Shown here: piece after piece, positions 1 through 64,000 of the stretch
Layout of the letters: the number at the start of each line of letters is the position of its first letter
Position numbering within the stretch: position 1 is the first letter of the stretch
Source of the DNA: Escherichia coli
GTDB taxonomy: Bacteria; Pseudomonadota; Gammaproteobacteria; Enterobacterales; Enterobacteriaceae
Strand: one strand, 5' to 3'
DNA: 64,000 bases
Assembly (NCBI RefSeq): GCF_001677475.2
Contig: NZ_CP015229.1
Notes under the pieces: model-generated
What the model was told of the DNA's origin: nothing
The model's input: the letters and a program-made list of their open reading frames with translations, nothing else
Database searches by the model: none
Position numbers and translations under genes: made by a program

Positions 1-13685: not shown

Positions 13686-14210
13686 TTACTGATAAGTAAA
13701 TGTTGCCTGAACCAGGCCGGTGATTGAACCAGGCATCACATTTCCTTTCGATACAGCCCGCGTACGAAGCTGAAGGTCATAGGCGTGAGAACCAGGAATA
13801 GGGGTATTATTGATTGATGAACCATTACCCAACGTTGTAGAACCATCCTGCGTAGTGAGCTCAAGAGAGAGGTTAGTTGCTGAACCAGTATTGGCGTAGT
13901 TTGTGGCAATATCACCGTCCGGCGTACCAGAGAAAGCGACGCTAAAGCTGGAGGTTGAGAGTGGGCAATTGGTTAATTGCAAAGAGAAGTCTTTCCAGGT
14001 GGATGCGCTTCCCGCAGCCGAAAGAGAATCCGCCTGAATATTATCGCCAATATTTACATTCACGGCACTATTCCCACCATTAACGACGCACGGAGATGCC
14101 AGTACTAATCCATTAATATTGATATCTACCGCATTAACGGAGGAAGCCCCCAGAAGACTGCTGGCGATAACAAATATTATAAACTTACGCTTCCATATTA
14201 TATTCATCAT
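13686..14210 (-). CDS. Fimbrial minor subunit
   Basis: 174 aa with a signal peptide (...SSVNA), an N-terminal VDININGLV motif paralogous to the neighbouring subunit, and the C-terminus ATFTYQ. Confidence 0.8.
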   Translation of the reverse strand: MMNIIWKRKFIIFVIASSLLGASSVNAVDININGLVLASPCVVNGGNSAVNVNIGDNIQADSLSAAGSASTWKDFSLQLTNCPLSTSSFSVAFSGTPDGDIATNYANTGSATNLSLELTTQDGSTTLGNGSSINNTPIPGSHAYDLQLRTRAVSKGNVMPGSITGLVQATFTYQ

Positions 14211-14216
14211 TTTTCC

Positions 14217-15212
14217 TTAATTATATTGTACAGTAAATTGCAATGCGGATTTTACCTCGCCGGTGGTTATGTTATTAACATCGTCAATGTAATAAGCTAC
14301 TTTATATTCGGGTATTGTATAATCACCTGAGCCGATATAATTCAATGCAAAGTTATTGTTAAACTGATCGAATCCGCTTCCATCGGGGTTTTGAAATTGC
14401 ACATATACGCCTTGCGCATAACCGGTTCCGGTCTCACCGTTCATCACGCCATCCACCGAGCCGTGAGTTCCGTATAAGGCGCTAAATTTGTAAGAGATAC
14501 CCGTAATTGCGCCCGGACAATTTGTTAATGTTATTGTAGGTATTGGCGTAGCCAGTTGTGCCCCACTAACTGCATTACCGCCATAAAGTGTTGTAAGGTT
14601 CACTTCTTTTGGAGCATTTATTATGCATGGCGTCATGGTAGGCTGCGAAGAAACTCCTGAGCGTGCAAGAAATGATTTATCCGAATAAGTGCTTCCCGGC
14701 GGGTTGTGATAATTTAATGTGACGTCAGGAACAGTGACAAGAGGTCCTGGCGGTATCTGCTCTGTAAGACGAACTAATTCATACTTGATGTGTAGGTAAC
14801 CACTCTTGCTTAAACCTTCCGGGAAAGTCAGCGTGTGAGGTGCTGCTTTCGCCAAATTTGGTGTGGTATCTGTTGGGGTTGAAAAATTGAGTTGATATGC
14901 AATGCCAATACCTGGATTGCTAGTTTGATATATGGTTGCTCCGTCGCCCGTTGTTCCGACCACCGTCCCATTTACTGTAAGATCGGCATATGCACTGCCA
15001 GAACCTCCGGACGCGATATTGATCCAATAAAATTTATTCCAGTCATCAAACCAGGTTGTTCCACCTACACTCGTTGGTATGCTCCACGTTGAAAAATCAT
15101 GAGGGTAAGTGACTACCTGTGCAGTATCAGTCTGAAATTGCGATGCTGTTGTTGTTAACGGCAGTGATGCAATGCCTGAGATAAGAAAGATGATTACCCT
15201 TTGTTTATTCAT
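14217..15212 (-). CDS. Putative two-domain fimbrial tip adhesin
   Basis: I start at MNKQRVIIFLISG (331 aa), which has an SD GAGGAA and lies downstream of the usher stop. The size and position after the usher fit an adhesin. The C-terminal half is pilin-like (ends LQFTVQYN). The N-terminal 170 aa is an unrelated domain. Confidence 0.7.
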   Translation of the reverse strand: MNKQRVIIFLISGIASLPLTTTASQFQTDTAQVVTYPHDFSTWSIPTSVGGTTWFDDWNKFYWINIASGGSGSAYADLTVNGTVVGTTGDGATIYQTSNPGIGIAYQLNFSTPTDTTPNLAKAAPHTLTFPEGLSKSGYLHIKYELVRLTEQIPPGPLVTVPDVTLNYHNPPGSTYSDKSFLARSGVSSQPTMTPCIINAPKEVNLTTLYGGNAVSGAQLATPIPTITLTNCPGAITGISYKFSALYGTHGSVDGVMNGETGTGYAQGVYVQFQNPDGSGFDQFNNNFALNYIGSGDYTIPEYKVAYYIDDVNNITTGEVKSALQFTVQYN

Positions 15213-15240
15213 AGCATTGTTTCCTCTTTTCTGGCTCAAT

Positions 15241-17814
15241 TTATTCGCACCTTCCATGGTTCTCTAATACACTATTTGTCGATTGCTGTTGAGTGACATT
15301 GAATTCAACCCGGCAATTTTGGTGCGCATTGTTTCCCCATTTAACGGCGAGTACACCACTGTCCGGCATACCTGTCATATAGACTTGTCCGTTATCGCCG
15401 ACGATAAAGCTGTTTGCATTTTCACTGTTAAGCAGAGTGACAATGGCTCCGAAAGGTATCGCTTCTCCCGATGGTTTATCCAGCATCATTAATACACGAT
15501 TACCTATGCGAATATTAAAGTTTGCTCGCGCAATAGCGCCACGTGTTGGCGTTACGGTACGTGAGGAGAGCTCAACATCTGCATTTTCAGGTAATGCTTC
15601 AGTGTTAAGTGAAATAGTGTTTTCACGATAGGGGCTGATATAAGGAACGATCGTGTAGCCACGAAAGTCGGTGTTTACACCGGTCTGGTTACTGATATTT
15701 ACACCGCTGGCACCTGGCGCTTCAACCAGTGCAGTGGTTTCTCCCAGGGACTGGCTTAGTGTGATGCCATTGGCATGAACAACAATACCCCCATCAATAC
15801 CATAGTTCACCCGGTGCTGGTTCTGGTCATAACTGTACGCAGCATTGACGCGACCATAGGTTCCCTGATAGTCCAGGCTGGCATAACCGCCATTACCTAC
15901 ACCGTGATCCGTTTCACTTTCCTGAATATTCCAGTTGAGGTTCTGATCGTCAAGCGCAGAACCATTCAGGCCTACAGAATGACTGGTATCGCCGTGTTTA
16001 CTGGTATTCAGACTGTAGCTCGCCCAACTGTTATTCAACCAGCGATTTAATGGAATATTGATATTAAATGAGAAAATCTGATCGCTATTGTAGTACTTAT
16101 TACGCGTTGTATTATTGTCGCGGTAATTACTATTGTCGTTGGTATTACGGTTATAACTGTAATTCAGGCTGTAAGTCATGCCGCTCCAGCTATTACTGTA
16201 GCCAACGCCAACAGAACGCATTTGTCGATCGCTGTTCCAGTAATCTTCGCTAATGGCATTAAGCGATACTGAACCAGCATTCTGTCCAAGATTTTGGTTA
16301 AGCAGGAACTCCGCTCGATTACGCCGCCGTTCTGGCATGTTTTGATTATTTTCACGCCAGGTGTCGAGCGTTTCTTGTAGTGAATAATAACCCGATGTGG
16401 AATAGCGGTAGCCCGCGATAGAAACGTTAGTCCCGGTGGCGAGAATGTTTTTACTATAGCGTACCCGTACTGACTGACCGCTGGTTTTCTCTTGTTCCTG
16501 CTGTTGGGACCAGGCCTGGGCGGTATCGATAGATAAGGCGCCCATTTCACCCAGGTTTTTACCCATACCGAAAATTAATGATTGATAATGTTGCGAGAAT
16601 TGCCCACCGCCATATAAGGTAAATCCAACGGGCAGGCCATATATGGCAGTTGCTTGCGTGAAATACTCTTTATCAACACGACTGTCATAAGAGCGGTATT
16701 TCCCGCTGGTCACGCTATATTTCAGGCGGCCTTCACGTTGCAACACGGGGAGCGATGCAAAGGGAACAACCTGGTGCTGTTCACTGCCATCCGCTTCTTT
16801 AACCGTTACGTCCAGATCGCCGCTACTTCCGGTCGGATACATATCCGTGATTTCAAATGCGCCTGGCGAAACATAAGTTTGATAAATGGTATAACCATTT
16901 TGTTTAACAATAACCTGCGCATTGGTTCTGGCGATTCCGCGTACAACAGGTGCATAACCACGCATACTGTCAGGTAACATATCGTCATCAGAAGCTAGCT
17001 GCACACCGCGAAACGGAACGCTATCAAACATATCTGACGGAGAAGAGCTTTCTCCAAGCGTGAGCTGGCTCTTGAGCGAAATGATATTTCGCTGGGCATA
17101 GGTATACAGAGAATCCCAGTTGTTCTGGGTATCACTACCAAAAGTGTTACGACTCCAGGTACTGTAATTACGTAAGCGCCATGGCCCGATATTTAATCCA
17201 GGAAGGAGATTAAGATAATAGCTGTCAGAATCAGATGAATTGCTATCACGCGATTTTGTATTAGCACCGGTGAAATTGTAGTTCAGCAGTAACGCATTTA
17301 TTCCTTCATCCAGATTTTCAGGCGCCACGTATCCACGCGGTTTCGCTTCGACTGCCGCTTGAGGTATTTCCACCATTAGCTGCTGACGGTTAAAAATGAG
17401 TTTTGCCGAGGCCATCGGAATTGCCGCGAGATTGGCGCAGCCTTCATTATTGATCAGTTGCGGGAATAACTCGGTACGAACACCAAATTGCTTTAATTTT
17501 TCCACCGATATACACGGTTGCAATATGTTCTGACCCTGAAGGTCTTTCTGCATACTGAAAGTAATATCGTGTGTACCCAGCGACATTTTGTTTAGGTAAA
17601 CGTCAACACGATAGGTTCCAGGAATCTGACCGACACCCTCTTCAAAAGCGCTAAGATCTGAAATACCTGAGCCAGGGCCGTCGATTCCCAGTAATGCGGG
17701 GTTAAAATATTCGCGTGCATATGCCGATGAGGCGAGAGACAGGGCGCATTGCAGAGCAACGAAACAGGCAATTTTGTTCCGTATCATTTTCTTTTTATTG
17801 ATTCTTGAACTCAT
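15241..17814 (-). CDS. Fimbrial outer-membrane usher
   Basis: 857 aa with a signal peptide, the N-terminal FNPALLG motif, and length and composition typical of the FimD/PapC family. Confidence 0.9.
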   Translation of the reverse strand: MSSRINKKKMIRNKIACFVALQCALSLASSAYAREYFNPALLGIDGPGSGISDLSAFEEGVGQIPGTYRVDVYLNKMSLGTHDITFSMQKDLQGQNILQPCISVEKLKQFGVRTELFPQLINNEGCANLAAIPMASAKLIFNRQQLMVEIPQAAVEAKPRGYVAPENLDEGINALLLNYNFTGANTKSRDSNSSDSDSYYLNLLPGLNIGPWRLRNYSTWSRNTFGSDTQNNWDSLYTYAQRNIISLKSQLTLGESSSPSDMFDSVPFRGVQLASDDDMLPDSMRGYAPVVRGIARTNAQVIVKQNGYTIYQTYVSPGAFEITDMYPTGSSGDLDVTVKEADGSEQHQVVPFASLPVLQREGRLKYSVTSGKYRSYDSRVDKEYFTQATAIYGLPVGFTLYGGGQFSQHYQSLIFGMGKNLGEMGALSIDTAQAWSQQQEQEKTSGQSVRVRYSKNILATGTNVSIAGYRYSTSGYYSLQETLDTWRENNQNMPERRRNRAEFLLNQNLGQNAGSVSLNAISEDYWNSDRQMRSVGVGYSNSWSGMTYSLNYSYNRNTNDNSNYRDNNTTRNKYYNSDQIFSFNINIPLNRWLNNSWASYSLNTSKHGDTSHSVGLNGSALDDQNLNWNIQESETDHGVGNGGYASLDYQGTYGRVNAAYSYDQNQHRVNYGIDGGIVVHANGITLSQSLGETTALVEAPGASGVNISNQTGVNTDFRGYTIVPYISPYRENTISLNTEALPENADVELSSRTVTPTRGAIARANFNIRIGNRVLMMLDKPSGEAIPFGAIVTLLNSENANSFIVGDNGQVYMTGMPDSGVLAVKWGNNAHQNCRVEFNVTQQQSTNSVLENHGRCE

Positions 17815-17843
17815 TACACATCCTTATGCAGTTAAATGGCGTC

Positions 17844-18521
17844 TTACAAAGAAGCGTTGTGTACGTCGCCTGCTGCACCGTAATCACTGATGATTGTCCA
17901 GCTTACATTTCCTGTTGTGTTGGCTGGAATTTGAAATGTCGCACTACTCATAGGAGCAACATATGTGGCATCAGGTAATGCTTTTCCGCCAATCTTGACC
18001 TGACTGAAGTTCATATAGTAAGCAGTTGGGTTGGTGACAGTGATTTGCTGTCCGCTACGTCGCCAGGTCAAATTTTTCACGACTTGTTCTGGTAATGTGG
18101 ACGAAATCTCATGTGGTCGATAAATCAATTTAATTCGCGTTTTAATGGCAATTTGCAAGGTGTTGACATTTTCCTGCTTTTCAGTTGCAGGTATCGTTTT
18201 AATATTCATCCAGTACATCGTTTCGCGATCTGTCGGCAGATTGCCGCCAGCGCGAATAATGCGCAACGCATTTTCTTCAGTGGCGCCCAGGCGGAACAGA
18301 GGGGGGGTAATAATAAAAGGGGCTTTGGCGTTGGTTTGCGGATCTCCATCGACCCATGATTGAATAAGGTAGGAGGATTTATCCGGATTTTTCAGGTGCA
18401 GAGACGTTTCTTTTTTATCGCCATTATAAATAACTCGTGTTCCTCCAACAATGACACCCGCCTGTGCAACAGAGTTGGATAATAACAATGCAGTAGCAAG
18501 AAAATAAGTCGATAATTTCAT
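17844..18521 (-). CDS. Periplasmic fimbrial chaperone (PapD-like)
   Basis: 225 aa with a signal peptide, GGTRVIY...YLIQSW, and NALRII motifs characteristic of PapD/FimC chaperones. Confidence 0.9.
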   Translation of the reverse strand: MKLSTYFLATALLLSNSVAQAGVIVGGTRVIYNGDKKETSLHLKNPDKSSYLIQSWVDGDPQTNAKAPFIITPPLFRLGATEENALRIIRAGGNLPTDRETMYWMNIKTIPATEKQENVNTLQIAIKTRIKLIYRPHEISSTLPEQVVKNLTWRRSGQQITVTNPTAYYMNFSQVKIGGKALPDATYVAPMSSATFQIPANTTGNVSWTIISDYGAAGDVHNASL

Positions 18522-18595
18522 CTCAAAAACCTTTAAAAGGTAAAACCGAGTAACTCGGTTTTACCTGACGTAATTATATTAAAATCAGGCGTATC

Positions 18596-19129
18596 TTAGT
18601 TATACGCTAACGTAAAGTTCACAGTACCATTTGCACTACCAACCGCTATGGTATCTTCTGTAGCGATATAACGTGCAAAGAAGTCCAGGTTAGTGTCGCC
18701 AGTGCTATTGAGAGCCGTGCTATCAGATTCAGTACCGAGAGGCAGCACACTACCGGAAGAATTCATGAGCTGAATTGCAACACCTTTTGCTACACCGGTT
18801 GTACCGTAATCAGTAACTTGTAAAGCATCCTGATTGATCTGATCCGGAGTACCATCGTATTTAACAGCAACATTTTTGAGCTCATTCGGGCAATTTTTTA
18901 ATACCAGTGTAAATTTGGTATTTGCAGCAGTAGTCCCAGCCGTAGCGTTAAAAGCTGTTTTAGCAATTGTGCCTAATTTCACTGTCATTGGAGATGACAG
19001 CGTACTGTTAACTTCACAGCCTGATTCAATGATATCTCCAATAAAATTTATTTTACCATCATCTGCAGAGGCGACAGAGCTAAGACCAGCGGTTGTTACT
19101 AAAACCAGAGCGGCTAGTTTGAATTTCAT
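18596..19129 (-). CDS. Major fimbrial subunit (FimA-like)
   Basis: 177 aa. It has the signal peptide MKFKLAALVLVTTAGLSSVASA, the Cys pair (C...NC), and the C-terminus NFTLAYN. It is the first gene of the operon. Confidence 0.85.
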   Translation of the reverse strand: MKFKLAALVLVTTAGLSSVASADDGKINFIGDIIESGCEVNSTLSSPMTVKLGTIAKTAFNATAGTTAANTKFTLVLKNCPNELKNVAVKYDGTPDQINQDALQVTDYGTTGVAKGVAIQLMNSSGSVLPLGTESDSTALNSTGDTNLDFFARYIATEDTIAVGSANGTVNFTLAYN

Positions 19130-19484
19130 TTACATTATCCTTGAGATTGCAGCAAATATGCTTACTTTGACAGTACTAAGGCACTGCCATCACTCCAGTG
19201 AATTTTAAATTCCTCAGGAAAAAATATAATATTAAAGCACGAAACGTTAAACACCTTATTTTTACTTAAATATGTTTTTAGGCATACTTAATTGATTCGT
19301 ATTGCGTATGATTGGTGGTGAAGTTTGTGAGGATTGCTGGGGGGGTGTACAATCATATTGATGATTTAAATGTGTGCTGTTGTATAAATATCTTTGGGCA
19401 ATCAAAAAGAGGCCAGTGAACAGATAAATTTGAACATAGAAGCTAAAATAATTTACTGTATTTCTTTGTTTATTGGGGAAGTGA

Positions 19485-20294
19485 ATGTTTTTAATTAATG
19501 GAAAATGTAACGATGAGTTACCGGCTTGTGACAGGAGCATACAGTTCGGTGATGGATGTTTTACAACGGCTGTGATAAACCGTGGGCAGGTAGTACTCTT
19601 GACCGCGCATTTAACACGTTTACGTGAAGCCTGCTCCCGTTTAAGCATTCCTTATTCCGACTGGTCTATACTGGAAGATGAGATGCAAAGTCTGGCACGA
19701 CAAGCTGAGCGTGGCGTTTTAAAAGTTATTATCACTCGCGGCAGCGGTGGTCGAGGATATAGCATCGCCCACTGCGAATCGCCTGGGCGCATTTTATCTG
19801 TCTCCCCCTTTCCTGAACATTACACCCGCTGGCGGCGGGAAGGTATTACTCTGGCGCTAAGTCCAGTACGCCTTGGACGTAATCCTTATCTCGCAGGAAT
19901 TAAACATCTTAATCGGCTTGAGCAAGTATTGATCCGCTCTCATCTTGAGCAGACAAACGCTGATGAGGCGCTGGTCCTTGACAGCGAAGGGTGGGTTACG
20001 GAATGCTGTGCGGCTAATTTGTTCTGGCGGAAGGGCAACGTAGTTTATACGCCGCGACTGGATCAGGCAGGTGTTAACGGCATTATGCGACAATTCTGTA
20101 TCCGTTTACTGGCACAATCCTCTTATCAGCTTGTCGAAGTACAAGCCTCGCTGGAGGAGGTGATGCAGGCAGATGAGATGGTAGTCTGTAATGCGTTGAT
20201 GCCAGTGATTCCCGTGCGTGCCTGTGGCGAAGCCTCCTTTTCGTCAACAACGCTATATGAATATTTAGCCCCACTTTGTGAGCACCCGAATTAG
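19485..20294 (+). CDS. pabC: Aminodeoxychorismate lyase
   Basis: 269 aa. From about residue 118 ([15 protein letters not shown]...) it matches my recollection of K-12 PabC closely. Residues 1-117 are clearly homologous but much more divergent. Confidence 0.93.
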
Positions 20295-20296
20295 TC

Positions 20297-21319
20297 ATGA
20301 AAAAAGTGTTTTTGATTATCTTGTTATTGCTGGTGGTACTGGGTATCGCCGCTGGTGTGGGCGTCTGGAAGGTTCGCCATCTTGCCGACAGCAAATTGCT
20401 TATCAAAGAAGAGACAATATTTACCCTGAAGCCAGGGACCGGACGTCTGGCGCTCGGTGAACAGCTTTATGCCGATAAGATCATCAATCGTCCACGGGTT
20501 TTTCAATGGCTGCTGCGTATCGAACCGGATCTTTCTCACTTTAAAGCCGGGACTTACCGCTTTACACCGCAGATGACCGTGCGCGAGATGCTGAAATTGC
20601 TGGAAAGCGGTAAAGAAGCACAGTTCCCTCTGCGACTGGTAGAAGGGATGCGTCTGAGCGATTACCTCAAGCAATTGCGTGAGGCCCCGTATATCAAGCA
20701 TACGCTGAGCGACGATAAGTACGCCACCGTAGCGCAGGCACTTGAACTGGAAAACCCGGAGTGGATTGAAGGTTGGTTCTGGCCAGATACCTGGATGTAT
20801 ACCGCCAATACCACCGATGTCGCGTTACTCAAGCGAGCGCACAAGAAAATGGTGAAAGCGGTCGATAGCGCCTGGGAAGGGCGTGCGGACGGTCTACCTT
20901 ATAAAGATAAAAACCAGCTGGTGACGATGGCATCAATTATCGAAAAAGAAACCGCCGTTGCCAGTGAACGCGATCAGGTTGCCTCGGTATTTATCAACCG
21001 TTTACGCATTGGTATGCGCCTGCAGACCGACCCAGCCGTGATTTACGGGATGGGAGAGCGTTATAATGGCAAACTTTCTCGTGCAGACCTGGAAACGCCG
21101 ACAGCGTATAACACCTATACCATTACCGGTTTGCCGCCAGGTGCGATAGCTACGCCGGGGGCGGATTCGCTGAAGGCTGCTGCGCATCCGGCAAAAACGC
21201 CGTATCTCTATTTTGTGGCCGATGGTAAAGGTGGTCACACGTTTAATACCAATCTTGCCAGTCATAACAAGTCTGTGCAGGATTATCTGAAAGTGCTTAA
21301 GGAAAAAAATGCGCAGTAA
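20297..21319 (+). CDS. mltG: Endolytic murein transglycosylase MltG (YceG)
   Basis: 340-aa ORF starting [34 protein letters not shown]. Confidence 0.96.
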
Positions 21320-21950
21320 GTATATCGTCATTGAGGGGCTGGAAGGCGCAGGCAAAACTACCGCGCGTAATGTGGTGGTTGAGACGCTCGAGCAACTGGG
21401 TATCCGCGACATGGTTTTCACTCGGGAACCTGGCGGTACGCAACTTGCCGAAAAGTTAAGAAGCCTGGTGCTGGATATCAAATCGGTAGGCGATGAAGTC
21501 ATTACTGATAAAGCCGAAGTTCTGATGTTTTATGCCGCGCGCGTTCAACTGGTAGAAACGGTCATCAAACCTGCGCTGGCTAACGGCACCTGGGTGATTG
21601 GCGATCGCCACGATCTCTCCACTCAGGCGTATCAGGGCGGCGGACGTGGTATTGACCAACATATGCTGGCAACACTGCGTGATGCTGTTCTCGGGGATTT
21701 TCGCCCCGACTTAACGCTCTATCTCGATGTTACCCCGGAAGTTGGCTTAAAACGCGCGCGTGCGCGCGGCGAGCTGGATCGTATTGAGCAAGAGTCTTTC
21801 GATTTTTTTAATCGCACCCGCGCCCGCTATCTGGAACTGGCAGCACAAGATAAAAGCATTCATACCATTGATGCCACCCAGCCGCTGGAGGCCGTGATGG
21901 ATGCAATCCGCACTACCGTGACCAAATGGGTGAAGGAGTTGGACGCATGA
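21309..21950 (+). CDS. tmk: Thymidylate kinase
   Basis: 213 aa, starting [18 protein letters not shown] (P-loop). Confidence 0.97.
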
Positions 21951-22951
21951 GATGGTATCCATGGTTACGACCTGATTTCGAAAAACTGGTAGCCAGCTAT
22001 CAGGCCGGAAGAGGTCACCATGCGCTGCTCATTCAGGCGTTACCGGGCATGGGCGATGATGCTTTAATCTACGCCCTGAGCCGTTATTTACTCTGCCAAC
22101 AACCGCAGGGCCACAAAAGTTGCGGTCACTGTCGTGGATGTCAGTTGATGCAGGCTGGCACGCATCCCGATTACTACACCCTGGCTCCCGAGAAAGGGAA
22201 AAATGCGCTGGGCATTGATGCGGTACGTGAAGTCACCGAAAAGTTAAATGAGCACGCACGTTTAGGTGGTGCGAAAGTTGTCTGGGTAACCGATGCTGCC
22301 TTACTGACCGACGCCGCGGCTAACGCATTGCTGAAAACGCTTGAAGAGCCACCAGCAGAAACCTGGTTTTTCCTTGCTACCCGCGAGCCTGAACGTTTAC
22401 TGGCAACATTACGTAGTCGTTGTCGGTTACATTACCTTGCGCCGCCGCCGGAACAGTACGCCGTGACCTGGCTTTCACGCGAAGTGACAATGTCACAGGA
22501 TGCACTACTTGCCGCATTGCGCTTAAGCGCCGGTTCGCCTGGCGCGGCACTGGCGTTGTTTCAGGGAGAAAACTGGCAGGCTCGTGAAACATTGTGTCAG
22601 GCGTTGGCATATAGCGTGCCATCGGGCGACTGGTATTCGCTGCTAGCGGCCCTTAATCATGAACAAGCTCCGGCGCGTTTACACTGGCTGGCAACGTTGC
22701 TGATGGATGCGCTAAAACGCCATCATGGCGCTGCGCAGGTGACCAATGTTGATGTGCCGGGCCTTGTCGCCGAACTGGCAAACCATCTTTCTCCCTCGCG
22801 CCTGCAGGCTATACTGGGGGATGTTTGCCACATTCGTGAACAGTTAATGTCTGTCACAGGCATTAACCGCGAGCTTCTCATCACCGATCTTTTACTGCGT
22901 ATTGAGCATTACCTGCAACCGGGCGTTGTGCTACCGGTTCCTCATCTTTAA
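21947..22951 (+). CDS. holB: DNA polymerase III delta' subunit
   Basis: Start at [28 protein letters not shown] (334 aa), with an ATGA overlap on the tmk stop. Confidence 0.95.
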
Positions 22952-22961
22952 GAGAGACATC

Positions 22962-23759
22962 ATGTTTTTAGTCGACTCACACTGCCATCTCGATGGTCTG
23001 GATTATGAATCTTTGCATAAGGACGTGGATGACGTTCTGGCGAAAGCCGCCGCACGCGATGTGAAATTTTGTCTGGCAGTCGCCACAACATTACCGGGTT
23101 ATTTACACATGCGGGATCTGGTAGGTGAACGTGACAACGTCGTATTTTCTTGTGGCGTGCATCCACTCAACCAGAATGATCCCTACGATGTAGAAGATTT
23201 ACGCCGTCTGGCGGCAGAAGAGGGTGTTGTAGCGCTGGGTGAAACCGGGCTGGATTATTATTACACACCGGAAACTAAAGTACGTCAGCAAGAGTCCTTC
23301 ATCCATCATATCCAGATTGGTCGTGAACTGAACAAGCCGGTTATCGTCCATACCCGTGACGCCCGTGCCGATACGCTGGCAATTCTGCGCGAAGAAAAAG
23401 TGACGGATTGCGGTGGCGTACTACACTGTTTTACAGAGGACAGAGAAACGGCGGGTAAATTACTGGATCTCGGATTTTACATCTCCTTTTCCGGCATTGT
23501 GACCTTCCGTAATGCGGAGCAACTGCGCGATGCTGCGCGTTATGTCCCACTGGATCGGTTACTGGTGGAAACTGACTCACCTTACCTTGCGCCGGTACCG
23601 CATCGAGGAAAAGAGAATCAACCTGCGATGGTTCGTGACGTTGCAGAATACATGGCTGTGTTGAAAGGTGTTGCCGTTGAAGAACTGGCGCAGGTAACCA
23701 CCGATAACTTCGCCCGTCTGTTTCACATCGACGCTTCCCGCCTTCAATCCATCCGTTGA
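22962..23759 (+). CDS. ycfH: TatD-family metal-dependent hydrolase YcfH
   Basis: Start at [18 protein letters not shown] (265 aa). Confidence 0.94.
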
Positions 23760-23933
23760 ATGAGTTTTTTTAAAGCTCGTAATTAATGGCTAAAACGAGT
23801 AAAGTTCACCGCCGAAAATTGGGCGGTGAATAACCACGTTTGAAATATTGTGACATATGTTTTGTCAAAATGTGCAACTTCTCCAATGATCTGAAGTTGA
23901 AACGTGATAGCCGTCAAACAAATTGGCACTGAA

Positions 23934-23958
23934 TTATTTTACTCTGTGTAATAAATAA
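23934..23958. promoter_or_regulatory. Candidate Mlc/NagC-type operator in the ptsG promoter region
   Basis: An AT-rich palindrome, ttatttt-actctgtgta-ataaataa, lies about 100 bp upstream of ptsG. ptsG is known to be Mlc-repressed. The exact site assignment comes from pattern alone. Confidence 0.4.
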
Positions 23959-24025
23959 AGGGCGCTTAGATGCCCTGTACACGGCGAGGCTCTCCCCCCT
24001 TGCCACGCGTGAGAACGTAAAAAAA

Positions 24026-24056
24026 GCACCCATACTCAGGAGCACTCTCAATTATG
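24026..24056 (+). promoter_or_regulatory. ptsG: ptsG translation-initiation region targeted by the sRNA SgrS
   Basis: The sequence agcacccatactcaggagcactctcaattatg spans the SD and the ATG. This is the known SgrS pairing region in E. coli. Confidence 0.6.
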
Positions 24057-25487
24057 TTTAAGAATGCATTTGCTAACCTGCAAAAGGTCGGTAAATCGCT
24101 GATGCTGCCGGTATCCGTACTGCCTATCGCAGGTATTCTGCTGGGCGTCGGTTCCGCGAATTTCAGCTGGCTGCCCGCCGTTGTATCGCATGTTATGGCA
24201 GAAGCAGGCGGTTCCGTCTTTGCAAACATGCCACTGATTTTTGCGATCGGTGTCGCCCTCGGCTTTACCAATAACGATGGCGTATCCGCGCTGGCCGCAG
24301 TTGTTGCCTATGGCATTATGGTTAAAACCATGGCCGTGGTTGCGCCACTGGTACTGCATTTACCTGCTGAAGAAATCGCCTCTAAACACCTGGCGGATAC
24401 TGGCGTACTCGGGGGGATTATCTCCGGTGCGATCGCAGCGTACATGTTTAACCGTTTCTACCGTATTAAGCTGCCTGAGTATCTTGGCTTCTTTGCCGGT
24501 AAACGCTTTGTGCCGATCATTTCTGGCCTGGCTGCCATCTTTACTGGCGTTGTGCTGTCCTTCATTTGGCCGCCGATTGGTTCTGCAATCCAGACCTTCT
24601 CTCAGTGGGCTGCTTACCAGAACCCGGTAGTTGCGTTTGGCATTTACGGTTTCATCGAACGTTGCCTGGTACCGTTTGGTCTGCACCACATCTGGAACGT
24701 ACCTTTCCAGATGCAGATTGGTGAATACACCAACGCAGCAGGTCAGGTTTTCCACGGCGACATTCCGCGTTATATGGCGGGTGACCCGACTGCGGGTAAA
24801 CTGTCTGGTGGCTTCCTGTTCAAAATGTACGGTCTGCCAGCTGCCGCAATTGCTATCTGGCACTCTGCTAAACCAGAAAACCGCGCGAAAGTGGGCGGTA
24901 TTATGATCTCCGCGGCGCTGACCTCGTTCCTGACCGGTATCACCGAGCCGATCGAGTTCTCCTTCATGTTCGTTGCGCCGATCCTGTACATCATCCACGC
25001 GATTCTGGCAGGCCTGGCATTCCCAATCTGTATTCTTCTGGGGATGCGTGACGGTACGTCGTTCTCGCACGGTCTGATCGACTTCATCGTTCTGTCTGGT
25101 AACAGCAGCAAACTGTGGCTGTTCCCGATCGTCGGTATCGGTTATGCGATTGTTTACTACACCATCTTCCGCGTGCTGATTAAAGCACTGGATCTGAAAA
25201 CGCCGGGTCGTGAAGACGCGACTGAAGATGCAAAAGCGACAGGTACCAGCGAAATGGCACCGGCTCTGGTTGCTGCATTTGGTGGTAAAGAAAACATTAC
25301 TAACCTCGACGCATGTATTACCCGTCTGCGCGTCAGCGTTGCTGATGTGTCTAAAGTGGATCAGGCCGGCCTGAAGAAACTGGGCGCAGCGGGCGTAGTG
25401 GTTGCTGGTTCTGGTGTTCAGGCGATTTTCGGTACTAAATCCGATAACCTGAAAACCGAGATGGATGAGTACATCCGTAACCACTAA
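24054..25487 (+). CDS. ptsG: PTS glucose-specific EIICB component
   Basis: 477-aa ORF starting [31 protein letters not shown]. Confidence 0.98.
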
Positions 25488-25510
25488 TCCGTAAGACGTT
25501 GGGGAGACTA

Positions 25511-25536
25511 AGGCAGCCATCTGGCTGCCTTTTTTA
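25511..25536. terminator. Terminator between convergent ptsG and fhuE
   Basis: aggcagcc (atct) ggctgcct followed by T5. Confidence 0.75.
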
Positions 25537-25546
25537 CAGGTGTTAT

Positions 25547-27736
25547 TCAGAATTGATACGTGCCGGTAATGCTGAAATTACGCGGTGCGCCGTAGACGAT
25601 AGAACCTTCCACGTTGGTATCGTAGGTTTTGTCGAACAGGTTATTGACGTTCCCCTGTAACGAGAAGTTTTTCGTCACCTGGTAGCGGGTGAAGAGATCC
25701 ACCAGCGCGTAGCTACCTTGCTCGGCGCGGAAGGTGCCATACGGTGTCACGGTGTCGGTATACACGCGATTTTGCCAGTTAACACCACCGCCAACTGTCA
25801 GCTCTGGCATGACAGGCAACCGATAGCTGGTGAACATTTTAACCGTGGTGCGTGGCAGATTAGGATTAACGGCGTTTCCTTCGTTATCCTCTGCAATATA
25901 GCGCGTTGCGCCAAATGTCAGCTGCCAGTTGTCGGTAATTGCGCCGTTGAGTTCAAATTCCACCCCTTTACTGACTGTCCCATCCACCGCTTTATAGGCG
26001 GTTTCGCCGTTGCTGCCGGGGATAGGTGTACCGGTGGACTGAGCGACATTATCCTGCTCAATACGGAAGATGGCTAACGTGGTGGTCAGACGGCTATTCA
26101 TCCAGTCCGATTTCAGACCCAGCTCGTAGTTGTTACCGGTGATTGGAGCCAGATATTTGCCTGAACTGTCACGATCATTTTGCGGCTGGAAAATAGAGGT
26201 ATAGCTGGCGTAGGTCGACCAGTTGTCATTGATGTCAAACACCAGACCAGCGTAAGGCGTGGTGTGGTTTTTCTCCATACTGTAAGTCAGCGTATCAACC
26301 CGCCAGTTGGTATAACGTGCGCCGAGGATCAGATGCAGCGGATCGGCAAGGGTGACACGAGTGGCAGCATATAACGATTTCATATGTGTGGTATCGTCCT
26401 GCGCCAGGCTCTGTGGTGACCAGTCGGTTTGTGGGAAATTGCCATTAAAGTGGTAGAAACTGCCAATTTCATCCGGGAAGATGTTGGCCCATGAACTGAA
26501 GTAACGATTGTTTTGTTTGCTGTAACTGCCACCAAACATTAGATTGTGCTGACGACCAAACAATTCATAACTACCGTCAGCGAACAAATCCAGCGCATCA
26601 ACTTTACGTTTGCCGCTGTTCCAACCGGTGCCGCCGACATAATCAAAGCCAGGTCCATAATTACTGTATGGCCCAACCAGCATACCATCCGCTTTGTTTA
26701 CATAGGCATCGACATACATCATTTTGCTGTCAAATTCGACTTCAGAGTGGGTGGCATTCAGCGTCGCTTGCCAGGTATCAGCAAACCGCTGCTTCAGGGT
26801 CATAAAGACCTTGTTGATCTCTTTATCGTTATACGCCCAGTCAGGTGCGGTACTGCGTGCGCGATCGTAACTGTTGCTGCTGCCATCAGTATTCCAGCGC
26901 GGTAAACCGCCCCAGGTTGGGCTATTAACATCAATGCGCTGATATTCGTAACCGGCTGAAAGCGTCGTAAGATCGCCTAAATCAGCATCGACAATGCCGG
27001 AGAAGAAGGTCTTTTCACTGTTGTAGCGGTCCAGCCATGAGTCGTTATTCTGGTAGCCGCCGACAATTCGCGCGCGGATTTTACCATCTTCGGTGAGTGG
27101 GCTTTGTAAATCCGCCACATACCGTTCTTTGTTCCAGCTACCGTATTCCGCCGAGACATCGCCTTTAAATTCACGACTGGTCGCGTGTTTTCGAATCATA
27201 TTAATTGCCGCAGATGGATTACCCGTCCCGGTCATGAGTCCTGTCGCGCCACGCACTACTTCTACGCGTTCAAACAGTGCCATATCAGAAAGTGCGTCGC
27301 CCAGATTCCAGCGCGATTCAAAATAGGTGGGGATACCATCAACCATATAGTTATCGATCTGGAATCCGCGGGAATAGTAAAGAGCACGATCGGAATCCGC
27401 CTGACTTTTGCTGATCCCCAGCGTGTTTTCCATCACTTCGCCCAGCGTTTGCAACTGCTGATCTTCCATCCGCTGCTGGCTAACAATAGTGACCGACTGA
27501 GGAATATCACGTTGAGTCATCTGCATTTTGGTACCTGCAGAGGTAGACGTTACGCTGTAATCATTTTCGCCATCATCTGGAGCTGTGGCTGAACCCTCAA
27601 CAATCACCGTTTCTTCAGTGGCTGGTGCAGCAAAAGCGGCAGAAGGTAATAGTGCCAGTACAATGCAACCGGCAAGGAGTGACGGTTTGGTGATGACTTG
27701 ATATTGATTATCCCTGTTAAATTGTGTTGAAAGCAT
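25547..27736 (-). CDS. fhuE: TonB-dependent ferric-coprogen/rhodotorulic acid receptor
   Basis: 729 aa with a signal peptide, a TonB-box region, and a C-terminal ...SITGTYQF beta-barrel terminus. Confidence 0.96.
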   Translation of the reverse strand: MLSTQFNRDNQYQVITKPSLLAGCIVLALLPSAAFAAPATEETVIVEGSATAPDDGENDYSVTSTSAGTKMQMTQRDIPQSVTIVSQQRMEDQQLQTLGEVMENTLGISKSQADSDRALYYSRGFQIDNYMVDGIPTYFESRWNLGDALSDMALFERVEVVRGATGLMTGTGNPSAAINMIRKHATSREFKGDVSAEYGSWNKERYVADLQSPLTEDGKIRARIVGGYQNNDSWLDRYNSEKTFFSGIVDADLGDLTTLSAGYEYQRIDVNSPTWGGLPRWNTDGSSNSYDRARSTAPDWAYNDKEINKVFMTLKQRFADTWQATLNATHSEVEFDSKMMYVDAYVNKADGMLVGPYSNYGPGFDYVGGTGWNSGKRKVDALDLFADGSYELFGRQHNLMFGGSYSKQNNRYFSSWANIFPDEIGSFYHFNGNFPQTDWSPQSLAQDDTTHMKSLYAATRVTLADPLHLILGARYTNWRVDTLTYSMEKNHTTPYAGLVFDINDNWSTYASYTSIFQPQNDRDSSGKYLAPITGNNYELGLKSDWMNSRLTTTLAIFRIEQDNVAQSTGTPIPGSNGETAYKAVDGTVSKGVEFELNGAITDNWQLTFGATRYIAEDNEGNAVNPNLPRTTVKMFTSYRLPVMPELTVGGGVNWQNRVYTDTVTPYGTFRAEQGSYALVDLFTRYQVTKNFSLQGNVNNLFDKTYDTNVEGSIVYGAPRNFSITGTYQF

Positions 27737-28069
27737 TTGAAATCTCTTGGTTTATGTTGTCGTCAGGCTCATGCCGGAGGAGGGTGATGAGCGGTTATAT
27801 TTAGTGTGCGAATAATTTTGCATGTAAATGCAAATGAGAAATATACGCATTCATATTTGACGTGTAAACCAAACAGAGAATGTCTTTTCAGCGCATTCGC
27901 AGGCAGAAATGGGAATAATGGCGATATATACGGCAGCAAAACGATTTTTTGCTTAAGAAATCGTGAGTTAAGGTTGAAAGAGCAGGTTTAACTCGACCAT
28001 ACTCTATACTCGCAGTGTGGCGCGGCGTAGCATGGCGCAACGCATGGCTATTTGAAAAAGGAAAATGTC

Positions 28070-28429
28070 GTGGCAGAAGAAACTATATTCAGCAAAATTA
28101 TTCGTCGTGAGATCCCCTCCGATATCGTCTACCAGGATGATCTGGTAACGGCGTTTCGCGATATTTCGCCGCAAGCGCCAACGCATATTCTGATCATTCC
28201 GAATATCCTCATTCCGACTGTGAACGACGTGTCAGCTGAGCATGAGCAGGCGCTGGGACGCATGATCACCGTAGCGGCAAAAATTGCTGAGCAAGAAGGT
28301 ATTGCCGAAGATGGCTATCGTCTGATCATGAATACCAACCGCCATGGCGGACAAGAGGTTTACCACATCCATATGCACTTGTTGGGTGGCCGTCCGCTGG
28401 GACCAATGCTGGCGCATAAAGGTCTGTAA
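28070..28429 (+). CDS. hinT: HIT-family purine nucleoside phosphoramidase (GTG start)
   Basis: 119 aa starting (M)[23 protein letters not shown], with the histidine triad HIHMHLLGG. An SD AAGGAAAA lies upstream of the GTG. Confidence 0.93.
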
Positions 28430-28431
28430 CG

Positions 28432-28809
28432 ATGAGAAAAGGATGCTTTGGGCTGGTGTCTCTGGCGTTGTTATTGCTGGTGGGCTGTCGTTCACATCCG
28501 GAAATTCCGGTGAATGATGAGCAATCGCTGGTGATGGAGTCATCTTTATTGGCTGCGGGCATCAGTGCAGAAAAGCCCGTCCTTTCGACGTCTGATATTC
28601 AACCTTCAGCATCCTCAACGCTTTATAACGAAAGGCAAGAACCCGTTACCGTTCATTATCGTTTTTACTGGTATGACGCCAGAGGGCTGGAGATGCATCC
28701 TCTGGAAAGGCCACGCAGCGTTACCATTCCTGCACATTCGGCGGTAACGCTGTACGGCAGCGCCAATTTTCTGGGGGCGCACAAAGTCAGACTTTATCTA
28801 TATTTGTAA
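28432..28809 (+). CDS. ycfL: Lipoprotein YcfL
   Basis: 125 aa with the lipobox LLLVGC. Confidence 0.92.
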   Translation: MRKGCFGLVSLALLLLVGCRSHPEIPVNDEQSLVMESSLLAAGISAEKPVLSTSDIQPSASSTLYNERQEPVTVHYRFYWYDARGLEMHPLERPRSVTIPAHSAVTLYGSANFLGAHKVRLYLYL

Positions 28810-28822
28810 GGGGTGAATCTTG

Positions 28823-29444
28823 ATGACAAAAATGAGTCGCTACGCCTTGATTACCGCGCTGGCGATGTTTCTCGCCGGGTGTGTGGGGCAACGTGAACCT
28901 GCACCGGTAGAAGAAGTGAAACCAGCGCCGGAACAACCAGCCGAGCCACAACAGCCTGTCCCCACAGTGCCCTCGGTGCCGACGATCCCGCAGCAGCCAG
29001 GCCCAATTGAGCACGAAGATCAAACTGCACCGCCTGCGCCGCATATTCGCCATTATGACTGGAATGGCGCAATGCAGCCGATGGTCAGTAAGATGCTTGG
29101 GGCTGACGGGGTGACTGCGGGTAGCGTCCTGCTGGTTGATAGCGTTAACAACCGTACTAACGGTTCGCTGAATGCCGCAGAAGCGACCGAAACGCTGCGA
29201 AATGCGCTGGCTAATAACGGGAAATTTACCCTGGTTTCCGCCCAGCAGCTGTCGATGGCTAAGCAACAGTTAGGTTTGTCGCCGCAGGACAGTTTAGGCA
29301 CCCGTAGTAAAGCCATAGGCATTGCCCGCAATGTCGGCGCTCATTACGTGCTGTACTCCAGCGCCTCTGGCAACGTTAACGCACCGACCCTACAAATGCA
29401 GCTGATGCTGGTGCAGACGGGCGAAATTATCTGGTCAGGTAAAG

Positions 29445-29464
<20 letters not shown>
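28823..29464 (+). CDS. lpoB: Outer-membrane lipoprotein activator of PBP1B
   Basis: 213 aa starting [20 protein letters not shown], followed by a Pro-rich linker. Confidence 0.95.
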
Positions 29465-31305
<1,841 letters not shown>

Positions 31306-31327
31306 CCCTGGCTTATGTGAGGAAGCG

Positions 31328-31870
31328 ATGATTATCTATTTACACGGTTTTGACTCTAACAGTCCGGGTAACCACGAGAAAGTCTTACAATTGCAGTTTA
31401 TTGACCCGGATGTACGCTTGATAAGCTACAGTACGCGGCATCCGAAACATGATATGCAGCATCTGCTTAAAGAAGTGGACAAAATGTTACAACTAAACGT
31501 CGACGAGCGTCCGCTAATTTGCGGCGTTGGTCTGGGCGGATACTGGGCGGAACGGATTGGTTTTCTTTGCGACATCCGCCAGGTAATCTTCAACCCTAAT
31601 TTGTTCCCTTATGAGAACATGGAAGGCAAGATTGATCGCCCGGAAGAGTATGCCGATATTGCCACTAAGTGTGTGACCAACTTCCGTGAGAAGAATCGCG
31701 ATCGTTGCCTGGTGATTTTGTCGCGTAATGATGAAGCGCTTAACAGCCAGCGGACATCTGAAGAGCTGCATCATTATTACGAGATTGTCTGGGACGAAGA
31801 GCAGTCGCACAAATTCAAGAATATCTCCCCGCATTTGCAGCGCATTAAAGCGTTCAAAACCCTCGGGTAA
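31328..31870 (+). CDS. ycfP: UPF0227 alpha/beta-hydrolase-like protein YcfP
   Basis: Start at [19 protein letters not shown] (180 aa). Confidence 0.93.
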
Positions 31871-31877
31871 ATGCCCT

Positions 31878-31930
31878 CGTCGCATCAGGTAACCTTGCCG
31901 GTACCTGATGCGCCTCTTATCAGGCCTACC
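31878..31930. repeat. REP element
   Basis: cgcatcaggta...tacctgatgcg palindrome plus cttatcaggcctac. Confidence 0.65.
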
Positions 31931-32200
31931 AAACGCCCTCCATACACCCCTCACGCTATACCACTCTCACAAATTCGCTCAAATAATAAACAATAAACTC
32001 TGTTTTTTGATCTCACCCGGTAAAGTCGCCTATCTTTTCAGCAACAAAACTTGATTAACATCAATTTTGGTATGACCAATGCACCATTCATGTTATTCTC
32101 AATAGCGAAGAACATTTTCATTGCTGTAACCTGTTGTTAATTAAGAGCTATGTTAATAATCATTAATTAACAATTGGTTAATAAATTTAAGGGGGTCACG

Positions 32201-33505
32201 TTGACTACGCCATTGAAAAAAATTGTGATTGTCGGCGGCGGTGCTGGTGGGCTGGAAATGGCAACACAGCTGGGGCATAAGCTGGGACGCAAGAAAAAAG
32301 CCAAAATTACGCTGGTCGATCGTAACCACAGCCACCTGTGGAAACCGCTGCTGCACGAAGTGGCGACTGGCTCGCTTGATGAAGGCGTCGATGCGTTGAG
32401 CTATCTGGCACATGCGCGCAATCATGGTTTCCAGTTCCAGCTGGGTTCCGTCATTGATATTGATCGTGAAGCGAAAACAATCACTATTGCAGAACTGCGC
32501 GACGAGAAAGGTGAACTGCTGGTTCCGGAACGTAAAATCGCCTATGACACCCTGGTAATGGCGCTGGGTAGCACCTCTAACGATTTCAATACGCCAGGTG
32601 TCAAAGAGAACTGCATTTTCCTCGATAACCCGCACCAGGCGCGTCGCTTCCACCAGGAGATGCTGAATCTGTTCCTGAAATACTCCGCCAACCTGGGCGC
32701 GAATGGCAAAGTGAACATTGCGATTGTCGGCGGCGGCGCGACGGGTGTAGAACTCTCCGCTGAATTGCACAACGCGGTCAAGCAACTGCATAGCTATGGT
32801 TACAAAGGCCTGACCAACGAAGCCCTGAACGTAACGCTGGTAGAAGCGGGAGAACGTATTTTGCCTGCATTACCGCCACGTATCTCTGCTGCGGCCCACA
32901 ACGAGCTAACGAAACTTGGCGTTCGCGTGCTGACGCAAACCATGGTCACCAGTGCTGATGAAGGCGGCCTGCACACTAAAGATGGCGAATATATTGAGGC
33001 TGATCTGATGGTATGGGCAGCCGGGATCAAAGCGCCAGACTTCCTGAAAGATATCGGTGGTCTTGAAACCAACCGTATCAACCAGCTGGTGGTGGAACCG
33101 ACGCTGCAAACCACCCGTGATCCAGACATTTACGCTATTGGCGACTGCGCGTCATGCCCGCGTCCGGAAGGGGGCTTTGTTCCGCCGCGAGCTCAGGCTG
33201 CACACCAGATGGCGACCTGCGCAATGAACAACATTCTGGCGCAGATGAACGGTAAGCCGCTGAAAAATTATCAGTATAAAGATCATGGTTCACTGGTATC
33301 GCTGTCGAACTTCTCCACCGTCGGTAGCCTGATGGGTAACCTGACGCGCGGCTCAATGATGATTGAAGGACGAATTGCGCGCTTTGTATATATCTCGCTA
33401 TACCGAATGCATCAGATTGCGCTGCATGGTTACTTTAAAACCGGATTAATGATGCTGGTGGGGAGTATTAACCGCGTTATCCGTCCACGTTTGAAGTTGC
33501 ATTAA
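32201..33505 (+). CDS. ndh: NADH dehydrogenase II (TTG start)
   Basis: 434 aa starting (M)[24 protein letters not shown]. An SD AAGGGGG lies upstream. The ORF track's start is further upstream. Confidence 0.96.
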
Positions 33506-33516
33506 TCGGCTTGTAC

Positions 33517-33607
33517 TGGCGGATGCGGCGCAAACGCCTTATCCGCCCTGGACAAATGGTATGAGCGGTAGGCCTGATAAGACGCGTTAAGCGTCGCATC
33601 AGGCATT
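33517..33607. repeat. REP/BIME element
   Basis: ggcggatgcggcgcaaacgccttatccgcc and gtaggcctgataagacgcg...cgtcgcatcaggc. Confidence 0.7.
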
Positions 33608-33731
33608 CCTTCAGACTCCTCCGAATCCTTAAGTATTTCCAGCCATTCCCGCGCTTTTCATCTTCTGTCTGATAGCTGCTTTTCTCCTTCGCTTGCATGA
33701 TTGGCATAACTGCAAAGAAGGAGGTGTTCCC

Positions 33732-34271
33732 GTGAATAAATCAATGTTGGCGGGTATCGGGATTGGTGTCGCAGCTGCGCTGGGCGTAGCGGCAGTGGCC
33801 AGTCTGAACGTGTTTGAACGGGGCCCGCAATACGCTCAGGTTGTTTCTGCAACCCCAATCAAGGAAACGGTTAAAACACCGCGTCAGGAGTGTCGCAACG
33901 TCACAGTGACCCATCGTCGACCGGTGCAGGATGAAAATCGCATTACCGGGTCGGTGCTCGGCGCTGTTGCTGGCGGCGTGATAGGGCATCAGTTTGGTGG
34001 TGGTCGTGGTAAAGATGTCGCCACTGTTGTGGGGGCGCTGGGGGGGGGATATGCCGGTAACCAGATCCAGGGCTCTCTCCAGGAAAGCGATACTTACACG
34101 ACTACGCAACAGCGTTGTAAAACGGTGTATGACAAGTCAGAAAAAATGCTCGGTTATGATGTGACCTATAAGATTGGCGATCAGCAGGGCAAAATCCGCA
34201 TGGACCGCGATCCGGGTACGCAAATCCCACTAGATAGCAACGGGCAACTGATTTTGAATAACAAAGTATAA
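33732..34271 (+). CDS. ycfJ: Gly-rich membrane-anchored protein YcfJ (GTG start)
   Basis: 179 aa starting (M)NKSMLAGIGIGVAAALGVAAVASL. An SD AAGGAGGTG lies upstream. Confidence 0.92.
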   Translation: MNKSMLAGIGIGVAAALGVAAVASLNVFERGPQYAQVVSATPIKETVKTPRQECRNVTVTHRRPVQDENRITGSVLGAVAGGVIGHQFGGGRGKDVATVVGALGGGYAGNQIQGSLQESDTYTTTQQRCKTVYDKSEKMLGYDVTYKIGDQQGKIRMDRDPGTQIPLDSNGQLILNNKV

Positions 34272-34292
34272 CAAGGCTGTACTCTGCAATTT

Positions 34293-34328
34293 AGCCCCTC
34301 ATTCGCTCAGGCTGAGGGGCTTTTTTTG
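34293..34328 (+). terminator. Terminator after ycfJ
   Basis: agcccctca pairs with tgaggggct, followed by T7. Confidence 0.75.
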
Positions 34329-34332
34329 CGAC

Positions 34333-34965
34333 TTATTTCACCAGTTCGGGCCATAAACGCAAAGTCGTTCCGGCAATCTGCATCAGTTTTTCCAGCGATG
34401 CACCTTCGCGTGCGCTGATCGACATCCCCTGAATAATACAATTAAGGAATTCTGCCAGATGTGTCACGTCACAGTGGGTCGGGATTTCCCCGCGCGCTTG
34501 TCGTTGACATAAAAACTGCTGCAAAGTGCGCTCTTGCATCGCATGGCGTGATTTCAACGTATTGGCGATATCTCCTGAATCCGGGGAGAGGGTGGTGCAG
34601 TTGTTGATCATGAAGCAGCCTGCCGGGGTGTCTTTGCTGGTAAAGCAGTTGGCGATGGCAGCAAAATAGTCAGCCAGCGCAGACTCCACGCTTTTCTCTT
34701 CACAAAACAGCTGTGCTTCATGCTTAGCGGCAAAACGATCGATATAGCGGTCGAGTACGGCGCGGAATAACCCCTCTTTGTTGGTAAATTCCGCGTATAG
34801 CGTGGGCGCTTTGGCTCCGGTCGCTTCGACGAGGTCCGCAAGAGAAGTCGCTTCATAACCATGCTGCCAGAACAATTTCATGGCCTTATCAAGCGCGGCA
34901 TCCCTGTCGAACACTTTTGGGCGGCCACGGCTTTTTTTTACACATTGTGTTGAGTCAGTTGCCAT
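34333..34965 (-). CDS. comR: TetR-family repressor ComR (YcfQ)
   Basis: Start at MATDSTQCVKKSRGRPKVFDRDAALDKAMKLFWQHGYEATSL (210 aa). Confidence 0.93.
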   Translation of the reverse strand: MATDSTQCVKKSRGRPKVFDRDAALDKAMKLFWQHGYEATSLADLVEATGAKAPTLYAEFTNKEGLFRAVLDRYIDRFAAKHEAQLFCEEKSVESALADYFAAIANCFTSKDTPAGCFMINNCTTLSPDSGDIANTLKSRHAMQERTLQQFLCQRQARGEIPTHCDVTHLAEFLNCIIQGMSISAREGASLEKLMQIAGTTLRLWPELVK

Positions 34966-35120
34966 GATGCCGTTGTACCTGGTGACTGTGAATGGAAGGT
35001 TATTATAAAAATAATCACCTCCGTTCACCAGTCCAGAAACCATAAAAATAATTGCTTTCTATTTAACTGAAATTTAAAGGTTTTTAAATTAATTAATGAT
35101 TGTTATAAAAAATATCTTGT

Positions 35121-35138
35121 ATGTGATCCAGATCACAT
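35121..35138. promoter_or_regulatory. Perfect inverted repeat in the comR-bhsA spacer; candidate ComR operator
   Basis: atgtgatc-ca-gatcacat: 8-bp arms with a 2-bp spacer, about 70 bp upstream of bhsA. Confidence 0.5.
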
Positions 35139-35205
35139 CTATCATTTAGTTATCGATCGTTAAGTAATTGCTTACGACGCCATTCATCTGCATAAGGCCA
35201 CTATT

Positions 35206-35463
35206 ATGAAAAACGTAAAAACCCTCATCGCTGCGGCGATTTTAAGCTCCATGTCATTTGCCAGCTTTGCGGCTGTCGAAGTTCAGTCAACGCCAGAAGG
35301 CCAACAAAAAGTCGGTACTATCAGTGCTAACGCGGGGACAAATCTGGGATCGCTGGAAGAGTAGCTGGCGCAAAAAGCGGATGAGATGGGCGCAAAATCT
35401 TTCCGTATTACTTCTGTAACCGGTCCGAATACCCTCCATGGAACAGCAGTAATTTATAAATAA
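35206..35463 (+). pseudogene. bhsA: bhsA (ycfR) interrupted by an in-frame amber codon at codon 53
   Basis: Manual translation gives MKNVKTLIAAAILSSMSFASFAAVEVQSTPEGQQKVGTISANAGTNLGSLEE, then TAG (35362-35364), then LAQKADEMGAKSFRITSVTGPNTLHGTAVIYK and a stop. I recall Gln (CAG) at this codon in K-12. Confidence 0.85.
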
Positions 35464-35502
35464 GCATTAACCCTCATTAATGCCTGCTACTGCTGATTTT
35501 TT

Positions 35503-35535
35503 CCCCGCGACATGCCGTGTCGCGGGGATTTTTTT
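35503..35535 (+). terminator. Terminator after bhsA
   Basis: ccccgcgaca (tgccg) tgtcgcgggg followed by a T-run. Confidence 0.8.
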
Positions 35536-35544
35536 ATCCGGGCT

Positions 35545-36507
35545 TTACAGAGTTTGTGGGCTCACTTGATGACGGCGGACATCCACCGGCATCCCGGAAC
35601 GGACATCCATGACATGTTGCATCACTTCAGCGTCAGTTTGTGCTGCATCTTTAAATGATTGCATTGCGCTATTCAGCGTAATTGGCAGCAGCTGCGGATC
35701 GTCATCAATCTTCTCTGACAGCGGCTGATGTACTTCAACCAGACGCGCACCGTTTGGTTCGGCAGAGACTTTAATCGGGGTGTTGATGATATTTACTTTG
35801 GTACCTGGGGTGACCTGGCTAAAGAGTGTTTTGATATCGTCATCCCGCAGACGAATACAGCCAGAACTTACCCGCATGCCAATGCCGAAATCGGCGTTCG
35901 TACCGTGAAGCAAATAAACGCCGCCATAGGCCGCCAGGCGAATCGCATGATGGCCCATTGGGTTATCCGGTCCAGCCGGAACTACCGCAGGCAACTCAAT
36001 TCCCTGTGCCTTATACCGCGCGCGGATGTTTGCCGTTGGCGTCCAGGTTGGGTTTGCACGTTTGTCTGAAACGGTGGTCACCATTGTCGGTGTCAGCGTG
36101 TCACCACCCAACTGACCAATGCCGATGGGATACACGGTTACCGAATTTTTACCCGGCGGGTAGTAATAGAGACGCAGCTCCGCAATGTTGATCACAATGC
36201 CTTCGCGCGGCGCGTCTGGAAGTAGGGTTTGCAACGGGATCGTTAACACGCTACCCGCGCGCGGTACGTAAGGATCAACGCCGGGGTTAGCCTGTAACAG
36301 AGCGAGAAAGCCGACGTTATATTTTTTGGCGATGGCTTCCAGAGAACCACCGTCATTTTCCACCACATGAAATTTGTTTTCACCAACCAGACGACTGCCC
36401 GCTGGTGGCAGCGGCCAGGTGTTGGCTTTTGCCGGTAGCGCCAGCGCCACGGCAGCGGCGAACGTAAAAAACGTTAGCCAGCGAGAAAAACGCGTTTTGA
36501 TCATCAC
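35545..36507 (-). CDS. ldtC: L,D-transpeptidase LdtC (YcfS)
   Basis: 320 aa starting MMIKTRFSRWLTFFTFAAAVALALPAKA, with a LysM domain and the YkuD domain motif SSGCIRL. Confidence 0.95.
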   Translation of the reverse strand: MMIKTRFSRWLTFFTFAAAVALALPAKANTWPLPPAGSRLVGENKFHVVENDGGSLEAIAKKYNVGFLALLQANPGVDPYVPRAGSVLTIPLQTLLPDAPREGIVINIAELRLYYYPPGKNSVTVYPIGIGQLGGDTLTPTMVTTVSDKRANPTWTPTANIRARYKAQGIELPAVVPAGPDNPMGHHAIRLAAYGGVYLLHGTNADFGIGMRVSSGCIRLRDDDIKTLFSQVTPGTKVNIINTPIKVSAEPNGARLVEVHQPLSEKIDDDPQLLPITLNSAMQSFKDAAQTDAEVMQHVMDVRSGMPVDVRRHQVSPQTL

Positions 36508-36650
36508 CAAAAATCCATAATAAATATAAGGTTATTGTAATAAACAGATAAGCCTGAATTATGGATGGTGACAGTGTCGGATAGTGCAGGGAAGTGCAAA
36601 GAATTTGTAAATGTTGCAGATGGGGGCGCAGAAACGCCCCCGATTTACCA

Positions 36651-39600
36651 TTAAGCGATCGCGTTCTCTTCCAGTTCACGCATAAACTGGCGTACCCATT
36701 CGATACGCGTTTTCCGCTCACTCAAATCCTGAATAAATTTCAGACGCGTCGGACCATCAAGGCGGTAATGCTGCGGCTGTTTTTGCAGCAAACCAATCAA
36801 CCAGGCCGGATTAACGTGATTCTTCTCGGCAAATTCGATCACGCCGCCTTTCTCATTACCTTCCAGCTTCTTGATCCCCAGTTTCTGCGCTTGCTGGCGC
36901 AGACGGGCAATATCCAGCAGGGTACGCGCCGGATCCGGCAGCAAGCCGAAGCGATCGATAAGCTCGACTTTGATCTCTTCCAGTTCGTTTTCCGTTTTGG
37001 CGCTGGCAATACGTTTATAGAACGACAAACGCGTATTCACGTCAGGAATGAAATCATCTGGCAATAGCGACGGCATCCGCAGCTCGACTTCTGTTTGCTG
37101 GCTGGTGAGATCTTCCAGCGACGGCTCGCGTCCGGCTTTCAGCGCATCGACGGCGTTTTCCAGCAACTCCATATACAGCGAGAAACCGATGGTTTCCATT
37201 GAGCCGCTTTGTTCTTCGCCAAGCAGTTCACCCGCGCCGCGGATCTCCAGATCGTGCGTTGCCAGCGCAAAACCTGCACCGAGATCTTCCAGCGAGGCAA
37301 TCGCTTCAAGACGTTTTTGTGCATCGGTAGTCATCGCTTTTGGATGCGGCGTCAGCAGCCATGCATATGCCTGATGATGTGAACGTCCGACGCGACCGCG
37401 CAACTGGTGCAGCTGCGCCAGACCGAAGTGATCCGCGCGTTCAATGATAATGGTGTTGGCTGTCGGGATGTCGATCCCGGTTTCGATTATGGTGGTACAA
37501 ACCAGCACGTTGAAACGTTGATGATGGAAATCATTCATCACCCGTTCCAGTTCGCGCTCACGCATCTGCCCGTGACCGATGGCAATCCGTGCTTCAGGCA
37601 CCAGTTCTGCCAGCCGTTCGGCAGCTTTCTGGATGTTTTCCACATCATTGTAGAGATAATAAACCTGCCCCCCGCGCAAAATTTCACGCAGGATCGCCTC
37701 CCGGACCACCAGACTGTCATACTCACGGACGAAGGTTTTAACTGCCAGACGACGGGCGGGCGGCGTGGCGATAATCGACAGGTCACGCATTCCGCTCATA
37801 GCCATATTCAGCGTACGAGGGATCGGCGTTGCGGTAAGCGTCAGAATATCCACGTTCGCGCGCATCGCTTTAATGCGCTCTTTATGACGCACCCCGAAGC
37901 GGTGTTCTTCATCGACAATCAGCAGACCTAAATCTTTAAACTTGACGTCATTTTGCAGCAGTTTGTGCGTACCGATCAGAATATCGATTTTCCCTTCCGC
38001 CACTTCCGCAAGGATTTGCGTCTGCTCTTTGGCGCTGCGGAAACGGGAGATCATTTCGATACGTACCGGCCAGTTGGCGAAACGGTCGCGGAAGTTGTCG
38101 TAATGCTGCTGCGCGAGAAGGGTGGTAGGCACCAGCACCGCCACCTGCTTGTGGTTATCTACCGCCAGGAAAGCGGCGCGCATCGCCACTTCTGTTTTAC
38201 CAAAGCCAACATCGCCGCACACCAGACGATCCATTGCCAGCGGCTGGCTCATGTCGCTAAGCACCGCATTAATGGCCTGCGCCTGATCCGGCGTGGTTTC
38301 AAACGGGAAGCTGTCGCAGAACAACTGATACTGCTCACGATCGTGTTTAAACGCGAAGCCCTCTTTGGCGGCGCGTTGCGCGTAGATATCCAGCAATTCT
38401 GCCGCCACATCACGCACTTTTTCCGCCGCTTTCTGCCGCGCGCGTGACCACGCATCGCCGCCAAGTTTATGCAGCGGGGCATTTTCTTCCGCGCCACCTG
38501 CGTAACGGCTAATCAGATGCAGTGACGACACCGGAACATACAGTTTGGCGTCGTTGGCATAGGTGAGCATCAAGTACTCGCCAGTAATGCCGCCAGCTTC
38601 CAGCGTGGTCATTCCGGCATAGCGCCCGACGCCGTGCTCCAGATGGACCACCGGCTGACCAATATGCAGCTCCGCGAGGTTGCGGATCAGTGTATCGGGG
38701 TTGATGGTGCGGCGAGAGTCCTGACGACGGCGGGCAACGCGTTCACCGAGCAGATCGCTTTCGCAAATCAGCGCCAGGTTACGCACCGTATCGACAAAAC
38801 CATGTTCGGCAGCGCCAATCATCAGATAACGCCCACGGTCGCTGGCTTCATCAAGACGCATAATGCGTTGCGGAGCAATTTTAATTCGTGCGAGCAGTTC
38901 ACCCAGCGCTTCACGGCGACCTTCACTTTCTACCGAGAATACCACCGGACCGTCGAAAGTCTCGAGGAACTTACGCAGCGTATCCAGCGGCGCTTTTTGT
39001 TGTGCCTGAACGGCCAGGTCTGGCAGTTTCTGGAAACCTAAATTGGAATTCGCGGCTTTTGTCGGTAAATGTTCAGTTTTTAGTTGCACTCGGGGCCAGT
39101 TTTTCAGCTCTGAGAAGAGCTCGTCCACCCGCAGCCAGAGCGATTGTGGTGGCAACAGTGGGCGCATCGGATCGACGCCGCGATTCTCAAAACGCGCCAG
39201 CGTGTCAGCCTGGAAACGTTCGGCACTGTTTTCCAGATCGCCAGTATTCACCAGCAAGGTATTGGCAGGGAAATAACTGAACAGCGGCGGCAGTGGTTCG
39301 CTGAAGAACAATGGCTGCCAGTACTCGATCCCGGCAGGTAATGTGCCTTTACTCACTTGCTGGTAAATATGTTCCGGATCGCGCTTCACTTCGAAGGTAT
39401 CGCGCCACTGGCTGCGGAACAGTTCAATTGCCGCTTTATCGGTCGGAAATTCGTGTGCGGGCAGCAGATTGATCGCTTCTACTTCCTCCAGCGTGCGCTG
39501 GCTGTCGACGTCAAACACCCGCAGGCTGTCGATTTCATCATCAAAGAAATCAAGACGATAAGGCAGCTCACTCCCCATCGGGAAGAGATCCAGCAACGCG

Positions 39601-40097
39601 CCGCGCGTGGCGTATTCGCCGTGCTCCATCACCTGGTCAACATGGCGATAACCGGCGCTGTCCAGTTGGGTTCGTAATGCATCTCGTGACAGGCGCTGAC
39701 CTTTTTTCATCACCAGCGCATGGCCGTGGAGAAAACTGTGCGGGCAAACGCGCTGCATAAGCGTATTCACCGGAACAATCAGTACGCCACGCTGCATCGT
39801 CGGTAGCTGGTAAAGGGTGGAAAGGCGCGAGGAGATAATGTCCTGATGAGGCGAAAAACTGTCGTAAGGGAGGGTTTCCCAGTCCGCCAGATTCATCACC
39901 ATCTGATCGGTGAACTGGCTGATTTCATCATGCAAACGCAGAGCATTTTGCATATCTGGTGCAATGAGTACCACCGGACCGGCGTGACGTTCGGCAATTT
40001 CCGCCACCAGCGTCGCGCAGGCAGCGCCAGTTAACTCGCCCAGCAGACGCTGCTCACCCGCTTTGACGGGCAGCGTATAACGATATTGTTCAGGCAT
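36651..40097 (-). CDS. mfd: Transcription-repair coupling factor
   Basis: Start at MPEQYRYTLPVKAGEQRLLGELTGAACATL (1148 aa), with helicase motifs GDVGFGKTEVA and DEEHRFG. Confidence 0.97.
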   Translation of the reverse strand: MPEQYRYTLPVKAGEQRLLGELTGAACATLVAEIAERHAGPVVLIAPDMQNALRLHDEISQFTDQMVMNLADWETLPYDSFSPHQDIISSRLSTLYQLPTMQRGVLIVPVNTLMQRVCPHSFLHGHALVMKKGQRLSRDALRTQLDSAGYRHVDQVMEHGEYATRGALLDLFPMGSELPYRLDFFDDEIDSLRVFDVDSQRTLEEVEAINLLPAHEFPTDKAAIELFRSQWRDTFEVKRDPEHIYQQVSKGTLPAGIEYWQPLFFSEPLPPLFSYFPANTLLVNTGDLENSAERFQADTLARFENRGVDPMRPLLPPQSLWLRVDELFSELKNWPRVQLKTEHLPTKAANSNLGFQKLPDLAVQAQQKAPLDTLRKFLETFDGPVVFSVESEGRREALGELLARIKIAPQRIMRLDEASDRGRYLMIGAAEHGFVDTVRNLALICESDLLGERVARRRQDSRRTINPDTLIRNLAELHIGQPVVHLEHGVGRYAGMTTLEAGGITGEYLMLTYANDAKLYVPVSSLHLISRYAGGAEENAPLHKLGGDAWSRARQKAAEKVRDVAAELLDIYAQRAAKEGFAFKHDREQYQLFCDSFPFETTPDQAQAINAVLSDMSQPLAMDRLVCGDVGFGKTEVAMRAAFLAVDNHKQVAVLVPTTLLAQQHYDNFRDRFANWPVRIEMISRFRSAKEQTQILAEVAEGKIDILIGTHKLLQNDVKFKDLGLLIVDEEHRFGVRHKERIKAMRANVDILTLTATPIPRTLNMAMSGMRDLSIIATPPARRLAVKTFVREYDSLVVREAILREILRGGQVYYLYNDVENIQKAAERLAELVPEARIAIGHGQMRERELERVMNDFHHQRFNVLVCTTIIETGIDIPTANTIIIERADHFGLAQLHQLRGRVGRSHHQAYAWLLTPHPKAMTTDAQKRLEAIASLEDLGAGFALATHDLEIRGAGELLGEEQSGSMETIGFSLYMELLENAVDALKAGREPSLEDLTSQQTEVELRMPSLLPDDFIPDVNTRLSFYKRIASAKTENELEEIKVELIDRFGLLPDPARTLLDIARLRQQAQKLGIKKLEGNEKGGVIEFAEKNHVNPAWLIGLLQKQPQHYRLDGPTRLKFIQDLSERKTRIEWVRQFMRELEENAIA

Positions 40098-40224
40098 AAC
40101 GGTTGTCAGATTCTCGTTAGGATATGCCTCAACATATGGGGGCATATCTCTGATAAGCAATGCTGTTCATTATCCGTAATCGACATGGTTTAGCAAATTG
40201 AATCGCCCCGGCTGGGGCGATGGC

Positions 40225-41298
40225 TTAGCGGGAGTAACTGACGGCAGCGGGCAGTGAAGGCGGGGAGAACAACAGATCGCTGAATGCACGCTGTGAAAGT
40301 TTTCTTACCAGCAAGCCCGCAACAGTACAGATGAACAAACTGACAAAGGGATAAACCAGCAGGAGTGTCAGTTCGACTTGCGGCGACCAGCGTGCTGCGT
40401 TCATTTGCGCAAGCAGAGTTAAGCTGAATATTTCAACCAGAATGCGATGGGAGGTGTAGATAGCAATGGTGTTGGAGCCAATCACATTCAGCAGGCTGGT
40501 GGAGCGCATACCGAATCGTTGCTCGTATTGATAAAACAGCTTCATGATCACCACAATCGATACCAGCGACAACAGCAGCGAGATAGTAAACAACCAGGCA
40601 CCGACCGCCAGAACGGTCAGCAAAGAAGCCATCAGTAGATGGCGGCGCAACGGCACCTCTTTAACACAGGTCATTAATGTTGCGCCAAACCATGCACCAA
40701 GGCTGTAATAAGGCAAATTGCGGATCACACTGTTCATTCCCCACCACGGCGTGGGAACGAAATTAACCGCCACACTCATCAGTACAAACAAGGCGAATAG
40801 TGGCAGCGCCAGACGGCTAAAAATTTTACATACCACGAAATAGACAATTAACGCATACAGATACCACAAGCTGGTGCTGGCGGTGATCATCCCGTGCAGG
40901 AACTCACCGGTGGAATCGGCATAAGCGGCATTGGAGGCATTGCTTAAATCGCGCTCAGGTGCCAGCCACTGGTTCAGCACACTTAACGCCAGCCACTGCA
41001 CCACGCCCCAAAGCGCCAGCACCCAGAAGATGTTCCAGACCCGTTTATCAAGACAATTTCCCCACGGTACGCTGTCGATATAGCGGCGAATCAAATAGCC
41101 GGATATAAAGAAAAAAACCGGCATACGAAAGGGTGCAAGGTAAAGGTTGAAATAGATCCAGCATTTGCTCAGGACTTCCGATAACGGATGCTGAAAAGTG
41201 GTCATATGCGGATAAAAGGTAATGACCGAGTGATAAATCACCACCAGGCAAATACATAACCCTTTGATCTGGTTAATCCATAGCTCTTTTTGTTTCAT
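40225..41298 (-). CDS. ycfT: Inner-membrane acyltransferase-family protein YcfT
   Basis: 357-aa polytopic membrane ORF in the syntenic position between mfd and lolC. Confidence 0.9.
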   Translation of the reverse strand: MKQKELWINQIKGLCICLVVIYHSVITFYPHMTTFQHPLSEVLSKCWIYFNLYLAPFRMPVFFFISGYLIRRYIDSVPWGNCLDKRVWNIFWVLALWGVVQWLALSVLNQWLAPERDLSNASNAAYADSTGEFLHGMITASTSLWYLYALIVYFVVCKIFSRLALPLFALFVLMSVAVNFVPTPWWGMNSVIRNLPYYSLGAWFGATLMTCVKEVPLRRHLLMASLLTVLAVGAWLFTISLLLSLVSIVVIMKLFYQYEQRFGMRSTSLLNVIGSNTIAIYTSHRILVEIFSLTLLAQMNAARWSPQVELTLLLVYPFVSLFICTVAGLLVRKLSQRAFSDLLFSPPSLPAAVSYSR

Positions 41299-41448
41299 CA
41301 GGACAACACGCTCTTTTTTAATTTACATGCGGTTGATCCTGCGGGTTATGACCCTATGTGTAATGGGTATCTGTCTGTATTGGATGATTTTTCAGATTAA
41401 GATCAGGCGGCAAGATTGATGATAAAACATGGCACTTTAGCCGATTGA

Positions 41449-44697
<3,249 letters not shown>

Positions 44698-44725
44698 AGG
44701 CAGTACATTAAAACAAGGAGCGGCA

Positions 44726-45637
44726 ATGTATTACGGGTTTGATATTGGTGGAACAAAAATTGCGCTTGGCGTATTTGATAGCAGTCGGCAGTTGCAGTGG
44801 GAAAAGCGGGTGCCGACACCGCGTGACAGCTATGATGCTTTTTTAGATGCAGTATGCGAGCTGGTAGCCGAAGCCGATCAGCGTTTTGGTTGTAAAGGTT
44901 ATGTCGGCATCGGTATTCCGGGAATGCCGGAAACAGAAGATGGCACGCTGTATGCCGCCAATGTCCCCGCTGCCAGCGGTAAACCGCTGCGTGCCGACCT
45001 GAGCGCACGTCTTGAGCGCGATGTACGCCTTGATAACGATGCCAACTGTTTTGCCCTTTCAGAAGCCTGGGATGATGAATTTACCCAATATCCGCTGGTG
45101 ATGGGGTTAATTCTCGGCACCGGCGTTGGCGGTGGACTGGTGTTTAACGGTAAAGCGGTGACGGGTAAAAGCTATATTACCGGCGAGTTTGGTCATATGC
45201 GTCTGCCGGTCGATGCGTTAACCATGATGGGGCTTGATTTCCCATTACGCCGCTGCGGCTGTGGTCAGCATGGCTGCATTGAAAATTATCTGTCTGGTCG
45301 CGGTTTTGCGTGGCTGTATCAACACTATTATCATCAACCGTTGCAGGCTCCCGAAATTATTGCGCTTTATGATCAAGGCGATGAGCAGGCAAGGGCGCAC
45401 GTTGAGCGTTATCTGGATTTATTAGCGGTTTGTCTGGGAAATATCCTGACCATTGTTGACCCTGATTTGCTGGTCATTGGCGGTGGCTTATCGAATTTCC
45501 CGGCAATCACAACGCAACTGGCGGACAGGCTGCCTCGTCATCTCTTACCTGTAGCTCGTGTTCCGCGCATTGAACGCGCGCGCCACGGTGATGCGGGAGG
45601 AATGCGTGGTGCGGCTTTCCTACATCTAACCGATTAA
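44726..45637 (+). CDS. nagK: N-acetyl-D-glucosamine kinase
   Basis: Start at [18 protein letters not shown] (303 aa, ROK family). Confidence 0.95.
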
Positions 45638-45652
45638 ACAACAGAGGTTGCT

Positions 45653-46474
45653 ATGCTGTCGCGTCGGGGTCATCGGTTAAGTCGTTTTCGTAAAAATAAA
45701 CGCCGCCTGCGCGAGCGTTTGCGTCAGCGTATTTTTTTCAGAGATAAAGTGGTGCCGGAAGCAATGGAAAAACCAAGAGTACTCGTACTGACAGGGGCAG
45801 GGATTTCTGCGGAATCAGGTATTCGTACCTTTCGCGCCGCAGATGGCCTGTGGGAAGAACATCGGGTTGAAGATGTGGCAACGCCGGAAGGTTTCGATCG
45901 CGATCCTGAACTGGTGCAAGCGTTTTATAACGCCCGTCGTCGACAGCTGCAGCAGCCAGAAATTCAGCCTAACGCCGCGCATCTTGCGCTGGCTAAACTG
46001 CAAGACGCCCTCGGCGACCGCTTTTTGCTGGTGACGCAGAATATCGATAACCTGCATGAACGCGCAGGCAATACCAATGTGATTCATATGCATGGAGAAT
46101 TGCTGAAAGTACGTTGTGCGCAAAGCGGGCAGGTTCTCGACTGGACTGGTGATGTTACGCCAGAAGATAAATGTCATTGCTGCCAGTTTCCGGCTCCGCT
46201 GCGCCCGCACGTGGTGTGGTTTGGCGAAATGCCGCTTGACATGGATGAAATTTATATGGCACTGGCGATGGCGGATATTTTCATTGCCATTGGCACATCC
46301 GGGCATGTTTATCCGGCTGCCGGTTTTGTTCATGAAGCAAAATTGCATGGCGCGCACACCGTGGAACTCAATCTTGAGCCGAGCCAGGTTGGTAACGAAT
46401 TTGCCGAGAAATATTACGGCCCGGCAAGCCAGGTGGTGCCAGAGTTTGTTGAAAAGTTGCTGAAGGGATTATAA
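45653..46474 (+). CDS. cobB: NAD-dependent protein deacylase (sirtuin), long isoform
   Basis: 273 aa with a basic N-terminal extension [26 protein letters not shown], followed by the sirtuin core [14 protein letters not shown]. Confidence 0.95.
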
Positions 46475-46485
46475 AGCAGGAAGCA

Positions 46486-46586
46486 TTGCCTGATGCGCTA
46501 CGCTTATCAGGCCTACAAGGGGACGCAATTAATTGAATTTGCGGGTTTTGTGGGCCGGATAAGGCGTTCGCGCCGCATCCGGCATA
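46486..46586. repeat. REP/BIME element
   Basis: gcctgatgcgctacgcttatcaggcctac and gggccggataaggcgttcgcgccgcatccggca. Confidence 0.7.
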
Positions 46587-46611
46587 ATACACGCGCATTT
46601 TACTGCCTCTT

Positions 46612-47400
46612 TTACCGTTTACTCGTCAATAACAACGCGGCAATAAACGTACAGACACCAATCAGCCCTGCCCAGAGTGGCGATATTCTGGTAATTGCAA
46701 AGCTATTATCGATATACAGGCATAAAGCCTGATAGCCCATATTGGCAACAGTCATCGCCACTGCAAATTTTAATGCATAAATAAAACGAGTCGTGTAGTA
46801 AAAGACCGAGGAAAATAAGATAAACGTCGCAGCCCAGGCGATAAAACCTAATGTGTTGGTACTGCCGGGGGGATCATTTTCATGCTGTTGTCCTGGATGC
46901 GGATAATACGTCAGTGGCGGCGTCGGTTGTTTTAATATCTGTACTTGTAGAACAGCCAATGCATTATTGATTCCCTGATACCATAGGCCAGCATGTAAAT
47001 AAGCCAGCGTGTGATTTTCTATCAGAAGGCCGAGATGTTTATCGTCCAGACCGCTTTCAACCTGGCCATTGGTGATCATAATTAACCGTGGTTCGCGGGT
47101 AGTAAATAGTAACAGAACACTTCCTTTTACATCACTCAATGAAGATGACGCATGCGCCAGCATCGCTTTACCATTTTGTCTGAGACTGGCTTCATTATTA
47201 ATGTCGGGTAAAACCACAATAAACGGTGCAACTCCGGTTTGTTGGCGAAAAAGCTCGGCTTTATGCGCGATCTCTTCAGCATCTGGTACAGTACCGGTAA
47301 CATCCGTAAAAAGTGTCTTCATTATTGGAATTAATGGTTTGCTGGCTGCTGTCAGAGGCAGGAGTATCAGTAAACTGAGCAGTATTATGATTTTTTTCAT
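46612..47400 (-). CDS. ycfZ: Inner-membrane protein YcfZ
   Basis: 262-aa ORF with a signal/TM segment, syntenic with K-12 ycfZ. Confidence 0.9.
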
Positions 47401-47858
47401 GGGCGGGACTTCCGTTTCCTGCGAGATTTTTTGGTGGAGGGGAGAGTGATTATCAGACCGACACTACCGAAAATAATGCCTGCTATGCCAACAAAGCCCC
47501 ATTTAAAAAAATTAACCCAGGGATTGTTTATTTCGGCTTGTTCTGGATGCCCTGGCGGATAATAGACATTGACTCTGCCACCTTCGCTATCTTCATAAAA
47601 ATCACTACCGATACTCGAATTGAAAATTAGCGTGTAATCTGGCGTAGGGCGAAAGGCAACCACTGGATACCAGGAGCCATTATCACCGACGTCGTTTGAG
47701 TGATTGTTGTACCAAACGACATCAACAATGATTCCTTCTGTATGAACCGCGCTTTTGGTAAAAGTAAAATGGTAACAAAAGATAATTGCAGAAATAACGA
47801 GCAATATCAGACCGATACCGAGAAAAGCGTGGGATAACACTTTACTGTCCTGACTCAT
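47397..47858 (-). CDS. ymfA: Inner-membrane protein YmfA
   Basis: I start at [16 protein letters not shown] (153 aa). The longer ORF-track start would run through the potD terminator hairpin. Confidence 0.85.
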
Positions 47859-47874
47859 TAGCCACATCCTTGCT

Positions 47875-47909
47875 AAATAAAAAACGGGCGGTAATACCAC
47901 CGCCCGTTT
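47875..47909 (-). terminator. Terminator after potD
   Basis: aaacgggcggt (47882-47892) pairs with accgcccgttt (47899-47909). The plus-strand A-run gives the U-run on the minus-strand transcript. Confidence 0.8.
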
Positions 47910-47915
47910 GCTGAA

Positions 47916-48962
47916 TTAACGTCCTGCTTTCAGCTTCTGATAATACTCTTCATAAATGCTGCTGGCTGCGCCAACGTCATTCTGCCATTCACCATTTTTA
48001 ATGGTTTCAGCATCCGGGTAGAGCGTTTTATCGTTCGCCACTTCCGGGCTTAACAGCTTACGCGCCGCAAGGTTTGGCGTTGGATAACCGATAGTTTCGG
48101 CAACCTGTTTTGCCACATCCGGGCGCAGCAGGAAGTTGATCAGTTTCAGCGCGCCTTCTTTGTTTTTGGCATTCGCCGGAATTGCCAGGCTGTCCATCCA
48201 GAAAATGCCGCCTTCTTTCGGCCACACGACGTCAATTGGTGTACCCGCCTGGCGTGCAACGAAAGCAGAACCGTTCCAGATCATGCCGAGGTTAACTTCG
48301 CCTTCCATGTACGGGTTAGCCGGGTTATCGGAGTTAAACGCTGCGACGTTTGGCATCAGTTTTTTCAGCTCGTTATATGCAGCTTCAATCTCTTTCGGAT
48401 CGGTGGTGTTACCGGAATAGCCCAGCTTACGCAGCGCCATCTGGAACACTTCACGGGCATCGTCGGTCAGCAGCAGGCTGCCTTTGTACTCAGGCTTCCA
48501 CAGATCGGCCCAGCTGGTAACGGATTTCGGATCCACCGCATCACCGTTAACGCCAATCGCCGTCGCACCCCAGATATACGGAATGGAGTAGTCGTTATTC
48601 GGGTCAAAAGGCTTGTTGAGCATGTCTGGATCGAGATTGCTGAAGTTCGTTAACTTCGACTTGTCGATCTTCTGGATCATCCCTTCTTTACGCATTTTAT
48701 CGACGTAATAGGTTGAAGGAACCACCAGGTCATAGGCACCGTCTTTGTACGTTTTCAGCTTGGCATACATGGTTTCGTTCGACTCGTAAGTCGAATAGAT
48801 AACCTTAATACCGGTTTCTTTGGTGAACTGTTCAAGCAGTCCTGGCGGCACGTACTCGGTCCAGTTGTAGAAATACAGCGTGTTGTTGTCATCGGCGTGA
48901 GCGGCGCTCATGCCCAGTGCCAGAGCACCCGCCGCGAGCAGGTGGCGTGACCATTTTTTCAT
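47916..48962 (-). CDS. potD: Spermidine/putrescine ABC transporter periplasmic binding protein
   Basis: 348-aa ORF starting MKKWSRHLLAAGALALGMSAAHADDNNTLYFYNW. Confidence 0.97.
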   Translation of the reverse strand: MKKWSRHLLAAGALALGMSAAHADDNNTLYFYNWTEYVPPGLLEQFTKETGIKVIYSTYESNETMYAKLKTYKDGAYDLVVPSTYYVDKMRKEGMIQKIDKSKLTNFSNLDPDMLNKPFDPNNDYSIPYIWGATAIGVNGDAVDPKSVTSWADLWKPEYKGSLLLTDDAREVFQMALRKLGYSGNTTDPKEIEAAYNELKKLMPNVAAFNSDNPANPYMEGEVNLGMIWNGSAFVARQAGTPIDVVWPKEGGIFWMDSLAIPANAKNKEGALKLINFLLRPDVAKQVAETIGYPTPNLAARKLLSPEVANDKTLYPDAETIKNGEWQNDVGAASSIYEEYYQKLKAGR

Positions 48963-49753
48963 TTAACGTCCCCTGTGTTACCTTTCGTTTTATCACGAGC
49001 AATAAGCTGGCTGGCAATAACCATCACCAGCGACAGCACCAGTAATATGGTTGCCAGCGCGTTAACTTCCGGCGATACGCCGACTTTGACCATCGAATAA
49101 ATTTTTAACGGCAGAATTTCATAACTTGGTCCGGTGACGAACGAAGAAACTACCACATCGTCCATCGACAGGGTAAAGCTTAACACCCAGCCCGCCGCTA
49201 CCGCTGGCATTGCCAGTGGCAGAATGATTTTTCGCAGAATGGTAAATTCGCTGGCACCGAGATCTTTCGCCGCTTCCAGCATTCGCACGTCAAAACCTTT
49301 CAGGCGCGAATACACTGTCACCACCACAAATGGCAGGCAGAAGGTGATATGCGAGAACAGCAGCGACCAGAAGCCAAGCTGAATACCCAGCAGCATAAAC
49401 AGCACCAGCAGCGAAATCGCCATCACGATATCTGGTGACATCATCACTACAAACAGCATTCCGCTAACGAACGGCTTACCACGAAAGCGATAACGGTACA
49501 GTGCAACTGCCGTCAGTGAACCGATAAGCGTAGCAAACGTCGCCGAAAACACCGCCATTGTTAGTGAATGCTGCGCTGCCTGTAACAGGCTGTCGTTGTT
49601 CATCAGCAGGCTATACCATTTGGTGGTAAAACCCTGCCAGTTGATGCCAAAGCGCGAGCTGTTAAAGGAGTTCACAATCAAAATAATGATTGGGATATAC
49701 AGGTACGCGTAGATAGCGGTCATAAAACCGCCGCGAAGCAGTCGACCGATCAT
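48959..49753 (-). CDS. potC: Spermidine/putrescine ABC transporter permease PotC
   Basis: 264-aa ORF starting MIGRLLRGGFMTAIYAYLYIPIIILIVNSF, full length. Confidence 0.97.
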   Translation of the reverse strand: MIGRLLRGGFMTAIYAYLYIPIIILIVNSFNSSRFGINWQGFTTKWYSLLMNNDSLLQAAQHSLTMAVFSATFATLIGSLTAVALYRYRFRGKPFVSGMLFVVMMSPDIVMAISLLVLFMLLGIQLGFWSLLFSHITFCLPFVVVTVYSRLKGFDVRMLEAAKDLGASEFTILRKIILPLAMPAVAAGWVLSFTLSMDDVVVSSFVTGPSYEILPLKIYSMVKVGVSPEVNALATILLVLSLVMVIASQLIARDKTKGNTGDVK

Positions 49754-49776
49754 TCGAGTTCCACCTTCTTATTCAT
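49750..49776 (-). pseudogene. potB: 3'-terminal remnant of potB at the prophage junction (attL core lies here or just upstream)
   Basis: The minus-strand frame ends ...(M)NKKVELE then TGA, overlapping the potC ATG. This matches the PotB C-terminus as I recall it (...SRLLNKKVELE). The frame is closed upstream by TAA at 49873-49875, so only the tail of potB is present. Confidence 0.6.
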
Positions 49777-49819
49777 AAGGCGGGACACTTTCAGGATTTT
49801 GAATTTATTCAATTTTTTC

Positions 49820-49856
49820 CTTTCTCCAAAATCTCTCCAAAACGTTTCCCCAAAAC
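49820..49856. repeat. Three direct repeats in the phage arm next to attL; candidate Int arm-type sites
   Basis: Plus strand reads tctccaaaa (49823-49831), tctccaaaa (49834-49842) and ttccccaaaa (49846-49855). Confidence 0.4.
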
Positions 49857-49919
49857 TAGGCCACGCATTTTACAACACTTTTTTCCTGAGATGGTGACGG
49901 ATATTCCATATGGTGTTTG

Positions 49920-51038
49920 TCAAATAACCAACTTAACCCATTCCTGACCTCGAGTATCGTTATAGCGATCGGTGGTTGCCTGGACTTTATGTCCTAGTAA
50001 TGTTTTTGTATCGATACCCTGTGCACGGTACAGCCGTTCTGATAGAGAGCGTTGTTCATGAAATGTTGGCGGAGTTTTTCCTGCTGGTGGAATTATCCCA
50101 GCCAGATCCCGTGCTTTGGCAAAGTAGTCGCTCAGGTTGTCTTTACTCATCGACTTCGGTTGTTTCTGGTGCCGACTATGGATTAGATATGGACTTAATA
50201 TTCTGTCTCGGCACCCATCAATAACTTCTTTTAACGTTATCCCAATGGCATCACAGCGTAGTGTAAGCGGTAACGCCAGACGCATTCCGGTTTTTCCTTG
50301 GGTGATATGCAAGTGTTCGTTCCACACATCTGAAAAACGCATGTGGCAAATGTCATCACGGCGCTGACCAGTAACAATCGCAAGAAGCATTGCGTTACGG
50401 ATAAAGTGTTTTTCAGGCGTTGCGTTGTAAATTTTTTGCCAGTCTTCCAGGGTGAGTCTGGCTCTGGTTACTTTAGGGATTGGTTTACGGGTAGCCTCCG
50501 GAGGATTCCATCCAGGAGGAACTTCCCCTGCATGCTGTGCTTCTTTATAAATATCAAGCCATAATCCGCGATTTACTCTCGCTGTGCTGACCATGTCTTT
50601 ATCCAGCCACTCATCCAGTATTAATGCAAAGTCTCTTACTTCCAGTTCTTTCAATGGGTGGTTTCCCAGACGGGAAACCAGGAATGCAGCCATTCGCGCT
50701 TTTTCTTTGTGGGTTGTAGCTGCAATATCTCCATTTTTCAGGCGCGCGTCCTGTATTTTCAGATATCGATCAACCCATGCCTTTAATCTGATACCCCGAC
50801 GTTTTGTTGCTGATGGACTTTCATCAATTTTGCGCATGAAATATTCAGCTTCTGCTGCAGCTATTCGCTGATTGGCTGTGGAAGCGATTTTTTCTGCCTT
50901 ACCTTTGTCTGTTCCGAGTCCGTGAAATTTTCCAGTCACAGGATTTTTATACTGGTAGTAAACTCTGCCAGTTCTGCGATCAAACTTTTCGTAAAGACCG
51001 GCTACGTCAGTGCTGTTTTTTCGTGGCCTCGGTGACAT
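49920..51038 (-). CDS. int: Tyrosine integrase (lambda Int family)
   Basis: 372 aa. It has an N-terminal arm-binding-type segment (YYQYKNPVTGKFHGLG) and C-terminal catalytic residues (...HEQRSL..., GHKVQATTDRYND with the Tyr). Confidence 0.93.
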   Translation of the reverse strand: MSPRPRKNSTDVAGLYEKFDRRTGRVYYQYKNPVTGKFHGLGTDKGKAEKIASTANQRIAAAEAEYFMRKIDESPSATKRRGIRLKAWVDRYLKIQDARLKNGDIAATTHKEKARMAAFLVSRLGNHPLKELEVRDFALILDEWLDKDMVSTARVNRGLWLDIYKEAQHAGEVPPGWNPPEATRKPIPKVTRARLTLEDWQKIYNATPEKHFIRNAMLLAIVTGQRRDDICHMRFSDVWNEHLHITQGKTGMRLALPLTLRCDAIGITLKEVIDGCRDRILSPYLIHSRHQKQPKSMSKDNLSDYFAKARDLAGIIPPAGKTPPTFHEQRSLSERLYRAQGIDTKTLLGHKVQATTDRYNDTRGQEWVKLVI

Positions 51039-51276
51039 GAGTTAAAATCTCCTTCAGTGCATCATCATCGCCAGTATGAATTTCCGGCGCAATTCCCGTT
51101 TCACCAGGCCCAACAAATACTGCTCGGCGATCTATCAGCCAACGCCCACGAATTTTTTGTGGTCTTGGAACGATGTATCCTAGTTTTCCGTATTTCACCA
51201 GGGTAGTGTTTGTTATTGGGAGACTGAACCGTTTTGGTTTCCACTCGTCGAGCGTTATCAGGTACTGTTCGCTCAT
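51007..51276 (-). CDS. xis: Excisionase-like protein
   Basis: 89 aa starting at MSEQYLITLDEWKPKRFS...RWLIDRRAV, a lambda-Xis-like pattern. It overlaps the int start. An SD GGAG lies upstream. Confidence 0.7.
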   Translation of the reverse strand: MSEQYLITLDEWKPKRFSLPITNTTLVKYGKLGYIVPRPQKIRGRWLIDRRAVFVGPGETGIAPEIHTGDDDALKEILTHVTEATKKQH

Positions 51277-51337
51277 GGCTATCACTCCGGAACGCGCCAG
51301 TTGCAGAATATCAACGACAACTGGCGACGGTTGAACA

Positions 51338-53809
51338 TTAAAAATCAGCCTGATTCGGGATCAGTTTTTGCCAGATAGCTGAAACGTATTTTGCCTGGTG
51401 ACGAGCGTCATCAAGTGCATTATGGCGCTCACCTTCGAATGGGATAGCAGTTCTGGCATCGAAGTCTATGGTTTTCCCCAGCTCAACGATTGTGCGTACA
51501 TCGCGATCGTTGTAGTAACGCCACGGGCAGGGGATCCCCTGCCGTTCGTATGAACGGCGCAAAATCGTGTTGTCGAAGTTGGCTCCATTTCCCCAGACCT
51601 GAACAAAAAACTCACCGGAGTTTTCGGCGATAAATTCCCGCAATTGCAGTAGTGCATCATCTAACGGGATTTCATCGGTCATAATGGCAGACTGCGCTTC
51701 ACGTGATTGCTTCAGCCACCATTTAATGACGTCACGATCAATGACTCCGCCAGCAGTATCCAGATCGATGGTCTTGCTAAATTCCGGTCCCATATCACCG
51801 GTTTGCGGATCGAAAAATATTGCACCTATTGAGATAATCGGGGCATCAGGATTTTTTCCCATGGTTTCAAGGTCGATCATCAGATGAATCCCCGCTCTGC
51901 TGGTGGATGTGAGATTATGATGACTGTTCATCTTAATTAAGGGATCTGTCGCCTCGCCAGTTTTATTATCGCTGGCGTGATGCTGATTGCCGCCAGGGTT
52001 CTCCTTGTGTGGATGTTCAGCGCCTTCCATTTCCTCCGGATCATTTTCCTGAACTTCAGGCTGATTCTCTTCATCGAATATTTCCTGGTATGTTGCGTCA
52101 CCCATCACCGCGCCACAATCAGGGCAGTTGCCGCCACCGCTCTGACCGCAGGCTGTGCAGACTTTTTCCGGTTCCTGTTGCGCTACTGGCTCAGGTTGTT
52201 TCGTTTCTGGCTCGTTTTGTTGCGTATTTGGGCTGTTTTGTTCCGCTTTCTGGTCGTTCTGTTCCGTTTCTTGCTGGTTCTGGTTCACAGAATCGCGGGT
52301 TTCAATCCCCTTCACCCATTTCGGATCATTCGGATCGCTAATCCCTGCAACAAATTCACCACGTGATACTGCAAGCAGTTCATCGGCGTCATGCTGGCTG
52401 ATATTGGCTGCCTGCATAATTTTGTTTACTTCGTCAGCGGTAACTTTTACCGGCCCTGGTTGTGCGGTCGTGTCAGATGCACCAGTATTTTGTTGTGAAC
52501 CTGAGTATGTACCGTTTTTGCGGGCGAAATATTCTTCTTTCGTGATTTCAGTAGCCCCGGCAGCCAGTGCCTTATCCAGACCAGAAAGTTTGTTTGCGCG
52601 ACCGTATTTTTCGCCATCCTTGTCGGTGAAGAGGAAGTAGAATGGCCCCTCACGCTCTACAGATGGTTCGACTTCCACTTTGCATTCGGTTTTTTCGTTG
52701 TCCGGAATTGCCGTTTCCACTGCATCAGTTTCTGGTACTGGCGACGAGAGAGTATCAGTTGCGCTCTGATTTCTTCCTTCATCTTCAAACACGCCCTTTG
52801 TAGTCAGGTATTCAGTAATGTATTTGTTCAGTGCCACAGGGTCTTTGTGAATGTCGATCGGACGTTCACGAACAAGGCCAAAAATAGTCTGGCGGTCGTA
52901 GCGAAGGGCATCAGGCTGTTTGCGCATTGATGCCGAGATACGCTTCCAGTCTTCGCGGTCGTTGTCGATAACTTCATTTTTTGCCCAGCGATGGATGCTG
53001 CCATCAATGTTTCCGACATCCACATCACCAGGCCAGAGAGCGTAGGCCAGTTCGTCATCCAGTGTTTTCCATGTCTGCTTGTATTCGCGATGAGTGGCAG
53101 CAATGACCGGGCTGATTTTTCCTGTTGAATTTTCAGTGTGCTGTTGATTGGCTCTGGCGCGGGCGAGATCAACAACAGACGTGTATTTTCCGGTTTCCTT
53201 GCGTTCACCTTCGCGACGTTTTTTCCAGATGCGCATCTCTGCCTGAATTTCGGGCCATTTGGCACCAGGCTTACATTTATGCTTAACCCACCCGATGGCA
53301 TGCAGCTTAAGCTCCGGATACATGGCGTTAACTTCTGGCATTTTCATCAACGCTTCAACGATATGTCCGTCGAATGTTGCCATGTCTTCCTGCAACAATT
53401 CCTGCGCGCTAATCACCATATCAACGGTGATGTTTTCACATGTACCGAACTTAACCAGGACCGCGTTCTGTACTTCAAGGGACAGCTTGTCAAAATTGAC
53501 GTTAATAGGATCGGATTCTGGTTCGACCGGAATAAAGGAAGCGGATTCCTCATCCCAGCGGTTTTCCTGCATATATTCGGTATCCCAGGAGTCGATAGCA
53601 GGGCGGGGCATGCCGGGTTTATCTTCGCAGACAAGAAATTTATAAGCGCAGTCCTGAGCAGCAGGATATTGCTCCAGGAATTGCCAGGTAAATTTGGCAC
53701 GGGCGCGGCGTTCATCACCGGCTTCAATGGCAGTGGCTACAGCAACTGCGCCCTCTTCTTTTATTGCCTGTTCGTCCGGAATGGCGGCGCAAATAAAGAC
53801 TTTACTCAT
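51338..53809 (-). CDS. 823-aa multidomain protein: YdfE-like N-terminal region, low-complexity linker, zinc ribbon, C-terminal DEDDh 3'-5' exonuclease domain
   Basis: The C-terminus carries exonuclease motifs MIDLETMG, WGNGANFD and HNALDDARHQ. A CTACGQSGGGNCPDCG ribbon lies at about 52108-52162. The N-terminus MSKVFICAAIPDE... resembles my recollection of K-12 Qin YdfE. Confidence 0.8.
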   Translation of the reverse strand: MSKVFICAAIPDEQAIKEEGAVAVATAIEAGDERRARAKFTWQFLEQYPAAQDCAYKFLVCEDKPGMPRPAIDSWDTEYMQENRWDEESASFIPVEPESDPINVNFDKLSLEVQNAVLVKFGTCENITVDMVISAQELLQEDMATFDGHIVEALMKMPEVNAMYPELKLHAIGWVKHKCKPGAKWPEIQAEMRIWKKRREGERKETGKYTSVVDLARARANQQHTENSTGKISPVIAATHREYKQTWKTLDDELAYALWPGDVDVGNIDGSIHRWAKNEVIDNDREDWKRISASMRKQPDALRYDRQTIFGLVRERPIDIHKDPVALNKYITEYLTTKGVFEDEGRNQSATDTLSSPVPETDAVETAIPDNEKTECKVEVEPSVEREGPFYFLFTDKDGEKYGRANKLSGLDKALAAGATEITKEEYFARKNGTYSGSQQNTGASDTTAQPGPVKVTADEVNKIMQAANISQHDADELLAVSRGEFVAGISDPNDPKWVKGIETRDSVNQNQQETEQNDQKAEQNSPNTQQNEPETKQPEPVAQQEPEKVCTACGQSGGGNCPDCGAVMGDATYQEIFDEENQPEVQENDPEEMEGAEHPHKENPGGNQHHASDNKTGEATDPLIKMNSHHNLTSTSRAGIHLMIDLETMGKNPDAPIISIGAIFFDPQTGDMGPEFSKTIDLDTAGGVIDRDVIKWWLKQSREAQSAIMTDEIPLDDALLQLREFIAENSGEFFVQVWGNGANFDNTILRRSYERQGIPCPWRYYNDRDVRTIVELGKTIDFDARTAIPFEGERHNALDDARHQAKYVSAIWQKLIPNQADF

Positions 53810-53902
53810 TTTGTTTTAACCTCATTACAGATTTAAGGGTGAACAAATCCCTGCCATTGCTGGCATATAAAAATGAAACCGGATATTAATTACGGTGCTG
53901 TT

Positions 53903-54094
53903 TTAAAGTCCTGCCGGTATTTCGTTATTATTAGTGTGAGTAGTTTTATCTACCGGATAACAGTTACCGGGAATTTTTTGTTCTGCTGCTGCAGCCATGC
54001 ATTCTTTCATTGAACCGTATAAGCCAGTCACCAGCTCAAGAGATTCGCCGGAAACAAGATAAACTGTCAGAACGAGTGCAAATGTTGTATTCAT
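53903..54094 (-). CDS. ydfD: YdfD-like small membrane (lysis-associated) protein
   Basis: 63 aa starting MNTTFALVLTVYLVSGESLELVTG. It has an ATGA overlap with the dicB homologue, as in the Qin dicBF operon. Confidence 0.75.
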   Translation of the reverse strand: MNTTFALVLTVYLVSGESLELVTGLYGSMKECMAAAAEQKIPGNCYPVDKTTHTNNNEIPAGL

Positions 54095-54279
54095 TGTTTA
54101 TATCCTTTTTGCAGCAGGTCCAGACGAGCCAGCATTGAAGGAATGCATACTTCATTTAACAGGTCCTGCTCGAGTTTTCTCTGCTTAATGGCGTCTTCAA
54201 TAAATGTTTTGTCTCCAGTGATAACGCCAATTTCGAAACGAAGTTCAGACGTGCTGGCATTACATGATAACTTTTCCAT
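54091..54279 (-). CDS. dicB: DicB-like cell-division inhibitor
   Basis: 62 aa from the internal start MEKLSCNASTSELRFEIGVITGDKTFIEDAIKQRKLEQDLLNEVCIPSMLARLDLLQKGYKQ. It shares FEIGV, EDAI and SMLARL blocks with K-12 DicB. An SD GAGGA lies upstream. Confidence 0.8.
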   Translation of the reverse strand: MEKLSCNASTSELRFEIGVITGDKTFIEDAIKQRKLEQDLLNEVCIPSMLARLDLLQKGYKQ

Positions 54280-54449
54280 TATCGCGTCCTCAACAATGAA
54301 TTTTGTGATGCGGTGCCTGGTGCCTCCAGGTGACGTTAACCAGTTAACAATTAACGCAGGATACAGAGAATCCACCCATAACACTGTTTTTGGTTTTTAC
54401 TGTTCCGCGTGCGCTGAGCCGCATTCACCGCATCACAAAATTCACTTTT

Positions 54450-54508
54450 AAAAAAGGGCGGCAGAGCAGTCACGGAGTAAAACTGATACCGCCAAATGTC
54501 ACCAGAAT
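54450..54508 (-). ncRNA. dicF: DicF small RNA (ftsZ-targeting)
   Basis: The minus strand reads attctggtgacatttggcggtatcagttttactccgtgactgctctgccgcccTTTTTT. This is nearly identical to the K-12 DicF sequence I recall, including the terminator hairpin. It lies 170 nt upstream of dicB, as in Qin. Confidence 0.88.
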
Positions 54509-54821
54509 ATTGATAACAGAGGGCGTTGTAGCGGGGTTGTCACTTAAGCGTATGGTCAACCTGACAACCCGGTGTCCTCAACGGGGAAAGGCGTCCCTCC
54601 CACCCCCGCCATACTTACCGCCGCGCCATTTCGCGGGTCGCCACAACCGGAAGCGCACGGTCGAATTAAATTTAACGACACCGTGCAGTGAGACGAACTT
54701 CGCCGTGCGCTTTCGTGTTGTGTGCCTGCTTTTAACCACGTCAGGCGAGGTGGTTTCCGTCATTCCCCAACGACAGGAAATCTGTATAATCTGGGTATCC
54801 CCAACGATCCAAGGAAATCAT

Positions 54822-54923
54822 ATGACAGAGCAAAGAGCACAAGCAGGTGATGGTGTATGGACCGGGATGATATTCTTGACAGAATTTTTTATGGCTATTT
54901 TCTTGAGCAACTGTTTTCTGTAG
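54822..54923 (+). CDS. Candidate 33-aa upstream ORF with a hydrophobic C-terminus (speculative)
   Basis: MTEQRAQAGDGVWTGMIFLTEFFMAIFLSNCFL. A strong SD AAGGAA lies 5 nt upstream, and TATAAT (54785-54790) about 32 nt upstream. It overlaps the start of the 148-aa ORF in another frame. Confidence 0.3.
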   Translation: MTEQRAQAGDGVWTGMIFLTEFFMAIFLSNCFL

Positions 54924-55303
54924 CGACTGGTCGTCTCGATAAACTTCTCTCAGTAGTGAGTATTATCCTCGGTTCATCTGTCATTGGCGGATTCATTCCG
55001 GAAATTTCTGGCGTTTTTATTGTTGTGATCGCAACCGTCCAAACGATTTATGGATTCGGACAAAAGTCAGGTAATACCATGAGAAAATCCGCAGAATATT
55101 TGCAGCTTTTTGATGATGCAGAAAAATATTCTGATTCGGAATTGAAAATTCAGTTAAAAACTCTGGAAAAAACAGATGATCATATTTGGTCATCACTTAA
55201 AGATATTGCGATCTTAAAAACACAGATCAAAATAGGCGTCTCCATCGAACAACAAGAGAAGTTGCCCACAAAATCCAAATTGATGCGATTTCTTTGTGGT
55301 TAG
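54857..55303 (+). CDS. 148-aa two-transmembrane-helix protein of unknown function (moron, opposite to the dicBF operon)
   Basis: A long ORF in AT-rich DNA, where stop codons should be frequent. An SD AGGTGA lies upstream. Two adjacent hydrophobic helices (LLSVVSIILGSSVIGGF and ISGVFIVVIATVQTIYGF) are followed by a charged helical tail of about 80 aa. Confidence 0.7.
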   Translation: MDRDDILDRIFYGYFLEQLFSVATGRLDKLLSVVSIILGSSVIGGFIPEISGVFIVVIATVQTIYGFGQKSGNTMRKSAEYLQLFDDAEKYSDSELKIQLKTLEKTDDHIWSSLKDIAILKTQIKIGVSIEQQEKLPTKSKLMRFLCG

Positions 55304-55392
55304 GAATATCCAGATTGTTAAAGAGCATGCCGGAGGTTTATCCGTGTCCGGCGCACGCACTTCATCTGCGGAGAACTACTTGAGCTCATTGG

Positions 55393-55608
55393 TCAGTAGT
55401 TTTCAATCACTCGCGAAACGTTTAATGCCGCGCTTTTTGCCAGAGTGGTAATATCCTGCTCCGCTGACACCAGTTCTTTAGAGAGGCGCTCTTTGTAGTC
55501 AGCGGCCTGCTTCAGGTCATTAATGGCGCGTATCTTTCCGCACATCCATTCGTAAATTTCATCCTCGGTATAGTCTGGTGCGATGATGACGGGTTCTCGT
55601 TTCTGCAT
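55393..55608 (-). CDS. ydfC: YdfC-like protein
   Basis: 71-aa ORF starting MQKREPVIIAPDYTEDEIYEW, in the position of ydfC in the Qin dicBF operon. Confidence 0.65.
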   Translation of the reverse strand: MQKREPVIIAPDYTEDEIYEWMCGKIRAINDLKQAADYKERLSKELVSAEQDITTLAKSAALNVSRVIENY

Positions 55609-55637
55609 ACTGATTCCTCGCGGTGCCGCTTCGCTTA

Positions 55638-55766
55638 TCAGCCGTTAGATTTTGCCGAACTGGAAAGCGCCTGTTTAAACTCACTGAAGCTGAGAGCTTC
55701 TTCGCCTTCGGCAAGGTCTTCGAAGTATTCTTCGTAAGCCTTTTCCATGATTGCGTCGAAATCCAT
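55638..55766 (-). CDS. ydfB: YdfB-like 42-aa protein
   Basis: Manual translation gives MDFDAIMEKAYEEYFEDLAEGEEALSFSEFKQALSSSAKSNG. It is below the ORF-track size cutoff and replaces the implausible basic 70-aa ORF 55559..55771. Confidence 0.7.
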   Translation of the reverse strand: MDFDAIMEKAYEEYFEDLAEGEEALSFSEFKQALSSSAKSNG

Positions 55767-55767
55767 A

Positions 55768-55923
55768 TCACTCACCTGAATTTCTTTCCAGCCAGCGACG
55801 AGCGCCAGTTTCGGTTTTAAACGTTTTACTTTTGGTATACGTCATCGCGGTGAATGTGCCGTCCTGGTTGGGAAACACGCCGTACACCAGAGATTCGTTG
55901 TTGCCAAGATCGATAGTATCCAT
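55768..55923 (-). CDS. ydfA: YdfA/YdaF-like (DUF1391) 51-aa protein
   Basis: Internal start MDTIDLGNNESLVYGVFPNQDGTFTAMTYTKSKTFKTETGARRWLERNSGE, with an SD GGGGAAATGAGG upstream. Confidence 0.7.
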   Translation of the reverse strand: MDTIDLGNNESLVYGVFPNQDGTFTAMTYTKSKTFKTETGARRWLERNSGE

Positions 55924-56104
55924 GTTGACCTCATTTCCCCTTAACGCTGGGGTAGCGGAACTAAAAACCTGCTGCGCTGTTATACAAAGTGTTCCCGCCG
56001 TCATGTTCATACGCCTCGGGCTGGCTACTTAATCCCTGACCACTACCGGGTAACTCTAGGTATTGCCCTGTATTGTGTGGGACGGGATGGGTTGGTATGG
56101 GAAA

Positions 56105-56147
56105 ACTATAGGAAATGCCTAATTGCTTGTCAATAGGCTATGCCTAA
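56105..56147 (-). promoter_or_regulatory. PL-like promoter with OL operators
   Basis: On the minus strand: TTGACA (56128-56133), 17-nt spacer, TATAGT (56105-56110). Operator-like 15-mers ataggctatgcctaa (56133-56147) and ataggaaatgcctaa (56108-56122) overlap it. Confidence 0.6.
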
Positions 56148-56241
56148 TGATTTGGGTGCGACCTAATAGGTGATGGTTTGTGGGAGAGGTAGTAGGAGTT
56201 AACTAACGGGAACTAGGAATTTCCCGTCGGACCATATAAGT

Positions 56242-56718
56242 TTAAGTTCCTGTCTTGGTGATGTTCTGGCTTTTCCGTTTTGATTCTTGATTTTTCAGAT
56301 AGTTAGCTACCTTCATTTCCATTGCGGCAATGTAGGCGCGAACGTCATGATCAACCCAACTAGGCTCCGTAGCATTTCCAGATAAGAGGAAAGCCACAAT
56401 TGCTCTTTTTTCATCAGAGGCGGCTTGATAAAGGCTGTTTATGTCTAAAAGTTCACTTTTTGTATCTGAAGTGGATGGGGTTGGTATGGGGTATTCGTTA
56501 AGCCCCCAATGCTCTGGACCAACCACATCAGAAAAGAAACGCCATAGTTCTGGAAGTTTGTCTTTACTTATCGAACCTTTCTTAATCCAGTCATGGATTG
56601 ATGGTGGTTGGACTTTGAAATGACGTGCGATTTCCGCCTTTGATTTGACGGCTCCTGATGCAATTTTTTTGTTAATGGCCTGCTCTATCGCTCGGCCTAA
56701 GTCTTTACCACTAAGCAT
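56242..56718 (-). CDS. racR: Prophage repressor, RacR-like
   Basis: 158 aa starting MLSGKDLGRAIEQAINKKIASGAVKSKAEIARHFKVQPPSIHDWIKKGS (HTH). It is divergent from the ydaS/ydaT homologues, as in Rac. Confidence 0.8.
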   Translation of the reverse strand: MLSGKDLGRAIEQAINKKIASGAVKSKAEIARHFKVQPPSIHDWIKKGSISKDKLPELWRFFSDVVGPEHWGLNEYPIPTPSTSDTKSELLDINSLYQAASDEKRAIVAFLLSGNATEPSWVDHDVRAYIAAMEMKVANYLKNQESKRKSQNITKTGT

Positions 56719-56746
56719 TGCTTAATAGTCTCCTATGCGCATCGCG

Positions 56747-56815
56747 TTAGGCAATACCTACTCTCGAAGCGTTAGGCATAGCCTATTGACAATCACATTA
56801 GGCTAAGCCTAATAT
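56747..56815 (+). promoter_or_regulatory. PR-like promoter with three OR operators
   Basis: TTGACA (56786-56791), 18-nt spacer, TAATAT (56810-56815). The 15-mers are ttaggcaatacctac (56747-56761), ttaggcatagcctat (56772-56786) and ttaggctaagcctaa (56798-56812), spaced 25-26 bp. Confidence 0.6.
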
Positions 56816-56842
56816 TATTGTGTGTTTTTTGGAGTTCATTCG

Positions 56843-57166
56843 ATGAAAAAAGATAACTATTCATTCAAACGAGCTTGTGCTGTTGTCGGTGGGCAATCAG
56901 CAATGGCTAGGCTTTTAGGTGTATCTCCTCCAAGCGTAAATCAATGGATCAAAGGTGTACGTCAGTTGCCTGCTGAGAGATGTCCTGCGATTGAACGAGC
57001 AACAAAAGGTGGTGTCCTGTGTGAAGAACTTCGTCCTGATGTTGATTGGACATACTTACGACGCTCGTCATGTTATTCGCAGAATATGTCGATGAAGCAA
57101 CCAAATGACGAAAACGATCATACCCGAAGCATCAAGAGGCAAATGATTCATGAAAATCAAACATGA
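56843..57166 (+). CDS. ydaS: Cro-like HTH protein, YdaS-like
   Basis: 107 aa from MKKDNYSFKRACAVVGGQSAMARLLGVSPPSVNQWIKG. An SD GGAG lies 8 nt upstream. Confidence 0.75.
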   Translation: MKKDNYSFKRACAVVGGQSAMARLLGVSPPSVNQWIKGVRQLPAERCPAIERATKGGVLCEELRPDVDWTYLRRSSCYSQNMSMKQPNDENDHTRSIKRQMIHENQT

Positions 57167-57575
57167 GCATATCCGCATGGCGATGAATGCCTGGGCATAC
57201 CCTGATGGTGAGAAAGTTCCTGCAGCTGAAATAGCCCGGACTTATTTCGAACTGGGAATGACGTTCCCGGAACTGTACGACGACAGCCATCCGGAAGCCC
57301 TGGCCCGTAATACCCAGAAAATTTTCCGTTGGCTGGATAAAGACACCCCTGATGCTGTTGAAAAAATGCAGGCTCTGTTACCGGCGATCGAAAAGGCGAT
57401 GCCGCCTTTGCTGGTGGCCCGTATGCGCAGCCACAGTTCTGAGTATTACCGTGAGATTGTCGAACGGAGGGATCGGTTGGTGAAAGATGTCGACGATTTT
57501 GTTGCGTCAGCGGTTGTTTTGTATGACCAGATGAATCGCGGCGGCCCGGCAGGAAATGCCGTGGTGATGCACTAA
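57150..57575 (+). CDS. ydaT: YdaT-like (CII-position) protein
   Basis: 141 aa starting MKIKHEHIRMAMNAWAYPDGEKVPAAEIARTYFELG. It follows ydaS, as in Rac. Confidence 0.75.
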   Translation: MKIKHEHIRMAMNAWAYPDGEKVPAAEIARTYFELGMTFPELYDDSHPEALARNTQKIFRWLDKDTPDAVEKMQALLPAIEKAMPPLLVARMRSHSSEYYREIVERRDRLVKDVDDFVASAVVLYDQMNRGGPAGNAVVMH

Positions 57576-57597
57576 CAGCACGGTGTTCGGGGGTTTT

Positions 57598-58566
57598 ATG
57601 AGCAGCAAGCTTCATGGTCTTGTCTGGGAAGGATGCGCCTTCACCGGCATGATCTTATCCCGGGTGGCAGTGATGGCCCGTCTTGCAGACTACAGCAATG
57701 ACGAGGGCGTGTCATGGCCTGCTATTGAAACTATCCGGCGTCAGATCGGTGCAAGAAGTGAATCCACAGTGAAATCGGCTATTGCAGAACTGGCGAAAGA
57801 GGGCTGGCTGACGAAGGAAGAGCGTAAGGTCGGTGGGCGTAATGTAAGCAATATCTATCGGCTTAATGTGGAAAAACTCGAAGCAGCAGCTGCGGCGGCG
57901 CGTGAGTCATATAAACCGAAAAGAAAAATTAGCCCGGCAAAAAATGACCCGTTAACAGTTGACCCGTCAAATATTGACCCCTCAACGGTTGACCCGTCAA
58001 ATTTTGATGGATCAACTGTTGATAAAAAACTGCCGATTAGGGGGACGATGATTGACCCCGATCAGTCAGTATTAAAACCTGATCCGTCAGATGAAAGATC
58101 TTCTTGTCCTGACGTTTCACTGCCGGACAAAAAACAATCATCACCAGTTGAGCGATTTCTGGAGAAACACCCGGATGCGCATACCTGGAATGTGCAGAAG
58201 CGACAGTGGGGTACCCGTGAGGATGTCGCCTGTGCGCAGTGGATTTGGGGACGGGTTGTTGCGTTGTATGAACAGGCCGCCAGTGATGATGGTGAGGTAT
58301 CACGCCCCAGAGAACCTAACTGGACGACCTGGGCGAATGATGTGCGCATGATGCGTATGCTGGATGGACGTAGTCACCGGCAGATTTGTGAAATGTTTGG
58401 GCGTGTCCAGCGGGATTCGTTCTGGGTAAAAAACATCATGAGTCCGGCAAAACTCCGGGAAAAATGGGATGAGCTGGTTATTCGTCTGGGGCGTTCGCCT
58501 GTACAGCGTTGCGTGAATCACATTTCTGAACCGGATACCGAAATTCCGCCGGGGTTCAGGGGGTAA
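57598..58566 (+). CDS. Replication initiator O-like protein (YdaU-like, N-terminal wHTH)
   Basis: 322 aa from MSSKLHGLVWEG. It contains the internal iteron array, which encodes DPLTVDPSNIDPSTVDPSNFDGSTVD. Confidence 0.75.
   Translation: MSSKLHGLVWEGCAFTGMILSRVAVMARLADYSNDEGVSWPAIETIRRQIGARSESTVKSAIAELAKEGWLTKEERKVGGRNVSNIYRLNVEKLEAAAAAARESYKPKRKISPAKNDPLTVDPSNIDPSTVDPSNFDGSTVDKKLPIRGTMIDPDQSVLKPDPSDERSSCPDVSLPDKKQSSPVERFLEKHPDAHTWNVQKRQWGTREDVACAQWIWGRVVALYEQAASDDGEVSRPREPNWTTWANDVRMMRMLDGRSHRQICEMFGRVQRDSFWVKNIMSPAKLREKWDELVIRLGRSPVQRCVNHISEPDTEIPPGFRG
57945..58019. repeat. Five tandem 15-bp iterons (candidate phage origin) inside the O-like gene
   Basis: tgacccgttaacagt, tgacccgtcaaatat, tgacccctcaacggt, tgacccgtcaaattt and tgatggatcaactgt, at exact 15-bp phasing. 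Degenerate copies occur at 58053 and 58080, with an A-rich stretch in between. Confidence 0.7.
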
Positions 58567-58608
58567 GTGCTGATTTGAGGTCATGAAGTTATTTTCTCAG
58601 GAGAGTTT

Positions 58609-59010
58609 ATGGGGGCTATTTATACCGAAGAACAGCGGGAAAGGTTACAGCGTCACATCGTTGACCTTGTACGTAAAAACGGGCGTATGACAATGCCACA
58701 ACTGGCATCGGCAACATATGCTTCACATGATTCCATTCGCCGGTACCTGAAGATGCTGGTGAGCCAGGGCGAAGTGTATGTTGTCAGCGGAAAAGGGGTA
58801 TTCCTTTCAGAGAGAGTTTACCGTGAATGGCTGGCAAGTTCGGCAAAAAAATCAAGGGTTATCCGCAAACCAGCACAAAAACAGGGTAAGGCCGGAGTAC
58901 AACCCTACGACCGGCACCAGAACGTAATTTGCCGGGAATGTCGTAACAGCGAATCAATGCAGCGGGTACTGGCTTTTTACAGGGGTGGATTTCAGGAGCT
59001 CGTATCGTGA
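58609..59010 (+). CDS. Hypothetical winged-helix-like protein
   Basis: 133-aa ORF starting MGAIYTEEQRERLQRHIVDLVRKNGRMTMPQLASATYASHDSIRRYLKMLVSQGEVYVV. Confidence 0.6.
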   Translation: MGAIYTEEQRERLQRHIVDLVRKNGRMTMPQLASATYASHDSIRRYLKMLVSQGEVYVVSGKGVFLSERVYREWLASSAKKSRVIRKPAQKQGKAGVQPYDRHQNVICRECRNSESMQRVLAFYRGGFQELVS

Positions 59011-59315
59011 AAAAGTGGGTGCGTGCCGAGATACTGATTCTACGGCAGTGTGCGGGAACAATGACGGTGGAATGCATCGGGATGCTTATTGGTCGTAGTG
59101 AGGCTGCGGTCAGAACGAAAGCGCGGGAACTGGGTATTAGTATGATGTTACGGGGTGATTATCACCAGTCAGCAAAATATCCGCAGAGTGATATTGAGCT
59201 GGCGCGACAGCTGCATCAACGTGGCGTGTCCAGGAGAGAAATCGCCAGAAAATTTGGAATGCCGCTGCGCACAGTGAATAACTACGTTTATTTCGACAGG
59301 AGGGTGTCTGCGTGA
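59007..59315 (+). CDS. Hypothetical HTH protein (two sigma-region-4-like HTH repeats)
   Basis: 102-aa ORF containing IGMLIGRSEAAVRTKARELGIS and REIARKFGMPLRTVNNYV. Confidence 0.6.
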   Translation: MKKWVRAEILILRQCAGTMTVECIGMLIGRSEAAVRTKARELGISMMLRGDYHQSAKYPQSDIELARQLHQRGVSRREIARKFGMPLRTVNNYVYFDRRVSA

Positions 59316-59557
59316 AAATCCTGTATCAGGATTACGGCCCGGTGGGACAGGTGGTTATCAGCAGTACTGTAATGGAGTTCCGGAAGCATAACCGTGTGGT
59401 GGATGCAGTGCTGTTAGCCTGTCCGGGGATATCGGCGAGCCGTGCAGGTGTGTTTTTTATGAAGACGAAGTTATATGGCAGTACAGCGTGGATAAAGAAG
59501 GCGTACCGGGTAGCGTTGCAGGAGGTAAACAGTGAGCGAATCGGCAACCATTCTTGA
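59312..59557 (+). CDS. Hypothetical phage protein
   Basis: 81-aa ORF translationally coupled to its neighbours. Confidence 0.5.
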   Translation: MKILYQDYGPVGQVVISSTVMEFRKHNRVVDAVLLACPGISASRAGVFFMKTKLYGSTAWIKKAYRVALQEVNSERIGNHS

Positions 59558-60020
59558 TATGTCCTGTGGCAGTCGTATGTTCTGGTTCGATAAGAATGAC
59601 GACCGGGCGATATTTAGCGATATCAGAAAAGAAGAGCACACATTATGTGATGGACGACGCCTGATAATTAGCCCTGACCTGATAGCAGATTTTCGTGCAT
59701 TACCATTTGCAGACGCATCGTTTCCGGTTGTTGTATTCGACCCTCCGCATCTTGAGCGTGTTGGTGATAACGCCTGGATGGGAAAGAAATATGGACGGCT
59801 GAATAAAGATACCTGGCGTGATGATTTGCGGCAGGGATTTAAAGAAGCCTTTCGTGTGTTGTGGCCACACGGTGTTCTGATTTTTAAATGGAATGAAACG
59901 CAAATACCTGTCCGCCAGATATTGGCACTAACCGACGCGAAACCAATCATCAGCCAGCGCACCGGTAAGAACGATAAAACACATTGGATTATTTTTGTGA
60001 AGGAAGCGACCAGTGGGTAA
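59532..60020 (+). CDS. Small SAM-dependent methyltransferase, putative orphan DNA (N6-A/N4-C) methyltransferase (GTG start)
   Basis: 162 aa with a motif I-like ILDMSCGSRMF and a motif IV-like VVFDPPH. A strong SD AGGAGG lies upstream of the GTG. There is no adjacent endonuclease gene. Confidence 0.65.
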   Translation: MSESATILDMSCGSRMFWFDKNDDRAIFSDIRKEEHTLCDGRRLIISPDLIADFRALPFADASFPVVVFDPPHLERVGDNAWMGKKYGRLNKDTWRDDLRQGFKEAFRVLWPHGVLIFKWNETQIPVRQILALTDAKPIISQRTGKNDKTHWIIFVKEATSG

Positions 60021-60267
60021 ATCAAAATGCCAGGTTTATGGCAACAAGATAGAACCGTGTACGGCACTGGCAAACTCCCTTGAGCATGATGCTGAATACA
60101 CGACGCGAAAAGGTCTGCTGATATACGAAATCTGGAATGAGAGTTTAACTCGCGGCCCTGATTTGGTGATGTTGCGATCCGGTGAATTTTCTAAATCACC
60201 AGTTCGGGTTTCATTTTTCCCGTTCTGCGGTGAAAGTCTGAAAACGTGGGAGAACAGAAATGAATGA
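60013..60267 (+). CDS. Hypothetical phage protein
   Basis: 84-aa ORF with a GTG start and an SD AAGGAA 7 nt upstream. Confidence 0.5.
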   Translation: MGKSKCQVYGNKIEPCTALANSLEHDAEYTTRKGLLIYEIWNESLTRGPDLVMLRSGEFSKSPVRVSFFPFCGESLKTWENRNE

Positions 60268-60571
60268 AATTAGAGAAATACCAGTAGAACGTGATGAATA
60301 TGGCTGCTGGACACATCCAGAATATGAAAAATTCTGTGACGGTCGGGAATATATTTCAACGGAAGAGTTTAACGCCTGGATGAAGGAAAATAATCTTCAG
60401 TGGACTATTTGCAGCATGGATGAAGATTATTTAAATCCGGTTGCAGATGACCCCGATATTTCCGCCTGGGAACCGGAACGACCAGAGGGCGAAGGCTGGT
60501 TTATTAGCTCCATTCATGATACTGAAGATGGTCCGGTTTGTGTCTGGTTGCGAAACAAGGTGATGGCATAG
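60260..60571 (+). CDS. Hypothetical acidic phage protein
   Basis: 103-aa ORF coupled to its neighbours. Confidence 0.55.
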   Translation: MNEIREIPVERDEYGCWTHPEYEKFCDGREYISTEEFNAWMKENNLQWTICSMDEDYLNPVADDPDISAWEPERPEGEGWFISSIHDTEDGPVCVWLRNKVMA

Positions 60572-60874
60572 ATGAGAATAGAAAAAGCGAAAGCACAGCT
60601 CAGGATAATGCTTGCTGGTCCGGCTGCGAGTTATATGACACATTCACCAGCCATAAAGAAGGTTCTTGATGAACTGGAAGCCAAAGACAAGCGCATTGCA
60701 GAACTGGAGGCGAGGGAAATCCAGTTACCTGCTGGCTTCGACCTTCGATATGGACACCCGATAAATGCTGATGAGCGACATGTGATGATACCTAAAGAAA
60801 ATGGCAACTGGATTTATCGGACTGACTTAGAGCACGTACTACGTGTTGCAGGGATTCGAATTAAAGGAGACTAA
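60572..60874 (+). CDS. Hypothetical phage protein (coiled-coil segment)
   Basis: 100-aa ORF; the ATG immediately follows the previous stop. Confidence 0.55.
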   Translation: MRIEKAKAQLRIMLAGPAASYMTHSPAIKKVLDELEAKDKRIAELEAREIQLPAGFDLRYGHPINADERHVMIPKENGNWIYRTDLEHVLRVAGIRIKGD

Positions 60875-60875
60875 C

Positions 60876-61232
60876 GTGGAAATAAAACCAGAAGATGAGT
60901 TAAGTAATATTGTTTTATTTCCGGTAAAAGAGGATGACCCACGTAATCAGGTTAATTTTCTTTATGAGCCATCGGAAAGACCATATTGTCATCACGCCTC
61001 TGTCCGGGTTGACGAAAAAGAGCGTCAGGTCCGCTGTAAAATCTGCGGTGCAGTTGTGGAGCTATTTGACTGGATGCTCTCTGTGGCGAAAAGAGAAACC
61101 AGACTGGCAGATGATGTAAGGATCTTGCGCCAGGAGGAACGGGAAAGGCGGAGAAATATAGAAAAGCTAATTCAGATTGAGCGTAACGTGAAAGCGCGGA
61201 TACGCAGGGTGACAAAATCCAGAACTGAATAA
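60876..61232 (+). CDS. Hypothetical phage protein with a CxxC motif (KICGAV) and a basic coiled-coil tail (GTG start)
   Basis: 118 aa from VEIKPEDELS. An SD AGGAG lies 7 nt upstream, and the start is just after the previous stop. Confidence 0.5.
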   Translation: MEIKPEDELSNIVLFPVKEDDPRNQVNFLYEPSERPYCHHASVRVDEKERQVRCKICGAVVELFDWMLSVAKRETRLADDVRILRQEERERRRNIEKLIQIERNVKARIRRVTKSRTE

Positions 61233-61280
61233 TTAAATTTAGCTCTGTTAAAAATTTAATCCTTAACCGGAGGTATATCA

Positions 61281-61493
61281 ATGTCAAACGCACAGAAAGT
61301 TATTAACGCTGAAAAATATAACGAGTGGGTGAAAAAGTTCTCAGAGCAGATTTTTAAAATTACTGGCGACGAGAATGCGGCAAAAAATGAATTAGAGCCG
61401 TGGACACCTGAAGGTGTCGACCCAAATTATTGCTGGTGGGATGTTGATCCAGTTGATGCTGCAAATGAAGCTATGAGTTATCACAACGATTAA
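61281..61493 (+). CDS. Hypothetical acidic phage protein
   Basis: 70-aa ORF with an SD GGAGG upstream. Confidence 0.5.
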   Translation: MSNAQKVINAEKYNEWVKKFSEQIFKITGDENAAKNELEPWTPEGVDPNYCWWDVDPVDAANEAMSYHND

Positions 61494-61528
61494 TGTCAGG
61501 AGGCCGCCCGAAAGGGCGGTAATGAAAA

Positions 61529-62362
61529 GTGACTGAATTAACCAAAGAGCAATTAATCGAAGAAGCCAAATTAAAAATAGCGATTGCGAAATGCTACCCC
61601 AGTTCAGGGATGGCACGGGTAGAGGGCGAGTTATTCAAAATTGCACTGGCATCGCTGGAAGCAGAACCAATAGGTGCTTTCCACATTGTAGAACAGCAAG
61701 TTGACGGAACAAGTTACTATATCAAGGATGGGGAATGGCCTATTGATACTGGGATTATTGAAGTCTACGCCGCCTCACCGATGACGGTAGTGCTGAACGA
61801 TGTATCTGGACCTCTTGCTCTTGCTTACAAAGAGCTTACACCTGCGATTATGCGCAACCATATCGCTGTATTCGAACGATACGGAATAACCCCAAACGAT
61901 AGCATTACTACAATTCATGCGCTTCGAATTGCGCTGGATGGCATAGAGCGGAGCGACGCCATGCTTCATGGACGTCAGCCATGCCATCAAATTACCGCCT
62001 CAATGGCAAAAGCTATTGCGCTTAAACTTGGTGCCGAACTGAATAACGAAGAAGCAGAGATTTTCGCGGATGGGTATAACACCGCCATGCTTCATGCCGA
62101 AAACTTTCGGGAAAATAAGAATTCGTCAACCAATAATTTTCGGATAACCTCGGAAACGTCAACCAACTCTCCGGCAATCCCTGATGAGGTGTTGTCCGCA
62201 ATCCTGAAGGTCGCCAGGCTTCGTGCAGATTTCGATGCTTCTGAAGGTGACAGGCGAGGTATCGGTGGTTGTCTGGATGAGGCCGAGCAAGAACTTATCG
62301 TTACCATTAACAAATACGCCAGTCAGATCGCAGTAGAAGCGATACAGGGGGCGCACCAATGA
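61529..62362 (+). CDS. Hypothetical phage protein (Ead/Ea22-like region, GTG start)
   Basis: 277-aa ORF. The assignment rests only on its position and general resemblance to lambdoid accessory proteins. Confidence 0.5.
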   Translation: MTELTKEQLIEEAKLKIAIAKCYPSSGMARVEGELFKIALASLEAEPIGAFHIVEQQVDGTSYYIKDGEWPIDTGIIEVYAASPMTVVLNDVSGPLALAYKELTPAIMRNHIAVFERYGITPNDSITTIHALRIALDGIERSDAMLHGRQPCHQITASMAKAIALKLGAELNNEEAEIFADGYNTAMLHAENFRENKNSSTNNFRITSETSTNSPAIPDEVLSAILKVARLRADFDASEGDRRGIGGCLDEAEQELIVTINKYASQIAVEAIQGAHQ

Positions 62363-62471
62363 GCCGGCCCGATGCATTTGCAGGCGTTGCTATAGCTATT
62401 GCTTTTCCAGTATATGTTATTTGTCGGTGGGGGTAAAAACGTTCGCCGGAATTCACACCAAGGGAGGGAAT

Positions 62472-62576
62472 ATGTCGGATGATATTTCACTGGTAATGGA
62501 AGGCGCTCTGGCTGTTATTGCTGTTGTGGGTGTTTACTGCCTGGTTGTGTTTTTGATGGATCGCCTGGGGAACTGA
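62472..62576 (+). CDS. Candidate 34-aa single-TM peptide
   Basis: MSDDISLVMEGALAVIAVVGVYCLVVFLMDRLGN, with a strong SD AGGGAGGGAA upstream. It is below the ORF-track cutoff. Confidence 0.4.
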   Translation: MSDDISLVMEGALAVIAVVGVYCLVVFLMDRLGN

Positions 62577-62711
62577 ATTCATTCCGTATGGGAATTCCCA
62601 TATCGGGCAAAAACGGTTTGCTGTAAAGCGAGAGTTAAGTAGAATTGCTGCGGGTGCTTGAGGCTATCTGCCTCGGGCATGCCGCCGTAAGGCAGACAGA
62701 GAAAAGCCCCA

Positions 62712-62772
62712 GTTAACATTACGCGTCCTGCAAGACGCTTAACATTAATCTGAGGCCATATCTATGACTTGC
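62712..62772 (-). ncRNA. sok: Sok-like antisense RNA (approximate ends)
   Basis: A minus-strand promoter, TTGCCT (62802-62807), 17 nt, TAACCT (62779-62784), would start transcription near 62772, antisense to the mok start. A hairpin gcgtc-ttgcag-gacgc lies at 62722-62737. Confidence 0.4.
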
Positions 62773-62976
62773 ACACGTAGGTTAGCCTCTTACGTGCCGA
62801 AAGGCAAGGAGAAGCAGGCTATGAAGCAGCAAAAGGCGATGTTAATCGCCCTGATCGTCATCTGTTTAACCGTTATAGTGACGGCACTGGTAACGAGGAA
62901 AGACCTCTGCGAGGTACGAATCCGAACCGGCCAGACGGAGGTCGCTGTCTTCACAGCTTACGAACCTGAGGAGTAA
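62764..62976 (+). CDS. mok: Mok-like overlapping reading frame (modulator of hok translation)
   Basis: 70-aa ORF in frame with and containing hok, which is the typical hok/mok arrangement. Confidence 0.5.
   Translation: MTCTRRLASYVPKGKEKQAMKQQKAMLIALIVICLTVIVTALVTRKDLCEVRIRTGQTEVAVFTAYEPEE
62821..62976 (+). CDS. hok: Hok/Gef-family type I toxin (HokD/RelF-like)
   Basis: 51 aa, MKQQKAMLIALIVICLTVIVTALVTRKDLCEVRIRTGQTEVAVFTAYEPEE. It matches my recollection of K-12 HokD. Confidence 0.9.
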   Translation: MKQQKAMLIALIVICLTVIVTALVTRKDLCEVRIRTGQTEVAVFTAYEPEE

Positions 62977-63143
62977 GAGACCTGGCGGGGGAGAAATCCC
63001 TCGCCACCTCTGATGTGTCAGGCTTCCTCAACGCACCCGCACTTAACCCGCTTCGGCGGGTTTTGTTTTTTCTGTGCATTCTGGTTTACAATTCGCACGC
63101 CAGCCTGAACAACTGGCACCTGCTGCGCCAGCAGAGACAACCG

Positions 63144-63422
63144 ATGGCGCACGATACCAAATTACACAATTCTGATGATTCTGCCGTTTTTGCCAGCAGG
63201 CACGGGCTGCGTTCTCACGCATTCAAATATGACTGGTATCAGCACGATCCCTGCACTGAAGAACAGGCCGAATGGCTGATTCATAACTACCGCAGACGTG
63301 GGTATGAGTTTAAGAAAGCCCTCAGTCTCGATTATCGTCACTGGATAATCTACGTCAGACTCCCTTATTCCGAACGCCCGCCGCGTCCATCCCGCACATT
63401 CCAGCAACGGATCTGGAGGTAA
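63144..63422 (+). CDS. Hypothetical phage protein
   Basis: 92 aa from MAHDTKLHNSDD. The ORF-track start at 63015 (GTG) adds an implausible hydrophobic leader that overlaps the hok 3' structure. Confidence 0.5.
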   Translation: MAHDTKLHNSDDSAVFASRHGLRSHAFKYDWYQHDPCTEEQAEWLIHNYRRRGYEFKKALSLDYRHWIIYVRLPYSERPPRPSRTFQQRIWR

Positions 63423-63423
63423 C

Positions 63424-64000
63424 GTGCGGGTATTACTTCGACCTGTTCCGGTGCCGGAACTCGGGCTGGTGGTCCTTAAGCCGGGCCGTGAATCCATGCA
63501 GGTATTTCATAACCCTCGAGTGCTGGTGGAGCCGGAACCGAAAAGCATGCGCGGTCTGCCGTCCGGAGTTGTTCCTGCCGTTCGCCAGCCGCTGGCGGAA
63601 GATAAATCATTGCTGCCATTTTTCAGCGACGAACGGGTGATTCGTGCTGCCGGCGGCGCTGGTGCACTGTCTGACTGGCTCCTGCGTCATGTTAAATCCT
63701 GCCAGTGGCCTCATGGTGACTACCATCACAGTGAAACCGTCATACATCGTTACGGTACCGACGCGATGGTGTTGTGCTGGCACTGCGACAACCAGCTGCG
63801 TGACCAGACCTCAGAATCACTTGAGCAACTTGCTCAACAAAACCTGACAGCATGGATGATTGACGTCATCCGTCACGCAATAAGCGGTGCGCAGGAGCGG
63901 GAATTATCGCTGGCTGAATTATCCTGGTGGGCTGTCTGCAATCAGGTGGCGGACGCACTACCGGAGGTAGTATTACGTCGTTCTCTGGGGTTACGTGCGG
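63424..64000 (+). CDS. DUF968-like (YdfU-like) phage protein, 3'-truncated by the window end (GTG start)
   Basis: An open frame runs from GTG 63424 to the window edge, reading VRVLLRPVPVPELGLVVLKPGRES...CQWPHGDYHHSETVIHRYGTDAMVLCWHCDNQLRD (Cys/His cluster). It is absent from the ORF track because no stop is reached. Confidence 0.65.
   Translation, partial: MRVLLRPVPVPELGLVVLKPGRESMQVFHNPRVLVEPEPKSMRGLPSGVVPAVRQPLAEDKSLLPFFSDERVIRAAGGAGALSDWLLRHVKSCQWPHGDYHHSETVIHRYGTDAMVLCWHCDNQLRDQTSESLEQLAQQNLTAWMIDVIRHAISGAQERELSLAELSWWAVCNQVADALPEVVLRRSLGLRA

Follow-up and report, generated by a model that had tools for sequence, protein, structure and literature searches.

A described precedent concerns yahO, a DUF1471 paralogue of bhsA, in which premature stops have been gained and reverted repeatedly in Salmonella Dublin (PMC12403712). 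As with bhsA in this study, a small periplasmic or envelope stress protein of the DUF1471 family was there lost to a stop codon in a natural lineage, but the two cases differ in gene and in species, and the reversion seen in yahO was not observed for bhsA. No report of a natural bhsA nonsense allele was found in the literature searched (a searchable library), nor does any paper there cite the accession of the assembly, and amber-bearing sequences are already present in the public databases, where they are labelled partial BhsA.

The bhsA gene is regulated by ComR and inducible by copper, and its protein affects the permeability of the outer membrane to copper (PMC7558416). Many stresses likewise induce the gene, and its deletion has been found to make cells more sensitive to stress and to alter their attachment and aggregation (summarised in PMC4092069). 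The DUF1471 fold runs in the order strand 1, short helix, strand 2, long helix, strand 3, strand 4 (PMC4092069).

Within the window (the whole 64,000-nucleotide stretch of Escherichia coli DNA that was analysed), the bhsA frame is interrupted at codon 53 by an in-frame amber codon. The allele, bhsA(Gln53amber), is very likely a genuine loss of function of recent date that a spontaneous C>T change brought about on the haplotype of its own clade, and every clade member that was sampled carries it. A lineage-specific nonsense pseudogene is an entirely familiar kind of event, and this one is ordinary but cleanly documented.

The bhsA Locus and Its Reading Frame

The initial annotation took the interrupted gene for bhsA, an identification borne out by the locus itself, which is flanked by the divergent comR and the convergent ldtC as in K-12 and is nearly identical to K-12 at the DNA level (Table 1). 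The gene order ycfJ, comR, bhsA, ldtC, mfd is the same as in K-12 MG1655 and other E. coli. When translated, the frame from its ATG reads MKNVKTLIAAAILSSMSFASFAAVEVQSTPEGQQKVGTISANAGTNLGSLEE up to the amber codon and LAQKADEMGAKSFRITSVTGPNTLHGTAVIYK from there to the regular TAA at 35461-35463. Alignment to K-12 MG1655 gives T in the window for C at 35362, so that the single C-to-T change from CAG to TAG that had been proposed from the sequence is confirmed; the K-12 gene (WP_000800153.1, "multiple stress resistance protein BhsA") has CAG at codon 53 where the window has TAG. Only two differences from K-12 are present in the 258 bp of the CDS, the second being a synonymous ACA>ACT at 35319, and at the amino acid level codon 53 is the sole change from K-12 BhsA, with the other 84 codons specifying the same residues.

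The frame had also been described as otherwise intact to its normal stop, with its terminator kept, and this agrees with the translation and the terminator scan; codons 54-85 and the terminator are identical to those of K-12 in the alignment. Two further differences from K-12 lie in the 5' leader of bhsA, at 35174 and 35180, and are unrelated to the stop because both are found in the intact sister lineage described below. The N-terminal leader MKNVKTLIAAAILSSMSFASFA is a putative Sec signal peptide, which we take it to be from its sequence pattern and the K-12 annotation. No RNA family overlapping the amber site was found with Rfam, which gave only sub-threshold matches on the terminator hairpin.

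A perfect 16-bp palindrome (TGTGATCCAGATCACA) is present at 35122-35137 in the comR-bhsA intergenic region, approximately 70 bp upstream of the bhsA start, and is kept in K-12. It fits the pattern TGTGA-N6-TCACA of CRP sites, and could be a candidate CRP site or, equally, a ComR operator.

Table 1. Features of the bhsA locus, with positions numbered from the first letter of the window.
Feature	Coordinates	Strand	Evidence and remarks
bhsA (ycfR/comC) frame, now a nonsense pseudogene	35206..35463	+	85 codons + TAA; translation, K-12 alignment, PF07338 match of the read-through product
In-frame amber TAG, codon 53	35362..35364	+	C>T at 35362; Gln53 in intact orthologues
Still-translated part, 52 codons	35206..35361	+	Hydrophobic N-terminal leader MKNVKTLIAAAILSSMSFASFA, then 30 residues; entered in the ORF list as a 52-aa ORF, 35206..35364
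Codons 54-85, now untranslated	35365..35460	+	Specify most of the long helix, together with strands 3 and 4, in the DUF1471 fold
Intrinsic terminator 3' of bhsA, in the gap to ldtC	35502..35538	+	Terminator scan: 12-pair G+C-rich hairpin, then a T-run, at 35502-35528
comR (ycfQ), divergent, intact, 210-aa product	34333..34965	-	ORF list; K-12 annotation; TetR-family copper-responsive repressor gene
ldtC, convergent with bhsA, intact	35545..36507	-	ORF list

Predicted Consequence for the BhsA Product

The protein that would result from read-through matches PF07338 (YdgH/BhsA/McbA-like, DUF1471; YhcN family) over residues 34-85 with a score of 72.6 bits, the gathering score being 27, whereas the 52-aa product has no match to PF07338. 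The conserved C-terminal core is thus missing, as had been anticipated when the stop was noticed. Of the 52 residues that make up the DUF1471 domain, 33 are missing from the encoded product, which falls outside the family, and the DNA is a bhsA gene remnant in which the untranslated tail (25-33 residues) still matches the C-terminal half of the PF07338 model.

The solved homologues 2noc and 2ma4 align over BhsA residues 29-85, and the alignment places Q53 at the predicted start of the long helix (...SLEEQLAQKADEMGA...). Because the stop stands at this point, the product would end before most of the long helix and would have neither C-terminal beta strand, and the fragment would be unable to fold. 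By the alignment and the fold description, the complete fold, a four-stranded sheet with the long helix packed on it, is not encoded.

Transcription of bhsA from its ComR-controlled promoter would be expected to go on, with ribosomes terminating at the UAG and releasing a 52-residue precursor. This precursor would then be exported and its leader trimmed, leaving approximately 30 residues that would presumably be degraded, and the strain would be effectively BhsA-null save for trace natural read-through. Re-initiation at Met61 would yield a 25-residue cytoplasmic peptide without a leader. No neighbouring gene should be affected and no polarity is expected, because bhsA is monocistronic and followed by a terminator of its own, and ldtC runs towards it.

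Distribution of the Allele and Conservation of the Site

The exact 52-aa product was found in 122 index blocks of the public assembly collection, or around 80 contigs, whose sources name E. coli BhsA, and the same TAG base is present in at least 35 independent assemblies of the window's clade. Two loci with TAG show 0 differences from the window, L005 in 10,159 bp (4 further similar places) and L119 in 12,190 bp (17 further similar places), and L122, also with TAG, has 1 SNP in 8,447 bp (23 further similar places). The loci L012/L013 have TAG and an Mfd protein identical to that of the window (9 further places). As a marker of the clade, Mfd was also taken in the 1148-aa form that follows the NCBI start call, the 1164-aa start call having undercounted the clade. 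Carriers of the clade include the assemblies GCA_002516285.1 and GCA_033745465.1 and the read set SRR15047267. Locus L011 was considered as a carrier and rejected, its contig ending within codon 53 and reading CA there. The clade therefore has a lineage-specific nonsense pseudogene, with a stop where relatives have a sense codon and with concordance across assemblies.

Among species-representative bhsA loci of the Enterobacteriaceae, an intact 85-codon ORF was found in 80 of 80. Codon 53 specifies Gln in 79 of these (CAG in 52, CAA in 27) and Glu in one, and the amber codon occupies a strongly conserved position.

Of the 5,424 complete E. coli genomes in which the locus is present, not one has the exact TAG-bearing 71-mer, and the exact TAG 34-mer was absent from the GTDB species representatives and from JGI metagenome contigs. 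A single ComR allele is found in 21,366 blocks, at approximately 14 contigs per block read, compared with the 122 blocks of the amber product at one contig per block read. Scaled crudely via ComR, these figures suggest that the amber allele occurs in about 1 in several thousand assemblies, which fits its absence from the complete genomes. Annotation pipelines either drop bhsA in such strains or call it "partial," with the result that pan-genome and presence/absence analyses mis-score the gene.

Lineage and Timing

The window is, on its sequence identity, E. coli proper, being approximately 98% identical to E. coli-type sequence and 91-95% identical to E. ruysiae, E. whittamii and unnamed Escherichia species. 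The best of the 5,426 complete E. coli genomes compared is 98.0% identical over the 24 kb at 25-49 kb of the window, and since no complete genome exceeds this value over 24 kb, the clade is poorly represented among finished genomes. For the shared part of the window at 1-24 kb, the best complete-genome identity is 98.7%, and the top matches are B1/A-type strains.

A sister lineage was recovered using the window's exact FhuE as a handle. Over 12,190 bp, 17 SNPs separate its member L120 (with 4 similar places) from the window and 11 separate its member L121 (99.9% identity), and both share with the window 35174A, 35180C, 35319T and the bases at 35541 and 35551. The assemblies GCA_027552025.1 and GCA_037967675.1 belong to this sister lineage. 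In L120 and L121 position 35362 is C and the 85-aa BhsA is intact, and between the nearest other differences, at 34582 and 35611, the C>T is the sole change between the window and the sister lineage. Because a sister of only ~0.1% divergence has CAG on the same haplotype, the C>T arose in place and recently; this is the outcome of the comparison with close relatives by which the initial annotation had thought the mutation might be dated.

Some of the SNPs separating the window from its sister lineage are clustered, with four within 70 bp at 34223-34293 (the 3' end of ycfJ) and, between L120 and the window, three within 10 bp in mfd at 37461-37470. These clusters suggest short tracts of recombination more than a steady, clock-like divergence, in which case the SNP counts overstate the age of the split between window and sister.

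The loci L115 and L118, from the assemblies GCA_040939905.1 and GCA_043512075.1, share the fimbrial island described below and are 99.75-99.8% identical to the window over 20.6 kb. Carriage of TAG across the clade refers to the sampled members, and L115 and L118 lie outside the sample typed for bhsA. Two other proteins were tried as lineage markers and rejected, LdtC being identical across lineages, and the window's ComR allele being the common E. coli allele of 21,366 blocks, with no close relative among the ten places listed.

Two records met in these comparisons call for some caution. The first (L016, CP169086.1) has the title Enterobacter hormaechei B17-3, yet its bhsA region is 98% identical to the window and its BhsA 100%, which suggests a mislabelled or mixed record. 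The second (L015, CP178306.1) is the E. coli species representative ECGI0523, whose alignment has >130 gap openings in 9.6 kb, suggesting an indel-rich assembly.

Recurrence of the Stop and Other Natural bhsA Lesions

The same TAG is also found on K-12-like haplotypes of the phylogroup A type, at L006 and L007. Over 10,159 bp, L006 differs by 1 base from the complete genome CP61_Sichuan and L007 by 1 base from K-12 C600, and in each case this base is the same C>T. The two carriers differ from each other exactly at 30951, 36531 and 40081, the markers that separate CP61_Sichuan and K-12 C600, both of which have CAG. Since the K-12-like carriers are each one base away from CAG genomes, and with the sister-lineage result alongside, the recurrence is taken to be independent, the Q53 amber having arisen at least twice and probably three or four times.

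Five bhsA codons are one transition from a stop (Gln 27, 33, 34, 53, and 56), and four of these five transition-accessible stops are seen as natural alleles. These are Q33 CAA>TAA (ochre; 71 index blocks), Q34 CAA>TAA (ochre; 47 index blocks), Q53 CAG>TAG, which is the window's allele (122 index blocks, the largest number for any stop checked), and Q56 CAA>TAA (ochre; 84 index blocks, on at least three backgrounds). The exact-protein look-up had a minimum of 30 residues, and a Q27 stop, with its product of 26 aa, lies outside it.

Other lesions were also found. L108 and 17 places similar to it have a 1-bp deletion in the CCC run of bhsA codons 6-7. In three complete E. coli genomes (L114, which is NZ_CP027573.1 of strain 2013C-4081, H57 and H58), a 22-bp tandem duplication (GGCGCAAAAAGCGGATGAGATG) lies between two GGCGCAAAA direct repeats, and RefSeq gives a "frameshifted; internal stop" pseudogene. 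The duplication is the only bhsA lesion found by the 71-mer search of 5,424 complete E. coli genomes. The loci with the Q33, Q34 and Q56 stops or the 1-bp deletion are L098-L103, L108 and L123-L131. Like the Q53 amber, all of these other lesions truncate or frameshift the 85-codon gene, and the three ochres are likewise C>T changes at Gln codons, but they differ from it in position and mechanism.

A Dcm deamination hotspot was considered for the Q53 change and rejected, as the mutated C lies in GAGCAGCTGG, which has no CCWGG site, and inspection by eye for a templated or quasi-palindrome origin found no convincing template. The pattern of stops looks like mutational saturation of a dispensable gene, under G:C>A:T pressure and very deep sampling, and not like a hotspot.

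Origin of the Allele and Alternative Explanations

The interpretation given in the initial annotation is supported, and what the analysis adds to it is the allele's presence throughout the sampled part of a small clade, its recent origin, and its place among several natural bhsA knock-outs that recur. How the stop came to be fixed is a separate matter from the lesion itself. It could be supposed that bhsA inactivation is positively selected in certain niches, for example on account of the increased aggregation and biofilm that deletion mutants reportedly show or of a changed permeability of the envelope to copper, so that the allele spread by a sweep and not by drift. We consider this unlikely. 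The deletion phenotypes (summarised in PMC4092069) speak for it, and several stop alleles are found on dozens of contigs, which implies that they have persisted long enough to expand; against this, the amber is rare on the rough scaling above (about 1 in several thousand assemblies), and the complete E. coli genomes have no TAG in 5,424, with only the 22-bp duplication in three. The gene is moreover intact in all 80 species representatives. The recurrence itself, with the same Q53 stop on two or more backgrounds (probably three or four), the Q56 stop on at least three, and the Q33 and Q34 stops, the 1-bp deletion and the 22-bp duplication in addition, is what convergent selection might produce, but the stops observed are at Gln codons accessible by C>T, as mutation pressure with very deep sampling predicts. 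The recurrence of stop alleles across E. coli is therefore best read as what frequent G:C>A:T changes leave in a gene that is dispensable, under weak constraint and very deeply sampled.

A fuller version of the adaptive explanation, in which bhsA is a recurrent target of adaptive inactivation and the Q53 amber swept the clade at about the time when the fimbrial operon difference from the sister lineage arose, seems to us a little more doubtful again. If it were true, the fimbrial operon and the amber would be parts of one shift in surface, adhesion or biofilm, and the Q33, Q34, Q53 and Q56 stops, the frameshift and the duplication would represent convergent evolution and not mutational noise. 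Deep sampling and conservation elsewhere argue against adaptive convergent loss of bhsA.

Import of the TAG by homologous recombination from another TAG-carrying E. coli is very improbable, despite the identical allele being present in phylogroup-A-like strains. In those strains all four possible pairings of alleles occur between the TAG site and the markers at 30951, 36531 and 40081, a pattern that recombination too could produce, but the window's private bases at 35319 and 35551 differ from those of the K-12-like carriers, and a transfer between these carriers and the window would for that reason need a tract of <232 bp. The sister lineage, on the other hand, has exactly the window's haplotype with C at 35362, and because of this one point mutation explains everything.

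A recent point mutation on the clade's own haplotype could still leave bhsA functional if the amber were suppressed, by a glnV/supE-like tRNA inserting Gln or by efficient read-through of UAG. A Gln-inserting suppressor of the supE type would restore the exact wild-type protein, and the ambers suppressible by the classical laboratory supE (glnV44) are CAG>TAG changes at Gln codons as here, although the window's allele comes from a natural isolate. The stop stands in the context TAGC, and UAG followed by C is a relatively weak termination context in E. coli. The sequence past the stop is undecayed and identical to K-12, but this says nothing either way, given a very young allele and a gene with almost no variation in E. 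coli. There are no tRNA genes in the 64-kb window, its 14 kb of prophage included, glnV lying elsewhere on the chromosome, outside the window. The TAG also occurs in unrelated backgrounds, alongside ochres and frameshifts that are beyond the rescue of an amber suppressor, and we regard continued function by suppression as even less probable than import.

A sequencing or assembly artefact at 35362, the error that the initial annotation had named as fatal to its reading, has practically no likelihood, since beyond the general possibility of error nothing speaks for it and a one-off error is excluded by the same base in many independent assemblies (a concordance of assemblies, not of reads), with the T shared by independent NCBI, ENA and Logan assemblies of the clade, found also in unrelated lineages, and with C in its place in close relatives assembled likewise.

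As one more lineage-specific pseudogene in a non-essential stress gene, the recent bhsA(Gln53amber) mutation is of little weight in itself. The strains of the clade may nevertheless serve as natural BhsA-null controls for work on copper permeability, on biofilm and on chlorine or oxidative stress. That stops made by C>T recur in a gene of 85 codons indicates that public sampling now saturates the nonsense sites accessible by transition, and this saturation needs to be weighed before homoplasy is counted as selection.

Neighbouring Elements in the Window

A 6-kb chaperone-usher fimbrial operon is located at 13144-19129 on the minus strand, inserted between fabF and pabC. It contains two or three subunits with Fimbrial domains, a PapD-type chaperone, an 857-aa usher and a 346-aa probable adhesin. 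None of 5,425 complete E. coli genomes covers positions 1-24000 of the window at ≥80%, and none covers the fimbrial operon. The exact usher was found in 39 index blocks, always at the same site, and the sister lineage with intact bhsA (L120, L121) is without the operon.

At the other end of the window, a lambda-type integrase with Arm-DNA-binding and Phage_integrase domains is encoded at 49920-51038, immediately beyond potC (48959-49753), where potB/potA would be expected. After the integrase come an 823-aa protein, which has an Rv2179c-like 3'-5' exonuclease domain, and several ORFs without Pfam matches. From this gene content, the region at 49754-64000 looks like a lambdoid prophage integrated in or beside potB.

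Follow-up and report, generated by a model that had tools for sequence, protein, structure and literature searches.

Phage 21 and the e14 element integrate inside icd, a monocistronic gene, and supply a phage-borne replacement for its 3′ end of about 50 codons. In phage lambda, attB is intergenic (gal-bio) and no operon is split, while attP places P′1-3 on the int-proximal arm and P1/P2 on the other arm. Regulatory-switch prophages, which practice 'active lysogeny', are represented by Listeria phi10403S in comK and by B. subtilis skin/SPbeta. In Escherichia coli, a prophage located in potB is said to have been named Phi-CFT073-potB by Lloyd and colleagues in 2007. The potB integration locus has already been published under the name Phi-CFT073-potB (PMC2639426, PMC3573123, PMC4632033), as well as under the name PP_potB in STEC O157:H7 and O145:H28 (PMC9997748, PMC7067040). 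In none of the searchable Phi-CFT073-potB and PP_potB papers is the att core defined or potCD expression addressed.

The locus described here lies in a 64,000-nt stretch of E. coli DNA, referred to as the window. It is the published Phi-CFT073-potB/PP_potB integration site, which is already known and very common in E. coli. What is added to the known site is the precise 14-bp core, the anatomy of the arm, and the phage-supplied PotB tail, all of limited practical value. The transcription of potCD in lysogens is a testable question raised by this otherwise ordinary site.

Layout and occurrence of the potB insertion

The potCD side of the insertion and the adjoining part of the prophage comprise the following features.

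47916..48962, minus strand: potD, spermidine/putrescine periplasmic binding protein, complete, 348 aa (ORF, K-12 identity, RefSeq annotation at homologous loci)
48959..49753, minus strand: potC, permease subunit, complete, 264 aa (ORF and K-12 identity)
49750..49761, minus strand: native potB 3′ remnant GAA CTC GAA TGA, or E-L-E-stop, equal to K-12 potB codons 273-275 plus stop
49754..49919, minus strand: int-potC spacer, 166 bp, the int-proximal att junction (ORF limits, terminator and promoter scans, folding, arm alignment)
49920..51038, minus strand: lambda-type tyrosine integrase, 372 aa (Pfam and alignment to lambda Int)
51007..51285, minus strand: excisionase, 92 aa (PF07825 at 23 bits, which is exactly the cut-off; RefSeq homologues are annotated as excisionase)
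51338-53809, same strand as potCD: exonuclease, 823 aa (Pfam PF16473)
49762..64000, no strand assigned: left part of a lambdoid prophage with int, xis, exonuclease, and early region (segmental similarity to the SCU-176 and CFT073 potB prophages up to 64000)

PotC and PotD each share 100% amino acid identity with the K-12 proteins, and the 30 nucleotide differences from K-12 (5 in potC and 25 in potD) are all synonymous. An earlier reading of the window, the sequence-only reading, had held that potC is complete and still preceded by the last codons of potB. This agrees with the ORF at 49753..48959, whose ATG shares bases with the potB stop codon TGA at 49752-49750 in an ATGA overlap; the frame ending at this TGA translates to a product that closes with ILKVSRLMNKKVELE. 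The native potB sequence, estimated at 25-30 nt, measures 26 nt with the stop included, as identity with K-12 potB extends from 49775 down to 49750. The 5′ side of 49775 in the potB-closing frame is phage sequence, with an in-frame TAA at 49872..49870 rather than at 49873-49875, a 3-nt slip in the earlier account. The next gene is, as proposed, a phage integrase on the same strand (51038..49920), and the intervening spacer (49919..49754) is exactly 166 bp.

The integrase is homologous to lambda Int over its full length. It contains an N-terminal arm-binding domain (PF09003 Arm-DNA-bind, residues 1-64, E = 3.7e-21, 75 bits against a cut-off of 22) and a catalytic domain (PF00589, residues 194-363, E = 1.2e-17), and phmmer matches it to the lambda Int structure 1z1b at E = 9e-54. 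Residues R226, K249, H327, R330, H350, and Y359, all six catalytic positions, lie opposite identical lambda Int residues, which we take to be R212, K235, H308, R311, H333, and Y342. As in lambda, xis adjoins and overlaps int, here with the excisionase ORF covering the int start by 32 nt. Unlike lambda, the element uses a different core sequence, a different arm-site consensus, and a different chromosomal target.

Of 5426 complete E. coli genomes, 1600 share this junction, CFT073 included, at a coverage of at least 80% of the 1101-nt query; the empty site occurs in 3800. A prophage thus occupies this position in about 30% of complete genomes of the species, among them CFT073 and some O157:H7 and O145:H28 lineages, and physically divides the main operon for spermidine uptake in all such strains. 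The duplication of potCD that had been named as grounds for doubting an insertion is absent; there is no second copy, with a median of one place per genome among the complete E. coli genomes. In CFT073, potD, potC, the 166-bp spacer, int, xis, and the exonuclease follow one another in the identical order. The spacer matches at 195 of 196 nt, and 366 of the 373 aligned integrase positions, made up of 372 residues and the stop codon, are the same. In SCU-176, the same int-potC junction (99.6% identity) is followed by a lambdoid prophage of approximately 48 kb, potB with a SELDD ending, and potA. The window ends inside the prophage at 64000; the potA/potB junction is known from related genomes (SCU-176), and the int-proximal junction was compared with CFT073. 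The prophage body is mosaic, and past approximately 52450 the window has only patches in common with the CFT073 and SCU-176 prophages. The element shares its insertion locus with Phi-CFT073-potB/PP_potB, and its junction and integrase with CFT073, which was compared directly, whereas its body differs from that of Phi-CFT073-potB beyond the same point.

The att core, its arm, and the phage-completed potB

The features of the junction, from the core toward int, are as follows.

49762..49775, minus strand: 14-bp att core TGAATAAGAAGGTG, potB codons 268-272 (comparison of the window, the SCU-176 far junction, K-12 attB, and attP contigs)
49776..49797, minus strand: phage-arm codons mimicking the potB end, I-L-K-V-S-R-L-M against native Y-W-R-A-S-R-L-L (translation)
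49799..49812, minus strand: palindrome TTGAATAAATTCAA, at the same position in five related arms
49821..49855, minus strand: three tandem direct repeats TTTTGGRGARA at 49855-49845, 49842-49832, and 49831-49821 (pattern search)
49864..49875, minus strand: conserved box TTGTAAAATGCG, the outer edge of a conserved arm of approximately 125 bp (alignment of six arms)

The core is the sole block identical across attB, attP, and both prophage junctions, the far junction being that of SCU-176 (core copy at L002 7316-7329). It spans potB codons 268-272, 12 nt ahead of the potB stop codon, and contains the potC Shine-Dalgarno sequence AAGGTGG. In split-site genomes, the two K-12 potB-potC halves overlap by exactly 14 bp (query 379-392), and the K-12 alignment to the window stops at 49775. 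Alignment of the two junctions, which the sequence-only reading had put forward as a check, thus returns a shared 14-bp segment. Two IMG/VR contigs contain the predicted attP unbroken across 1848 nt (97-98% identity), with diverged potB-like sequence flanking the core on both sides. Two further records, ON470612 and ON470619, were rejected as sources of an isolated-phage attP, as both include host potC, potD, ymfA, and ycfZ and are prophage predictions from clinical isolates. In lambda convention, the int-proximal junction is attL (B-O-P′), and the potB remnant at 49750..49761 stayed on the potC side after recombination.

Because a single junction is visible in the window, the integrase might be thought to stand beside potC through an error of assembly or some unrelated rearrangement, with no site-specific integration at all. 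This is refuted, with next to no probability left to it, by the recurrence of the junction in 1600 complete genomes, the duplication of the 14-bp core at both ends, the contiguous attP in viral contigs, and the empty site in 3800 genomes. Junction frequency, duplicated core, and contiguous attP likewise bear out the original claim of a prophage in the 3′ end of potB.

Site-specific integration at the core accounts for both junctions. The lambda-type tyrosine integrase inserted the prophage at TGAATAAGAAGGTG in potB; the potA-potB side thereby gains a phage-supplied SELDD end that keeps PotB full-length, and the last three original potB codons remain joined to potC-potD, adjoining int. In related genomes, the prophages span 44-48 kb, and potCD is separated by that distance from the potA promoter. 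It had been anticipated that potA and a potB with a phage-supplied 3′ end would lie at the other end of the prophage, and in genomes with an identical junction they are found there, approximately 48 kb away. At the SCU-176 far junction, potB ends in NKKV-SELDD-stop, where the native gene ends in NKKV-ELE-stop, and the resulting protein of 287 aa is annotated as intact. In SCU-176, the phage arm continues the potB frame without a shift and ends it with a stop codon of phage origin, and the same tail is present in the attP contigs. PotB(SELDD) is accordingly annotated as a whole protein, and from its predicted translation it would be a full-length, slightly altered PotB in the lysogen.

This arrangement is similar to that of phage 21/e14 at icd, in that the core lies near the 3′ end of a coding gene and attP carries a diverged gene end (here ELE is changed to SELDD). 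Unlike the roughly 50 codons replaced in icd, the potB segment replaced amounts to only 3 codons. A further difference is that potB stands in second place in an operon of four translationally coupled genes, and the two genes downstream are detached from their promoter. The prophage also resembles active lysogeny elements, in principle only, in lying within a host transcription unit that excision would restore. However, the interrupted gene potB is repaired by the phage, and the potB element is not assigned to the regulatory-switch family.

The arm beyond the core has a recurrent anatomy. TTTTGGRGARA matches three times in the 64-kb window, always in the spacer, against 0.12 matches expected by chance, and one exact copy is present in the SCU-176 distal arm (L002 7446-7456). 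The repeats are also kept in the arms of Citrobacter and Pantoea relatives, which likewise sit directly upstream of potC. Considered as a sequence pattern only, three tandem repeats in the arm next to int, with one or two in the opposite arm, are similar to P′1-3 and P1/P2 of lambda, and the tandem repeats probably serve as arm-type sites for Int, in the layout of lambda P′1-P′3. The palindrome TTGAATAAATTCAA may be a further protein-binding site. The in-frame TAA at 49872-49870 falls inside TTGTAAAATGCG; in one aligned relative (L006), 860 bp of inserted sequence lies between int and the arm, and the match to the other arms picks up again a few bases upstream of TTGTAAAATGCG. The potB-like stretch at 49776..49797 recurs in the Citrobacter and Pantoea arms and in the attP contigs. 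A mini-ORF encoding MNKKVELE plus stop (49776-49750) from an ATG in the arm, considered as a means of preserving translational coupling to potC, was rejected as a conserved feature, the codon at the place of this ATG in the Citrobacter and Pantoea arms being CTG.

Transcription of potCD beyond the insertion

Because only 26 nt of native sequence precedes potC, any potC transcript in the lysogen starts in phage DNA. This is logically sound: every such transcript must begin within the prophage. The reported internal RpoD site of potABCD lies between potA and potB, which is upstream of the insertion (PMC3946193).

The spacer itself offers little by way of signals. The terminator scan of its 166 bp found no intrinsic-terminator-like site, its folding is no better than that of shuffled sequence (z = 0.13), and no Rfam family matches it, in keeping with the earlier statement that no terminator separates int from potC. 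A strict consensus promoter scan from 48900 to 51400 returned 0 sites. Two weak sigma-70-like candidates are present in the spacer, TTGGAG-16-TAAATT (49829..49802) and TTGAAT-16-AAGTGT (49812..49785). The top position-weight-matrix scores within the spacer are 8.0-8.7; the window has approximately 1.5 matches per kb and strand that score 8 or more, so that the spacer matches are at background frequency. A better match lies inside int (TTGCCA-19-GATAAT, 50122..50092, score 10.7), though its 19-nt spacing is suboptimal. Neither the spacer nor the int matches were accepted as promoter evidence. The -35-like hexamers of the weak candidates overlap the arm-type repeats, and TTGAATAAATTCAA overlaps the -10-like hexamer TAAATT; conservation of the spacer promoter matches in relatives would be explained equally by Int binding sites.

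The most likely source of potCD transcription, in our view, is weak, near-constitutive entry from the int region or the arm, and transcription tied to induction is less likely. Transcription of this kind would pass into potC through a spacer that holds nothing to stop it, and potC would then be translated via the preserved ribosome-binding site within the core. A lambdoid prophage attL in the 14-bp potB core, combined with potCD fed by such weak transcription, is the joint explanation that we hold with good confidence.

The opposite outcome is that the insertion is polar, with potC and perhaps potD essentially silent in the lysogen and the resulting loss of PotABCD spermidine uptake tolerated through synthesis and other importers. 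In its favor, no consensus sigma-70 promoter is found from the xis region to potC, the spacer candidates are only at background level, and int of lambda-type phages is normally untranscribed in the stable lysogen owing to pL and pI control. Polar silencing is nonetheless unlikely. The phage retains an in-frame completion of potB that would be purposeless with the other subunits off, since uptake requires all four Pot proteins, as established by the Igarashi and Kashiwagi laboratory. In the lysogen studied, PotC and PotD show no amino acid change from K-12, although this perfect conservation gives no date for the insertion. Intact potC and potD also stand next to decayed remnants, with a truncated integrase and most of int missing, in two other genera, represented by Citrobacter pasteurii and Pantoea alvi. 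In addition, RNA-seq of CFT073 has found potD significantly differentially expressed between the wild type and a kguR mutant, and its mRNA is therefore detectable in this lysogen (PMC8716947). The CFT073 signal could arise from a promoter within potC and is uninformative on potC itself, and the available part of the supplementary-table text of that paper lists no pot entries. Taken together, intact PotC/PotD and the potD mRNA in CFT073 argue weakly against potCD silencing. A literature search returned nothing direct on potCD expression in potB lysogens, on internal promoters there, or on CFT073 transcription-start maps. If potCD were silenced or re-wired, polyamine transport would differ between strains on a wide scale, a point usually overlooked when K-12 regulation is extrapolated to other strains.

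The sequence-only reading had instead proposed that potCD expression may depend on int read-through or on a promoter in the arm, which would couple polyamine uptake to prophage state. In the form weighed here, read-through from phage early-left/int transcription would be the main source of potCD mRNA, and uptake would track induction or Int expression. It is true that int, xis, and the exonuclease share the potCD strand with no terminator ahead of potC, and the overlap of arm-type repeats with -35-like hexamers means that Int occupancy could in principle affect the candidates. However, potD mRNA is present in the uninduced CFT073 lysogen and depends on the host regulator KguR (PMC8716947), and the Citrobacter and Pantoea remnants lacking most of int still have intact potCD. 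Int read-through is also not conserved, as in a Citrobacter meridianamericanus relative int and the arm are kept apart by a separate rha-like gene and by a hairpin followed by a T-run, which looks by eye like a terminator. The literature search returned no experiment for or against such coupling. The computed evidence does not support coupling of polyamine uptake to prophage state, and potCD expression mainly by read-through is distinctly improbable; KguR-dependent potD mRNA without induction and intact potCD beside remnants make a strict dependence on the state of the prophage somewhat less likely.

A variant of weak entry from the arm assigns the arm of approximately 125 bp two roles. The arm would bind Int and would also carry a weak sigma-70 promoter (49829..49802) that re-drives potCD, and Int occupancy would modulate uptake, given that the -35 element falls within an arm-type site. 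This dual role is very doubtful. Were it true, the phage would offset its own polar effect, as it does with the repair of potB, and Int would modulate uptake in approximately 30% of strains.

Prophage insertion in potB

In the window, potC and potD follow the int-proximal junction (attL in the lambda convention) of a lambdoid prophage integrated in the 3′ end of potB.

47916-48962, minus strand: potD, 348 aa
48959-49753, minus strand: potC, 264 aa
49754-49919, minus strand: int-potC spacer, 166 bp
49762-49775: att core TGAATAAGAAGGTG (7316-7329 in the SCU-176 far-junction locus; potB codons 268-272), shared by both junctions and attB
49821-49855: three tandem TTTTGGRGARA repeats, in the spacer
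49920-51038, minus strand: integrase ORF, 372 aa
51007-51285, minus strand: 92-aa ORF overlapping the start of the 372-aa ORF
51338-53809, minus strand: exonuclease ORF, 823 aa

The frame ...ILKVSRLMNKKVELE* ends at a TGA overlapping the potC ATG and closes upstream at an in-frame TAA at 49872..49870; the sequence-only reading had described this anatomy exactly, apart from a 3-nt slip that put the TAA at 49873-49875. In K-12, the empty-site reference, the native potB-potC junction reads ...tactggcgcgcttctcgtttgctgaataagaaggtggaactcgaATGAtc. The match to K-12 begins at 49775 and continues downward, leaving a potB remnant of 26 nt including the stop codon, in agreement with the 25-30 nt first estimated. 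Above 49775 the sequence is not that of potB, yet a potB-like S-R-L-M is still encoded. PotC and PotD share 100% protein identity with K-12, the 5 and 25 nucleotide differences all being synonymous. The E. coli arm also has ATG just before the core, where native potB has CTG, creating an 8-codon mini-ORF (MNKKVELE*, 49776-49750, minus strand) that terminates on the potC ATGA overlap. As a conserved feature this mini-ORF was rejected as probably incidental, since Citrobacter and Pantoea arms carry CTG at that codon.

The prophage runs off the window at 64000, and evidence on its far end comes from related genomes. In SCU-176, whose junction is 99.6% identical, int is followed by a lambdoid prophage of ~48 kb (xis, exonuclease, dicB, a CI/Cro pair, antiterminator, lysis genes, terminase, head, tail, and tail fibres) and then by potB, potA, and pepT. 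There, potA and potB lie beyond the far prophage end, where they had been placed from the sequence, ~48 kb from int. This potB is annotated as intact and equals K-12 PotB through V272, after which SELDD-stop replaces ELE-stop; the phage-supplied 3′ end suggested earlier is therefore correct. Overall, the junction observation is confirmed and the structural reading supported. Of 5426 complete E. coli genomes, 1600 matched at ≥80% coverage a 1101-nt query spanning the int 3′ part, the spacer, and the potC 5′ part. The median was one location in each, so there is no duplication of potCD, a feature that had been named as evidence against the reading.

Alignment of the window junction with the SCU-176 far junction, as had been proposed for defining the core, gave 14 nt, the sole block of exact identity common to both junctions and attB. 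When an 800-nt K-12 potB-potC probe was compared with all complete genomes, it was uninterrupted in 3800, and in the remainder it split into two pieces overlapping at query 379-392, which is exactly the core. An attP was predicted by joining the int-proximal arm of the window across the core to the SCU-176 distal arm. A 31-nt string across this junction is present in three IMG/VR viral contigs, two of which match the 1848-nt predicted region over its entire length at 97-98% identity, indicating that uninterrupted attP exists as phage DNA. Judged by its translation, ...ILKV(S/L)(R/H)LMNKKVSELDD*, attP is a divergent version of the end of potB, and the core lies midway along it. Two GenBank 'phage' records, ON470619.1 (vB_EcoS-813R8) and ON470612.1 (vB_EcoS-640R1), contain host potC, potD, ymfA, and ycfZ; they were rejected as virion genomes and regarded as prophage predictions with over-extended borders.

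Phage 21 and e14 likewise replace the 3′ end of their target gene, icd, with a phage-borne copy. The device is the same at potB, with one difference: potB is internal to an operon, so insertion detaches two downstream genes. The integration locus is already known, as Phi-CFT073-potB is a 44-kb prophage in potB (PMC2639426, PMC3573123, PMC4632033) and PP_potB is among the listed prophage integration loci of O157:H7 clade 8 (PMC9997748) and O145:H28 (PMC7067040). In the literature searched, no paper was found on the att core of this prophage or on potCD expression in lysogens.

Integrase and attachment arms

Integration follows the standard lambda-type mechanism. The 372-aa protein contains the lambda Arm-DNA-binding domain (PF09003, 3.7e-21) and the catalytic domain (PF00589, 1.2e-17), and aligns over nearly its full length with the lambda Int structure 1z1b (E = 9e-54). 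Its R226, K249, H327, R330, H350, and Y359 lie opposite identical residues of lambda Int, which in lambda numbering are R212, K235, H308, R311, H333, and Y342. The 92-aa ORF scores exactly at the Pfam excisionase-family cut-off, and its RefSeq homologues are annotated as excisionase. In the 823-aa 'exonuclease', PF16473 (3′-5′ exonuclease) is confined to the last ~180 residues; the rest, which includes a long acidic Q/E/P-rich stretch, matches no Pfam family.

Apart from the three repeats, TTTTGGRGARA has no match in the 64 kb (0.12 matches expected in all), and the SCU-176 distal arm has one exact copy ~117 bp from the core. These repeats are putative arm-type Int sites, in a layout that parallels lambda attP, which has P′1-P′3 on one arm and P1/P2 on the other.

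Integrase homologues (68-88% identity) lie immediately upstream of potC in Citrobacter sp. Cu233, C. meridianamericanus, C. pasteurii, and 'Candidatus Pantoea alvi'. Across these arms and that of the window, the alignment covers, in order, a TTGTAAAAT(G/T)CG box, the three repeats, a TTGA(A/T)TA(A/T)(A/T)TTCAA palindrome, and the core. In the C. meridianamericanus locus (L006, 3617-4480), an insert of ~860 bp separates the integrase stop from the conserved arm. This insert, which looks like a moron at the outermost end of the prophage, carries a rha-like ORF on the potC strand and a hairpin with a T-run behind it (ACCGCGTTTGCGGTTTTTTTT) that resembles a terminator by eye only. Remnants in C. 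pasteurii (L009, 2501-2623; last 41 int codons) and 'Ca. Pantoea alvi' (L008, 2501-2884; ~146 3′ int codons) adjoin tail-fibre debris, with arm, potC, and potD intact.

Transcription of potCD in lysogens

Native DNA before potC amounts to the core plus 12 nt, so any potC transcript in the lysogen must start in prophage DNA. No site in 48900-51400 passed a strict sigma-70 scan, and potCD may possibly be silenced. Indirect pointers suggest instead that potCD is not dead in lysogens: perfect protein conservation, intact potC and potD beside decayed remnants, and in-frame completion by the phage of PotB, which is known only to serve as a PotABCD transporter subunit. Strain CFT073 was confirmed to carry the same int-potC junction. 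There, potD was significantly down ~2.5-fold in a kguR mutant by RNA-seq (PMC8716947), which implies that potD mRNA is present.

The best guess is that weak, constitutive transcription would enter potC from the int region or the arm. Read-through coupled to prophage induction is less likely; the terminator scan found none in the spacer, as first noted by eye. Spacer RNA structure is no stronger than that of shuffled sequence (z = 0.13), and the spacer matches no Rfam family. Two promoter-like matches were found by position-weight matrix.

49829..49802, minus strand: TTGGAG-16-TAAATT, score 8.7
49812..49785, minus strand: TTGAAT-16-AAGTGT, score 6.9

In the window, each strand has about 1.5 matches per kb that score ≥8. 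Both matches keep their position in the relatives' arms, a conservation equally explained by their overlap with the putative Int sites and the palindrome. That the arm doubles as an Int-modulated potCD promoter is improbable, and the regulatory coupling of potCD to prophage state proposed in the sequence-only reading is mildly disfavoured.

Other features of the strain

A six-ORF chaperone-usher fimbrial operon (13144-19129, minus strand), including usher (PF00577, 5e-198), PapD-type chaperone, and fimbrial subunit, lies between fabF (11844-13085) and pabC (19485-20294), which are neighbours in K-12. At 46000-48000 (cobB 3′ end, ycfZ, ymfA), identity to CFT073 is 84-91%, versus 95-99% for flanking core genes, and the best match to 44000-52400 among the 5426 complete genomes is 97.1%. 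The strain thus carries an unusually divergent ycfZ-ymfA allele or comes from a lineage that lacks a closely related complete genome.

Follow-up and report, generated by a model that had tools for sequence, protein, structure and literature searches.

The locus studied here raises the question of what a single large gene does in a lambdoid prophage at the position where lambda carries exo, bet and gam. The window, that is, the whole stretch of 64,000 nucleotides of E. coli DNA that was analysed, contains about 14 kb of visible prophage. In it we found, as a preliminary description had claimed, one fusion ORF of 823 aa (51338..53809, minus strand, with an ATG start and its stop codon at 51338-51340), which combines a RecE-family scaffold with a DEDDh exonuclease. 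A PHROG profile search assigned its whole length (1-823 of 823) to PHROG 2082, labelled "exonuclease". The family is already known and annotated, and it is very common in E. coli prophages. Of 5426 complete E. coli genomes, 3532 (about 65%) carry a full-length copy (at least 80% coverage), annotated as 3'-5' exonuclease, and many copies are labelled "3'-5' exoribonuclease" by NCBI. Copies of exactly 823 aa are found in viable phages and across Escherichia species, and the gene is intact in the viable temperate phages mEp460 (PMC9836094) and Tritos. A scan of genome contigs returned seven loci, all of them from Escherichia or Shigella save one MAG. It is one of the commonest uncharacterised nucleases in E. 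coli, and it is also carried by prophages of pathogens and by Stx-phage-associated prophages.

Three parts can be distinguished in the protein. The first, residues 1-345 (52775..53809, minus strand), is structured and comprises an alpha/beta sub-domain (1-95) and two helical ones (105-205 and 245-340); in close homologues, precomputed Pfam annotation gives the families YdfE_N (PF27430) and YdfE_C (PF27432). The second, residues 346-640 (51890..52774, minus strand), is made up of linkers, acidic or rich in Q, among which lie the conserved islands GPFYF...GRANKL (residues ~388-405) and SRGEFVAGISDPNDPKWVKG (482-501). It also holds a Q/E/N/P-rich linker (residues ~505-548, nt 52166-52297) and a zinc ribbon, C551-x2-C554-x7-C562-x2-C565 (52115..52159, minus strand), which is present in Rac RecE as well and is overlapped by a weak Pfam DZR match at residues 548-569. 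The third is a DEDDh 3'-5' exonuclease domain of the Rv2179c/DexA family, placed by Pfam at residues 642-813 (51371..51886, minus strand). The linker, the ribbon and the C-terminal exonuclease had all been recognised beforehand and are borne out here, while the N-terminal region that had been put at about 470 aa is better divided into a structured stretch of some 345 residues and, after it, conserved islands and linkers as far as residue 640.

The origin of the first two parts is indicated by their alignments with RecE-type proteins. The NCBIfam model PRK09709 (exoVIII) matches residues 237-626 through model positions 260-603 with 275 bits, the cutoff of the model being 1269, and in BLASTP residues 278-591 of Rac (K-12) RecE align to residues 262-625. 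An 886-aa E. coli RecE-type paralogue (P0021) shares about 95% identity over residues 1-510, with an alignment that runs through residue 624; the C-terminus of this paralogue is a PD-(D/E)XK nuclease, and recT comes after its gene. At the DNA level, window positions 54496-51936 correspond to positions 5325-7832 of a RecE-type locus (L004) with 89% identity. The protein alignments with RecE-type paralogues end at residue 624/625, and the mosaic junction lies after ...TDPLI (residue 624; 51930..51940, minus strand), where RecE-type homology stops and the RecE nuclease domain would begin. No Pfam match to a PD-(D/E)XK nuclease (PF12684 or PF06630) was obtained in the 823-aa protein at E<=1, and no annealase fold or profile was found within residues 1-640. 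Judged by these alignments, residues 1-624 represent what is the non-catalytic portion in proteins of the RecE family, and not a region of unknown kind as had been supposed. Since homology ends at the edge of the RecE nuclease domain, the gene is a RecE scaffold whose nuclease module has been swapped and which has no recT. It resembles RecE (exodeoxyribonuclease VIII) in this non-catalytic region, zinc ribbon included, and in its genomic slot, 3' of dicB-ydfD (or kil) and 5' of xis-int, but it carries a DEDDh 3'-5' exonuclease in place of the 5'-3' PD-(D/E)XK C-terminus.

The assignment of the C-terminal domain to the Rv2179c/DexA DEDDh family is clear. PF16473 (Rv2179c-like 3'-5' exoribonuclease) matches residues 642-813 with E 4.5e-66 and 222 bits (cutoff 27), spanning profile positions 2-177 of 177. 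The motifs MIDLETMG, NGANFD and HNALDDA start at residues 644, 741 and 796; some 10 nt before M644, a possible internal start, stands a GGGGA sequence. The catalytic pentad D646, E648, D746, H796 and D801 is intact, is kept across the alignments of the fused clade and aligns with D7, E9, D119, H186 and D191 of T4 DexA. The best sequence match in the PDB is the T4 DexA structure 8kel (E 8e-6). We infer polarity, preference for DNA or RNA and in vivo role by homology, at 28-36% identity to the characterised enzymes. Both modules are under purifying selection, with dN/dS of 0.11-0.17 in the DEDDh domain and 0.15-0.17 in the N-terminal region; the value for the middle region is 0.29-0.35.

The neighbourhood of the gene is that of a lambdoid early-left region. 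Immediately downstream are the excisionase gene xis (Exc, 51007-51285) and the integrase gene int (49920-51038), both on the minus strand (49920..51285). Upstream, on the same strand, are ydfD (DUF1482, 53903-54094), dicB (54091-54279 from a Met36 start, or to 54384) and the DicF sRNA (54456-54507), and the dicB-ydfD-DicF linkage is kept at all loci with the DEDDh variant that were examined. The early-left region of this prophage also has a Ren-like gene. A consensus scan found a pL-like promoter beside the repressor gene (TTGACA-17-TATAGT, 11/12; 56105..56133, minus strand) and no comparable promoter directly upstream of the ORF; the pL-like site is the only strong one upstream, and the operon to which the ORF belongs is presumably transcribed from it.

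The recombination genes expected of a RecE or Red region were sought here and in related phages. While recT, lar and ydaC follow true RecE genes, all three are absent between the 823-aa ORF and xis-int, xis being directly next. By tblastn, RecT is absent from six of six DEDDh-variant loci (L001, L002, L008, L009, L012 and L013) and present at the RecE-type locus L004. When the plausible ORFs in 49920-64000 were compared with Pfam and PHROG profiles, no RecT, Bet, Erf, Sak or Gam came up, and no annealase or Gam is annotated in the complete related phages Tritos and mEp460_ev081, which upholds the earlier claim about Bet, RecT, Erf and Gam. Nor did we find an SSAP, an Exo/RecE-type nuclease or an anti-RecBCD gene in 49920-64000 of the window, and none is annotated in the whole genomes of these two phages. 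With no annealase or Gam, RecET/Red-type recombination is therefore not encoded here, and single-strand annealing of the RecET type should be impossible for the 823-aa protein. The preliminary description had gone further and suggested that the protein could act outside recombination; this does not follow, as the scaffold's relatives carry recombination modules.

Among these relatives, a fold search identified a Rad52-fold annealase joined to the same scaffold, which ties the scaffold to recombination modules; the top match of that search overall was a designed helical repeat matching the C-terminal helices, hmmsearch of the Rad52-like domain against the PDB gave no match, and hhalign against human RAD52 returned only a 22-residue signature with a probability of 2%. 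The new C-terminal module has relatives of its own in the stand-alone lambdoid "exonucleases" beside xis/int (for example that of phage Flotzy, with 186 aa, and gp51 of PY54). They are 53-60% identical to the C-terminal domain, have an almost identical C-terminal helix (HNAL.DARHQAKYVSAIWQKLIP) and also sit directly upstream of xis-int. They differ in having no RecE scaffold and in keeping the Trp equivalent to DexA W152. The swapped module could plausibly have come from a stand-alone exonuclease of this type. As to K-12 ydfE, the Qin pseudogene whose resemblance to the start of the protein had been noted before, it shows 92% identity over the first 256 aa and shares the order dicB-ydfD-ydfE, but it is cut by IS2E and everything beyond residue 256 is gone, exonuclease included. 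K-12 ydfE is an IS2-truncated remnant of the 823-aa gene.

In our opinion the most likely function is scaffold-targeted trimming of DNA 3' ends during lytic growth, to which we give a probability of roughly one half. The protein would be made from the early-left (pL-type) operon in lytic growth, as the consensus scan and gene order suggest, and the scaffold would bring the nuclease to the same site or partner as the N-terminus of RecE. There the DEDDh domain would depend on Mg2+ and take nucleotides off the 3' ends of DNA, like T4 DexA at breaks. However, the role of the RecE N-terminal region is given as unknown in a review (PMC11611040), and for this reason "targeting" by the scaffold is an assumption. 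The trimming could act beside the host RecBCD/RecA pathway or modulate it; it might, for example, blunt 3' tails, remove them, or break down fragments.

The Chi content of the carrier phages bears on this proposal. We counted 9 Chi sites in the active and 2 in the opposite orientation in Tritos, 7 and 2 in mEp460_ev081, and 6 and 0 in the 14 kb of prophage inside the window, against an expectation of 0.2-0.9. Measured by a threshold of at least eight active sites with few opposed ones, Tritos passes and mEp460_ev081 falls just short. Zheng et al. 2025 (PMC12315714) describe a class of phages without a Rec module and with many Chi sites, as well as sporadic genes for DnaQ-type nucleases near int, and state that 3'-5' exonucleases generally antagonise recombination and do not promote it, which counts against the trimming proposal. 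The Chi enrichment in the carrier phages broadly fits this class. They resemble it in lacking an SSAP or anti-RecBCD gene and in being enriched for Chi in one orientation, and differ in that LLS has other early-left genes; the RecE-scaffold fusion and its function are not treated in that paper. Because they lack a Rec module and are rich in Chi, the carrier phages presumably need host RecBCD/RecA, on which they would lean for recombination-dependent replication.

A wider interpretation, tentative and in our judgement unlikely as it stands, is that the RecE/YdfE scaffold serves lambdoid recombination regions in general as a delivery module. Varied effectors (a 5'-3' nuclease, a Rad52-type annealase, a ParB-like domain or a DEDDh exonuclease) would be docked by it on one common target, for example DNA ends, the replisome or RecBCD, the DEDDh version being a dedicated accessory of a third strategy that depends on host RecBCD and Chi. 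In this sense, 3' trimming might make phage ends good RecBCD substrates, or limit illegitimate annealing. If true, the most abundant "exoVIII" gene of E. coli would define an undescribed interface of recombination between phage and host.

Anti-defence, scavenging and defence are also possible roles of the protein. The first two would place it in host takeover: during lytic growth it would degrade fragments of host DNA for nucleotides, classically the role of DexA, or destroy immune components made of DNA or RNA, for instance retron msDNA and guide or signal nucleic acids. In agreement, the annotation of T4 DexA includes the degradation of host DNA (PMC12153337), the stand-alone homologue of phage Flotzy adjoins a deoxyribonucleoside 5'-monophosphate phosphatase in the early-left operon, and the PF16473-type domain was found in 1525 phage records of many lineages, virulent phages included. 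However, we know of no temperate lambdoid phage that degrades the host chromosome, and the Pfam, PHROG, NCBIfam and PADLOC searches gave no match to a known anti-defence family. Host takeover also leaves unexplained why the junction between the domain and the RecE scaffold falls exactly where the nuclease domain would begin and why relatives carry annealases at that place, and we regard it as an unlikely explanation.

Defence, or superinfection exclusion, is the reading suggested by HREX-like proteins: the DEDDh domain would degrade the incoming DNA of phages with modified bases, and the scaffold would only position or regulate it. The model for this is EcD (HAK9828821.1), a stand-alone E. coli homologue of DexA for which Kang et al. 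2025 (PMC12153337) report protection against T4 and cleavage of 5hmC DNA, while dsDNA without modification is left uncut. EcD/HREX belongs to the same domain family and is likewise encoded in Escherichia mobile DNA, but it has about 189 aa and no scaffold, and the exonuclease domain of the 823-aa protein is only some 36% identical to an EcD-like protein of 189 aa, which we rebuilt from published primers through a scan of viral contigs and whose identification is probable and not certain, as the reverse primer differs by one base. T4 DexA (exonuclease A; PDB 8KEL/8KEN) shares the DEDDh family; it too is encoded by a phage, and it digests DNA 3'-5' from its ends, but it is ~28-32% identical and is a stand-alone 227-aa dimer/tetramer with extra loops. 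Replacement of its tetramer-contact residue D90 by Ala is taken as the mark of a DexA-type fold without the tetramer-forming Asp (PMC12153337), and the equivalent residue is A719 in the 823-aa protein and Ala in EcD too, which favours defence. The 5hmC-recognition residues W152 and D169, in contrast, are not matched: the former corresponds to Y766, at a position that varies between Y, C, T and W in the fused clade, and the loop bearing the latter falls in a gap of the alignment, a region of low certainty. Early-left regions of prophages often hold exclusion genes, here dicB and the Ren-like gene; the ORF, however, lies deep in a repressed early-left operon and a promoter of its own was not detected. 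A known defence system was rejected, since PADLOC returned just a generic match to a CRISPR-associated DEDDh protein (E 3e-5). The anti-T4 activity and 5hmC specificity of EcD cannot be transferred to the 823-aa protein, and we consider defence quite improbable.

An action on RNA 3' ends like that of Rv2179c, for example on operon transcripts including the DicF-containing mRNA, seems very doubtful. The family founder Rv2179c was described as an exoribonuclease, which stands against DNA trimming, the Pfam family is named accordingly and many NCBI copies are so annotated; DicF, moreover, is processed from the same transcript region. On the other hand, it is DexA, an exonuclease of DNA, and not Rv2179c that gives the best sequence match of all solved structures, and the fusion partners of the family are DNA recombination proteins. 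Finally, that the gene is a non-functional mosaic relic of RecE hitch-hiking in prophages is hardly credible and was rejected: K-12 ydfE and two of the six DEDDh loci (L009 and L013) are truncated or frameshifted, but dN/dS is low in both modules (0.11-0.17), the catalytic residues are intact, copies of exactly 823 aa are found in viable phages and across Escherichia species, and at least 80% of the length is covered in the 3532 genomes counted above.

These findings have consequences for annotation. Since the gene has neither the RecE nuclease nor RecT, the labels "exodeoxyribonuclease VIII" and "RecE" on thousands of E. coli and phage records are misleading, and so are the calls of prophages as "recombination-proficient" that are built on them. 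Furthermore, the clean module swap constitutes a natural experiment on what the large N-terminal region of RecE does, with practical value because linear-linear recombineering works better with full-length RecE, and it bears on the use of host RecBCD and Chi by lambdoid phages without a recombinase of their own.

One of the Chi sites, GCTGGTGG, lies inside the gene itself (51899..51906, plus strand), about 30 nt from the junction, and both Tritos and mEp460_ev081 have it at an identical offset within the gene (561). This is not the side of the junction on which a Chi site would be expected from the canonical direction in which Chi stimulates exchange.

The gene at 51338-53809 (minus strand) is a single reading frame of 823 aa with an ATG start, the one giant fusion ORF of the preliminary description. 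Its C-terminus matches the Rv2179c-like 3'-5' exonuclease domain of Pfam (aa 642-813, E 4.5e-66), and the DEDDh motifs claimed for it were located at aa 644-651 (MIDLETMG), 741-746 (NGANFD) and 796-802 (HNALDDA), preceded by the zinc ribbon (C551-x2-C554-x7-C562-x2-C565). The suggested resemblance to an IS-truncated K-12 YdfE was also borne out, as the ydfE pseudogene, cut by IS2E, is 92% identical to aa 1-256. However, the N-terminal region of about 470 aa is not a new element: it is part of a 624-aa stretch that is RecE's own scaffold. The NCBIfam exoVIII model matches aa 237-626, with a score far under its cutoff, and aa 262-625 align to residues 278-591 of K-12 Rac RecE, with near-identity through the zinc ribbon and the acidic linker.

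Homologue searches found the scaffold N-terminus (YdfE_N and YdfE_C in precomputed Pfam annotation) joined to two alternative C-termini: in proteins of 823-826 aa it is PF16473, in those of 886 aa the PD-(D/E)XK nuclease PF12684. The 886-aa form is 94-96% identical to our protein over the first 510 residues, and in its genome recT, lar, DUF1187, xis and int lie downstream. At the DNA level the two loci match at 89% identity from the DicF/dicB region as far as window position 51936, where the homology ends. At the protein level the break falls after ...DPLI(624), coinciding with the end of the Rac RecE alignment (residue 591) and with the N-terminal border of RecE's nuclease domain, to which a review assigns residues 564-866 (PMC11611040). 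The gene is therefore a RecE scaffold whose nuclease module, along with the recT-lar-ydaC block, has given way to a DEDDh module. The segment from junction to domain, MNSHHNLTSTSRAGIHL (51878-51937, minus strand), has 17 residues and starts with an in-frame ATG (M627). M644 (MIDLET...) lines up with the start of the stand-alone homologues, and a GGGGA lies about 10 nt before it; a free 180-aa exonuclease made by internal initiation is conceivable.

The gene lies in the early-left operon; int and xis follow it, and ydfD, dicB and the DicF RNA precede it. A pL-like promoter adjoins the repressor gene; no comparable promoter was found directly upstream of the ORF. Scanning the other plausible prophage ORFs (49920-64000) against Pfam and PHROG detected a replication initiator, a Ren-like exclusion protein (58609-59010, plus) and a DNA methyltransferase (59532-60020, plus), both in the early-right region, and a hok/sok-type toxin-antitoxin locus (62652-62976, plus) whose sok RNA (Rfam, 110 bits) overlaps a MokW-like ORF. 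The same scans found no RecT, Bet, Erf, Sak or Gam, in agreement with the initial reading. RecT was likewise missing in 6/6 DEDDh-variant loci examined and present in the RecE-type locus; across these loci dicB-ydfD is constant and the flanking integrases differ.

The family is common and already annotated. A PHROG 2082 ('exonuclease') match spans the whole protein, end to end, and at least 80% of the ORF is covered in 3532 of 5426 complete E. coli genomes (megablast), a threshold that requires part of the DEDDh segment, since the part shared with RecE makes up just 76% of the gene. These genome copies are labelled '3'-5' exonuclease' or 'exonuclease'. The gene is found at full length in phages mEp460_ev081, Tritos, HannyBb, Evi and PhiR42_1 and in PPompW prophages; mEp460 is viable and temperate (PMC9836094). 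Both mEp460_ev081 and Tritos keep exactly the order dicB-ydfD-gene-xis-int, and the annotation of either whole genome lists neither an annealase nor Gam. Phage copies, full-length or fragments, are often labelled 'exodeoxyribonuclease VIII / ds DNA exonuclease'. This label is wrong for the catalytic domain of the DEDDh-type gene, and our finding thus corrects widespread 'exoVIII' annotations. The searchable literature yielded no experimental work on the 823-aa protein. Zheng et al. (PMC12315714) mention nuclease genes of DnaQ type close to int as well as 'RecE-2' proteins lacking a nuclease, without analysing either, and note distant ParB relatives in lambdoid early-left regions. Such relatives may correspond to fusions like that of P0272, a 555-aa scaffold relative from Enterobacter cloacae with a YdfE-like N-terminus joined to a ParB-like domain (precomputed Pfam PF17762).

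The architecture is firmly established: a RecE-family scaffold plus a swapped DexA-type 3'-5' exonuclease, with intact catalytic residues and without annealase. With DEDDh in place of the RecE nuclease, and no annealase or Gam, it was rightly set apart from RecET and Red systems. The further step, a function 'rather than recombination', is not warranted, because the N-terminus of this common, already annotated family is RecE's scaffold. The scaffold would direct trimming of DNA 3' ends in lytic growth, working beside host RecBCD/RecA and not as a RecET-type annealing system; we give this overall interpretation about even odds (0.5). The gene is of value chiefly as a natural domain-swap experiment bearing on the unexplained N-terminal region of RecE. 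Chi sites show a strong excess in one orientation (9 vs 2 in Tritos, 7 vs 2 in mEp460_ev081, 6 vs 0 in the prophage segment of the window; expectation 0.2-0.9 per strand). One Chi lies within the gene (51899-51906, plus), roughly 30 nt away from the mosaic junction; Tritos and mEp460_ev081 carry it at the same offset in the gene (561).

A nuclease for host takeover or anti-defence is a possible but unlikely alternative. Exclusion of phages with modified DNA, as by HREX, is rather improbable. The closest solved structure by sequence to the exonuclease module is T4 DexA (8KEL/8KEN). According to a 2025 paper (PMC12153337), DexA can switch from unmodified to 5hmC DNA and back, while EcD, a stand-alone E. 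coli homologue, breaks down 5hmC DNA and gives protection against T4. However, an EcD-like 189-aa protein rebuilt from published primers (one-base difference to the reverse primer) is only 36% identical to the exonuclease domain of our protein, DexA W152 corresponds to Tyr766, a position variable within the fused clade, and the DexA D169 loop has no counterpart; for these reasons EcD specificity cannot be transferred to it. The DEDDh residues (D646, E648, D746, H796, D801) are kept throughout the fused clade. We regard a role as RNA exonuclease as very unlikely. A relic without function is hardly credible, as it is contradicted by pairwise dN/dS against five homologues (frameshifted copy of the DEDDh-variant locus L009 left out), which is 0.15-0.17 in aa 1-350, 0.11-0.17 in the DEDDh domain and 0.29-0.35 in the linker-rich middle: the gene is under selective maintenance.

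The exonuclease domain occurs in 1525 phage records (tblastn). Among them are stand-alone genes, about 186 aa long, that sit immediately upstream of xis-int in lambdoid phages, Flotzy for example. The Flotzy protein is 60% identical to our domain, with an almost identical C-terminal helix, and genes of this type are plausible donors of the swapped module.

The integrase abuts potC (potD-potC-int, 47916-51038), a junction shared by 1614 complete E. coli genomes; beside it, the host flank is at most 98.7% identical to any of the collection's complete E. coli genomes. Upstream of dicB, DicF was located at 54456-54507 (minus; Rfam, 77 bits). The dicB ORF as listed (54091-54384, minus, 97 aa, GTG start) is probably too long, the real gene being 54091-54279 (62 aa), because the DicB domain starts at Met36. 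Between DicF/dicB and the ydfA-like genes, a 148-aa ORF of phrog_6315, function not assigned (54857-55303, plus), lies on the strand opposite to the surrounding early-left operon and is possibly a moron.

What the first reader, a model, noticed from the sequence alone, without database searches (positions are those of the whole stretch)
54510..55392. About 0.9 kb inserted into the prophage dicBF operon carries an opposite-strand 148-aa two-TM protein with an overlapping hydrophobic upstream ORF
The leftward operon ydfA-ydfB-ydfC-dicF-dicB-ydfD is recognisable. The ydfC-to-dicF gap here is 884 bp, whereas I recall about 250 bp in K-12 Qin. The extra DNA contains a plus-strand ORF (54857-55303) of about 36% GC. 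It encodes two adjacent TM helices and then a charged helical tail of about 80 aa. That architecture recalls small membrane effectors of abortive-infection or superinfection-exclusion systems (SLATT-like 2TM proteins), but I could assign no family by eye. A TATAAT box (54785-54790) precedes it. A 33-aa ORF with an excellent SD and a hydrophobic C-terminus (54822-54923) overlaps its start in another frame. A hairpin at 55329-55352 follows it. The gene is antisense to the PL-driven operon. It could therefore be expressed in the lysogen and silenced by convergent transcription on induction, which is typical moron or defence-gene logic.
Basis: partly seen in the sequence, partly recalled or inferred. 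Interest (0 to 1): 0.72.

Follow-up and report, generated by a model that had tools for sequence, protein, structure and literature searches.

The report
Prophage sieB-type cassette, SLATT-like membrane protein
A roughly 570-bp accessory cassette sits backwards inside a prophage's dicBF cell-division operon; it has the control region of the classic phage-exclusion gene sieB but encodes an uncharacterised two-helix membrane protein, and this copy has lost its small partner gene.

Summary
The 148-aa plus-strand ORF (54857-55303) is real and conserved. It founds an unannotated family: 136 representatives at 50% clustering, none with a Pfam domain. The true insert is about 567 bp (54736-55302), not 0.9 kb. 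The GC-rich 54510-54735 is the ordinary dicF leader, and the K-12 spacer is 340 bp, not 250.

The 33-aa overlapping ORF is not a gene. It is the scar of a 118-bp deletion between 11-nt direct repeats. That deletion removed a conserved proline-rich small ORF (24-52 aa, motif H-[MIV]-P...P-x-P-x-P), which sits 6-18 nt upstream of the membrane gene in every intact relative.

The about 100 nt in front (54722-54826) are collinear with the sieB leader of P22 and lambda, whose reverse complement is the published P22 antisense RNA sas. In IMG/VR this leader precedes at least nine cargo families, and small ORF plus 2TM is the third commonest.

The protein models confidently (pLDDT 88.9) as a 2TM hairpin plus helices. 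Its links to SLATT are weak but repeated.

Best reading: a lysogen-expressed, sieB-type exclusion or abortive-infection moron with a new SLATT-like cargo, here in a decaying form. Function is untested.

The parts
54736..55302 (+). Inserted cassette relative to empty sites (K-12 Qin, phage Tritos). It comprises the leader, the small-ORF remnant and the 2TM gene. GC is 39.7% against 49.9% for the window.
   Evidence: Alignment with Tritos, K-12, HannyBb and mEp460; blastn against K-12; composition.
54722..54821 (+). sieB/sas-type leader. Its parts are GCCTG (54724-28), CCAC (54736-39), TCAGGC (54741-46), GGTGG (54749-53), a hairpin at 54752-54782 with loop ATTCCCCAAC, a second ATCCCCAAC at 54797-54805, and SD AAGGA at 54811-54815.
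   Evidence: Collinear with the P22, lambda and Pocitis76 sieB leaders. Conserved in 48 diverged leaders. Hairpin: 7 of 10 pairs show compensatory change.
54787..54792 (+). The implied plus-strand start is near 54797-54800 (inferred).
   Evidence: T1 and A2 are invariant and T6 is at least 90% conserved across 30 diverged leaders (alignment A6). P22 and lambda have TAAACT at the same place. The generic sigma-70 scan did not call it because the -35 is poor.
54707..54826 (-). Predicted sas-like antisense RNA template, placed by homology only. It is complementary to the SD and start of the small ORF.
   Evidence: P22 sas RNA (P22 nt 11387-11513, minus strand; Table 2 of PMC13397905) is the reverse complement of the P22 sieB leader, which aligns with this stretch. 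No transcript data exist for this window.
54822..54923 (+). Remnant of the small proline-rich ORF. About the first 10 codons (MTEQRAQAG.) are fused out of frame into the 2TM gene.
   Evidence: Intact 48-52-aa ORFs are present in L006, L014 and L003. The 118-bp deletion lies between ACAAGCAGGTG repeats; the window keeps one copy at 54839.
54857..55303 (+). 148-aa inner-membrane protein. It has an N-terminal amphipathic helix, a 2TM hairpin (about residues 29-47 and 50-67) and a charged helical C-terminal tail. The fold is SLATT-like.
   Evidence: ORF. Homologues down to 20-30% identity. AF2 pLDDT 88.9. Hydropathy and charge. SLATT leads.
55329..55352 (.). Backbone inverted repeat GCCGGA...TCCGGC of the ydfC-dicF spacer. 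It is not part of the insert.
   Evidence: Present in the K-12 and Tritos empty sites. Folding energy is -14.4 kcal/mol on + and -16.8 on -. It has no U-tract on +.
54456..54507 (-). dicF sRNA gene (context).
   Evidence: Rfam RF00039, 77 bits, E 1.1e-16.

Best explanation
This is a sieB-type prophage accessory cassette with a new cargo, seen here in a degraded state.

SHOWN
- About 567 bp (54736-55302) are inserted, antisense, at a precise point of the ydfC-dicF spacer of a Qin-like prophage.
- The insert starts with a leader of about 100 nt. That leader is collinear with the one in front of sieB in P22 and lambda, and its complementary strand in P22 is the antisense RNA sas.
- Behind the leader, intact relatives carry two tightly spaced genes. 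The first is a hydrophilic proline-rich ORF of 24-52 aa. The second is a membrane protein of about 150 aa with a 2TM hairpin and a helical cytoplasmic tail.
- In this window a 118-bp deletion between 11-nt repeats has removed the small ORF.

INFERRED
- In the lysogen the cassette is transcribed rightward from the conserved -10 (TAATCT, 54787-54792), while the dicBF operon is repressed.
- Ribosomes load at the small ORF. They reach the membrane gene by termination and reinitiation, because the small ORF's stop lies inside the membrane gene's SD.
- The membrane protein acts like SieB and SLATT-type effectors. It would be an inner-membrane protein that aborts or excludes superinfecting phage by compromising the membrane.
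- When the prophage itself, or a relative with the same leader, transcribes leftward, a sas-like antisense RNA covers the SD and start and shuts the cassette off.
- In this window translation entry is disturbed, because the remnant ORF reads through the 2TM start in another frame. The copy is therefore probably weakened or on its way to loss.

CONFIDENCE
- The anatomy and ancestry (insert, deletion, sieB/sas-type leader, conserved two-gene unit) are about 0.9.
- The exclusion or abortive-infection function is about 0.4-0.45.
- The overall figure given is a blend of the two.
For: INSERTION AND ENDS
-.

RARITY
- 71 of 5426 E. coli genomes carry it.

LEADER
- Identity with the sieB/sas locus: Pocitis76 SieB, Pfam 3.7e-21; P22; lambda; published sas sequence and coordinates; alignment.
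- Position-specific -10 conservation.
- Hairpin covariation: 35 cells changed on both sides against 14.2 +/- 2.8 in shuffles, and 87% of cells paired against 26-49% when the partner is slid.
- The same leader precedes at least nine different cargo families: 30 phrog_5286-like, 28 phrog_1244-like, 24 small ORF + 2TM and others, in 103 leaders.

SMALL ORF
- It is conserved next to 2TM proteins that are only 20-35% identical to the window's. H25, P27 and P37 are near-invariant.
- Between the 90% and 97% alleles its 3' half shows 4 synonymous and 1 non-synonymous difference (read from alignment A4).

PROTEIN
- Conserved family; confident model.
- Two helices with 17-residue Kyte-Doolittle means up to 2.2, and K/R clustered just after TM2.
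- SLATT leads.

CONTEXT
- Always in a prophage and always antisense to the surrounding operon.
- Lambdoid left operons.
- Q-holin gap in Sodalis.
- P2-like early operon.

DECAY
- Within the deletion clade L012/L013 have a stop at codon 69, L048 has a frameshift, and L022/L023 carry V61D in TM2.
- None of about 35 small-ORF-intact loci is broken.
Against: - There are no transcript, translation or phenotype data for this cassette. Every functional step is by analogy.
- The protein is not a SieB homologue: Pfam SieB does not hit.
- No SLATT model reaches its curated threshold. Pfam gives nothing at E <= 1. NCBIfam SLATT_4 gives 14-16 bits against a cut-off of 55.
- PADLOC 2.0 gives no significant defence assignment.
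- The -35 region is poor, and the generic scan finds no promoter.
- No terminator was found for the + strand.
- How P22 sas is made (own promoter or processing) could not be read here, because the original papers are not held. The antisense step in this prophage is therefore unverified.
- Relatives in Sodalis and P2-like prophages lack the sas-type leader, so antisense control is not intrinsic to the two-gene module.
Confidence: 0.55

Rival explanations
1. Toxin-antitoxin-like pair. The small proline-rich protein neutralises a toxic 2TM protein, and the module stabilises the prophage or fires when the small protein is depleted. One such trigger would be a sas-like RNA from an incoming related phage blocking only the small ORF's start.
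For: - The layout is a two-gene operon with a small upstream gene 6-18 nt from a membrane protein.
- After loss of the small ORF, the 2TM gene shows inactivating changes in 5 of about 11 loci (three alleles: a stop in L012/L013, a frameshift in L048, V61D in L022/L023), against 0 of about 35 intact loci.
- The 2TM gene keeps its own SD, AGGTGA, 6 nt before the ATG.
Against: - The window and at least six other loci (L002, L009-11, and H1-H3) keep an intact 2TM ORF without the small gene. An essential antitoxin is therefore unlikely unless translation is coupled and now low.
- The broken alleles are few and related, so they are not independent events.
- The small protein has no DNA-binding or known antitoxin domain (PHROGs: nothing).
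Confidence: 0.15
2. The small ORF is a regulatory leader peptide rather than a protein partner. Its proline-rich end (up to 8 consecutive Pro) stalls ribosomes just upstream of the 2TM start. Synthesis of the 2TM protein would then report on translation status (EF-P, Pro-tRNA, phage-induced translation stress).
For: - The conserved feature is a short motif, H-[MIV]-P-x(2-4)-[RK]-P-x-P-x-P, placed 3-17 codons before the stop, while the rest of the peptide is free to vary in length and sequence.
- Runs such as PPPPPPPP (L007) and PPPPPP (L049, L089, L102) occur.
- The stop lies 6-18 nt from the 2TM ATG and inside its SD.
Against: - There are no stalling data.
- Several members have only interrupted P-x-P motifs, which stall weakly.
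- Conservation of His and Met/Val before the first Pro would also fit a peptide-protein contact.
Confidence: 0.2
3. Lysogenic-conversion membrane protein with a host-physiology role (stress tolerance, envelope, colonisation), unrelated to phage exclusion.
For: - Other cargo behind the same leader includes a BssS-family biofilm regulator (6.5e-17) and an LprI-like lipoprotein. Neither is an obvious anti-phage protein.
- PADLOC gives no significant defence hit.
Against: - The only characterised cargo of this leader is SieB, an exclusion protein.
- The nearest recognisable relatives of the fold are defence effectors: SLATT and CBASS 2TM.
- The distribution is strictly in prophages.
Confidence: 0.2
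4. In this particular window the gene is a non-functional relic. The deletion uncoupled translation, and the ORF survives only because the event is recent.
For: - The 118-bp deletion removes the partner ORF and leaves an out-of-frame ORF reading across the 2TM start.
- Sister loci of the same deletion clade are broken.
- The window allele carries two private substitutions, L11F (shared with the truncated L012/L013) and A74T.
- The deletion form is rare: H1-H3 and probably H8, of 71 genomes.
Against: - The ORF, its SD, the leader and the -10 are all intact.
- The deletion form is found in several unrelated strains and in IMG/VR contigs, so it persists.
Confidence: 0.3

Closest known systems
sieB / esc / sas locus of Salmonella phage P22 and coliphage lambda (superinfection exclusion B; Susskind 1974; Ranade & Poteete 1993, cited from PMC10461980 and PMC12197685)
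   Same: - The position and orientation match: inside the leftward early operon, on the opposite strand.
- The roughly 100-nt leader matches block for block: GCCTG...CCAC.TCAGGC..GGTGG, a hairpin with a C-rich loop, a TAAnCT -10, a second C-rich box, then SD.
- The leader's complement is the template of the antisense RNA sas.
- The cargo is a small inner-membrane protein.
   Different: - The cargo is not a SieB homologue. It has no PF14163 match, is 148 aa against about 190, and has a different helix pattern.
- It has an upstream proline-rich ORF instead of an internal in-frame Esc start.
- The loop motif is CCCCAAC instead of ACCCCTAC.
- It sits next to dicF rather than between ral and N.
SLATT-domain effectors (SMODS- and SLOG-associating 2TM effector domain; Burroughs et al. 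2015, from my own knowledge), including RT-associated SLATT proteins of DRT/UG systems and 2TM effectors of CBASS
   Same: - The architecture matches: an N-terminal helix, a tight 2TM hairpin and a helical cytoplasmic extension, in about 150-180 aa.
- It gives sub-threshold hits to SLATT_4, to PADLOC RTasSLATT and to CBASS 2TM effector models.
- SLATT proteins dominate the best Foldseek hits.
- UniRef names one allele a SLATT domain-containing protein.
   Different: - No hit reaches a curated cut-off.
- No nucleotide-signal synthase, sensor domain, RT or TIR lies in any neighbourhood examined.
- The only partner is a tiny proline-rich ORF.
Morons of lambdoid phages (Juhala et al. 2000; Cumby et al. 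2012, from my own knowledge; concept used in PMC7067206)
   Same: - It is a discrete insert between two genes of a phage operon.
- Its GC is lower than the surroundings.
- It carries its own promoter-like element.
- It lies antisense to lytic genes.
- It is absent from close relatives.
   Different: - No terminator of its own was found.
- The insert shares a conserved, structured leader with many unrelated cargo genes. This is more organised than the classic 'promoter-gene-terminator' picture.
Upstream-ORF / leader-peptide control with proline codons (for example mgtL and mgtP of Salmonella, and EF-P-dependent polyproline stalling; from my own knowledge)
   Same: A short ORF with a conserved Pro-rich motif ends a few nucleotides before the regulated gene.
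   Different: - There is no evidence of stalling or of alternative RNA structures.
- Residues other than Pro (His, Met/Val, Arg/Lys) are also conserved.

Membership tests
SLATT superfamily | Two adjacent transmembrane helices forming a hairpin, embedded in an all-helical domain of about 150 aa | tested here: met
   Hydropathy peaks lie at residues about 29-47 and 50-67 with a 2-residue turn. AF2 model (pLDDT 88.9) has helices 3-44, 48-65, 67-86, 93-105, 113-126 and 138-147.
SLATT superfamily | Significant match to a SLATT sequence profile (Pfam SLATT_1-6, NCBIfam SLATT_n) | tested here: inconclusive
   Pfam gives no family at E <= 1 for the window protein and none for 85 family members. NCBIfam SLATT_4 gives E 0.011-0.025 and 14-16 bits against a cut-off of 55 in 3 of 5 diverse members, always over the TM region. 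PADLOC RTasSLATT has a best E of 2.7e-4, in 5 of 85 members. A UniRef cluster is named 'SLATT domain-containing protein'. No profile-profile test was possible because no SLATT alignment was at hand.
SLATT superfamily | Fold similarity to SLATT structures or models | tested here: inconclusive
SLATT superfamily | Genomic association with a nucleotide-signal or RT partner (SMODS, SLOG, TIR, reverse transcriptase) | tested here: not met
   No such gene lies within 5-8 kb in eleven contexts. The neighbours are ordinary prophage early or late genes.
sieB/sas-type exclusion locus (P22, lambda) | Gene inside the leftward early operon, transcribed on the opposite strand | tested here: met
   The window gene is on + between ydfC (-) and dicF (-). 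P22 sieB is on + between ral (-) and gene 24 (-), and lambda sieB is on + between ral/orf28 (-) and N (-).
sieB/sas-type exclusion locus (P22, lambda) | Conserved leader whose complement is the sas antisense RNA | tested here: met
   Window 54712-54826 aligns block for block with P22 11387-11513 and lambda about 34386-34481. The published sas sequence is the reverse complement of the P22 stretch. Production of such an RNA in this prophage has not been tested.
sieB/sas-type exclusion locus (P22, lambda) | Cargo is a SieB-family protein (PF14163) with an internal Esc start | tested here: not met
   There is no Pfam SieB match at E <= 1, whereas Pocitis76 SieB scores 3.7e-21 behind the same leader. 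Instead of an internal start there is a separate upstream small ORF.
sieB/sas-type exclusion locus (P22, lambda) | Aborts lytic growth of superinfecting phages | not testable with these tools
   This needs plaque and one-step growth assays with lysogens or the cloned cassette.
Moron | Discrete insert absent from close relatives, with deviating composition | tested here: met
   Empty sites exist in K-12 and Tritos. The cassette is present in 71 of 4303 genomes that have the flanking DNA. GC is 39.7% against 49.9%.
Moron | Own promoter and own terminator | tested here: inconclusive
   The -10 is conserved position by position, but the -35 is poor and there is no scan hit. No + strand terminator was found, and the nearby hairpin belongs to the backbone.
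Type II toxin-antitoxin pair | The toxin gene is maintained only together with its upstream antitoxin gene | tested here: inconclusive
   The window and at least six other loci keep an intact 2TM ORF without the small ORF. However, 5 of about 11 loci of that clade carry a stop, a frameshift or a TM-helix Asp, against 0 of about 35 intact loci.
Known anti-phage systems in PADLOC-DB 2.0 | Significant match to a system component model | tested here: not met
   The best hits for the window protein are E 0.008 (Csx1) and 0.013 (RTasSLATT). The small-ORF remnant gives none.

The most novel reading that the evidence does not exclude
The small ORF plus SLATT-like 2TM pair may be a widespread, undescribed abortive-infection module of Enterobacterales prophages. 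In this reading a proline-rich leader peptide, or the antisense RNA of an incoming related phage, gates synthesis of a membrane-permeabilising effector. The sieB/sas leader would then be a portable antisense-controlled expression platform that lambdoid phages reuse for at least nine unrelated lysogen-expressed cargo genes. That would make the sieB locus a defence and accessory-gene hotspot with built-in self-immunity.
Probability: 0.12. Interest if true: 0.8.

Novelty: new variant of a known kind. Interest (0 to 1): 0.55.

Why it matters
- SieB is one of the oldest known prophage exclusion functions, yet its mechanism is still poorly understood. Its antisense switch (sas) is treated as a P22 curiosity.
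- This finding shows that the same leader and antisense template sit in front of many unrelated small genes in E. coli, Salmonella, Enterobacter, Klebsiella, Proteus and Hafnia prophages.
- One of the commonest of these is an uncharacterised SLATT-like membrane protein with a conserved proline-rich upstream ORF.
- If the analogy holds, it offers three things:
  1. A simple sequence handle, the leader, for harvesting lysogen-expressed candidate exclusion genes.
  2. A minimal stand-alone SLATT-like effector, for asking how such proteins are kept silent and then triggered.
  3. A natural partner-deletion allele, this window, for testing what the small ORF does.
- If the analogy does not hold, the locus is still a clean example of a moron hotspot inside the dicBF operon.

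Tried and rejected
RNA FAMILIES
- Rfam at E <= 1 over 53800-56300 found only DicF and a sub-threshold STnc100-like match. Nothing was found in the leader on either strand.

PROTEIN FAMILIES AND STRUCTURES
- Pfam, PHROGs and PADLOC on the 33-aa ORF gave nothing.
- PHROGs on four intact small ORFs gave nothing.
- PDB sequence search with the family profile gave only chance hits.
- AFDB50 was not available.
- The first AF2 run, with 7 sequences, was poor (pLDDT 55.5) and was discarded.

LOCUS SEARCHES
- The search for related loci with the broad alignment failed because no stretch was conserved enough.
- The genome-contig scan with the narrow alignment confirmed no locus.

LEADER STRUCTURE
- RNAalifold did not recover the covarying hairpin on its own alignment. 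It proposed GGUGG pairing with CCCC, which are invariant columns and so untestable.
- I first read the GC-rich 54510-54790 as a possible structured RNA tied to the gene. I rejected this because 54510-54735 is the ordinary dicF leader, shared with empty-site phages and K-12.
- I first thought G-U pairs favoured a plus-strand RNA hairpin. A strand-by-strand recount shows the inner 8 pairs fit the minus (sas) strand better, 86% against 80%, so the strand is undecided.
- I considered sigma-32, sigma-E and sigma-54 readings of the invariant boxes and a GcvB/CA-rich enhancer reading. I dropped them for wrong spacing or lack of any test.

LITERATURE
- Searches for dicF hotspot, SLATT with lambdoid, and sieB hotspot found no description of this cassette or of a shared sieB leader.
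- The two Ranade & Poteete 1993 papers are not held.
Full report
1. WHAT IS IN THE SEQUENCE

  - DUF1391/ydfA is at 55768-55926, ydfB at 55638-55775 and ydfC at 55393-55608.
  - dicF is at 54456-54507 (Rfam DicF, 77 bits).
  - dicB is at 54091-54279 (Pfam DicB, 7e-39) and DUF1482/ydfD at 53903-54094.
  - An 823-aa exonuclease gene follows. A DicA-like repressor gene lies at 56242-56718.
- The ydfC-dicF gap is 885 bp.
- The plus-strand ORF 54857-55303 encodes 148 aa at 37.4% GC.

2. THE SIZE AND ENDS OF THE INSERT

- In K-12 MG1655 ydfC ends at 1649041 and dicF starts at 1649382. The normal spacer is therefore 340 bp, not about 250.
- blastn against K-12, and alignment with phage Tritos (an empty site), HannyBb and mEp460, give three results.
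  - Window 54456-54735 is the ordinary dicF leader. This is the 'long untranslated region containing dicF' of PMC5069750.
  - Homology resumes at GGAATATCC, immediately after the ORF's stop.
  - The hairpin at 55329-55352 is present in the empty sites.
- The insert is therefore about 54736-55302, or 567 bp, at 39.7% GC against 49.9% for the window.
- It is rare. Of 5426 complete E. coli genomes, 4303 match part of the query but only 71 carry at least 80% of it.
- No record of 50,697 GenBank phages carries it. Forty IMG/VR contigs do.

3. THE 33-aa ORF IS A DELETION SCAR

- The 97%-identical cassette of strain GB089 (L006) and the 90%-identical one of 2013C-4991 (L003) both carry an intact small ORF. 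So do the 60-66% relatives L007 and L008. It starts at the same SD and ATG as the window's 33-aa ORF.
- It runs for 43-52 codons and stops 6-18 nt before the 2TM ATG. An example is MTEQRAQAGGGNSTHKTVWDHIPEKNIRPKPSPAPSEERGNSNNQTSR.
- L006 has ACAAGCAGGTG twice, 118 bp apart. The window has one copy, at 54839.
- The window allele is thus a 118-bp repeat-mediated deletion. It fuses about the first ten codons out of frame to the start of the 2TM gene.
- The same deletion occurs in L002, L009-13, L022/23 and L048.
  - L012/13 have a stop at codon 69.
  - L048 has a frameshift.
  - L022/23 have V61D in the second TM helix.
- None of about 35 loci with the small ORF is damaged. These are few, related alleles, so this is an indication and not a statistic.

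4. THE SMALL ORF IS A CONSERVED PARTNER

- Every homologue examined has a hydrophilic proline-rich ORF of 24-52 aa directly upstream. This holds down to 20-35% identity of the 2TM protein.
- The homologues come from Enterobacter, Proteus, Sodalis, a P2-like E. coli prophage and IMG/VR contigs.
- Aligned, H25, P27 and P37 are near-invariant. The motif is H-[MIV]-P-x(2-4)-[RK]-P-x-P-x-P, and some members have 6-8 consecutive prolines.
- Between the 90% and 97% E. coli alleles the shared 3' half differs at four synonymous sites and one non-synonymous site (read).
- PHROGs has no family for it.

5. THE 148-aa PROTEIN

- A word-indexed search found only 22 close relatives.
- An exhaustive profile search found 136 cluster representatives at E <= 1e-3 and 55 at E <= 1e-10. 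Nearly all are stand-alone proteins of 145-180 aa.
- None of 85 aligned members hits any relevant Pfam family. All named relatives are 'hypothetical protein' from Enterobacterales. PHROG 6315 (unknown function) matches at 7e-24.
- With the 85-sequence alignment AlphaFold2 gives pLDDT 88.9 and pTM 0.77. The model has a long N-terminal helix running into TM1 (3-44), then TM2 (48-65), then four further helices.
- Hydropathy and charge fit an N-in/C-in hairpin with a 2-residue periplasmic turn.
- SLATT leads are as follows.
  - PADLOC RT-associated SLATT (best 2.7e-4) and CBASS 2TM effector (2.8e-4), each in 5 of 85 members.
  - NCBIfam SLATT_4 at E 0.011-0.025 in 3 of 5 diverse members, far below the cut-off.
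  - Foldseek against viral models: no hit at E <= 1e-3, but 11 of the top 25 are annotated SLATT.
  - UniRef names the exact protein of L003 'SLATT domain-containing protein'.
- No solved structure resembles it specifically.
- I treat 'SLATT-like fold' as likely and superfamily membership as unproven. The usual SLATT partners (SMODS, SLOG, TIR, RT) are absent from all neighbourhoods.

6. CONTEXT

- In all eleven neighbourhoods the gene lies in a prophage and points against the surrounding operon.
  - Lambdoid left operons, next to dicF/dicB, kilR, YfdP/DUF2303 or xis-int.
  - The Q-to-holin gap of a Sodalis prophage.
  - The early operon of P2-like prophages, between cox and gene A.

7. THE LEADER

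- The 100 nt before the small ORF are far more conserved than the proteins.
- I scanned IMG/VR with TCAGGC-N(2-4)-GGTGG-N(6-16)-TCCCCAA.
- 103 of these are true leaders, with 48 distinct sequences after clustering.
- The architecture runs in this order:
  - GCCTG...CCAC.TCAGGC..GGTGG;
  - a hairpin whose loop is ATTCCCCAAC;
  - a -10-like TAATCT;
  - a second ATCCCCAAC;
  - the SD and the start codon.
- In the alignment the T1 and A2 of TAATCT are invariant and T6 is at least 90% conserved.
- The hairpin (window 54752-54782) has compensatory changes at 7 of 10 pairs.
  - 87% of cells are paired, against 26-49% when the partner is slid.
  - No shuffle of 500 reaches the observed covariation score.
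  - I derived the structure from these sequences, which favours it.
  - RNAalifold did not find it unaided.
- Counting G-U pairs by strand, the inner eight pairs fit the minus strand slightly better, 86% against 80%.
- Only 24 of the 103 leaders are followed by small ORF + 2TM. The other cargo is as follows.
  - 30 carry a PHROG 5286-like protein.
  - 28 carry a PHROG 1244-like coiled-coil/zinc-ribbon protein.
  - 4 carry an LprI-like lipoprotein.
  - The rest carry a BssS-family protein and several small unknowns.

8. THE LEADER IS THE sieB/sas LOCUS

- A blastn of one leader hit Hafnia phage Pocitis76 just upstream of a gene annotated sieB. Its product matches Pfam SieB at 3.7e-21.
- P22 and lambda have the same leader directly upstream of sieB. 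The loop box is ACCCCTAC and the -10 is TAAACT. The gene is again on the strand opposite to the PL operon.
- A 2026 paper prints the P22 sas RNA (P22 nt 11387-11513, minus strand). It is the exact reverse complement of that leader, from 4 nt past the A of the sieB ATG back through the GCCTG box (PMC13397905).
- sas is described as an antisense RNA that pairs with sieB mRNA. It switches translation from SieB to its inhibitor Esc, letting P22 escape its own exclusion (PMC12197685, PMC7067206, PMC10461980).
- SieB stops macromolecular synthesis midway through the lytic cycle of superinfecting P22-like phages (PMC10461980).
- By homology the window should encode a sas-like RNA on the minus strand at about 54707-54826. 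This is inferred, not observed.

9. HOW IT MOST LIKELY WORKS

- Shown: an inserted cassette with a sieB/sas-type leader, a deleted small ORF and an intact 2TM gene.
- Inferred by analogy with sieB:
  - rightward transcription from the conserved -10 in the lysogen;
  - translation entering at the small ORF and passing to the 2TM gene, because the small ORF's stop codon lies within the 2TM SD AGGTGA;
  - a membrane-acting exclusion or abortive-infection role for the SLATT-like protein;
  - silencing by leftward transcription or a sas-like RNA during the prophage's own lytic growth.
- In this window the remnant ORF now reads across the 2TM start in another frame. Expression is therefore probably altered, and sister alleles are decaying.
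- Rivals are a TA-like pair, a proline-stalling leader peptide, a host-physiology conversion gene, and a dead relic in this copy. The report sections give the result that would refute each.

10. COMPARISON, NOVELTY AND VERDICT

- It works like a sieB locus and looks like a SLATT effector.
  - It fails the membership test for SieB, because it is a different protein family.
  - It has not passed the test for SLATT.
- It is best called a new variant of a known kind: a sieB-type, antisense-controlled prophage moron with a new two-gene cargo.
- I found no paper describing this cassette or the reuse of the sieB/sas leader for other cargo. The library lacks most subscription journals, including the original sieB papers.
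- Interest is moderate at 0.55.
  - The family and the shared leader are worth an experiment.
  - The copy in this window is a degraded example.
  - No function is demonstrated.

Noticed in passing
window 54722-54826; loci L064-L183 (IMG/VR): The sieB/sas-type leader is a widely reused unit in Enterobacterales temperate phages. Among 103 leaders found by pattern, the cargo behind it falls into at least nine unrelated families: 30 PHROG 5286-like, 28 PHROG 1244-like, 24 small ORF + 2TM, 4 LprI-like, plus a BssS-family protein, a zinc-ribbon protein and others. My pattern required TCCCCAA, so it excluded the ACCCCTAC variant that precedes sieB itself.
   Followed up: partly
window 54302-54442 (-): A sub-threshold Rfam match to Salmonella sRNA STnc100 (28.7 bits against a gathering score of 47, E 9.7e-4) lies in the dicF-dicB spacer. 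It may be a diverged prophage sRNA or leader structure.
   Followed up: no
L008 3715-3765 (and 3055-3095): In the 60%-identical relative L008, the first box of the leader (GCCTG..TTTTAACCACATCAGGCGCGGTGG) occurs a second time just downstream of the 2TM gene. The cassette is therefore bracketed by direct repeats of about 35 nt. This could mark how cargo is exchanged, or it could be a second, empty leader.
   Followed up: no
L004 (mEp460_ev081) 2760-3029; L063 (HannyBb) 2060-2110: mEp460 has the first 45 nt or so of the leader, followed by a single hairpin/SD and a different 66-aa plus-strand gene. HannyBb has the same 45 nt followed only by a short hairpin. The site next to dicF therefore holds several alternative fillings.
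   Followed up: partly
L029 about 2990-3010: One allele has a 9-bp tandem duplication, TGTATAATC TGTATAATC, which doubles the -10 region of the leader.
   Followed up: no
L050/L051 (Sodalis glossinidius) 5851-6441; L058-L060 (P2-like E. coli prophages) 4908-5486: The small ORF + 2TM pair also occurs without the sas-type leader. It is found between Q and the holin gene of a Sodalis prophage and inside the early operon of P2-like prophages. In both it is again antisense to its neighbours, so the two-gene unit moves independently of the leader.
   Followed up: partly
L007 7830-7982; L049 3170-3289; L089, L102: Some small ORFs contain 6-8 consecutive proline codons (TPPPPPPPPV, KTPPPPPPKK). Such a run normally needs EF-P for translation, which is an unusual feature a few codons upstream of a coupled membrane-protein gene.
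   Followed up: no
L012, L013, L022, L023, L048 (IMG/VR relatives of the window allele): Within the clade that shares the window's 118-bp deletion, the 2TM gene carries a premature stop (codon 69), a frameshift, or V61D/E104G/Q133H. No locus with an intact small ORF is damaged.
   Followed up: partly
family members scanned (L052, L003): There are weak matches (E 0.007-0.11) of the TM region to TIGR04402, 'mobilome CxxCx(11)CxxC protein'. This is another mobile-element membrane family and may share the same 2TM core.
   Followed up: no

Follow-up and report, generated by a model that had tools for sequence, protein, structure and literature searches.

A GC-rich stretch between dicF and a plus-strand moron

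DicF is a textbook prophage sRNA that has been studied since 1989; it represses ftsZ and, in EHEC, activates the virulence regulator PchA. In the Escherichia coli DNA analyzed here (64,000 nt of contig NZ_CP015229.1; hereafter, the window), a GC-rich, hairpin-dense stretch is located between dicF and a plus-strand gene for a membrane protein, raising the question of what this stretch encodes and to which transcript it belongs. The initial annotation of the stretch offered three possibilities, i.e., the 5' leader of the membrane protein gene, a part of the DicF precursor on the minus strand that is processed by RNase III/E, or an independent structured RNA, and proposed an attenuator- or riboswitch-like alternative fold within it.

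The window carries the rne leader and SraB, represents the E. coli chromosome, and contains a lambdoid prophage from approximately 51 kb onward. On the minus strand of this prophage, a pL/PdicB-like promoter (TTGACA-17-TATAGT; 56105 to 56133) drives an operon with a YdfA-type (DUF1391) gene, ydfB-like and ydfC-like genes, dicF, the gene for a DicB homologue (54279 to 54091), the gene for a YdfD homologue, and a large exonuclease gene. The operon is of the dicBF early-left type and resembles that of K-12 Qin. No N-like Pfam hit was obtained among the proteins encoded upstream in the operon (YdfA/B/C-like). The membrane protein gene (54857 to 55303; hereafter, the 2TM gene), identified by gene prediction and a phrog match, encodes a 148-aa moron product of unassigned function (phrog_6315) and is inserted on the opposite strand between the ydfC-like gene and the dicF leader. 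The GC-rich island described initially was confirmed, with 57.9% GC at 54520 to 54780 compared with GC fractions of 0.43 (54100 to 54455) and 0.38 (54806 to 55303) in the flanks. The two ORFs reported in the stretch are also real (177 aa at 54390 to 54923 on the plus strand and 61 aa at 54578 to 54763 on the minus strand), and neither frame is conserved.

Using megablast, 54508 to 54820 matched 4313 of 5426 complete E. coli genomes; the annotation under the matches in 30 sampled rows consisted of one "hypothetical protein" and the adjacent ydfC only. Query positions ~18 to 140 matched cdtI, Stx2c phages, Salmonella phage F1055, a phage recorded as infecting Actinobacillus, and P7, while positions ~209 to 298 matched SfIV, Kati, Klebsiella phages, and phiES15, which do not have the former segment. 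The stretch at 54520 to 54780 is a mosaic of three parts, which we refer to as module A, hairpin B, and module C. The left two thirds of it are part of the minus-strand early-left (dicBF-type) prophage transcript. In the comparison with K-12 that the initial annotation had suggested, Qin matched 54509 to 54680 at 90.7%, and the match is within the ydfC-dicF spacer.

Module C (54716 to 54805, plus strand) is a portable promoter cassette for plus-strand morons, with the extended -10 element TGTATAAT at 54783 to 54790. Approximately 100 bp of this module also precede unrelated plus-strand genes in SfIV, Kati, and a Shigella flexneri prophage, and the SfIV gene behind it has no similarity to the 2TM protein. 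Because only the right-hand ~90 bp of the stretch travels with plus-strand morons, we assigned module C to the 2TM gene but not the rest of the stretch. Given the position of the moron promoter, nearly all of the GC-rich stretch is therefore upstream of the 2TM transcription start.

Fold and covariation of module A

Module A (54516 to 54665, minus strand) was delimited by a covariance-model hit with 157 bits (E 4e-49). It is ~135 nt long, and its core, a four-way junction, spans 54525 to 54647. The consensus has six helices, i.e., P1, P1a, P2a, P2, P3, and a loop-loop pseudoknot, all described here for the minus strand. Helix P1 closes the junction with 8 bp between its 5' strand GUUGUGGC (54640 to 54647) and its 3' strand GCUACAAC (54525 to 54532). 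P1a is a 5-bp hairpin, CCGCG-AAAUGG-CGCGG (54621 to 54636), that was recovered by stem search, folding, and alignment and corresponds to the ccgcg/cgcgg stem named initially. P2a, in which GGU (54617 to 54619) pairs with ACC (54571 to 54573), closes the P2 arm. This arm ends in the variable P2 hairpin (CGGGG...CCCCG; 54582 to 54608), which was delineated from the alignment, has a pyrimidine-rich UCCU-type loop, and, in the window, contains an 8-nt insertion compared with K-12. The P3 hairpin (54534 to 54570) has a perfect 9-bp stem, GGGUUGUCA/UGACAACCC (54534 to 54542 and 54562 to 54570), which is the other local stem of the initial annotation, and a 19-nt loop. This loop holds the pseudoknot 3' strand CCAUAC (54550 to 54555), which pairs over 6 bp with GUAUGG in the P2-arm internal loop (54609 to 54614). 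All stems named in the initial annotation were found, and the minimum free energy fold of the window minus strand alone gives the same four-way junction. When K-12, mEp460, P7, and the Actinobacillus and Salmonella phages are aligned, two near-invariant blocks, GGCGCGGCGGUAAGUAUGGC and CACCGGGUUGUCAGGUUGACCAUACGC, stand out on either side of a variable hairpin, and the module A core is near-invariant across K-12, P7, the Salmonella phage, and the phage recorded as infecting Actinobacillus.

Folding of the whole stretch was moderately better than that of shuffled sequences on the minus strand (z = -2.65; 1 of 100 shuffles as good) and on the plus strand (z = -2.58; 3 of 200 shuffles as good), while module A alone gave a z of only -1.2 on the minus strand and -0.36 on the plus strand. 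Because single-sequence folding is only moderate, the case for an above-chance fold is a comparative one. Among 75 distinct sequences, 95.8% of the cells were paired, compared with 32 to 55% when the partners were slid. Compensatory changes, i.e., changes on both sides of a pair, were observed in 13 of 36 pairs; none of 500 shuffles reached 13, and the slid controls gave 0 to 4. Because the 75 sequences are related, fewer independent events underlie the compensatory cells than their counts suggest.

At least one pair is changed on both sides in each helix other than P1a. P1 is 95.3% paired, and in alignment A4, columns 30:176 appear as C:G, U:A, or U:G and columns 28:178 as G:U, G:C, or U:A. 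The P2 hairpin occurs with more than 10 different stem sequences, and its second pair was seen as G:C, C:G, U:A, and A:U. Six of the nine P3 pairs are altered on both sides; in Izhakiella, where P3 is GGGUAACCA/UGGUUACCC, three consecutive pairs are rewritten. P2a is 100% paired, with U:A replaced by C:G in the P1/P7 phage subtype and by U:G in one locus (L102), and the pseudoknot is 99.6% paired, with one pair seen as U:A, U:G, and C:G and with CCAUGC as a natural variant of its 3' strand. P2a and the pseudoknot were left out of the covariance model used for the alignment, yet both covary. P1a is the weakest helix (96% paired), and its changes are one-sided only. Two other pairings were considered and rejected. 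A first model with a 9-bp pseudoknot that included GGU:GCU was replaced by P2a (GGU:ACC) and the 6-bp pseudoknot, because pair 54:135 has changed on both sides (U:A to C:G), and the changes in the alternative are one-sided. Pairing of the P2 loop with the GAGGA junction fits some lineages and fails in Erwinia, Izhakiella, and Trabulsiella.

A wobble test for the strand gave a moderate signal (136 G:U cells versus 50 A:C cells; 95.8% paired on the sense strand versus 92.6% on the antisense strand). The orientation is settled by context, because module A is always sense to the operon, with a promoter 5' of it in phages P1 and P7 and in cdtI and a terminator 3' of it on the same strand. Module A is noncoding, as no reading frame is conserved among the homologues: the spacing between the two invariant blocks varies from 44 to 70 nt and covers all three modulo-3 classes, and none of the six frames is free of stops in 27 of 75 variants. 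These data support that 54516 to 54665 is, with high probability, a conserved structured RNA domain of the DicF precursor or leader on the minus strand.

Hairpin B (54642 to 54722, minus strand), which was identified by folding and stem search, is a long imperfect hairpin with arms at 54699 to 54722 and 54642 to 54665. It precedes module A in Qin-type copies and contains the 10-bp pairing from which the initial annotation derived its alternative fold. This long pairing was confirmed (13 nt at 92% between 54648 to 54660 and 54703 to 54715) and is extended by pairing of 54642 to 54652 with 54712 to 54722; the shorter alternative was likewise recovered (54655 to 54670 with 54671 to 54686). The proposed switch, in which 54651 to 54661 pairs with either 54680 to 54686 or 54703 to 54712, is physically possible, but its 7-bp alternative occurs only in the window-type lineage, and because K-12-type copies have a different apical sequence, the switch is unsupported as a conserved one. 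Hairpin B is conserved in 38 distinct Qin-type variants, but its changes were wobble-making or disruptive only, and none was compensatory. The base of hairpin B, CACAAC:GUUGUG, overlaps the 5' strand of helix P1, and because both use this strand, only one of the two can form there. Upstream sequences differ in the module A copies of phage P1, cdtI, Salmonella, and others, and in one Shigella copy, module C is joined directly to P1a; hairpin B is therefore outside the universal core.

Distribution and transcriptional contexts of module A

Scans of viral and genome collections yielded ~120 further copies of module A, and the genuine members in these scans were only from Enterobacterales. The carriers include Escherichia species, Shigella, Citrobacter, Serratia symbiotica, Trabulsiella, Erwinia tracheiphila, Izhakiella, and P1-type phages. 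Matches in Bellilinea, Pyrinomonadaceae, and Streptomyces were rejected as chance matches that have in common only the search pattern. The covariance model detected a single copy at each of the 81 loci, and no second copy was found in a rightward operon in the window, the 81 loci, or the complete mEp460_ev081 genome.

A scan with the Rfam 15 covariance models recovered dicF itself (RF00039; 77 bits) at 54456 to 54507 on the minus strand, a match that spans the model from end to end and includes the intrinsic terminator, and no family in 54508 to 54800, either at the gathering score or at E<=10. Weak STnc100/BSnc115 matches were located outside 54508 to 54800. The module A interval is wholly upstream of the DicF match and is not a member of the DicF family. 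A full-text literature search for the module A core sequence gave no match, and in the literature we found no account of the whole element or of how it folds, where it occurs, or how it is coupled to a terminator, although older papers may mention the similarity in words. The sequence resemblance between phage P1 and dicF has already been noticed by the annotators of P1: the GenBank record contains a misc_feature "dicF-like region" (68791 to 68892) that overlaps the 3' half of the module A copy and the terminator. This feature records similarity only, without delimiting the full element or assigning it a structure or function, and it has no counterpart in the P7 record. We regard module A as a new RNA family, the general kind of which is known, i.e., a structured cis-acting leader or sRNA-precursor domain.

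Module A is on the same transcript as DicF, immediately 5' of it, and within what the DicF literature refers to as a "long untranslated region." It differs from DicF in being a separate domain that is more widely conserved than the DicF seed and that also occurs with non-DicF terminators. In the window, a single-stranded A/U-rich linker (54508 to 54524, minus strand), delineated from the sequence, leads from module A to the DicF 5' end, which is located 17 nt 3' of helix P1. Formation of the DicF 5' end requires RNase E, and the 3' end is set by termination (53 nt) or, when transcription reads through, by RNase III cleavage (72 nt) (PMC5069750, PMC9438474). RNase E would make its cut for the DicF 5' end at the 3' border of the linker. 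Between the dicF terminator and the dicB Shine-Dalgarno sequence, we identified a branched fold closed by a 21-bp perfect duplex (54295 to 54446, minus strand; z -4.72). This duplex 3' of dicF is more plausibly the candidate RNase III site for the 72-nt form than any site inside the stretch. The 54295 to 54446 fold also has weak similarity to STnc100.

A hairpin followed by a U tract was present on the same strand 22 to 117 nt 3' of module A in 78 of 79 distinct contexts, and the sole exception is a decayed Shigella copy. Together with the homology to the K-12 ydfC-dicF spacer and the sense orientation, this supports the DicF precursor/structured RNA option of the initial annotation. In every lineage, module A and the terminator are separated by a variable linker of 10 to 60 nt. 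Most lineages have a DicF-type terminator; in Qin types, linker plus terminator is DicF, and the cdtI and Citrobacter types have a DicF-like hairpin, UUUGGCGGUACCAG...CUGGUACCGCCCUUUUU, with a different "seed," on which the Rfam DicF model stays below the gathering score. Linker and seed vary between lineages while the structure of module A stays fixed. A simple terminator scanner misses the DicF terminator, the loop of which exceeds 8 nt, and is unsuitable for counting operon terminators.

By inspection of the lineages, we found no conserved pairing between module A and a terminator arm. We also rejected an antiterminator in which GGCGGUA of module A, or the P3 loop, would pair with the arms of the DicF terminator, as such pairing is not conserved in the terminators of the P1-type phages and Salmonella phage F1055. 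In non-Qin types, the apparent complementarity for a long-range stem enclosing module A and the terminator is more readily attributed to another hairpin farther 3', one arm of which has a similar sequence.

The position of module A relative to promoters and genes differs between carriers. In phages P1 and P7, transcription from the C1-controlled ban promoter reaches module A after about 10 nt, and the module is followed by an unrelated terminator, GCCCAUCUUCGGGUGGGCGUUUUUU, and then by tRNA-Asn and tRNA-Thr; the P1-type terminator has no sequence in common with the DicF-type terminator. In cdtI, module A is located ~280 nt 3' of a near-consensus pL, where lambda has nutL-N, and the region from pL to module A contains no annotated minus-strand gene and, by eye, only ORFs of 11 and 13 codons. 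In Qin-type prophages, module A follows three ORFs and does not adjoin the promoter, which counts against a read-through model. No protein gene next to module A is common to P1-type and lambdoid carriers, which argues for host-only partners. A boxA-like sequence, UGCUCUUU, is present 5' of helix P1 in some non-Qin copies (with an exact core in L144) and absent in the Qin and P1 phage types. We recognized no 15-nt boxB of a lambda-type nut site and found no N-like protein.

Possible modes of action of module A

Taken as a whole, the observations are, in our assessment, somewhat better explained than not by a conserved fold that acts in cis, together with the terminator, as an early-operon checkpoint. 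Module A would act on its own transcript using host machinery only, and module A plus terminator would serve as a checkpoint before the delayed-early genes. Termination there would generate a module A-linker-terminator RNA that RNase E would trim to DicF or a DicF-like sRNA, while polymerases reading through would transcribe dicB/kil and the genes for recombination in lambdoid prophages and, in phage P1, the tRNA genes and ban. Its anatomy and context suggest that module A may control termination or read-through, with a probability that we place a little short of even. The most likely route would be that the module A RNA modifies or signals to the elongating polymerase, with an attenuator that responds to a ligand or factor as a close second.

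Put RNAs, which suppress downstream terminators through the zinc-binding domain of the RNA polymerase beta' subunit, are the nearest point of comparison. Like them, module A is a structured RNA of early operons located upstream of terminators that have to be passed; in phage P1 and cdtI, it is promoter proximal and follows a repressor-controlled promoter with no N gene evident; and it is without a dedicated phage protein partner in evidence. The single copy of module A in the window and in the complete phage genome counts against the checkpoint model, given that HK022 has both putL and putR, while HK639 has an annotated putL-like RNA in the left operon only, which provides a precedent for module A. 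The put RNAs of HK022 and HK639 are ~70 nt and have two stem-loops, whereas module A is ~135 nt with a four-way junction and a pseudoknot. Membership of module A in the put family was rejected: blastn of the stretch against HK022 gave chance 9- to 11-mers only, and the covariance model with filters off gave no hit at the HK639 putL-like RNA or the HK022 put regions. Two 8- to 9-mers common to module A and put, GCGCGGCGG and ACCAUGCG, are in opposite order and at chance level. It is conceivable, if doubtful, that module A is a put-like RNA that acts on the elongating polymerase, in which case it would be a functional analogue and not a homologue. We give similar, tentative weight to module A as a new host-factor-dependent class of control, i.e., a processive antiterminator unrelated to put or a riboswitch, that would set the ratio of DicF-type sRNA to division inhibitor and early gene expression in the majority of E. 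coli prophages and in P1-type phages.

StxS, IsrK, and lambda 6S illustrate that terminated leader RNAs at antitermination-controlled terminators can become Hfq sRNAs (PMC7547250). These RNAs arise at Q-controlled late promoters, whereas the module A site is early-left and has a large conserved fold before the terminator.

A rather unlikely alternative to the checkpoint, although the strongest of those considered, is that module A has no effect on transcription and is a processing or stability scaffold that leaves only the A/U-rich linker single stranded. In such a scaffold, the fold would fix the RNase E cut of DicF-type sRNAs or shield the upstream fragment from 3' exonucleases. The RNase E dependence of the DicF 5' end and its distance of 17 nt from P1 fit with this idea, as do the fixed structure next to a varying linker and seed and the directing of the processing of 3'-derived sRNAs by stem-loops, for which a passage in PMC9438474 cites MicL. 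However, a roadblock needs neither near-invariant junction and loop nucleotides nor a covarying pseudoknot common to P1-type and lambdoid phages from several genera, and neither phage P1 nor cdtI has coding RNA upstream that would need protection.

A riboswitch or attenuator that senses a metabolite, ion, or protein, sets the efficiency of the terminator, and thereby couples early prophage genes to host physiology is less probable still. As in terminating riboswitches, a pseudoknotted aptamer-like domain is followed by an intrinsic terminator, and the four-way junction, the tertiary loop-loop helix, the invariant unpaired nucleotides, the covariation, the riboswitch-like distance to the terminator in the 78 of 79 contexts, and, in Qin-type copies only, the competition of hairpin B with P1 all speak for such a function, which in anatomical terms is as natural as a put-like one; to this extent, the attenuator- or riboswitch-like reading of the initial annotation fits. 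The pairing on which that reading relied is not conserved, though, and we found no conserved competition between an antiterminator and a terminator: no antiterminator pairing or switching helix conserved between lineages was found by inspection, module A matches no Rfam riboswitch family, and the downstream genes hint at no ligand.

We consider it improbable that module A functions in trans as a stable RNA of ~150 to 200 nt, either as a protein decoy or sponge or as an anti-Shine-Dalgarno regulator acting via the CU-rich P2 loop. The promoter, module A, and terminator of phages P1 and P7 do resemble a self-contained small RNA gene, and the P2 loop keeps its UCCU/CUCC composition while its sequence varies. 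In Qin-type prophages, however, module A is internal to a polycistronic RNA, the DicF literature (PMC5069750, PMC9438474) reports no stable module A species, and the P2 loop is the least conserved part of the module.

Very little probability remains for a degraded coding remnant or for an element that works as single-stranded DNA, e.g., in priming: the window does have long ORFs across the stretch, and single-stranded DNA would also tolerate G:T wobble, but the length variation breaks the frame, which excludes the remnant that the initial annotation had raised as a caveat, stops are frequent, and the orientation is fixed relative to promoters and terminators. The least probable reading of all, which was one of the three initial options, is that the stretch is the 5' leader or regulatory region of the 2TM gene, which it adjoins and on whose strand it also folds better than shuffles (z -2.58), because module A and hairpin B are present in thousands of genomes without the 2TM gene, with K-12, phage P1, and cdtI among the carriers that lack it, the moron promoter is downstream of the stretch, and the plus-strand fold of module A alone is no better than shuffles (z -0.36).

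With module A as a common 5' domain, DicF-like sRNAs with different seeds can be grouped into one family, and the GUAUGG/CCAUAC pseudoknot, P1, and P3 offer targets for mutational analysis. If module A controls read-through at the terminator, this would explain how Qin-type prophages and the ban operon of phage P1 pass the first early terminator without a known N-like protein, and it would also explain how the cell balances expression of DicF against that of DicB/Kil.

Sequence variation in and just 5' of module A

Module A, the conserved pseudoknotted RNA domain at 54516-54665 on the minus strand directly upstream of DicF, varies in its P2 hairpin. One P1-type copy (L017 4662-4823; L numbers denote module A copies or related phage and prophage regions) carries a 27-nt G-rich insertion in P2, and P2 of the window copy is expanded by an 8-nt insertion at the matching site (54590-54600). 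P2 is tolerant of expansions. Directly 5' of P1, non-Qin lambdoid copies (L144, L004, L146, and L147) have a boxA-like motif, UGCUCUUU or UGCUCUCUU, which in L144 includes the exact rrn boxA core. The corresponding position is occupied by GUGCGCUU (window 54651-54660) in Qin-type copies, while nothing resembling the motif was found just 5' of P1 in P1-type copies.

Near-identical E. coli-type or P1-type copies occur in metagenome-assembled contigs labelled Bacillota, Veillonella parvula, and Collinsella (L138, L139, and L143), which are probably mis-binned Enterobacteriaceae phage DNA. The early region of Actinobacillus phage vB_Apl-pPE4 (L003) very closely resembles E. coli prophage DNA, a similarity not expected from its recorded host.

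Candidate structures in the read-through RNA

Downstream of the dicF terminator and ahead of the dicB Shine-Dalgarno sequence, the minus strand is predicted to form a branched fold (54295-54446; folding z of −4.72) closed by a perfect 21-bp duplex, AGUGAAUUUUGUGAUGCGGUG / CACCGCAUCACAAAAUUCAUU. The duplex is a well-placed candidate RNase III site for generating the 72-nt DicF, and the fold possibly gates dicB translation. Its resemblance to Rfam STnc100 is weak and sub-threshold. Because a GCGCAC/GUGCGC motif is present three times on the minus-strand transcript (54703-54715, 54651-54660, and 54406-54420), the 3' arm of hairpin B, the long imperfect hairpin 5' of module A (54642-54722), could in read-through RNA also pair with the site downstream of dicF.

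The cassette preceding the 2TM gene

A cassette of ~100 bp with conserved hairpins and the extended −10 element TGTATAAT lies at 54716-54805 in the window, at 2001-2089 in L152 and L153, and at ~1560-1680 in L137. Across different phages, the genes that follow it are unrelated plus-strand insertions in the early-left region, and it behaves as a portable moron promoter. Downstream in the window, a plus-strand 33-codon ORF, MTEQRAQAGDGVWTGMIFLTEFFMAIFLSNCFL (54822-54923), with the good Shine-Dalgarno sequence AAGGA starts 35 nt upstream of the 148-aa 2TM ORF (54857-55303) and overlaps it in a different frame. A PHROG search with the 33-codon ORF returned no match. This ORF could encode a leader peptide; another possibility is that the true start region has been mis-assigned. 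As for other RNAs, the rightward part of the prophage carries an Rfam sok antitoxin RNA of the hok/sok type (62652-62826), and isrK and C4 RNAs are present in several related loci (L018, L102, L063, L137, and L122).

Terminators and putative DicF-like sRNAs 3' of module A

In the Salmonella F1055, Serratia, Trabulsiella, Erwinia, and Izhakiella copies (L004, L133, L144, L146, and L147), a Shine-Dalgarno sequence and a start codon lie within the terminator-hairpin loop (for example, AGGAG..AUAAUGUUCUACCG); the start codon is GUG in Salmonella F1055 and AUG in the others. The tiny ORF starting there continues across the hairpin's 3' arm and then the U tract, an arrangement that suggests translation-termination coupling at these terminators.

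The Rfam DicF model matches only Qin-type copies and L033. In L003 (~2300-2500), a DicF-like unit comprising the P1 3' strand, linker, and terminator is duplicated in tandem. The DicF seed position corresponds to the linker that joins module A to the terminator. This linker varies by lineage (L018, L141, L151 [cdtI], L003, L063, L122, and L015), yet the terminator hairpin remains DicF-like. This combination of a variable seed-position linker and a DicF-like terminator hairpin suggests a family of DicF-like sRNAs that would differ in target specificity.

Follow-up and report, generated by a model that had tools for sequence, protein, structure and literature searches.

A conserved PL-type promoter-operator module predicted opposite the RacR-repressed ydaS promoter in a mosaic Rac-type prophage of Escherichia coli

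Introduction

In phage lambda the repressor gene lies between two inverted sets of CI operators that share one consensus, OL with PL on one side and OR with PR on the other. At these promoters one operator overlaps the -10 hexamer and the next overlaps or abuts the -35 hexamer, adjacent operators lie about 2.3–2.5 helical turns apart with a spacing of 23–24 bp, and CI octamers bridge OL and OR. In the prophage CP-933P the left promoter PL933P has -35 and -10 hexamers identical to those of PR933P and is accompanied by operators OL1-3, an arrangement tested with reporters, and YdaS binds overlapping sites (Jurenas et al. 2021, PMC8630535). In the Qin prophage of E. coli K-12, transcription from dicBp yields a polycistronic ydfABC-dicF-dicB RNA (Ragunathan et al. 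2023, PMC10448788).

The closest described relative of the locus studied here is the Rac prophage of K-12. Between racR and ydaS, Krishnamurthi et al. (2017, PMC5700373) described three GCCTAA/TTAGGC repeats, and found that RacR forms three complexes in EMSA, is enriched there by ChIP and represses a reporter. Primer extension by Wisniewska et al. (2022, PMC9638921) gave one start site for ydaS, with -35 TTGACA and -10 TAATAT, and mutation of the -10 abolished PydaS activity; by DNase I footprinting the PydaS region was protected first, at the lowest RacR concentration. The same study defined operators O1-O3 as (T/A)TAGGC-n3-GCCTA(T/A), with O1 over PydaS and the O3 spacer over the racR ATG, mapped three racR promoters, and reported that YdaS does not repress racR. 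Accounts of racR essentiality have centred on ydaS and ydaT, and silencing of kil has been ascribed to a Rho-dependent terminator inside racR that acts on transcripts from the racR promoter, with no PL invoked (PMC4150792). On the leftward side, RacR depletion in K-12 raises ydaF, ydaG, ydaE and racC about 40-fold and kilR about 70-fold (PMC6765115), and a 2026 preprint describes induction of the same genes with Cascade parked at +3 or +58 of racR.

Here, we analyse a related immunity region within a 64-kb stretch of E. coli DNA (the window, in whose numbering all positions are given). We consider it very probable that this region belongs to a Rac-type lambdoid prophage and that RacR gates divergent PR-like and PL-like promoters there through one type of operator.

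Results

The racR gene (56242–56718, minus strand) encodes a 158-residue repressor that is identical to K-12 RacR (b1356) at 145 of 158 positions (92%) without gaps, and it scores 246.8 bits (E = 8.8e-74) against a cutoff of 200 for the RacR equivalog NCBIfam NF049929. The original prediction had called the protein RacR-like; on both measures it is RacR itself. Pfam gives no match to it and, in contrast to the lambda repressor, it lacks an S24 peptidase domain; a PDB sequence search returned no meaningful relative. The gene is divergent from a Cro-like/cII-like pair, with multiple operators over the intervening PR-like promoter: a ydaS-like gene of the Cro family (56843–57166, plus strand; PF15943, 3.8e-30) is followed by a ydaT-like, cII-equivalent gene (57150–57575, plus strand; PF06254), and to the right of these lies a replication-initiator-like gene.

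The left arm resembles Qin. A ydfA-like DUF1391 gene (55768–55923), the first of the leftward operon, and ydfB (55638–55766, from annotation and Qin alignment) lie in a segment, 55540–55962, that is 95.5% identical to the Qin ydfA-ydfB segment, while 53043–54733 is 87.8% identical to the Qin dicF-dicB-ydfD region. Both DicF and dicB had been placed on this arm from the bare sequence, and profile searches recover them, each on the minus strand: the DicF sRNA at 54456–54507 (Rfam RF00039, 77 bits against a gathering score of 48) and the cell-division inhibitor gene dicB at 54091–54279 (NCBIfam NF049927, 123.7 bits against a cutoff of 100). All four features thus share one strand downstream of the putative promoter that adjoins the repressor gene; further minus-strand genes of the arm are a 71-residue ORF and, past dicB, DUF1482, exonuclease, xis and int genes. 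Unlike in K-12 Qin, the arm is interrupted by a plus-strand ORF (54857–55303), whose position is that of sieB in K-12 Rac. The immunity region itself (55936–57173) aligns to K-12 Rac at 86% identity, and by these alignments the locus is a mosaic of Rac immunity with a Qin-type ydfA-ydfB-dicF-dicB arm. At least 82 of 5426 complete E. coli genomes carry racR beside a ydfA-ydfB arm. None of the complete E. coli genomes compared is identical to the window; strain 08-00022 reaches 100% identity only across 55300–57600, and about 95.6% across 49294–60703 overall.

A search for the palindrome TTAGGC-N3-GCCTAA with up to two mismatches locates sites at 56108, 56133, 56747, 56772 and 56798, the last of them perfect, and a single further site at 40117 elsewhere in the window, five of the six falling within 705 bp. 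At three mismatches the window-wide number of operator-like 15-mers is that expected by chance (22 observed, 23.2 expected from shuffled sequence); what sets the sites apart is thus how closely they cluster and how well they match, not how many there are. Start-to-start spacing is 25 bp on the left and 25 and 26 bp on the right, which resembles the 23–24 bp of lambda. A consensus scan of 55700–57200 finds exactly two sigma-70 promoters, one on each side of racR, and these are the two originally proposed, TTGACA-18-TAATAT on the right and TTGACA-17-TATAGT on the left. Site search and scan likewise agree with the proposal of three right-hand operators 25–26 bp apart and of a TTGACA fused to a 15-bp operator in both copies of a mirrored module. 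The two sides have a common geometry, in which one operator sits between -35 and -10, reaching 3 nt into the latter, and a second ends on the first T of the -35.

On the right, PydaS, the PR equivalent, spans 56786–56815 on the plus strand (TTGACA at 56786–56791, TAATAT at 56810–56815) and matches consensus at 10 of 12 hexamer positions. Between its hexamers lies the perfect palindrome TTAGGC-TAA-GCCTAA (56798–56812), the equivalent of published O1, which overlaps the -10 by 3 nt. The operator abutting the -35, TTAGGC-ATA-GCCTAT (56772–56786), forms the right copy of the mirrored module, its last T being the first T of TTGACA. An extra, weaker operator with two mismatches, TTAGGC-AAT-ACCTAC (56747–56761), lies in an apparent 25-bp tandem copy (56745–56769 compared with 56770–56794). 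Between the ATG site and ydaS there are three operators in the E. coli Rac type and two in relatives outside Escherichia, and the Mixta, Proteus and metagenome-assembled genome (MAG) relatives lack the tandem copy; the third right operator of the E. coli Rac type apparently arose through this 25-bp duplication.

The sequence is 93% identical to the K-12 racR-ydaS intergenic region, with every half-site, both hexamers of the mapped K-12 promoter and its 18-bp spacing retained. Since the K-12 region is this close, the right half of the arrangement can be regarded as already established experimentally. The binding, footprinting and transcription-start experiments proposed for it had been carried out by others in K-12 (PMC5700373, PMC9638921), and the suggestion that TTAGGC is not a described RacR operator was mistaken, the repeats having been reported in 2017 (PMC5700373) and the operators footprinted in 2022 (PMC9638921). 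The two prophages share the repressor (at the 92% noted above), the operator consensus, the PydaS hexamers and spacer, the racR ATG site and the left module. They differ in the centre of the perfect operator, TAA here and GTC in K-12, at all three bases; in the K-12 PracR2 -10 (AGTAAG), which falls in a spacer that differs here; in the PracR3 -10, GAGACT here and GAGAAT in K-12; in the left arm, which is ydaG-ydaF-kilR-racC-recET in K-12 and ydfA-ydfB-dicF-dicB here; and in their replication genes.

The operator-like palindrome over the racR start codon, CTAAGC-ATT-GCTTAA (56711–56725), equivalent to published O3, has three mismatches and is invariant among close relatives. With it, the published K-12 operator features, including the PydaS and racR ATG sites, are present here at 56798, 56772, 56747 and 56711. 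The operator set first drawn up for this locus had omitted the ATG site, although it is a member of the published set. In K-12 it is also an off-target site of the C.Csp231I protein (PMC9638921).

On the left, the second set of operators has the same consensus and overlaps a promoter directed outward from the distal end of racR. This putative PL (56105–56133, minus strand) consists of TTGACA (56133–56128) and TATAGT (56110–56105) at 17 bp, matches consensus at 11 of 12 positions and lies about 95 bp past the racR stop codon. The OL2-type operator ATAGGC-TAT-GCCTAA (56133–56147) abuts the leftward -35 and is the left copy of the mirrored module; it is kept in relatives L007, L008, L009 and L095. 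The OL1-type operator ATAGGA-AAT-GCCTAA (56108–56122) lies between the hexamers, overlapping the -10 by 3 nt, and is degenerate in E. coli, with an ATAGGA half-site and two mismatches. A third left operator at 56152–56166 is uncertain: the segment 56152–56171 would hold a degenerate OL3, TTGGGTGCGACCTAA, with three mismatches and overlapping an invariant palindrome, ACCTAATAGGT, and the equivalent of this candidate in phage vB_EcoS-683R6, TTAAGCGTAACCTAA, has two mismatches. The left module is also found by alignment in K-12 Rac, between ydaG and racR. A structured RNA in the conserved PL leader was considered and rejected, the fold z-score being +0.61 and the one Rfam hit a spurious miRNA match at E = 0.13.

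A keyword search for a Rac PL or OL in the texts of PMC9638921, PMC5700373, PMC11014345, PMC6765115, PMC11879457, PMC12482147 and Jobling's letter found no explicit account of such elements downstream of racR in this searchable literature; an earlier description may exist, most likely in Conter et al. 1996 (PMID 8752325).

The two modules are mirror images. The 21-mer TTAGGCATAGCCTATTGACAA at 56772–56792 on the plus strand recurs as its exact reverse complement at 56127–56147, one nucleotide beyond the approximate left position 56128–56147 first given for it, and the inverted repeat around it extends to 29 nt at 90% identity (56124–56152 and 56767–56795). The chance expectation is zero, there being no match in 100 dinucleotide shuffles even with up to three mismatches. 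A 15-bp operator and the remainder of the -35 together cover 20 of the 21 positions. The original prediction took the 21-mer as a shared module, yet it does not behave as a selected unit: exact inverted identity runs to 21–23 nt in 61 of 82 close loci and to just 12–18 nt in the remaining 21, and the K-12 copies share only 14 exact nt although both sites are kept. Across the 82 loci the operator centres vary independently on the left and right (ATA/GCA, ACA/ATA, TTA/ATA and others). By this comparison, what selection keeps is the arrangement of one operator abutting the -35 and another overlapping the -10, not the 21-mer itself.

A phylogenetic footprint of 40 distinct right-hand and 45 distinct left-hand sequences, drawn from the 82 loci with at least 90% RacR identity, shows where this constraint falls. 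Minor-allele fractions are 0.00–0.008 in half-sites and promoter hexamers, about 0.04 (0.041) in the degenerate left half of OL1, and 0.13–0.25 in the spacers between operators and in the three central bases of the perfect operator. In the 40 right-hand sequences the half-sites of the 56798 operator are invariant while its centre is variable; on the left the putative PL hexamers are invariant. Both modules are also kept, in otherwise unalignable DNA, in Mixta mediterraneensis (64% repressor identity), a Pseudomonadota MAG (58%) and Proteus mirabilis (61%), where the left side has a minus-strand TTGAC(A/T) fused to ATAGGC-N3-GCCTAA, a further operator, and a -10 of TAATAT or TAACAT at 17-bp spacing. 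The deposited phage vB_EcoS-683R6 carries both modules as well. Among the divergent repressors we looked for a half-site change matched on both sides and found none, the half-site being TTAGGC in all relatives. The comparison strongly supports a functional left module.

Discussion

The sequence argues strongly for a left PL/OL and for its control of ydfA-dicF-dicB. The original prediction that one repressor gates both arms thus stands as a lambdoid reading of the locus, its right half borne out by the published K-12 data and its left half, control of PL through OL, inferred. The half-sites here are identical to those bound by RacR in K-12. RacR dimers would bind the 15-bp palindromes TTAGGC-N3-GCCTAA to the left and right of racR. 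RacR at the perfect operator, centred at about -17 from the PydaS start, would occlude RNA polymerase, with cooperative binding probably contributed by the adjacent operator, whose centre is 26 bp away; occupancy of the right side would shut off ydaS/ydaT and the replication genes, and the upstream right sites, reaching the racR promoters and start codon, would provide racR autoregulation. The same two-operator layout at PL suggests that RacR directly silences leftward early transcription, which would otherwise run into ydfA-ydfB and on through dicF-dicB, then exonuclease, xis and int. Both arms would open at once if RacR were lost. In K-12 RacR depletion derepresses both, and the 40–70-fold rise of the leftward genes there lends indirect support to a PL under RacR repression. 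On this reading RacR is expected to bind the left sites, PL to be active and its transcript to reach dicF and dicB, the last on the precedent of Qin; such a transcript would have to cross about 1.6–2 kb and an opposite-strand ORF.

Other explanations of the left module have to be weighed against this one. Chance clustering of palindromes in AT-rich intergenic DNA would account for the finding, seen in the window as a whole, that three-mismatch sites occur at their shuffle expectation (22 against 23.2), but it is effectively refuted by the absence of shuffle matches to the 21-mer, by the confinement of five of six sites to 705 bp and by conservation across genera, and we give it practically no weight. 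The mirrored 21-mer might instead be a relic of recent duplication or gene conversion, leaving the left side without a function of its own. Exact identity over 21–23 nt in 61 of the 82 close loci could reflect recent conversion; however, the left module persists in other genera at 58–64% repressor identity where the flanks are unalignable, divergence is seen in centres and spacers but not in half-sites and hexamers, and K-12 has kept both sites with only 14 exact nt in common, which makes a relic very improbable.

More deserving of consideration, though still improbable, is that the left copy binds RacR with no promoter of its own, as a distal auxiliary operator serving long-range cooperative repression or racR autoregulation, with the leftward genes expressed by read-through from the racR promoters. 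In the Rho literature kil is indeed taken to be expressed by transcription reading on from the racR 'PRM', with t_rac as the stop (PMC4150792), and the lambda precedent for OL-OR cooperation is cited in PMC8630535. Against this, the left hexamers match consensus at 11 of 12 positions and are invariant, and in Mixta, the MAG and Proteus the -10 changes (TAATAT, TAACAT) yet remains good at 17 bp. Across genera the distance between OL and OR keeps no constant helical phase, which also speaks against an auxiliary operator, although at more than 600 bp phase is not decisive. Moreover, the leftward K-12 genes are induced despite Cascade blocking racR transcription at +3 or +58; since transcription from the racR promoters should not get past a roadblock there, the induction is most simply explained by a separate promoter downstream of racR.

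A more elaborate version of the preferred reading, with RacR gating both promoters, would add a loop. The operator sets, some 640–690 bp apart with racR between them, would be bridged by RacR oligomers into a repression loop, the left one being a RacR-controlled PL/OL that had escaped formal description, and loss of this small, non-cleavable repressor would unleash at a stroke two independent blocks to cell division, YdaT on the right and DicF/DicB (KilR in K-12) on the left. We regard this combination as rather doubtful; an OL-OR loop formed by RacR is itself possible but unsupported.

The design is otherwise a textbook lambdoid OL/OR arrangement, whose right half is published and whose left set is an expected, well-conserved counterpart. 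All features of the RacR immunity type that can be judged from sequence are present. Inverted operators flanking the repressor gene, their placement over the -10 and -35 and a spacing of about 2.3–2.5 turns are shared with lambda. The palindromes are 15 bp here and 17 bp in lambda, racR adjoins the putative PL without rexAB-like genes between them, and only two OL sites are clear here. The switch is also not a simple copy of that of lambda, because YdaS is reported not to repress racR in K-12. With CP-933P the locus has in common the ydaS-ydaT right arm and the mirror-image promoter design, but there the repressor is PaaR2, the operators are 18-bp palindromes of consensus GTTTAGTAA, and the repressor gene shares its transcript with a toxin-antitoxin pair (PMC8630535). 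In the dicA-dicC/dicBp region of Qin, as here, operators flank the repressor gene, and beyond it, on its own strand, comes a PL-type promoter directed towards ydfA-ydfB-ydfC-dicF-dicB (PMC10448788); DicA (135 residues), its operators and its promoter are, however, unrelated in sequence to those here, and the leader is about 80 nt in Qin and about 175 nt here.

What appears to be new is the explicit placement of a Rac-type PL/OL, together with the consequence that at this locus dicF and dicB would be controlled by RacR instead of DicA. This leaves the understanding of lambdoid switches unchanged and fills a gap in annotation, giving the leftward early promoter of Rac-type prophages a testable location. 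In strains that carry the mosaic, RacR depletion is predicted to free DicF and DicB besides YdaS and YdaT. Across Enterobacterales the operator code of RacR is stable, and it extends to prophages of Achromobacter and Nitrosomonas; in the Achromobacter prophage a 366-residue repressor has a RacR-type N-terminal domain, the right-hand operator set is present, and a pair of operators 25 bp apart lies 1.4 kb past the repressor gene.

Possible exchange of the immunity region

The window aligns with E. coli 08-00022 (NZ_CP013662.1) at 95.6% identity and with 45 gap openings over the whole of 49294–60703, while 100% identity is found only over 55300–57600, the stretch that corresponds to the immunity region. 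This confinement of perfect identity suggests that the immunity cassette has been swapped as one unit among otherwise diverged Rac-like prophages. In Rac (∼4458–4500 of the K-12 locus, 5′ of ydaG), in Qin (∼1970–2008 of the Qin locus, 5′ of ydfA) and in the window (55925–55962), the leftward gene array is directly preceded by a short element, GTTCCGC(T/C)ACCC(C/G)(A/G)GCGTTAAGGGGA, containing a CCCC-N8-GGGG hairpin; in the window this element marks the Rac/Qin recombination junction.

A noncoding leader of ∼100 nt (55993–56100, transcribed from the minus strand) separates the putative leftward promoter PL from position 55923, where the ydfA-like gene starts, and sequence comparison shows this leader to be almost unchanging across RacR loci. 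It is also matched, at 81–90%, in at least 10 phage records without a racR match, including Evi, Tritos, vB_EcoS-666R9 and an Actinobacillus phage; in Evi the match again heads a leftward operon, 3′ of a different repressor. No RNA-structure signal was found in the leader (z = +0.61), nor any credible match to it in Rfam, and its 5′ end is rich in C and poor in G, and in this sense rut-like. The leader has the look of a portable element of PL leaders.

Operators and promoters flanking racR

The right-hand operator array of E. coli Rac-type prophages contains one operator more than those of the Mixta, Proteus, MAG, Achromobacter and Nitrosomonas relatives, in which TTAGGCAATTCCTATTGAC is followed directly by the perfect operator. 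The additional site is explained by an apparent 25-bp tandem duplication, which in the window occupies 56745–56794 (copies CGTTAGGCAATACCTACTCTCGAAG and CGTTAGGCATAGCCTATTGACAATC).

Among the racR promoters mapped in K-12 (Wisniewska et al., PMC9638921), PracR3 and PracR2 have the −10 elements GAGAAT and AGTAAG, neither of which is kept in the window (56727–56732 and 56762–56771). At PracR3 the window reads GAGACT, as do most of the 40 distinct sequences compared. The position of the PracR2 element falls in a wholly variable spacer, read in the window as TTCGAG. Usage of the racR promoters may therefore differ among Rac variants.

On the left, a palindrome, ACCTAATAGGT (56161–56171), is located in the 3′ region of racR just upstream of the putative left operator OL2, from which it is separated by a variable 13 bp. 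The palindrome itself is almost unchanging (2 of its 11 columns vary, with a minor-allele fraction of 0.012), and its half-sites are tail-to-tail, the reverse of their arrangement in the operators. Either a degenerate OL3 or the site of another protein may be present here.

Distant relatives and an ORF of opposite orientation

The N-terminal DNA-binding domain of RacR is also present at two Achromobacter loci (L011 and L013), in a Nitrosomonas MAG (L012) and in an Aeromonas MAG (L014), at 65–78% identity over about 77–93 residues, fused to differing and longer C-terminal regions (147–366 residues). The loci from Achromobacter and Nitrosomonas retain the TTAGGC-N3-GCCTAA operators, including the start-codon site, and in such operator-keeping loci domain and operator code travel as a pair across proteobacterial classes; none of these sites was found in the Aeromonas locus.

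The leftward array from ydfA to dicF-dicB is broken by a 148-residue ORF on the opposite strand (54857–55303, plus), for which no match was found in Pfam or NCBIfam. It sits at the position held by sieB in K-12 Rac, and may be a superinfection-exclusion analogue.

Follow-up and report, generated by a model that had tools for sequence, protein, structure and literature searches.

The window, i.e., the whole 64,000-nucleotide stretch of Escherichia coli DNA analysed here, matches a Rac-like lambdoid prophage of E. coli strain 08-00022 with 99.9% identity. The gene order at the locus is racR (on the minus strand), a ydaS/cro-like gene, a ydaT/cII-like gene, the replication initiator gene at 57598-58566 and DUF977; in lambda, too, the early rightward operon has cro- and cII-like genes ahead of the initiator gene. 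The initiator is laid out as an HTH_36 N-domain, a disordered linker, a lambda-O-type C-domain and a DnaT-like tail, and the features of the gene and its product are listed below.

57598-58566, plus strand: O-like initiator gene, 322 aa (ORF; the RefSeq CDS of the nearest genome is WP_040091029)
57598-57912, plus strand: winged-helix DNA-binding N-domain, aa 1-105, presumed iteron binder (helix-turn-helix and beta wing, pLDDT 72-89)
58204-58482, plus strand: C-domain homologous to the lambda O C-domain, aa 203-295 (BLASTP)
58504-58563, plus strand: C-terminal tail RCVNHISEPDTEIPPGFRG, close to the C-terminus of host DnaT

The first-pass annotation had called this gene O-like, and this is confirmed by the match of its product to PHROG 391 ("replication initiation O-like", 2.5e-105) and by a BLASTP alignment of aa 203-295 with aa 188-270 of lambda O, which gives 43% identity between the two C-domains (E 2e-24). 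In a tblastn search, the C-domain matched lambda at E 5e-17, and phi80, 434 and Stx phages were also matched. Both initiators thus combine an N-terminal DNA-binding domain with a homologous C-domain. However, their N-domains differ, that of the window protein being assigned by Pfam to HTH_36 (PF13730) at 2.3e-6 and that of lambda to Phage_rep_O (PF04492); the latter is absent from the window protein in the Pfam search, whereas lambda O itself scores 5.7e-36. The initiator is therefore not a member of the strict lambda O family. In an AlphaFold2 model, aa 1-105 and aa 180-298 are folded, aa 108-178 have pLDDT values below 50 and the tail is disordered. Foldseek matched the N-domain to winged helices of the MarR/PadR/PaaX type, all of them generic regulators, and a sequence search against solved structures gave no informative match.

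The last 20 residues of the protein (QRCVNHISEPDTEIPPGFRG) are identical at 14 of 20 positions to residues 160-179 of E. coli DnaT, whose gene lies directly upstream of dnaC, and the initiator also gives a weak NCBIfam match to DnaT. Rac YdaU, which is otherwise unrelated, ends with the same DnaT-like tail. The comparison with ydaU that had been suggested at first pass was run, and Rac ydaU turned out to belong to another family (DUF1376), with only the last 19 residues aligning (68% identity). Membership of the initiator in the YdaU family was rejected, as the proteins are unrelated outside the shared tail.

The DNA encoding the linker carries a repeat array at 57944-58030 (codons 116-144, inside the predicted disordered linker), which is composed of five complete 12-bp dyad sites of the TTGAC-CC-GTCAA type and a sixth half-site at an exact 15-bp spacing.

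57944-57955, no strand assigned: iteron 1, ATGACCCGTTAA, degenerate
57959-57970, no strand assigned: iteron 2, TTGACCCGTCAA, 12-bp dyad
57974-57985, no strand assigned: iteron 3, TTGACCCCTCAA
57989-58000, no strand assigned: iteron 4, TTGACCCGTCAA
58004-58015, no strand assigned: iteron 5, TTGATGGATCAA, an inverted site (reverse complement TTGATCCATCAA) with GATC
58019-58030, no strand assigned: end of the array, half-site TTGAT followed by A6 (TTGATAAAAAAC)

The five repeats in exact 15-bp phase claimed at first pass were recovered as TGACCCGTTAA at 57945, TGACCCGTCAA at both 57960 and 57990, TGACCCCTCAA at 57975 and TGATGGATCAA at 58005, and a sixth half-copy, TGATAAAAAA, can be read from 58020 onwards. 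Tandem Repeats Finder reported a period of 15 with 5.0-5.1 copies, together with a period-30 row that fits better (84%). The translation, NDPLT VDPSN IDPST VDPSN FDGST VDKKL, bears out the (V/I)DPS(N/T) peptide repeat described earlier. The array as a whole forms an imperfect palindrome of 33 + 33 nt centred at 57987. The first-pass annotation had overlooked the dyad structure of the 12-bp units (TTGAC NN GTCAA), the inversion of the fifth unit and the GATC in the downstream copies.

Three other statements of the first-pass annotation hold in part. The A-rich stretch after the array is present but short, consisting of just six A at 58024-58029. Of two degenerate copies reported downstream, TGATCCGTCAG at 58080 keeps the phase of the array (9 x 15 bp from 57945), whereas the copy at 58053 is a half-match (TGACCCC, then GATC) that lies 108 bp from 57945 and is thus out of phase. 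The placement of successive sites on alternating helix faces is correct as arithmetic (15/10.5 = 1.43 turns, i.e., a rotation of ~154 degrees between successive sites), but no finding lies behind it. Such a rotation means that the geometry must differ from that of lambda, in which the sites are spaced by about two helical turns.

A search of both strands of the 64-kb window for TGACCCGTCAA, allowing a single mismatch, hits solely the first four array positions, on the plus strand; with up to two mismatches there are 22 matches window-wide against 16.6 expected, which is not above chance, and nine of these 22 lie within 57945-58090. No ORF of at least 40 aa on either strand overlaps the array. 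An Rfam scan of 57400-58700 gave a single sub-threshold match, to mir-250, caused by the palindromic repeats, and a promoter and terminator scan of 57500-58700 found neither.

Homologues were examined at 80 loci from Enterobacterales assemblies sampled at one genome per species, with genera including Escherichia, Edwardsiella, Erwinia, Morganella, Proteus, Providencia, Yersinia, Rahnella and Pantoea, and in additional E. coli alleles. In every full-length homologue the top autocorrelation of the linker falls at 15 or 30 nt. The number of units ranges from 2 to 9, and adjacent cores within the arrays are 15 bp apart in 180 cases and 30 or 45 bp apart in 27, the remaining recorded core distances being those from the last unit to the downstream boxes described below. 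The unit reads rTTGAnssnTCAAmn in class A, the window type (N-terminus MSSKLHGLVWEG), TCTGAysyrTCArAA in the sister class B (e14/SfIV type) and TCTGACCGTwCAGAw in a small Proteus clade, and these three flank types follow the clade of the N-domain. The first-pass annotation had named conservation of the repeats as peptide only as the outcome that would speak against an origin; the opposite was found in the ~80 homologues, in that the DNA motif and its 15-bp spacing are kept while the peptide varies.

This variation bears directly on the reading in which selection acts on the peptide, with (V/I)DPS(N/T) serving as a protein motif, e.g., as a short linear motif for the binding of a host factor. 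In its favour, the units repeatedly encode D, P and S, and the DPS motifs further downstream hardly vary in amino-acid sequence. However, the units encode 28 distinct pentapeptides in class A and 78 in class B (106 in all), the central residue in class B is free (P, A, T, G, V, R, L or H), and EGS, EGL or DPP may replace DPS with the DNA dyad kept. Class A arrays even hold both TTGACCCCTCAA (DPS) and its exact reverse complement TTGAGGGGTCAA (EGS). Codon choice is moreover fixed far past what the amino acids need. When the units are delimited from the peptide only, TCA encodes the position-4 serine of 32/32 class A and 241/267 class B units (14-17% of serine codons in the remainder of these genes), TCT encodes the position-1 serine in 184/201 cases (9% elsewhere) and AAA the unit lysine in 200/200 (63% elsewhere), counts for which Fisher p-values overstate independence because the units are related by descent and slippage. 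Where the first residue varies (F, P, T, Y, C, A), its third base stays T in 241/267 class B and 31/32 class A units. The motif keeps one reading frame throughout the homologues, so that a frame test adds nothing. Selection on the peptide is, on these grounds, exceedingly improbable.

The same constraint was seen in a codon-aware alignment of 66 class B genes, and class A shows the same behaviour. Across the class B N-domain, third positions hold 0.3-0.6 bit of information at an amino-acid conservation of 0.85-0.94, whereas codons ~96-160 hold 1.0-1.55 bit at an amino-acid conservation of 0.62-0.86, so that the information peaks over the linker, the part least conserved as protein, and the share of the commonest codon rises from ~0.5 to 0.9-0.98 over the linker. 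Since the linker is predicted to be disordered, no fold accounts for this constraint. The constrained block lies within or adjoins the disordered linker (aa 108-178), and it does not end with the repeats but runs on into a non-repeated stretch, which is TTTCACCCGTCAGAATCTGGCGGGGATCCGTCAGTAAATTCAAAACAAGATCCATCAGATAAAAAACC in class B and corresponds to 58052-58113 in the window. Third-position information within the block is 1.1-1.7 bit and the top-codon share 0.83-0.97 (codon-aware alignment), compared with ~0.5-1.0 bit and 0.5-0.8 in the folded domains. Two boxes lie in the non-repeated stretch, GATCCGTCAG and GATCC(G/A)TCAG, which are iteron-like but contain a Dam site.

57898-58113, no strand assigned: block under synonymous-site constraint, ~codons 101-172, the proposed extent of the cis-acting origin
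58052-58069, no strand assigned: half-site TTGACCCC and GATC box 1, reading GATCAGTCAG (family consensus GATCCGTCAG)
58070-58079, no strand assigned: A+T-rich spacer TATTAAAACC between the GATC boxes
58080-58090, no strand assigned: GATC box 2, TGATCCGTCAG, iteron-like and in phase with the array

Box 1 has GATCC in all 66 class B genes and box 2 in 58 of them, and the two boxes are 24 bp apart in all of class B and 18 or 21 bp apart in 11/13 measured class A genes. GATC is about three times as dense in the linker as in the rest of the genes, and the four GATC sites at 58010-58100 give the joint highest density in the window. The GATC boxes may be methylation-sensitive variants of the iteron or targets of SeqA. 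The richest 40-bp stretch, at 58000, is 70% A+T (97th percentile of the window) and 58060-58110 is 62% A+T with short A-runs present; a lambda-like AT-rich tract was searched for and not found, the A-rich stretch after the array not qualifying as one. A DnaA-box role was rejected, as there is a single TTTTCCACA (57867-57875, minus strand), the window count is below chance and the site is not conserved in class B.

A second reading denies any function at the DNA level and regards the array as a slippage-prone linker repeat, its similarity among genomes arising from concerted evolution and from recombination at a mosaic junction. The copy number range of 2 to 9 and the predicted disorder of the linker are what such a repeat would show, a mosaic breakpoint relative to strain 95NR1 does lie at ~58110, just past the constrained block, and single units have decayed in some alleles. 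The decay is seen in E. coli alleles with core substitutions in single units (TGCC, TGGC, TAAC) or with four units instead of five, suggesting that not every unit is maintained; for lambda, two iterons suffice in vitro (PMC7466680). However, concerted evolution homogenises repeats within one genome and would not fix the same codons (TCA, TCT, AAA, GAC) across genera, in which the flanking domains have diverged to 40-60% amino-acid identity with near-random third positions. Neither would it preserve the site in both orientations despite a radical change of peptide, nor explain why the downstream boxes, which are not repeated, are equally constrained. The pentapeptide diversity, the codon choice and the third-position results thus contradict both this reading and the peptide-level one, and we consider an array without DNA-level function very unlikely. 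By these results, the linker is selected at the DNA level, in its repeats as well as in the two GATC boxes, and the computational case for a functional DNA element is strong enough for us to regard it as highly probable.

The position of the array points to what that function may be. In the lambda GenBank record, four iterons lie at O codons 117-145 with starts 20, 24 and 23 bp apart, and in the phi80 record four gp15 sites lie at codons 122-147, 20-21 bp apart; the codons of the array coincide with these, placing it in the equivalent position. The origins of lambda and the Stx phages occupy the linker-coding middle of the initiator gene in the same way (codons 117-145 in lambda vs. 116-144 in the window). 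The lambda origin consists of four iterons and an AT-rich tract inside O, each iteron being, as in the window, an imperfect inverted repeat, and the Stx phage origins have six iterons (PMC7466680). Lambda, the Stx phages, P22 and phage L each carry their own iterons inside the initiator gene (PMC7466680, PMC8022706). For phage L, six imprecise 11-bp repeats (TGTCCAACGGA) were proposed as the origin from sequence alone (PMC8022706), which is the same kind of inference as is made here. Taken with the DNA-level conservation and the O-like gene, these comparisons support the candidate origin proposed at first pass, and the array is probably the iteron part of a prophage replication origin located inside its own initiator gene, in the lambda arrangement.

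The differences from these systems are nevertheless substantial. The lambda sites are 18-19 bp long, 20-24 bp apart and of another sequence, whereas the window has 12-bp cores 15 bp apart; lambda has an AT-rich tract of ~40 bp, whereas the window has none but carries two conserved GATC boxes. Gene 15 of phi80 also contains its sites within the initiator gene, and its C-domain is 34% identical to that of the window protein; however, the phi80 sites are 15-16 bp long, 20-21 bp apart and of the TTCCCGAAAACGG type, and the loader, gp14, is P-like. The DNA to the right of the array shows a short resemblance of the CGTCAGA type to the right arms of the lambda and phi80 origins, which is weak and is not relied on. 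Gene 18 of P22 and gene 18 of phage L encode distantly related initiators with their own repeat set within the gene, but they differ in the initiator N-domains and the repeat sequences, and the initiator is paired with a DnaB-type helicase (gp12). Plasmid iterons differ in being ~17-22 bp long, about two helical turns apart and outside the rep gene, and they usually come with DnaA boxes and a distinct AT-rich element. Shared features are the tandem, even sites and the winged-helix Rep domain of iteron plasmids (pPS10, F, P1) and the GATC sites beside the iterons of P1 oriR (general knowledge; review PMC4980987).

Selection on DNA does not by itself say which function is selected, and the array might instead be a cis-acting element that the initiator or another phage protein binds for a purpose other than origin firing, i.e., as an operator or roadblock for autoregulation, as an array for copy control (handcuffing), or as a site for partition or packaging. 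Short dyad repeat arrays also act as centromere-like or operator sites in other replicons, and no strong AT-rich unwinding element lies beside the array. However, the position of the array in the gene is that of the lambda iterons, which are proven, and of the annotated gp15 sites of phi80, the 64-kb window holds no further copy of the iteron motif and no partition genes were found in the neighbourhood of the initiator. In addition, the same N-domain and linker are joined either to a lambda-O-type C-domain or to Phg_2220_C, and the retention of N-domain and linker through these C-domain swaps means that the DNA element travels with the DNA-binding domain. Lambdoid iterons serve the origin, and autoregulation would be compatible with that. 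A function other than the origin is therefore unlikely in our estimation, and the origin reading is retained in what follows.

In the proposed mechanism of this origin, dimers of the winged-helix N-domain would bind each TTGAC-N2-GTCAA site, although half-sites 7-8 bp apart are closer together than is usual for such dimers. An O-some-like complex might then be built from four to six of these dimers abutting one another, and it would destabilise the adjoining, moderately A+T-rich DNA around the GATC boxes (~58000-58100), and opening could be aided by transcription from the early rightward promoter running through the gene. Recruitment of the helicase would fall to the lambda-O-type C-domain together with the DnaT-like tail; in lambda, the C-domain of O binds P. 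No gene for a helicase loader or ATPase was found downstream of the initiator in the window, where DUF977 follows directly. This differs both from lambda, with its P-type loader, and from relatives, in which a DnaC-like ATPase gene follows the initiator and which could deliver the helicase via this phage-encoded loader. Viable class B phages likewise lack a DnaC-like loader gene, suggesting that an adjacent loader gene may not be required, and in the window the host DnaB-DnaC might be used instead. The 14/20 identity to DnaT, the same tail on YdaU and the lack of a loader in the window together suggest that the DnaT-like tail may be a handle for the host DnaB-DnaC pathway.

Compared with the relatives examined, the window has private substitutions at 58045, 58064 and 58093, of which the C>A at 58064 alters the conserved box 1, while the T at 58017 is common to strain 95NR1; no exact match to the N-domain-plus-repeat stretch of the window was found among complete E. 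coli genomes. The private change in box 1, together with the lack of a loader gene, suggests that the origin in this window may be impaired.

Iterons within an initiator gene are already known, and the principle would not surprise a specialist; the parts worth experiment are the lattice with its strict 15-bp spacing, the pair of GATC boxes and the tail that resembles DnaT. Conceivably, although we would not bet on it, these parts add up to a distinct origin architecture, in which 12-bp dyads abut at a strict spacing of 1.43 turns and their alternating half-sites, separated by 7-8 bp, make up an unbroken lattice, opening takes place not at an AT-rich tract but at two GATC boxes that Dam can methylate and that lie 18-24 bp apart, firing is tied to methylation or SeqA, and the helicase is delivered without a phage loader via the DnaT-copying tail. 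If true, such a lattice would mean that the initiator forms a filament, in contrast to the wrapped O-some of lambda. Lambda offers the natural comparison, having the same C-domain with a different DNA-binding domain and iteron geometry. In the searchable literature, no origin activity or binding data were found for any member of the initiator family with HTH_36 and 15-bp iterons, and searches by motif strings, SfIV and replication modules returned nothing specific.

A located origin would provide a concrete cis element for replicon building, and it could help to predict replication incompatibility between co-resident prophages and to judge which prophages still replicate. The approach, in which a peak of synonymous-site conservation is sought in a disordered linker, is transferable to other initiator genes. 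The initiator module is very common in E. coli, and the searchable literature shows no earlier definition of its origin. No sequenced phage in the collection searched carries a class A protein at more than 60% identity; the class A N-domain with its repeats is present over at least 80% of its length in 1517/5426 complete E. coli genomes. Class B is carried by the viable phages SfIV, Kati, PhiR49_1 and vB_EcoM-689R6, and it is also found in SfII, which like SfIV is a Shigella serotype-converting phage.

Within the array of 12-bp dyad iterons in the linker of the O-like initiator gene, the proposed prophage replication origin, the 15-bp spacing is overlaid by a longer period. A 30-bp super-period runs through 57933-58022: from one unit to the next, the spacers switch between AAT-ATT and AAC-GGT. 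The match given by Tandem Repeats Finder is 84% at period 30 vs. 71% at period 15. The arrays of class B, the sister class of initiators (e14/SfIV type), have centres that alternate between CCG and GCA. The working unit may be a pair of sites. In K-12 Rac, four AAGCAGATGTTCAA-like 14-mers, spaced by 33, 33 and 12 bp, were found in ydaU (L095 2972-3063, codons ~118-148), at the same relative gene position as the array in the window; the Rac initiator belongs to a different family (DUF1376). The ydaU 14-mers may be the iteron set of the Rac origin.

Four GATC sites fall within 90 bp (58010-58100), which ties the highest density in the window. The second GATC box downstream of the array, together with its flank (AAACCTGATCCGTCAGATGAA, 58075-58095), aligns with the right arms of the lambda origin (AAAAGATTATTCGTCAGAGAA, L089 855-875) and the phi80 origin (AAAAGATCTTCGTCCGAGAA, L094 1155-1175), but the match is too short to establish homology. 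Upstream of the array, one candidate DnaA box was considered:

57867-57875, minus strand: DnaA-box-like TTTTCCACA, 70 bp before the iterons begin

This candidate was rejected, as chance alone would give 5.9 such matches in the window, which has only four, and the box shows no conservation in class B.

Over 4 kb, the window differs from its nearest genome at five positions (58017, 58045, 58064, 58093 and 59219), four of which cluster directly behind the array in a 77-bp segment (58017-58093). The substitutions at 58045, 58064 and 58093 occur in none of the relatives examined, and that at 58064 (C>A; P to Q) alters the conserved box GATCCGTCAG. An exact match to this stretch is absent from all 5426 complete E. 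coli genomes. Comparison with strain 95NR1 (L002) shows a mosaic breakpoint in 58110-58400: the window is ~99% identical to that strain up to ~58110, ~70% identical where the C-domain's first half is encoded, and again nearly identical from ~58390 to the stop codon.

The initiator ends in a short segment that resembles a host protein:

58504-58563: C-terminal tail of the initiator, QRCVNHISEPDTEIPPGFRG (20 residues)

Fourteen of these 20 residues are identical to the C-terminus of the host primosomal protein DnaT, whose gene lies directly upstream of dnaC. The same ending is found on Rac YdaU, a protein otherwise unrelated to the initiator, and the final 63 nt of the initiator gene are 89-97% identical in many phages, the rest of whose O genes show no DNA similarity to the window gene. 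The DnaT-like tail may be a portable motif that engages DnaC or the helicase.

No helicase-loader gene was found downstream of the initiator in the window (58567-58608 and the genes to 64000); the next gene, encoding DUF977, starts at 58609. In the close relatives L002, L003, L005 and L006, a DnaC-like ATPase gene and a DUF1627 gene lie between the initiator and DUF977. This absence need not be a defect, because SfIV, Kati and PhiR49_1, viable phages with a sister-class initiator, likewise have no loader. Further downstream lies a modification gene:

59532-60020: DNA methyltransferase gene (PHROG 954), four genes downstream of the initiator

Of the class B phages and prophages that were examined, several have an annotated N6-adenine methyltransferase two genes after the initiator. 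In two E. coli loci (L085 and L088), a 455-aa ORF begins like a class B initiator (N-terminus MSTKLTGYVWDG, first 79 codons) and continues after codon 79 with unrelated sequence. This ORF looks like a deletion fusion, in which the origin and the remainder of the replication gene would have been removed, perhaps like ymfN of K-12 e14.
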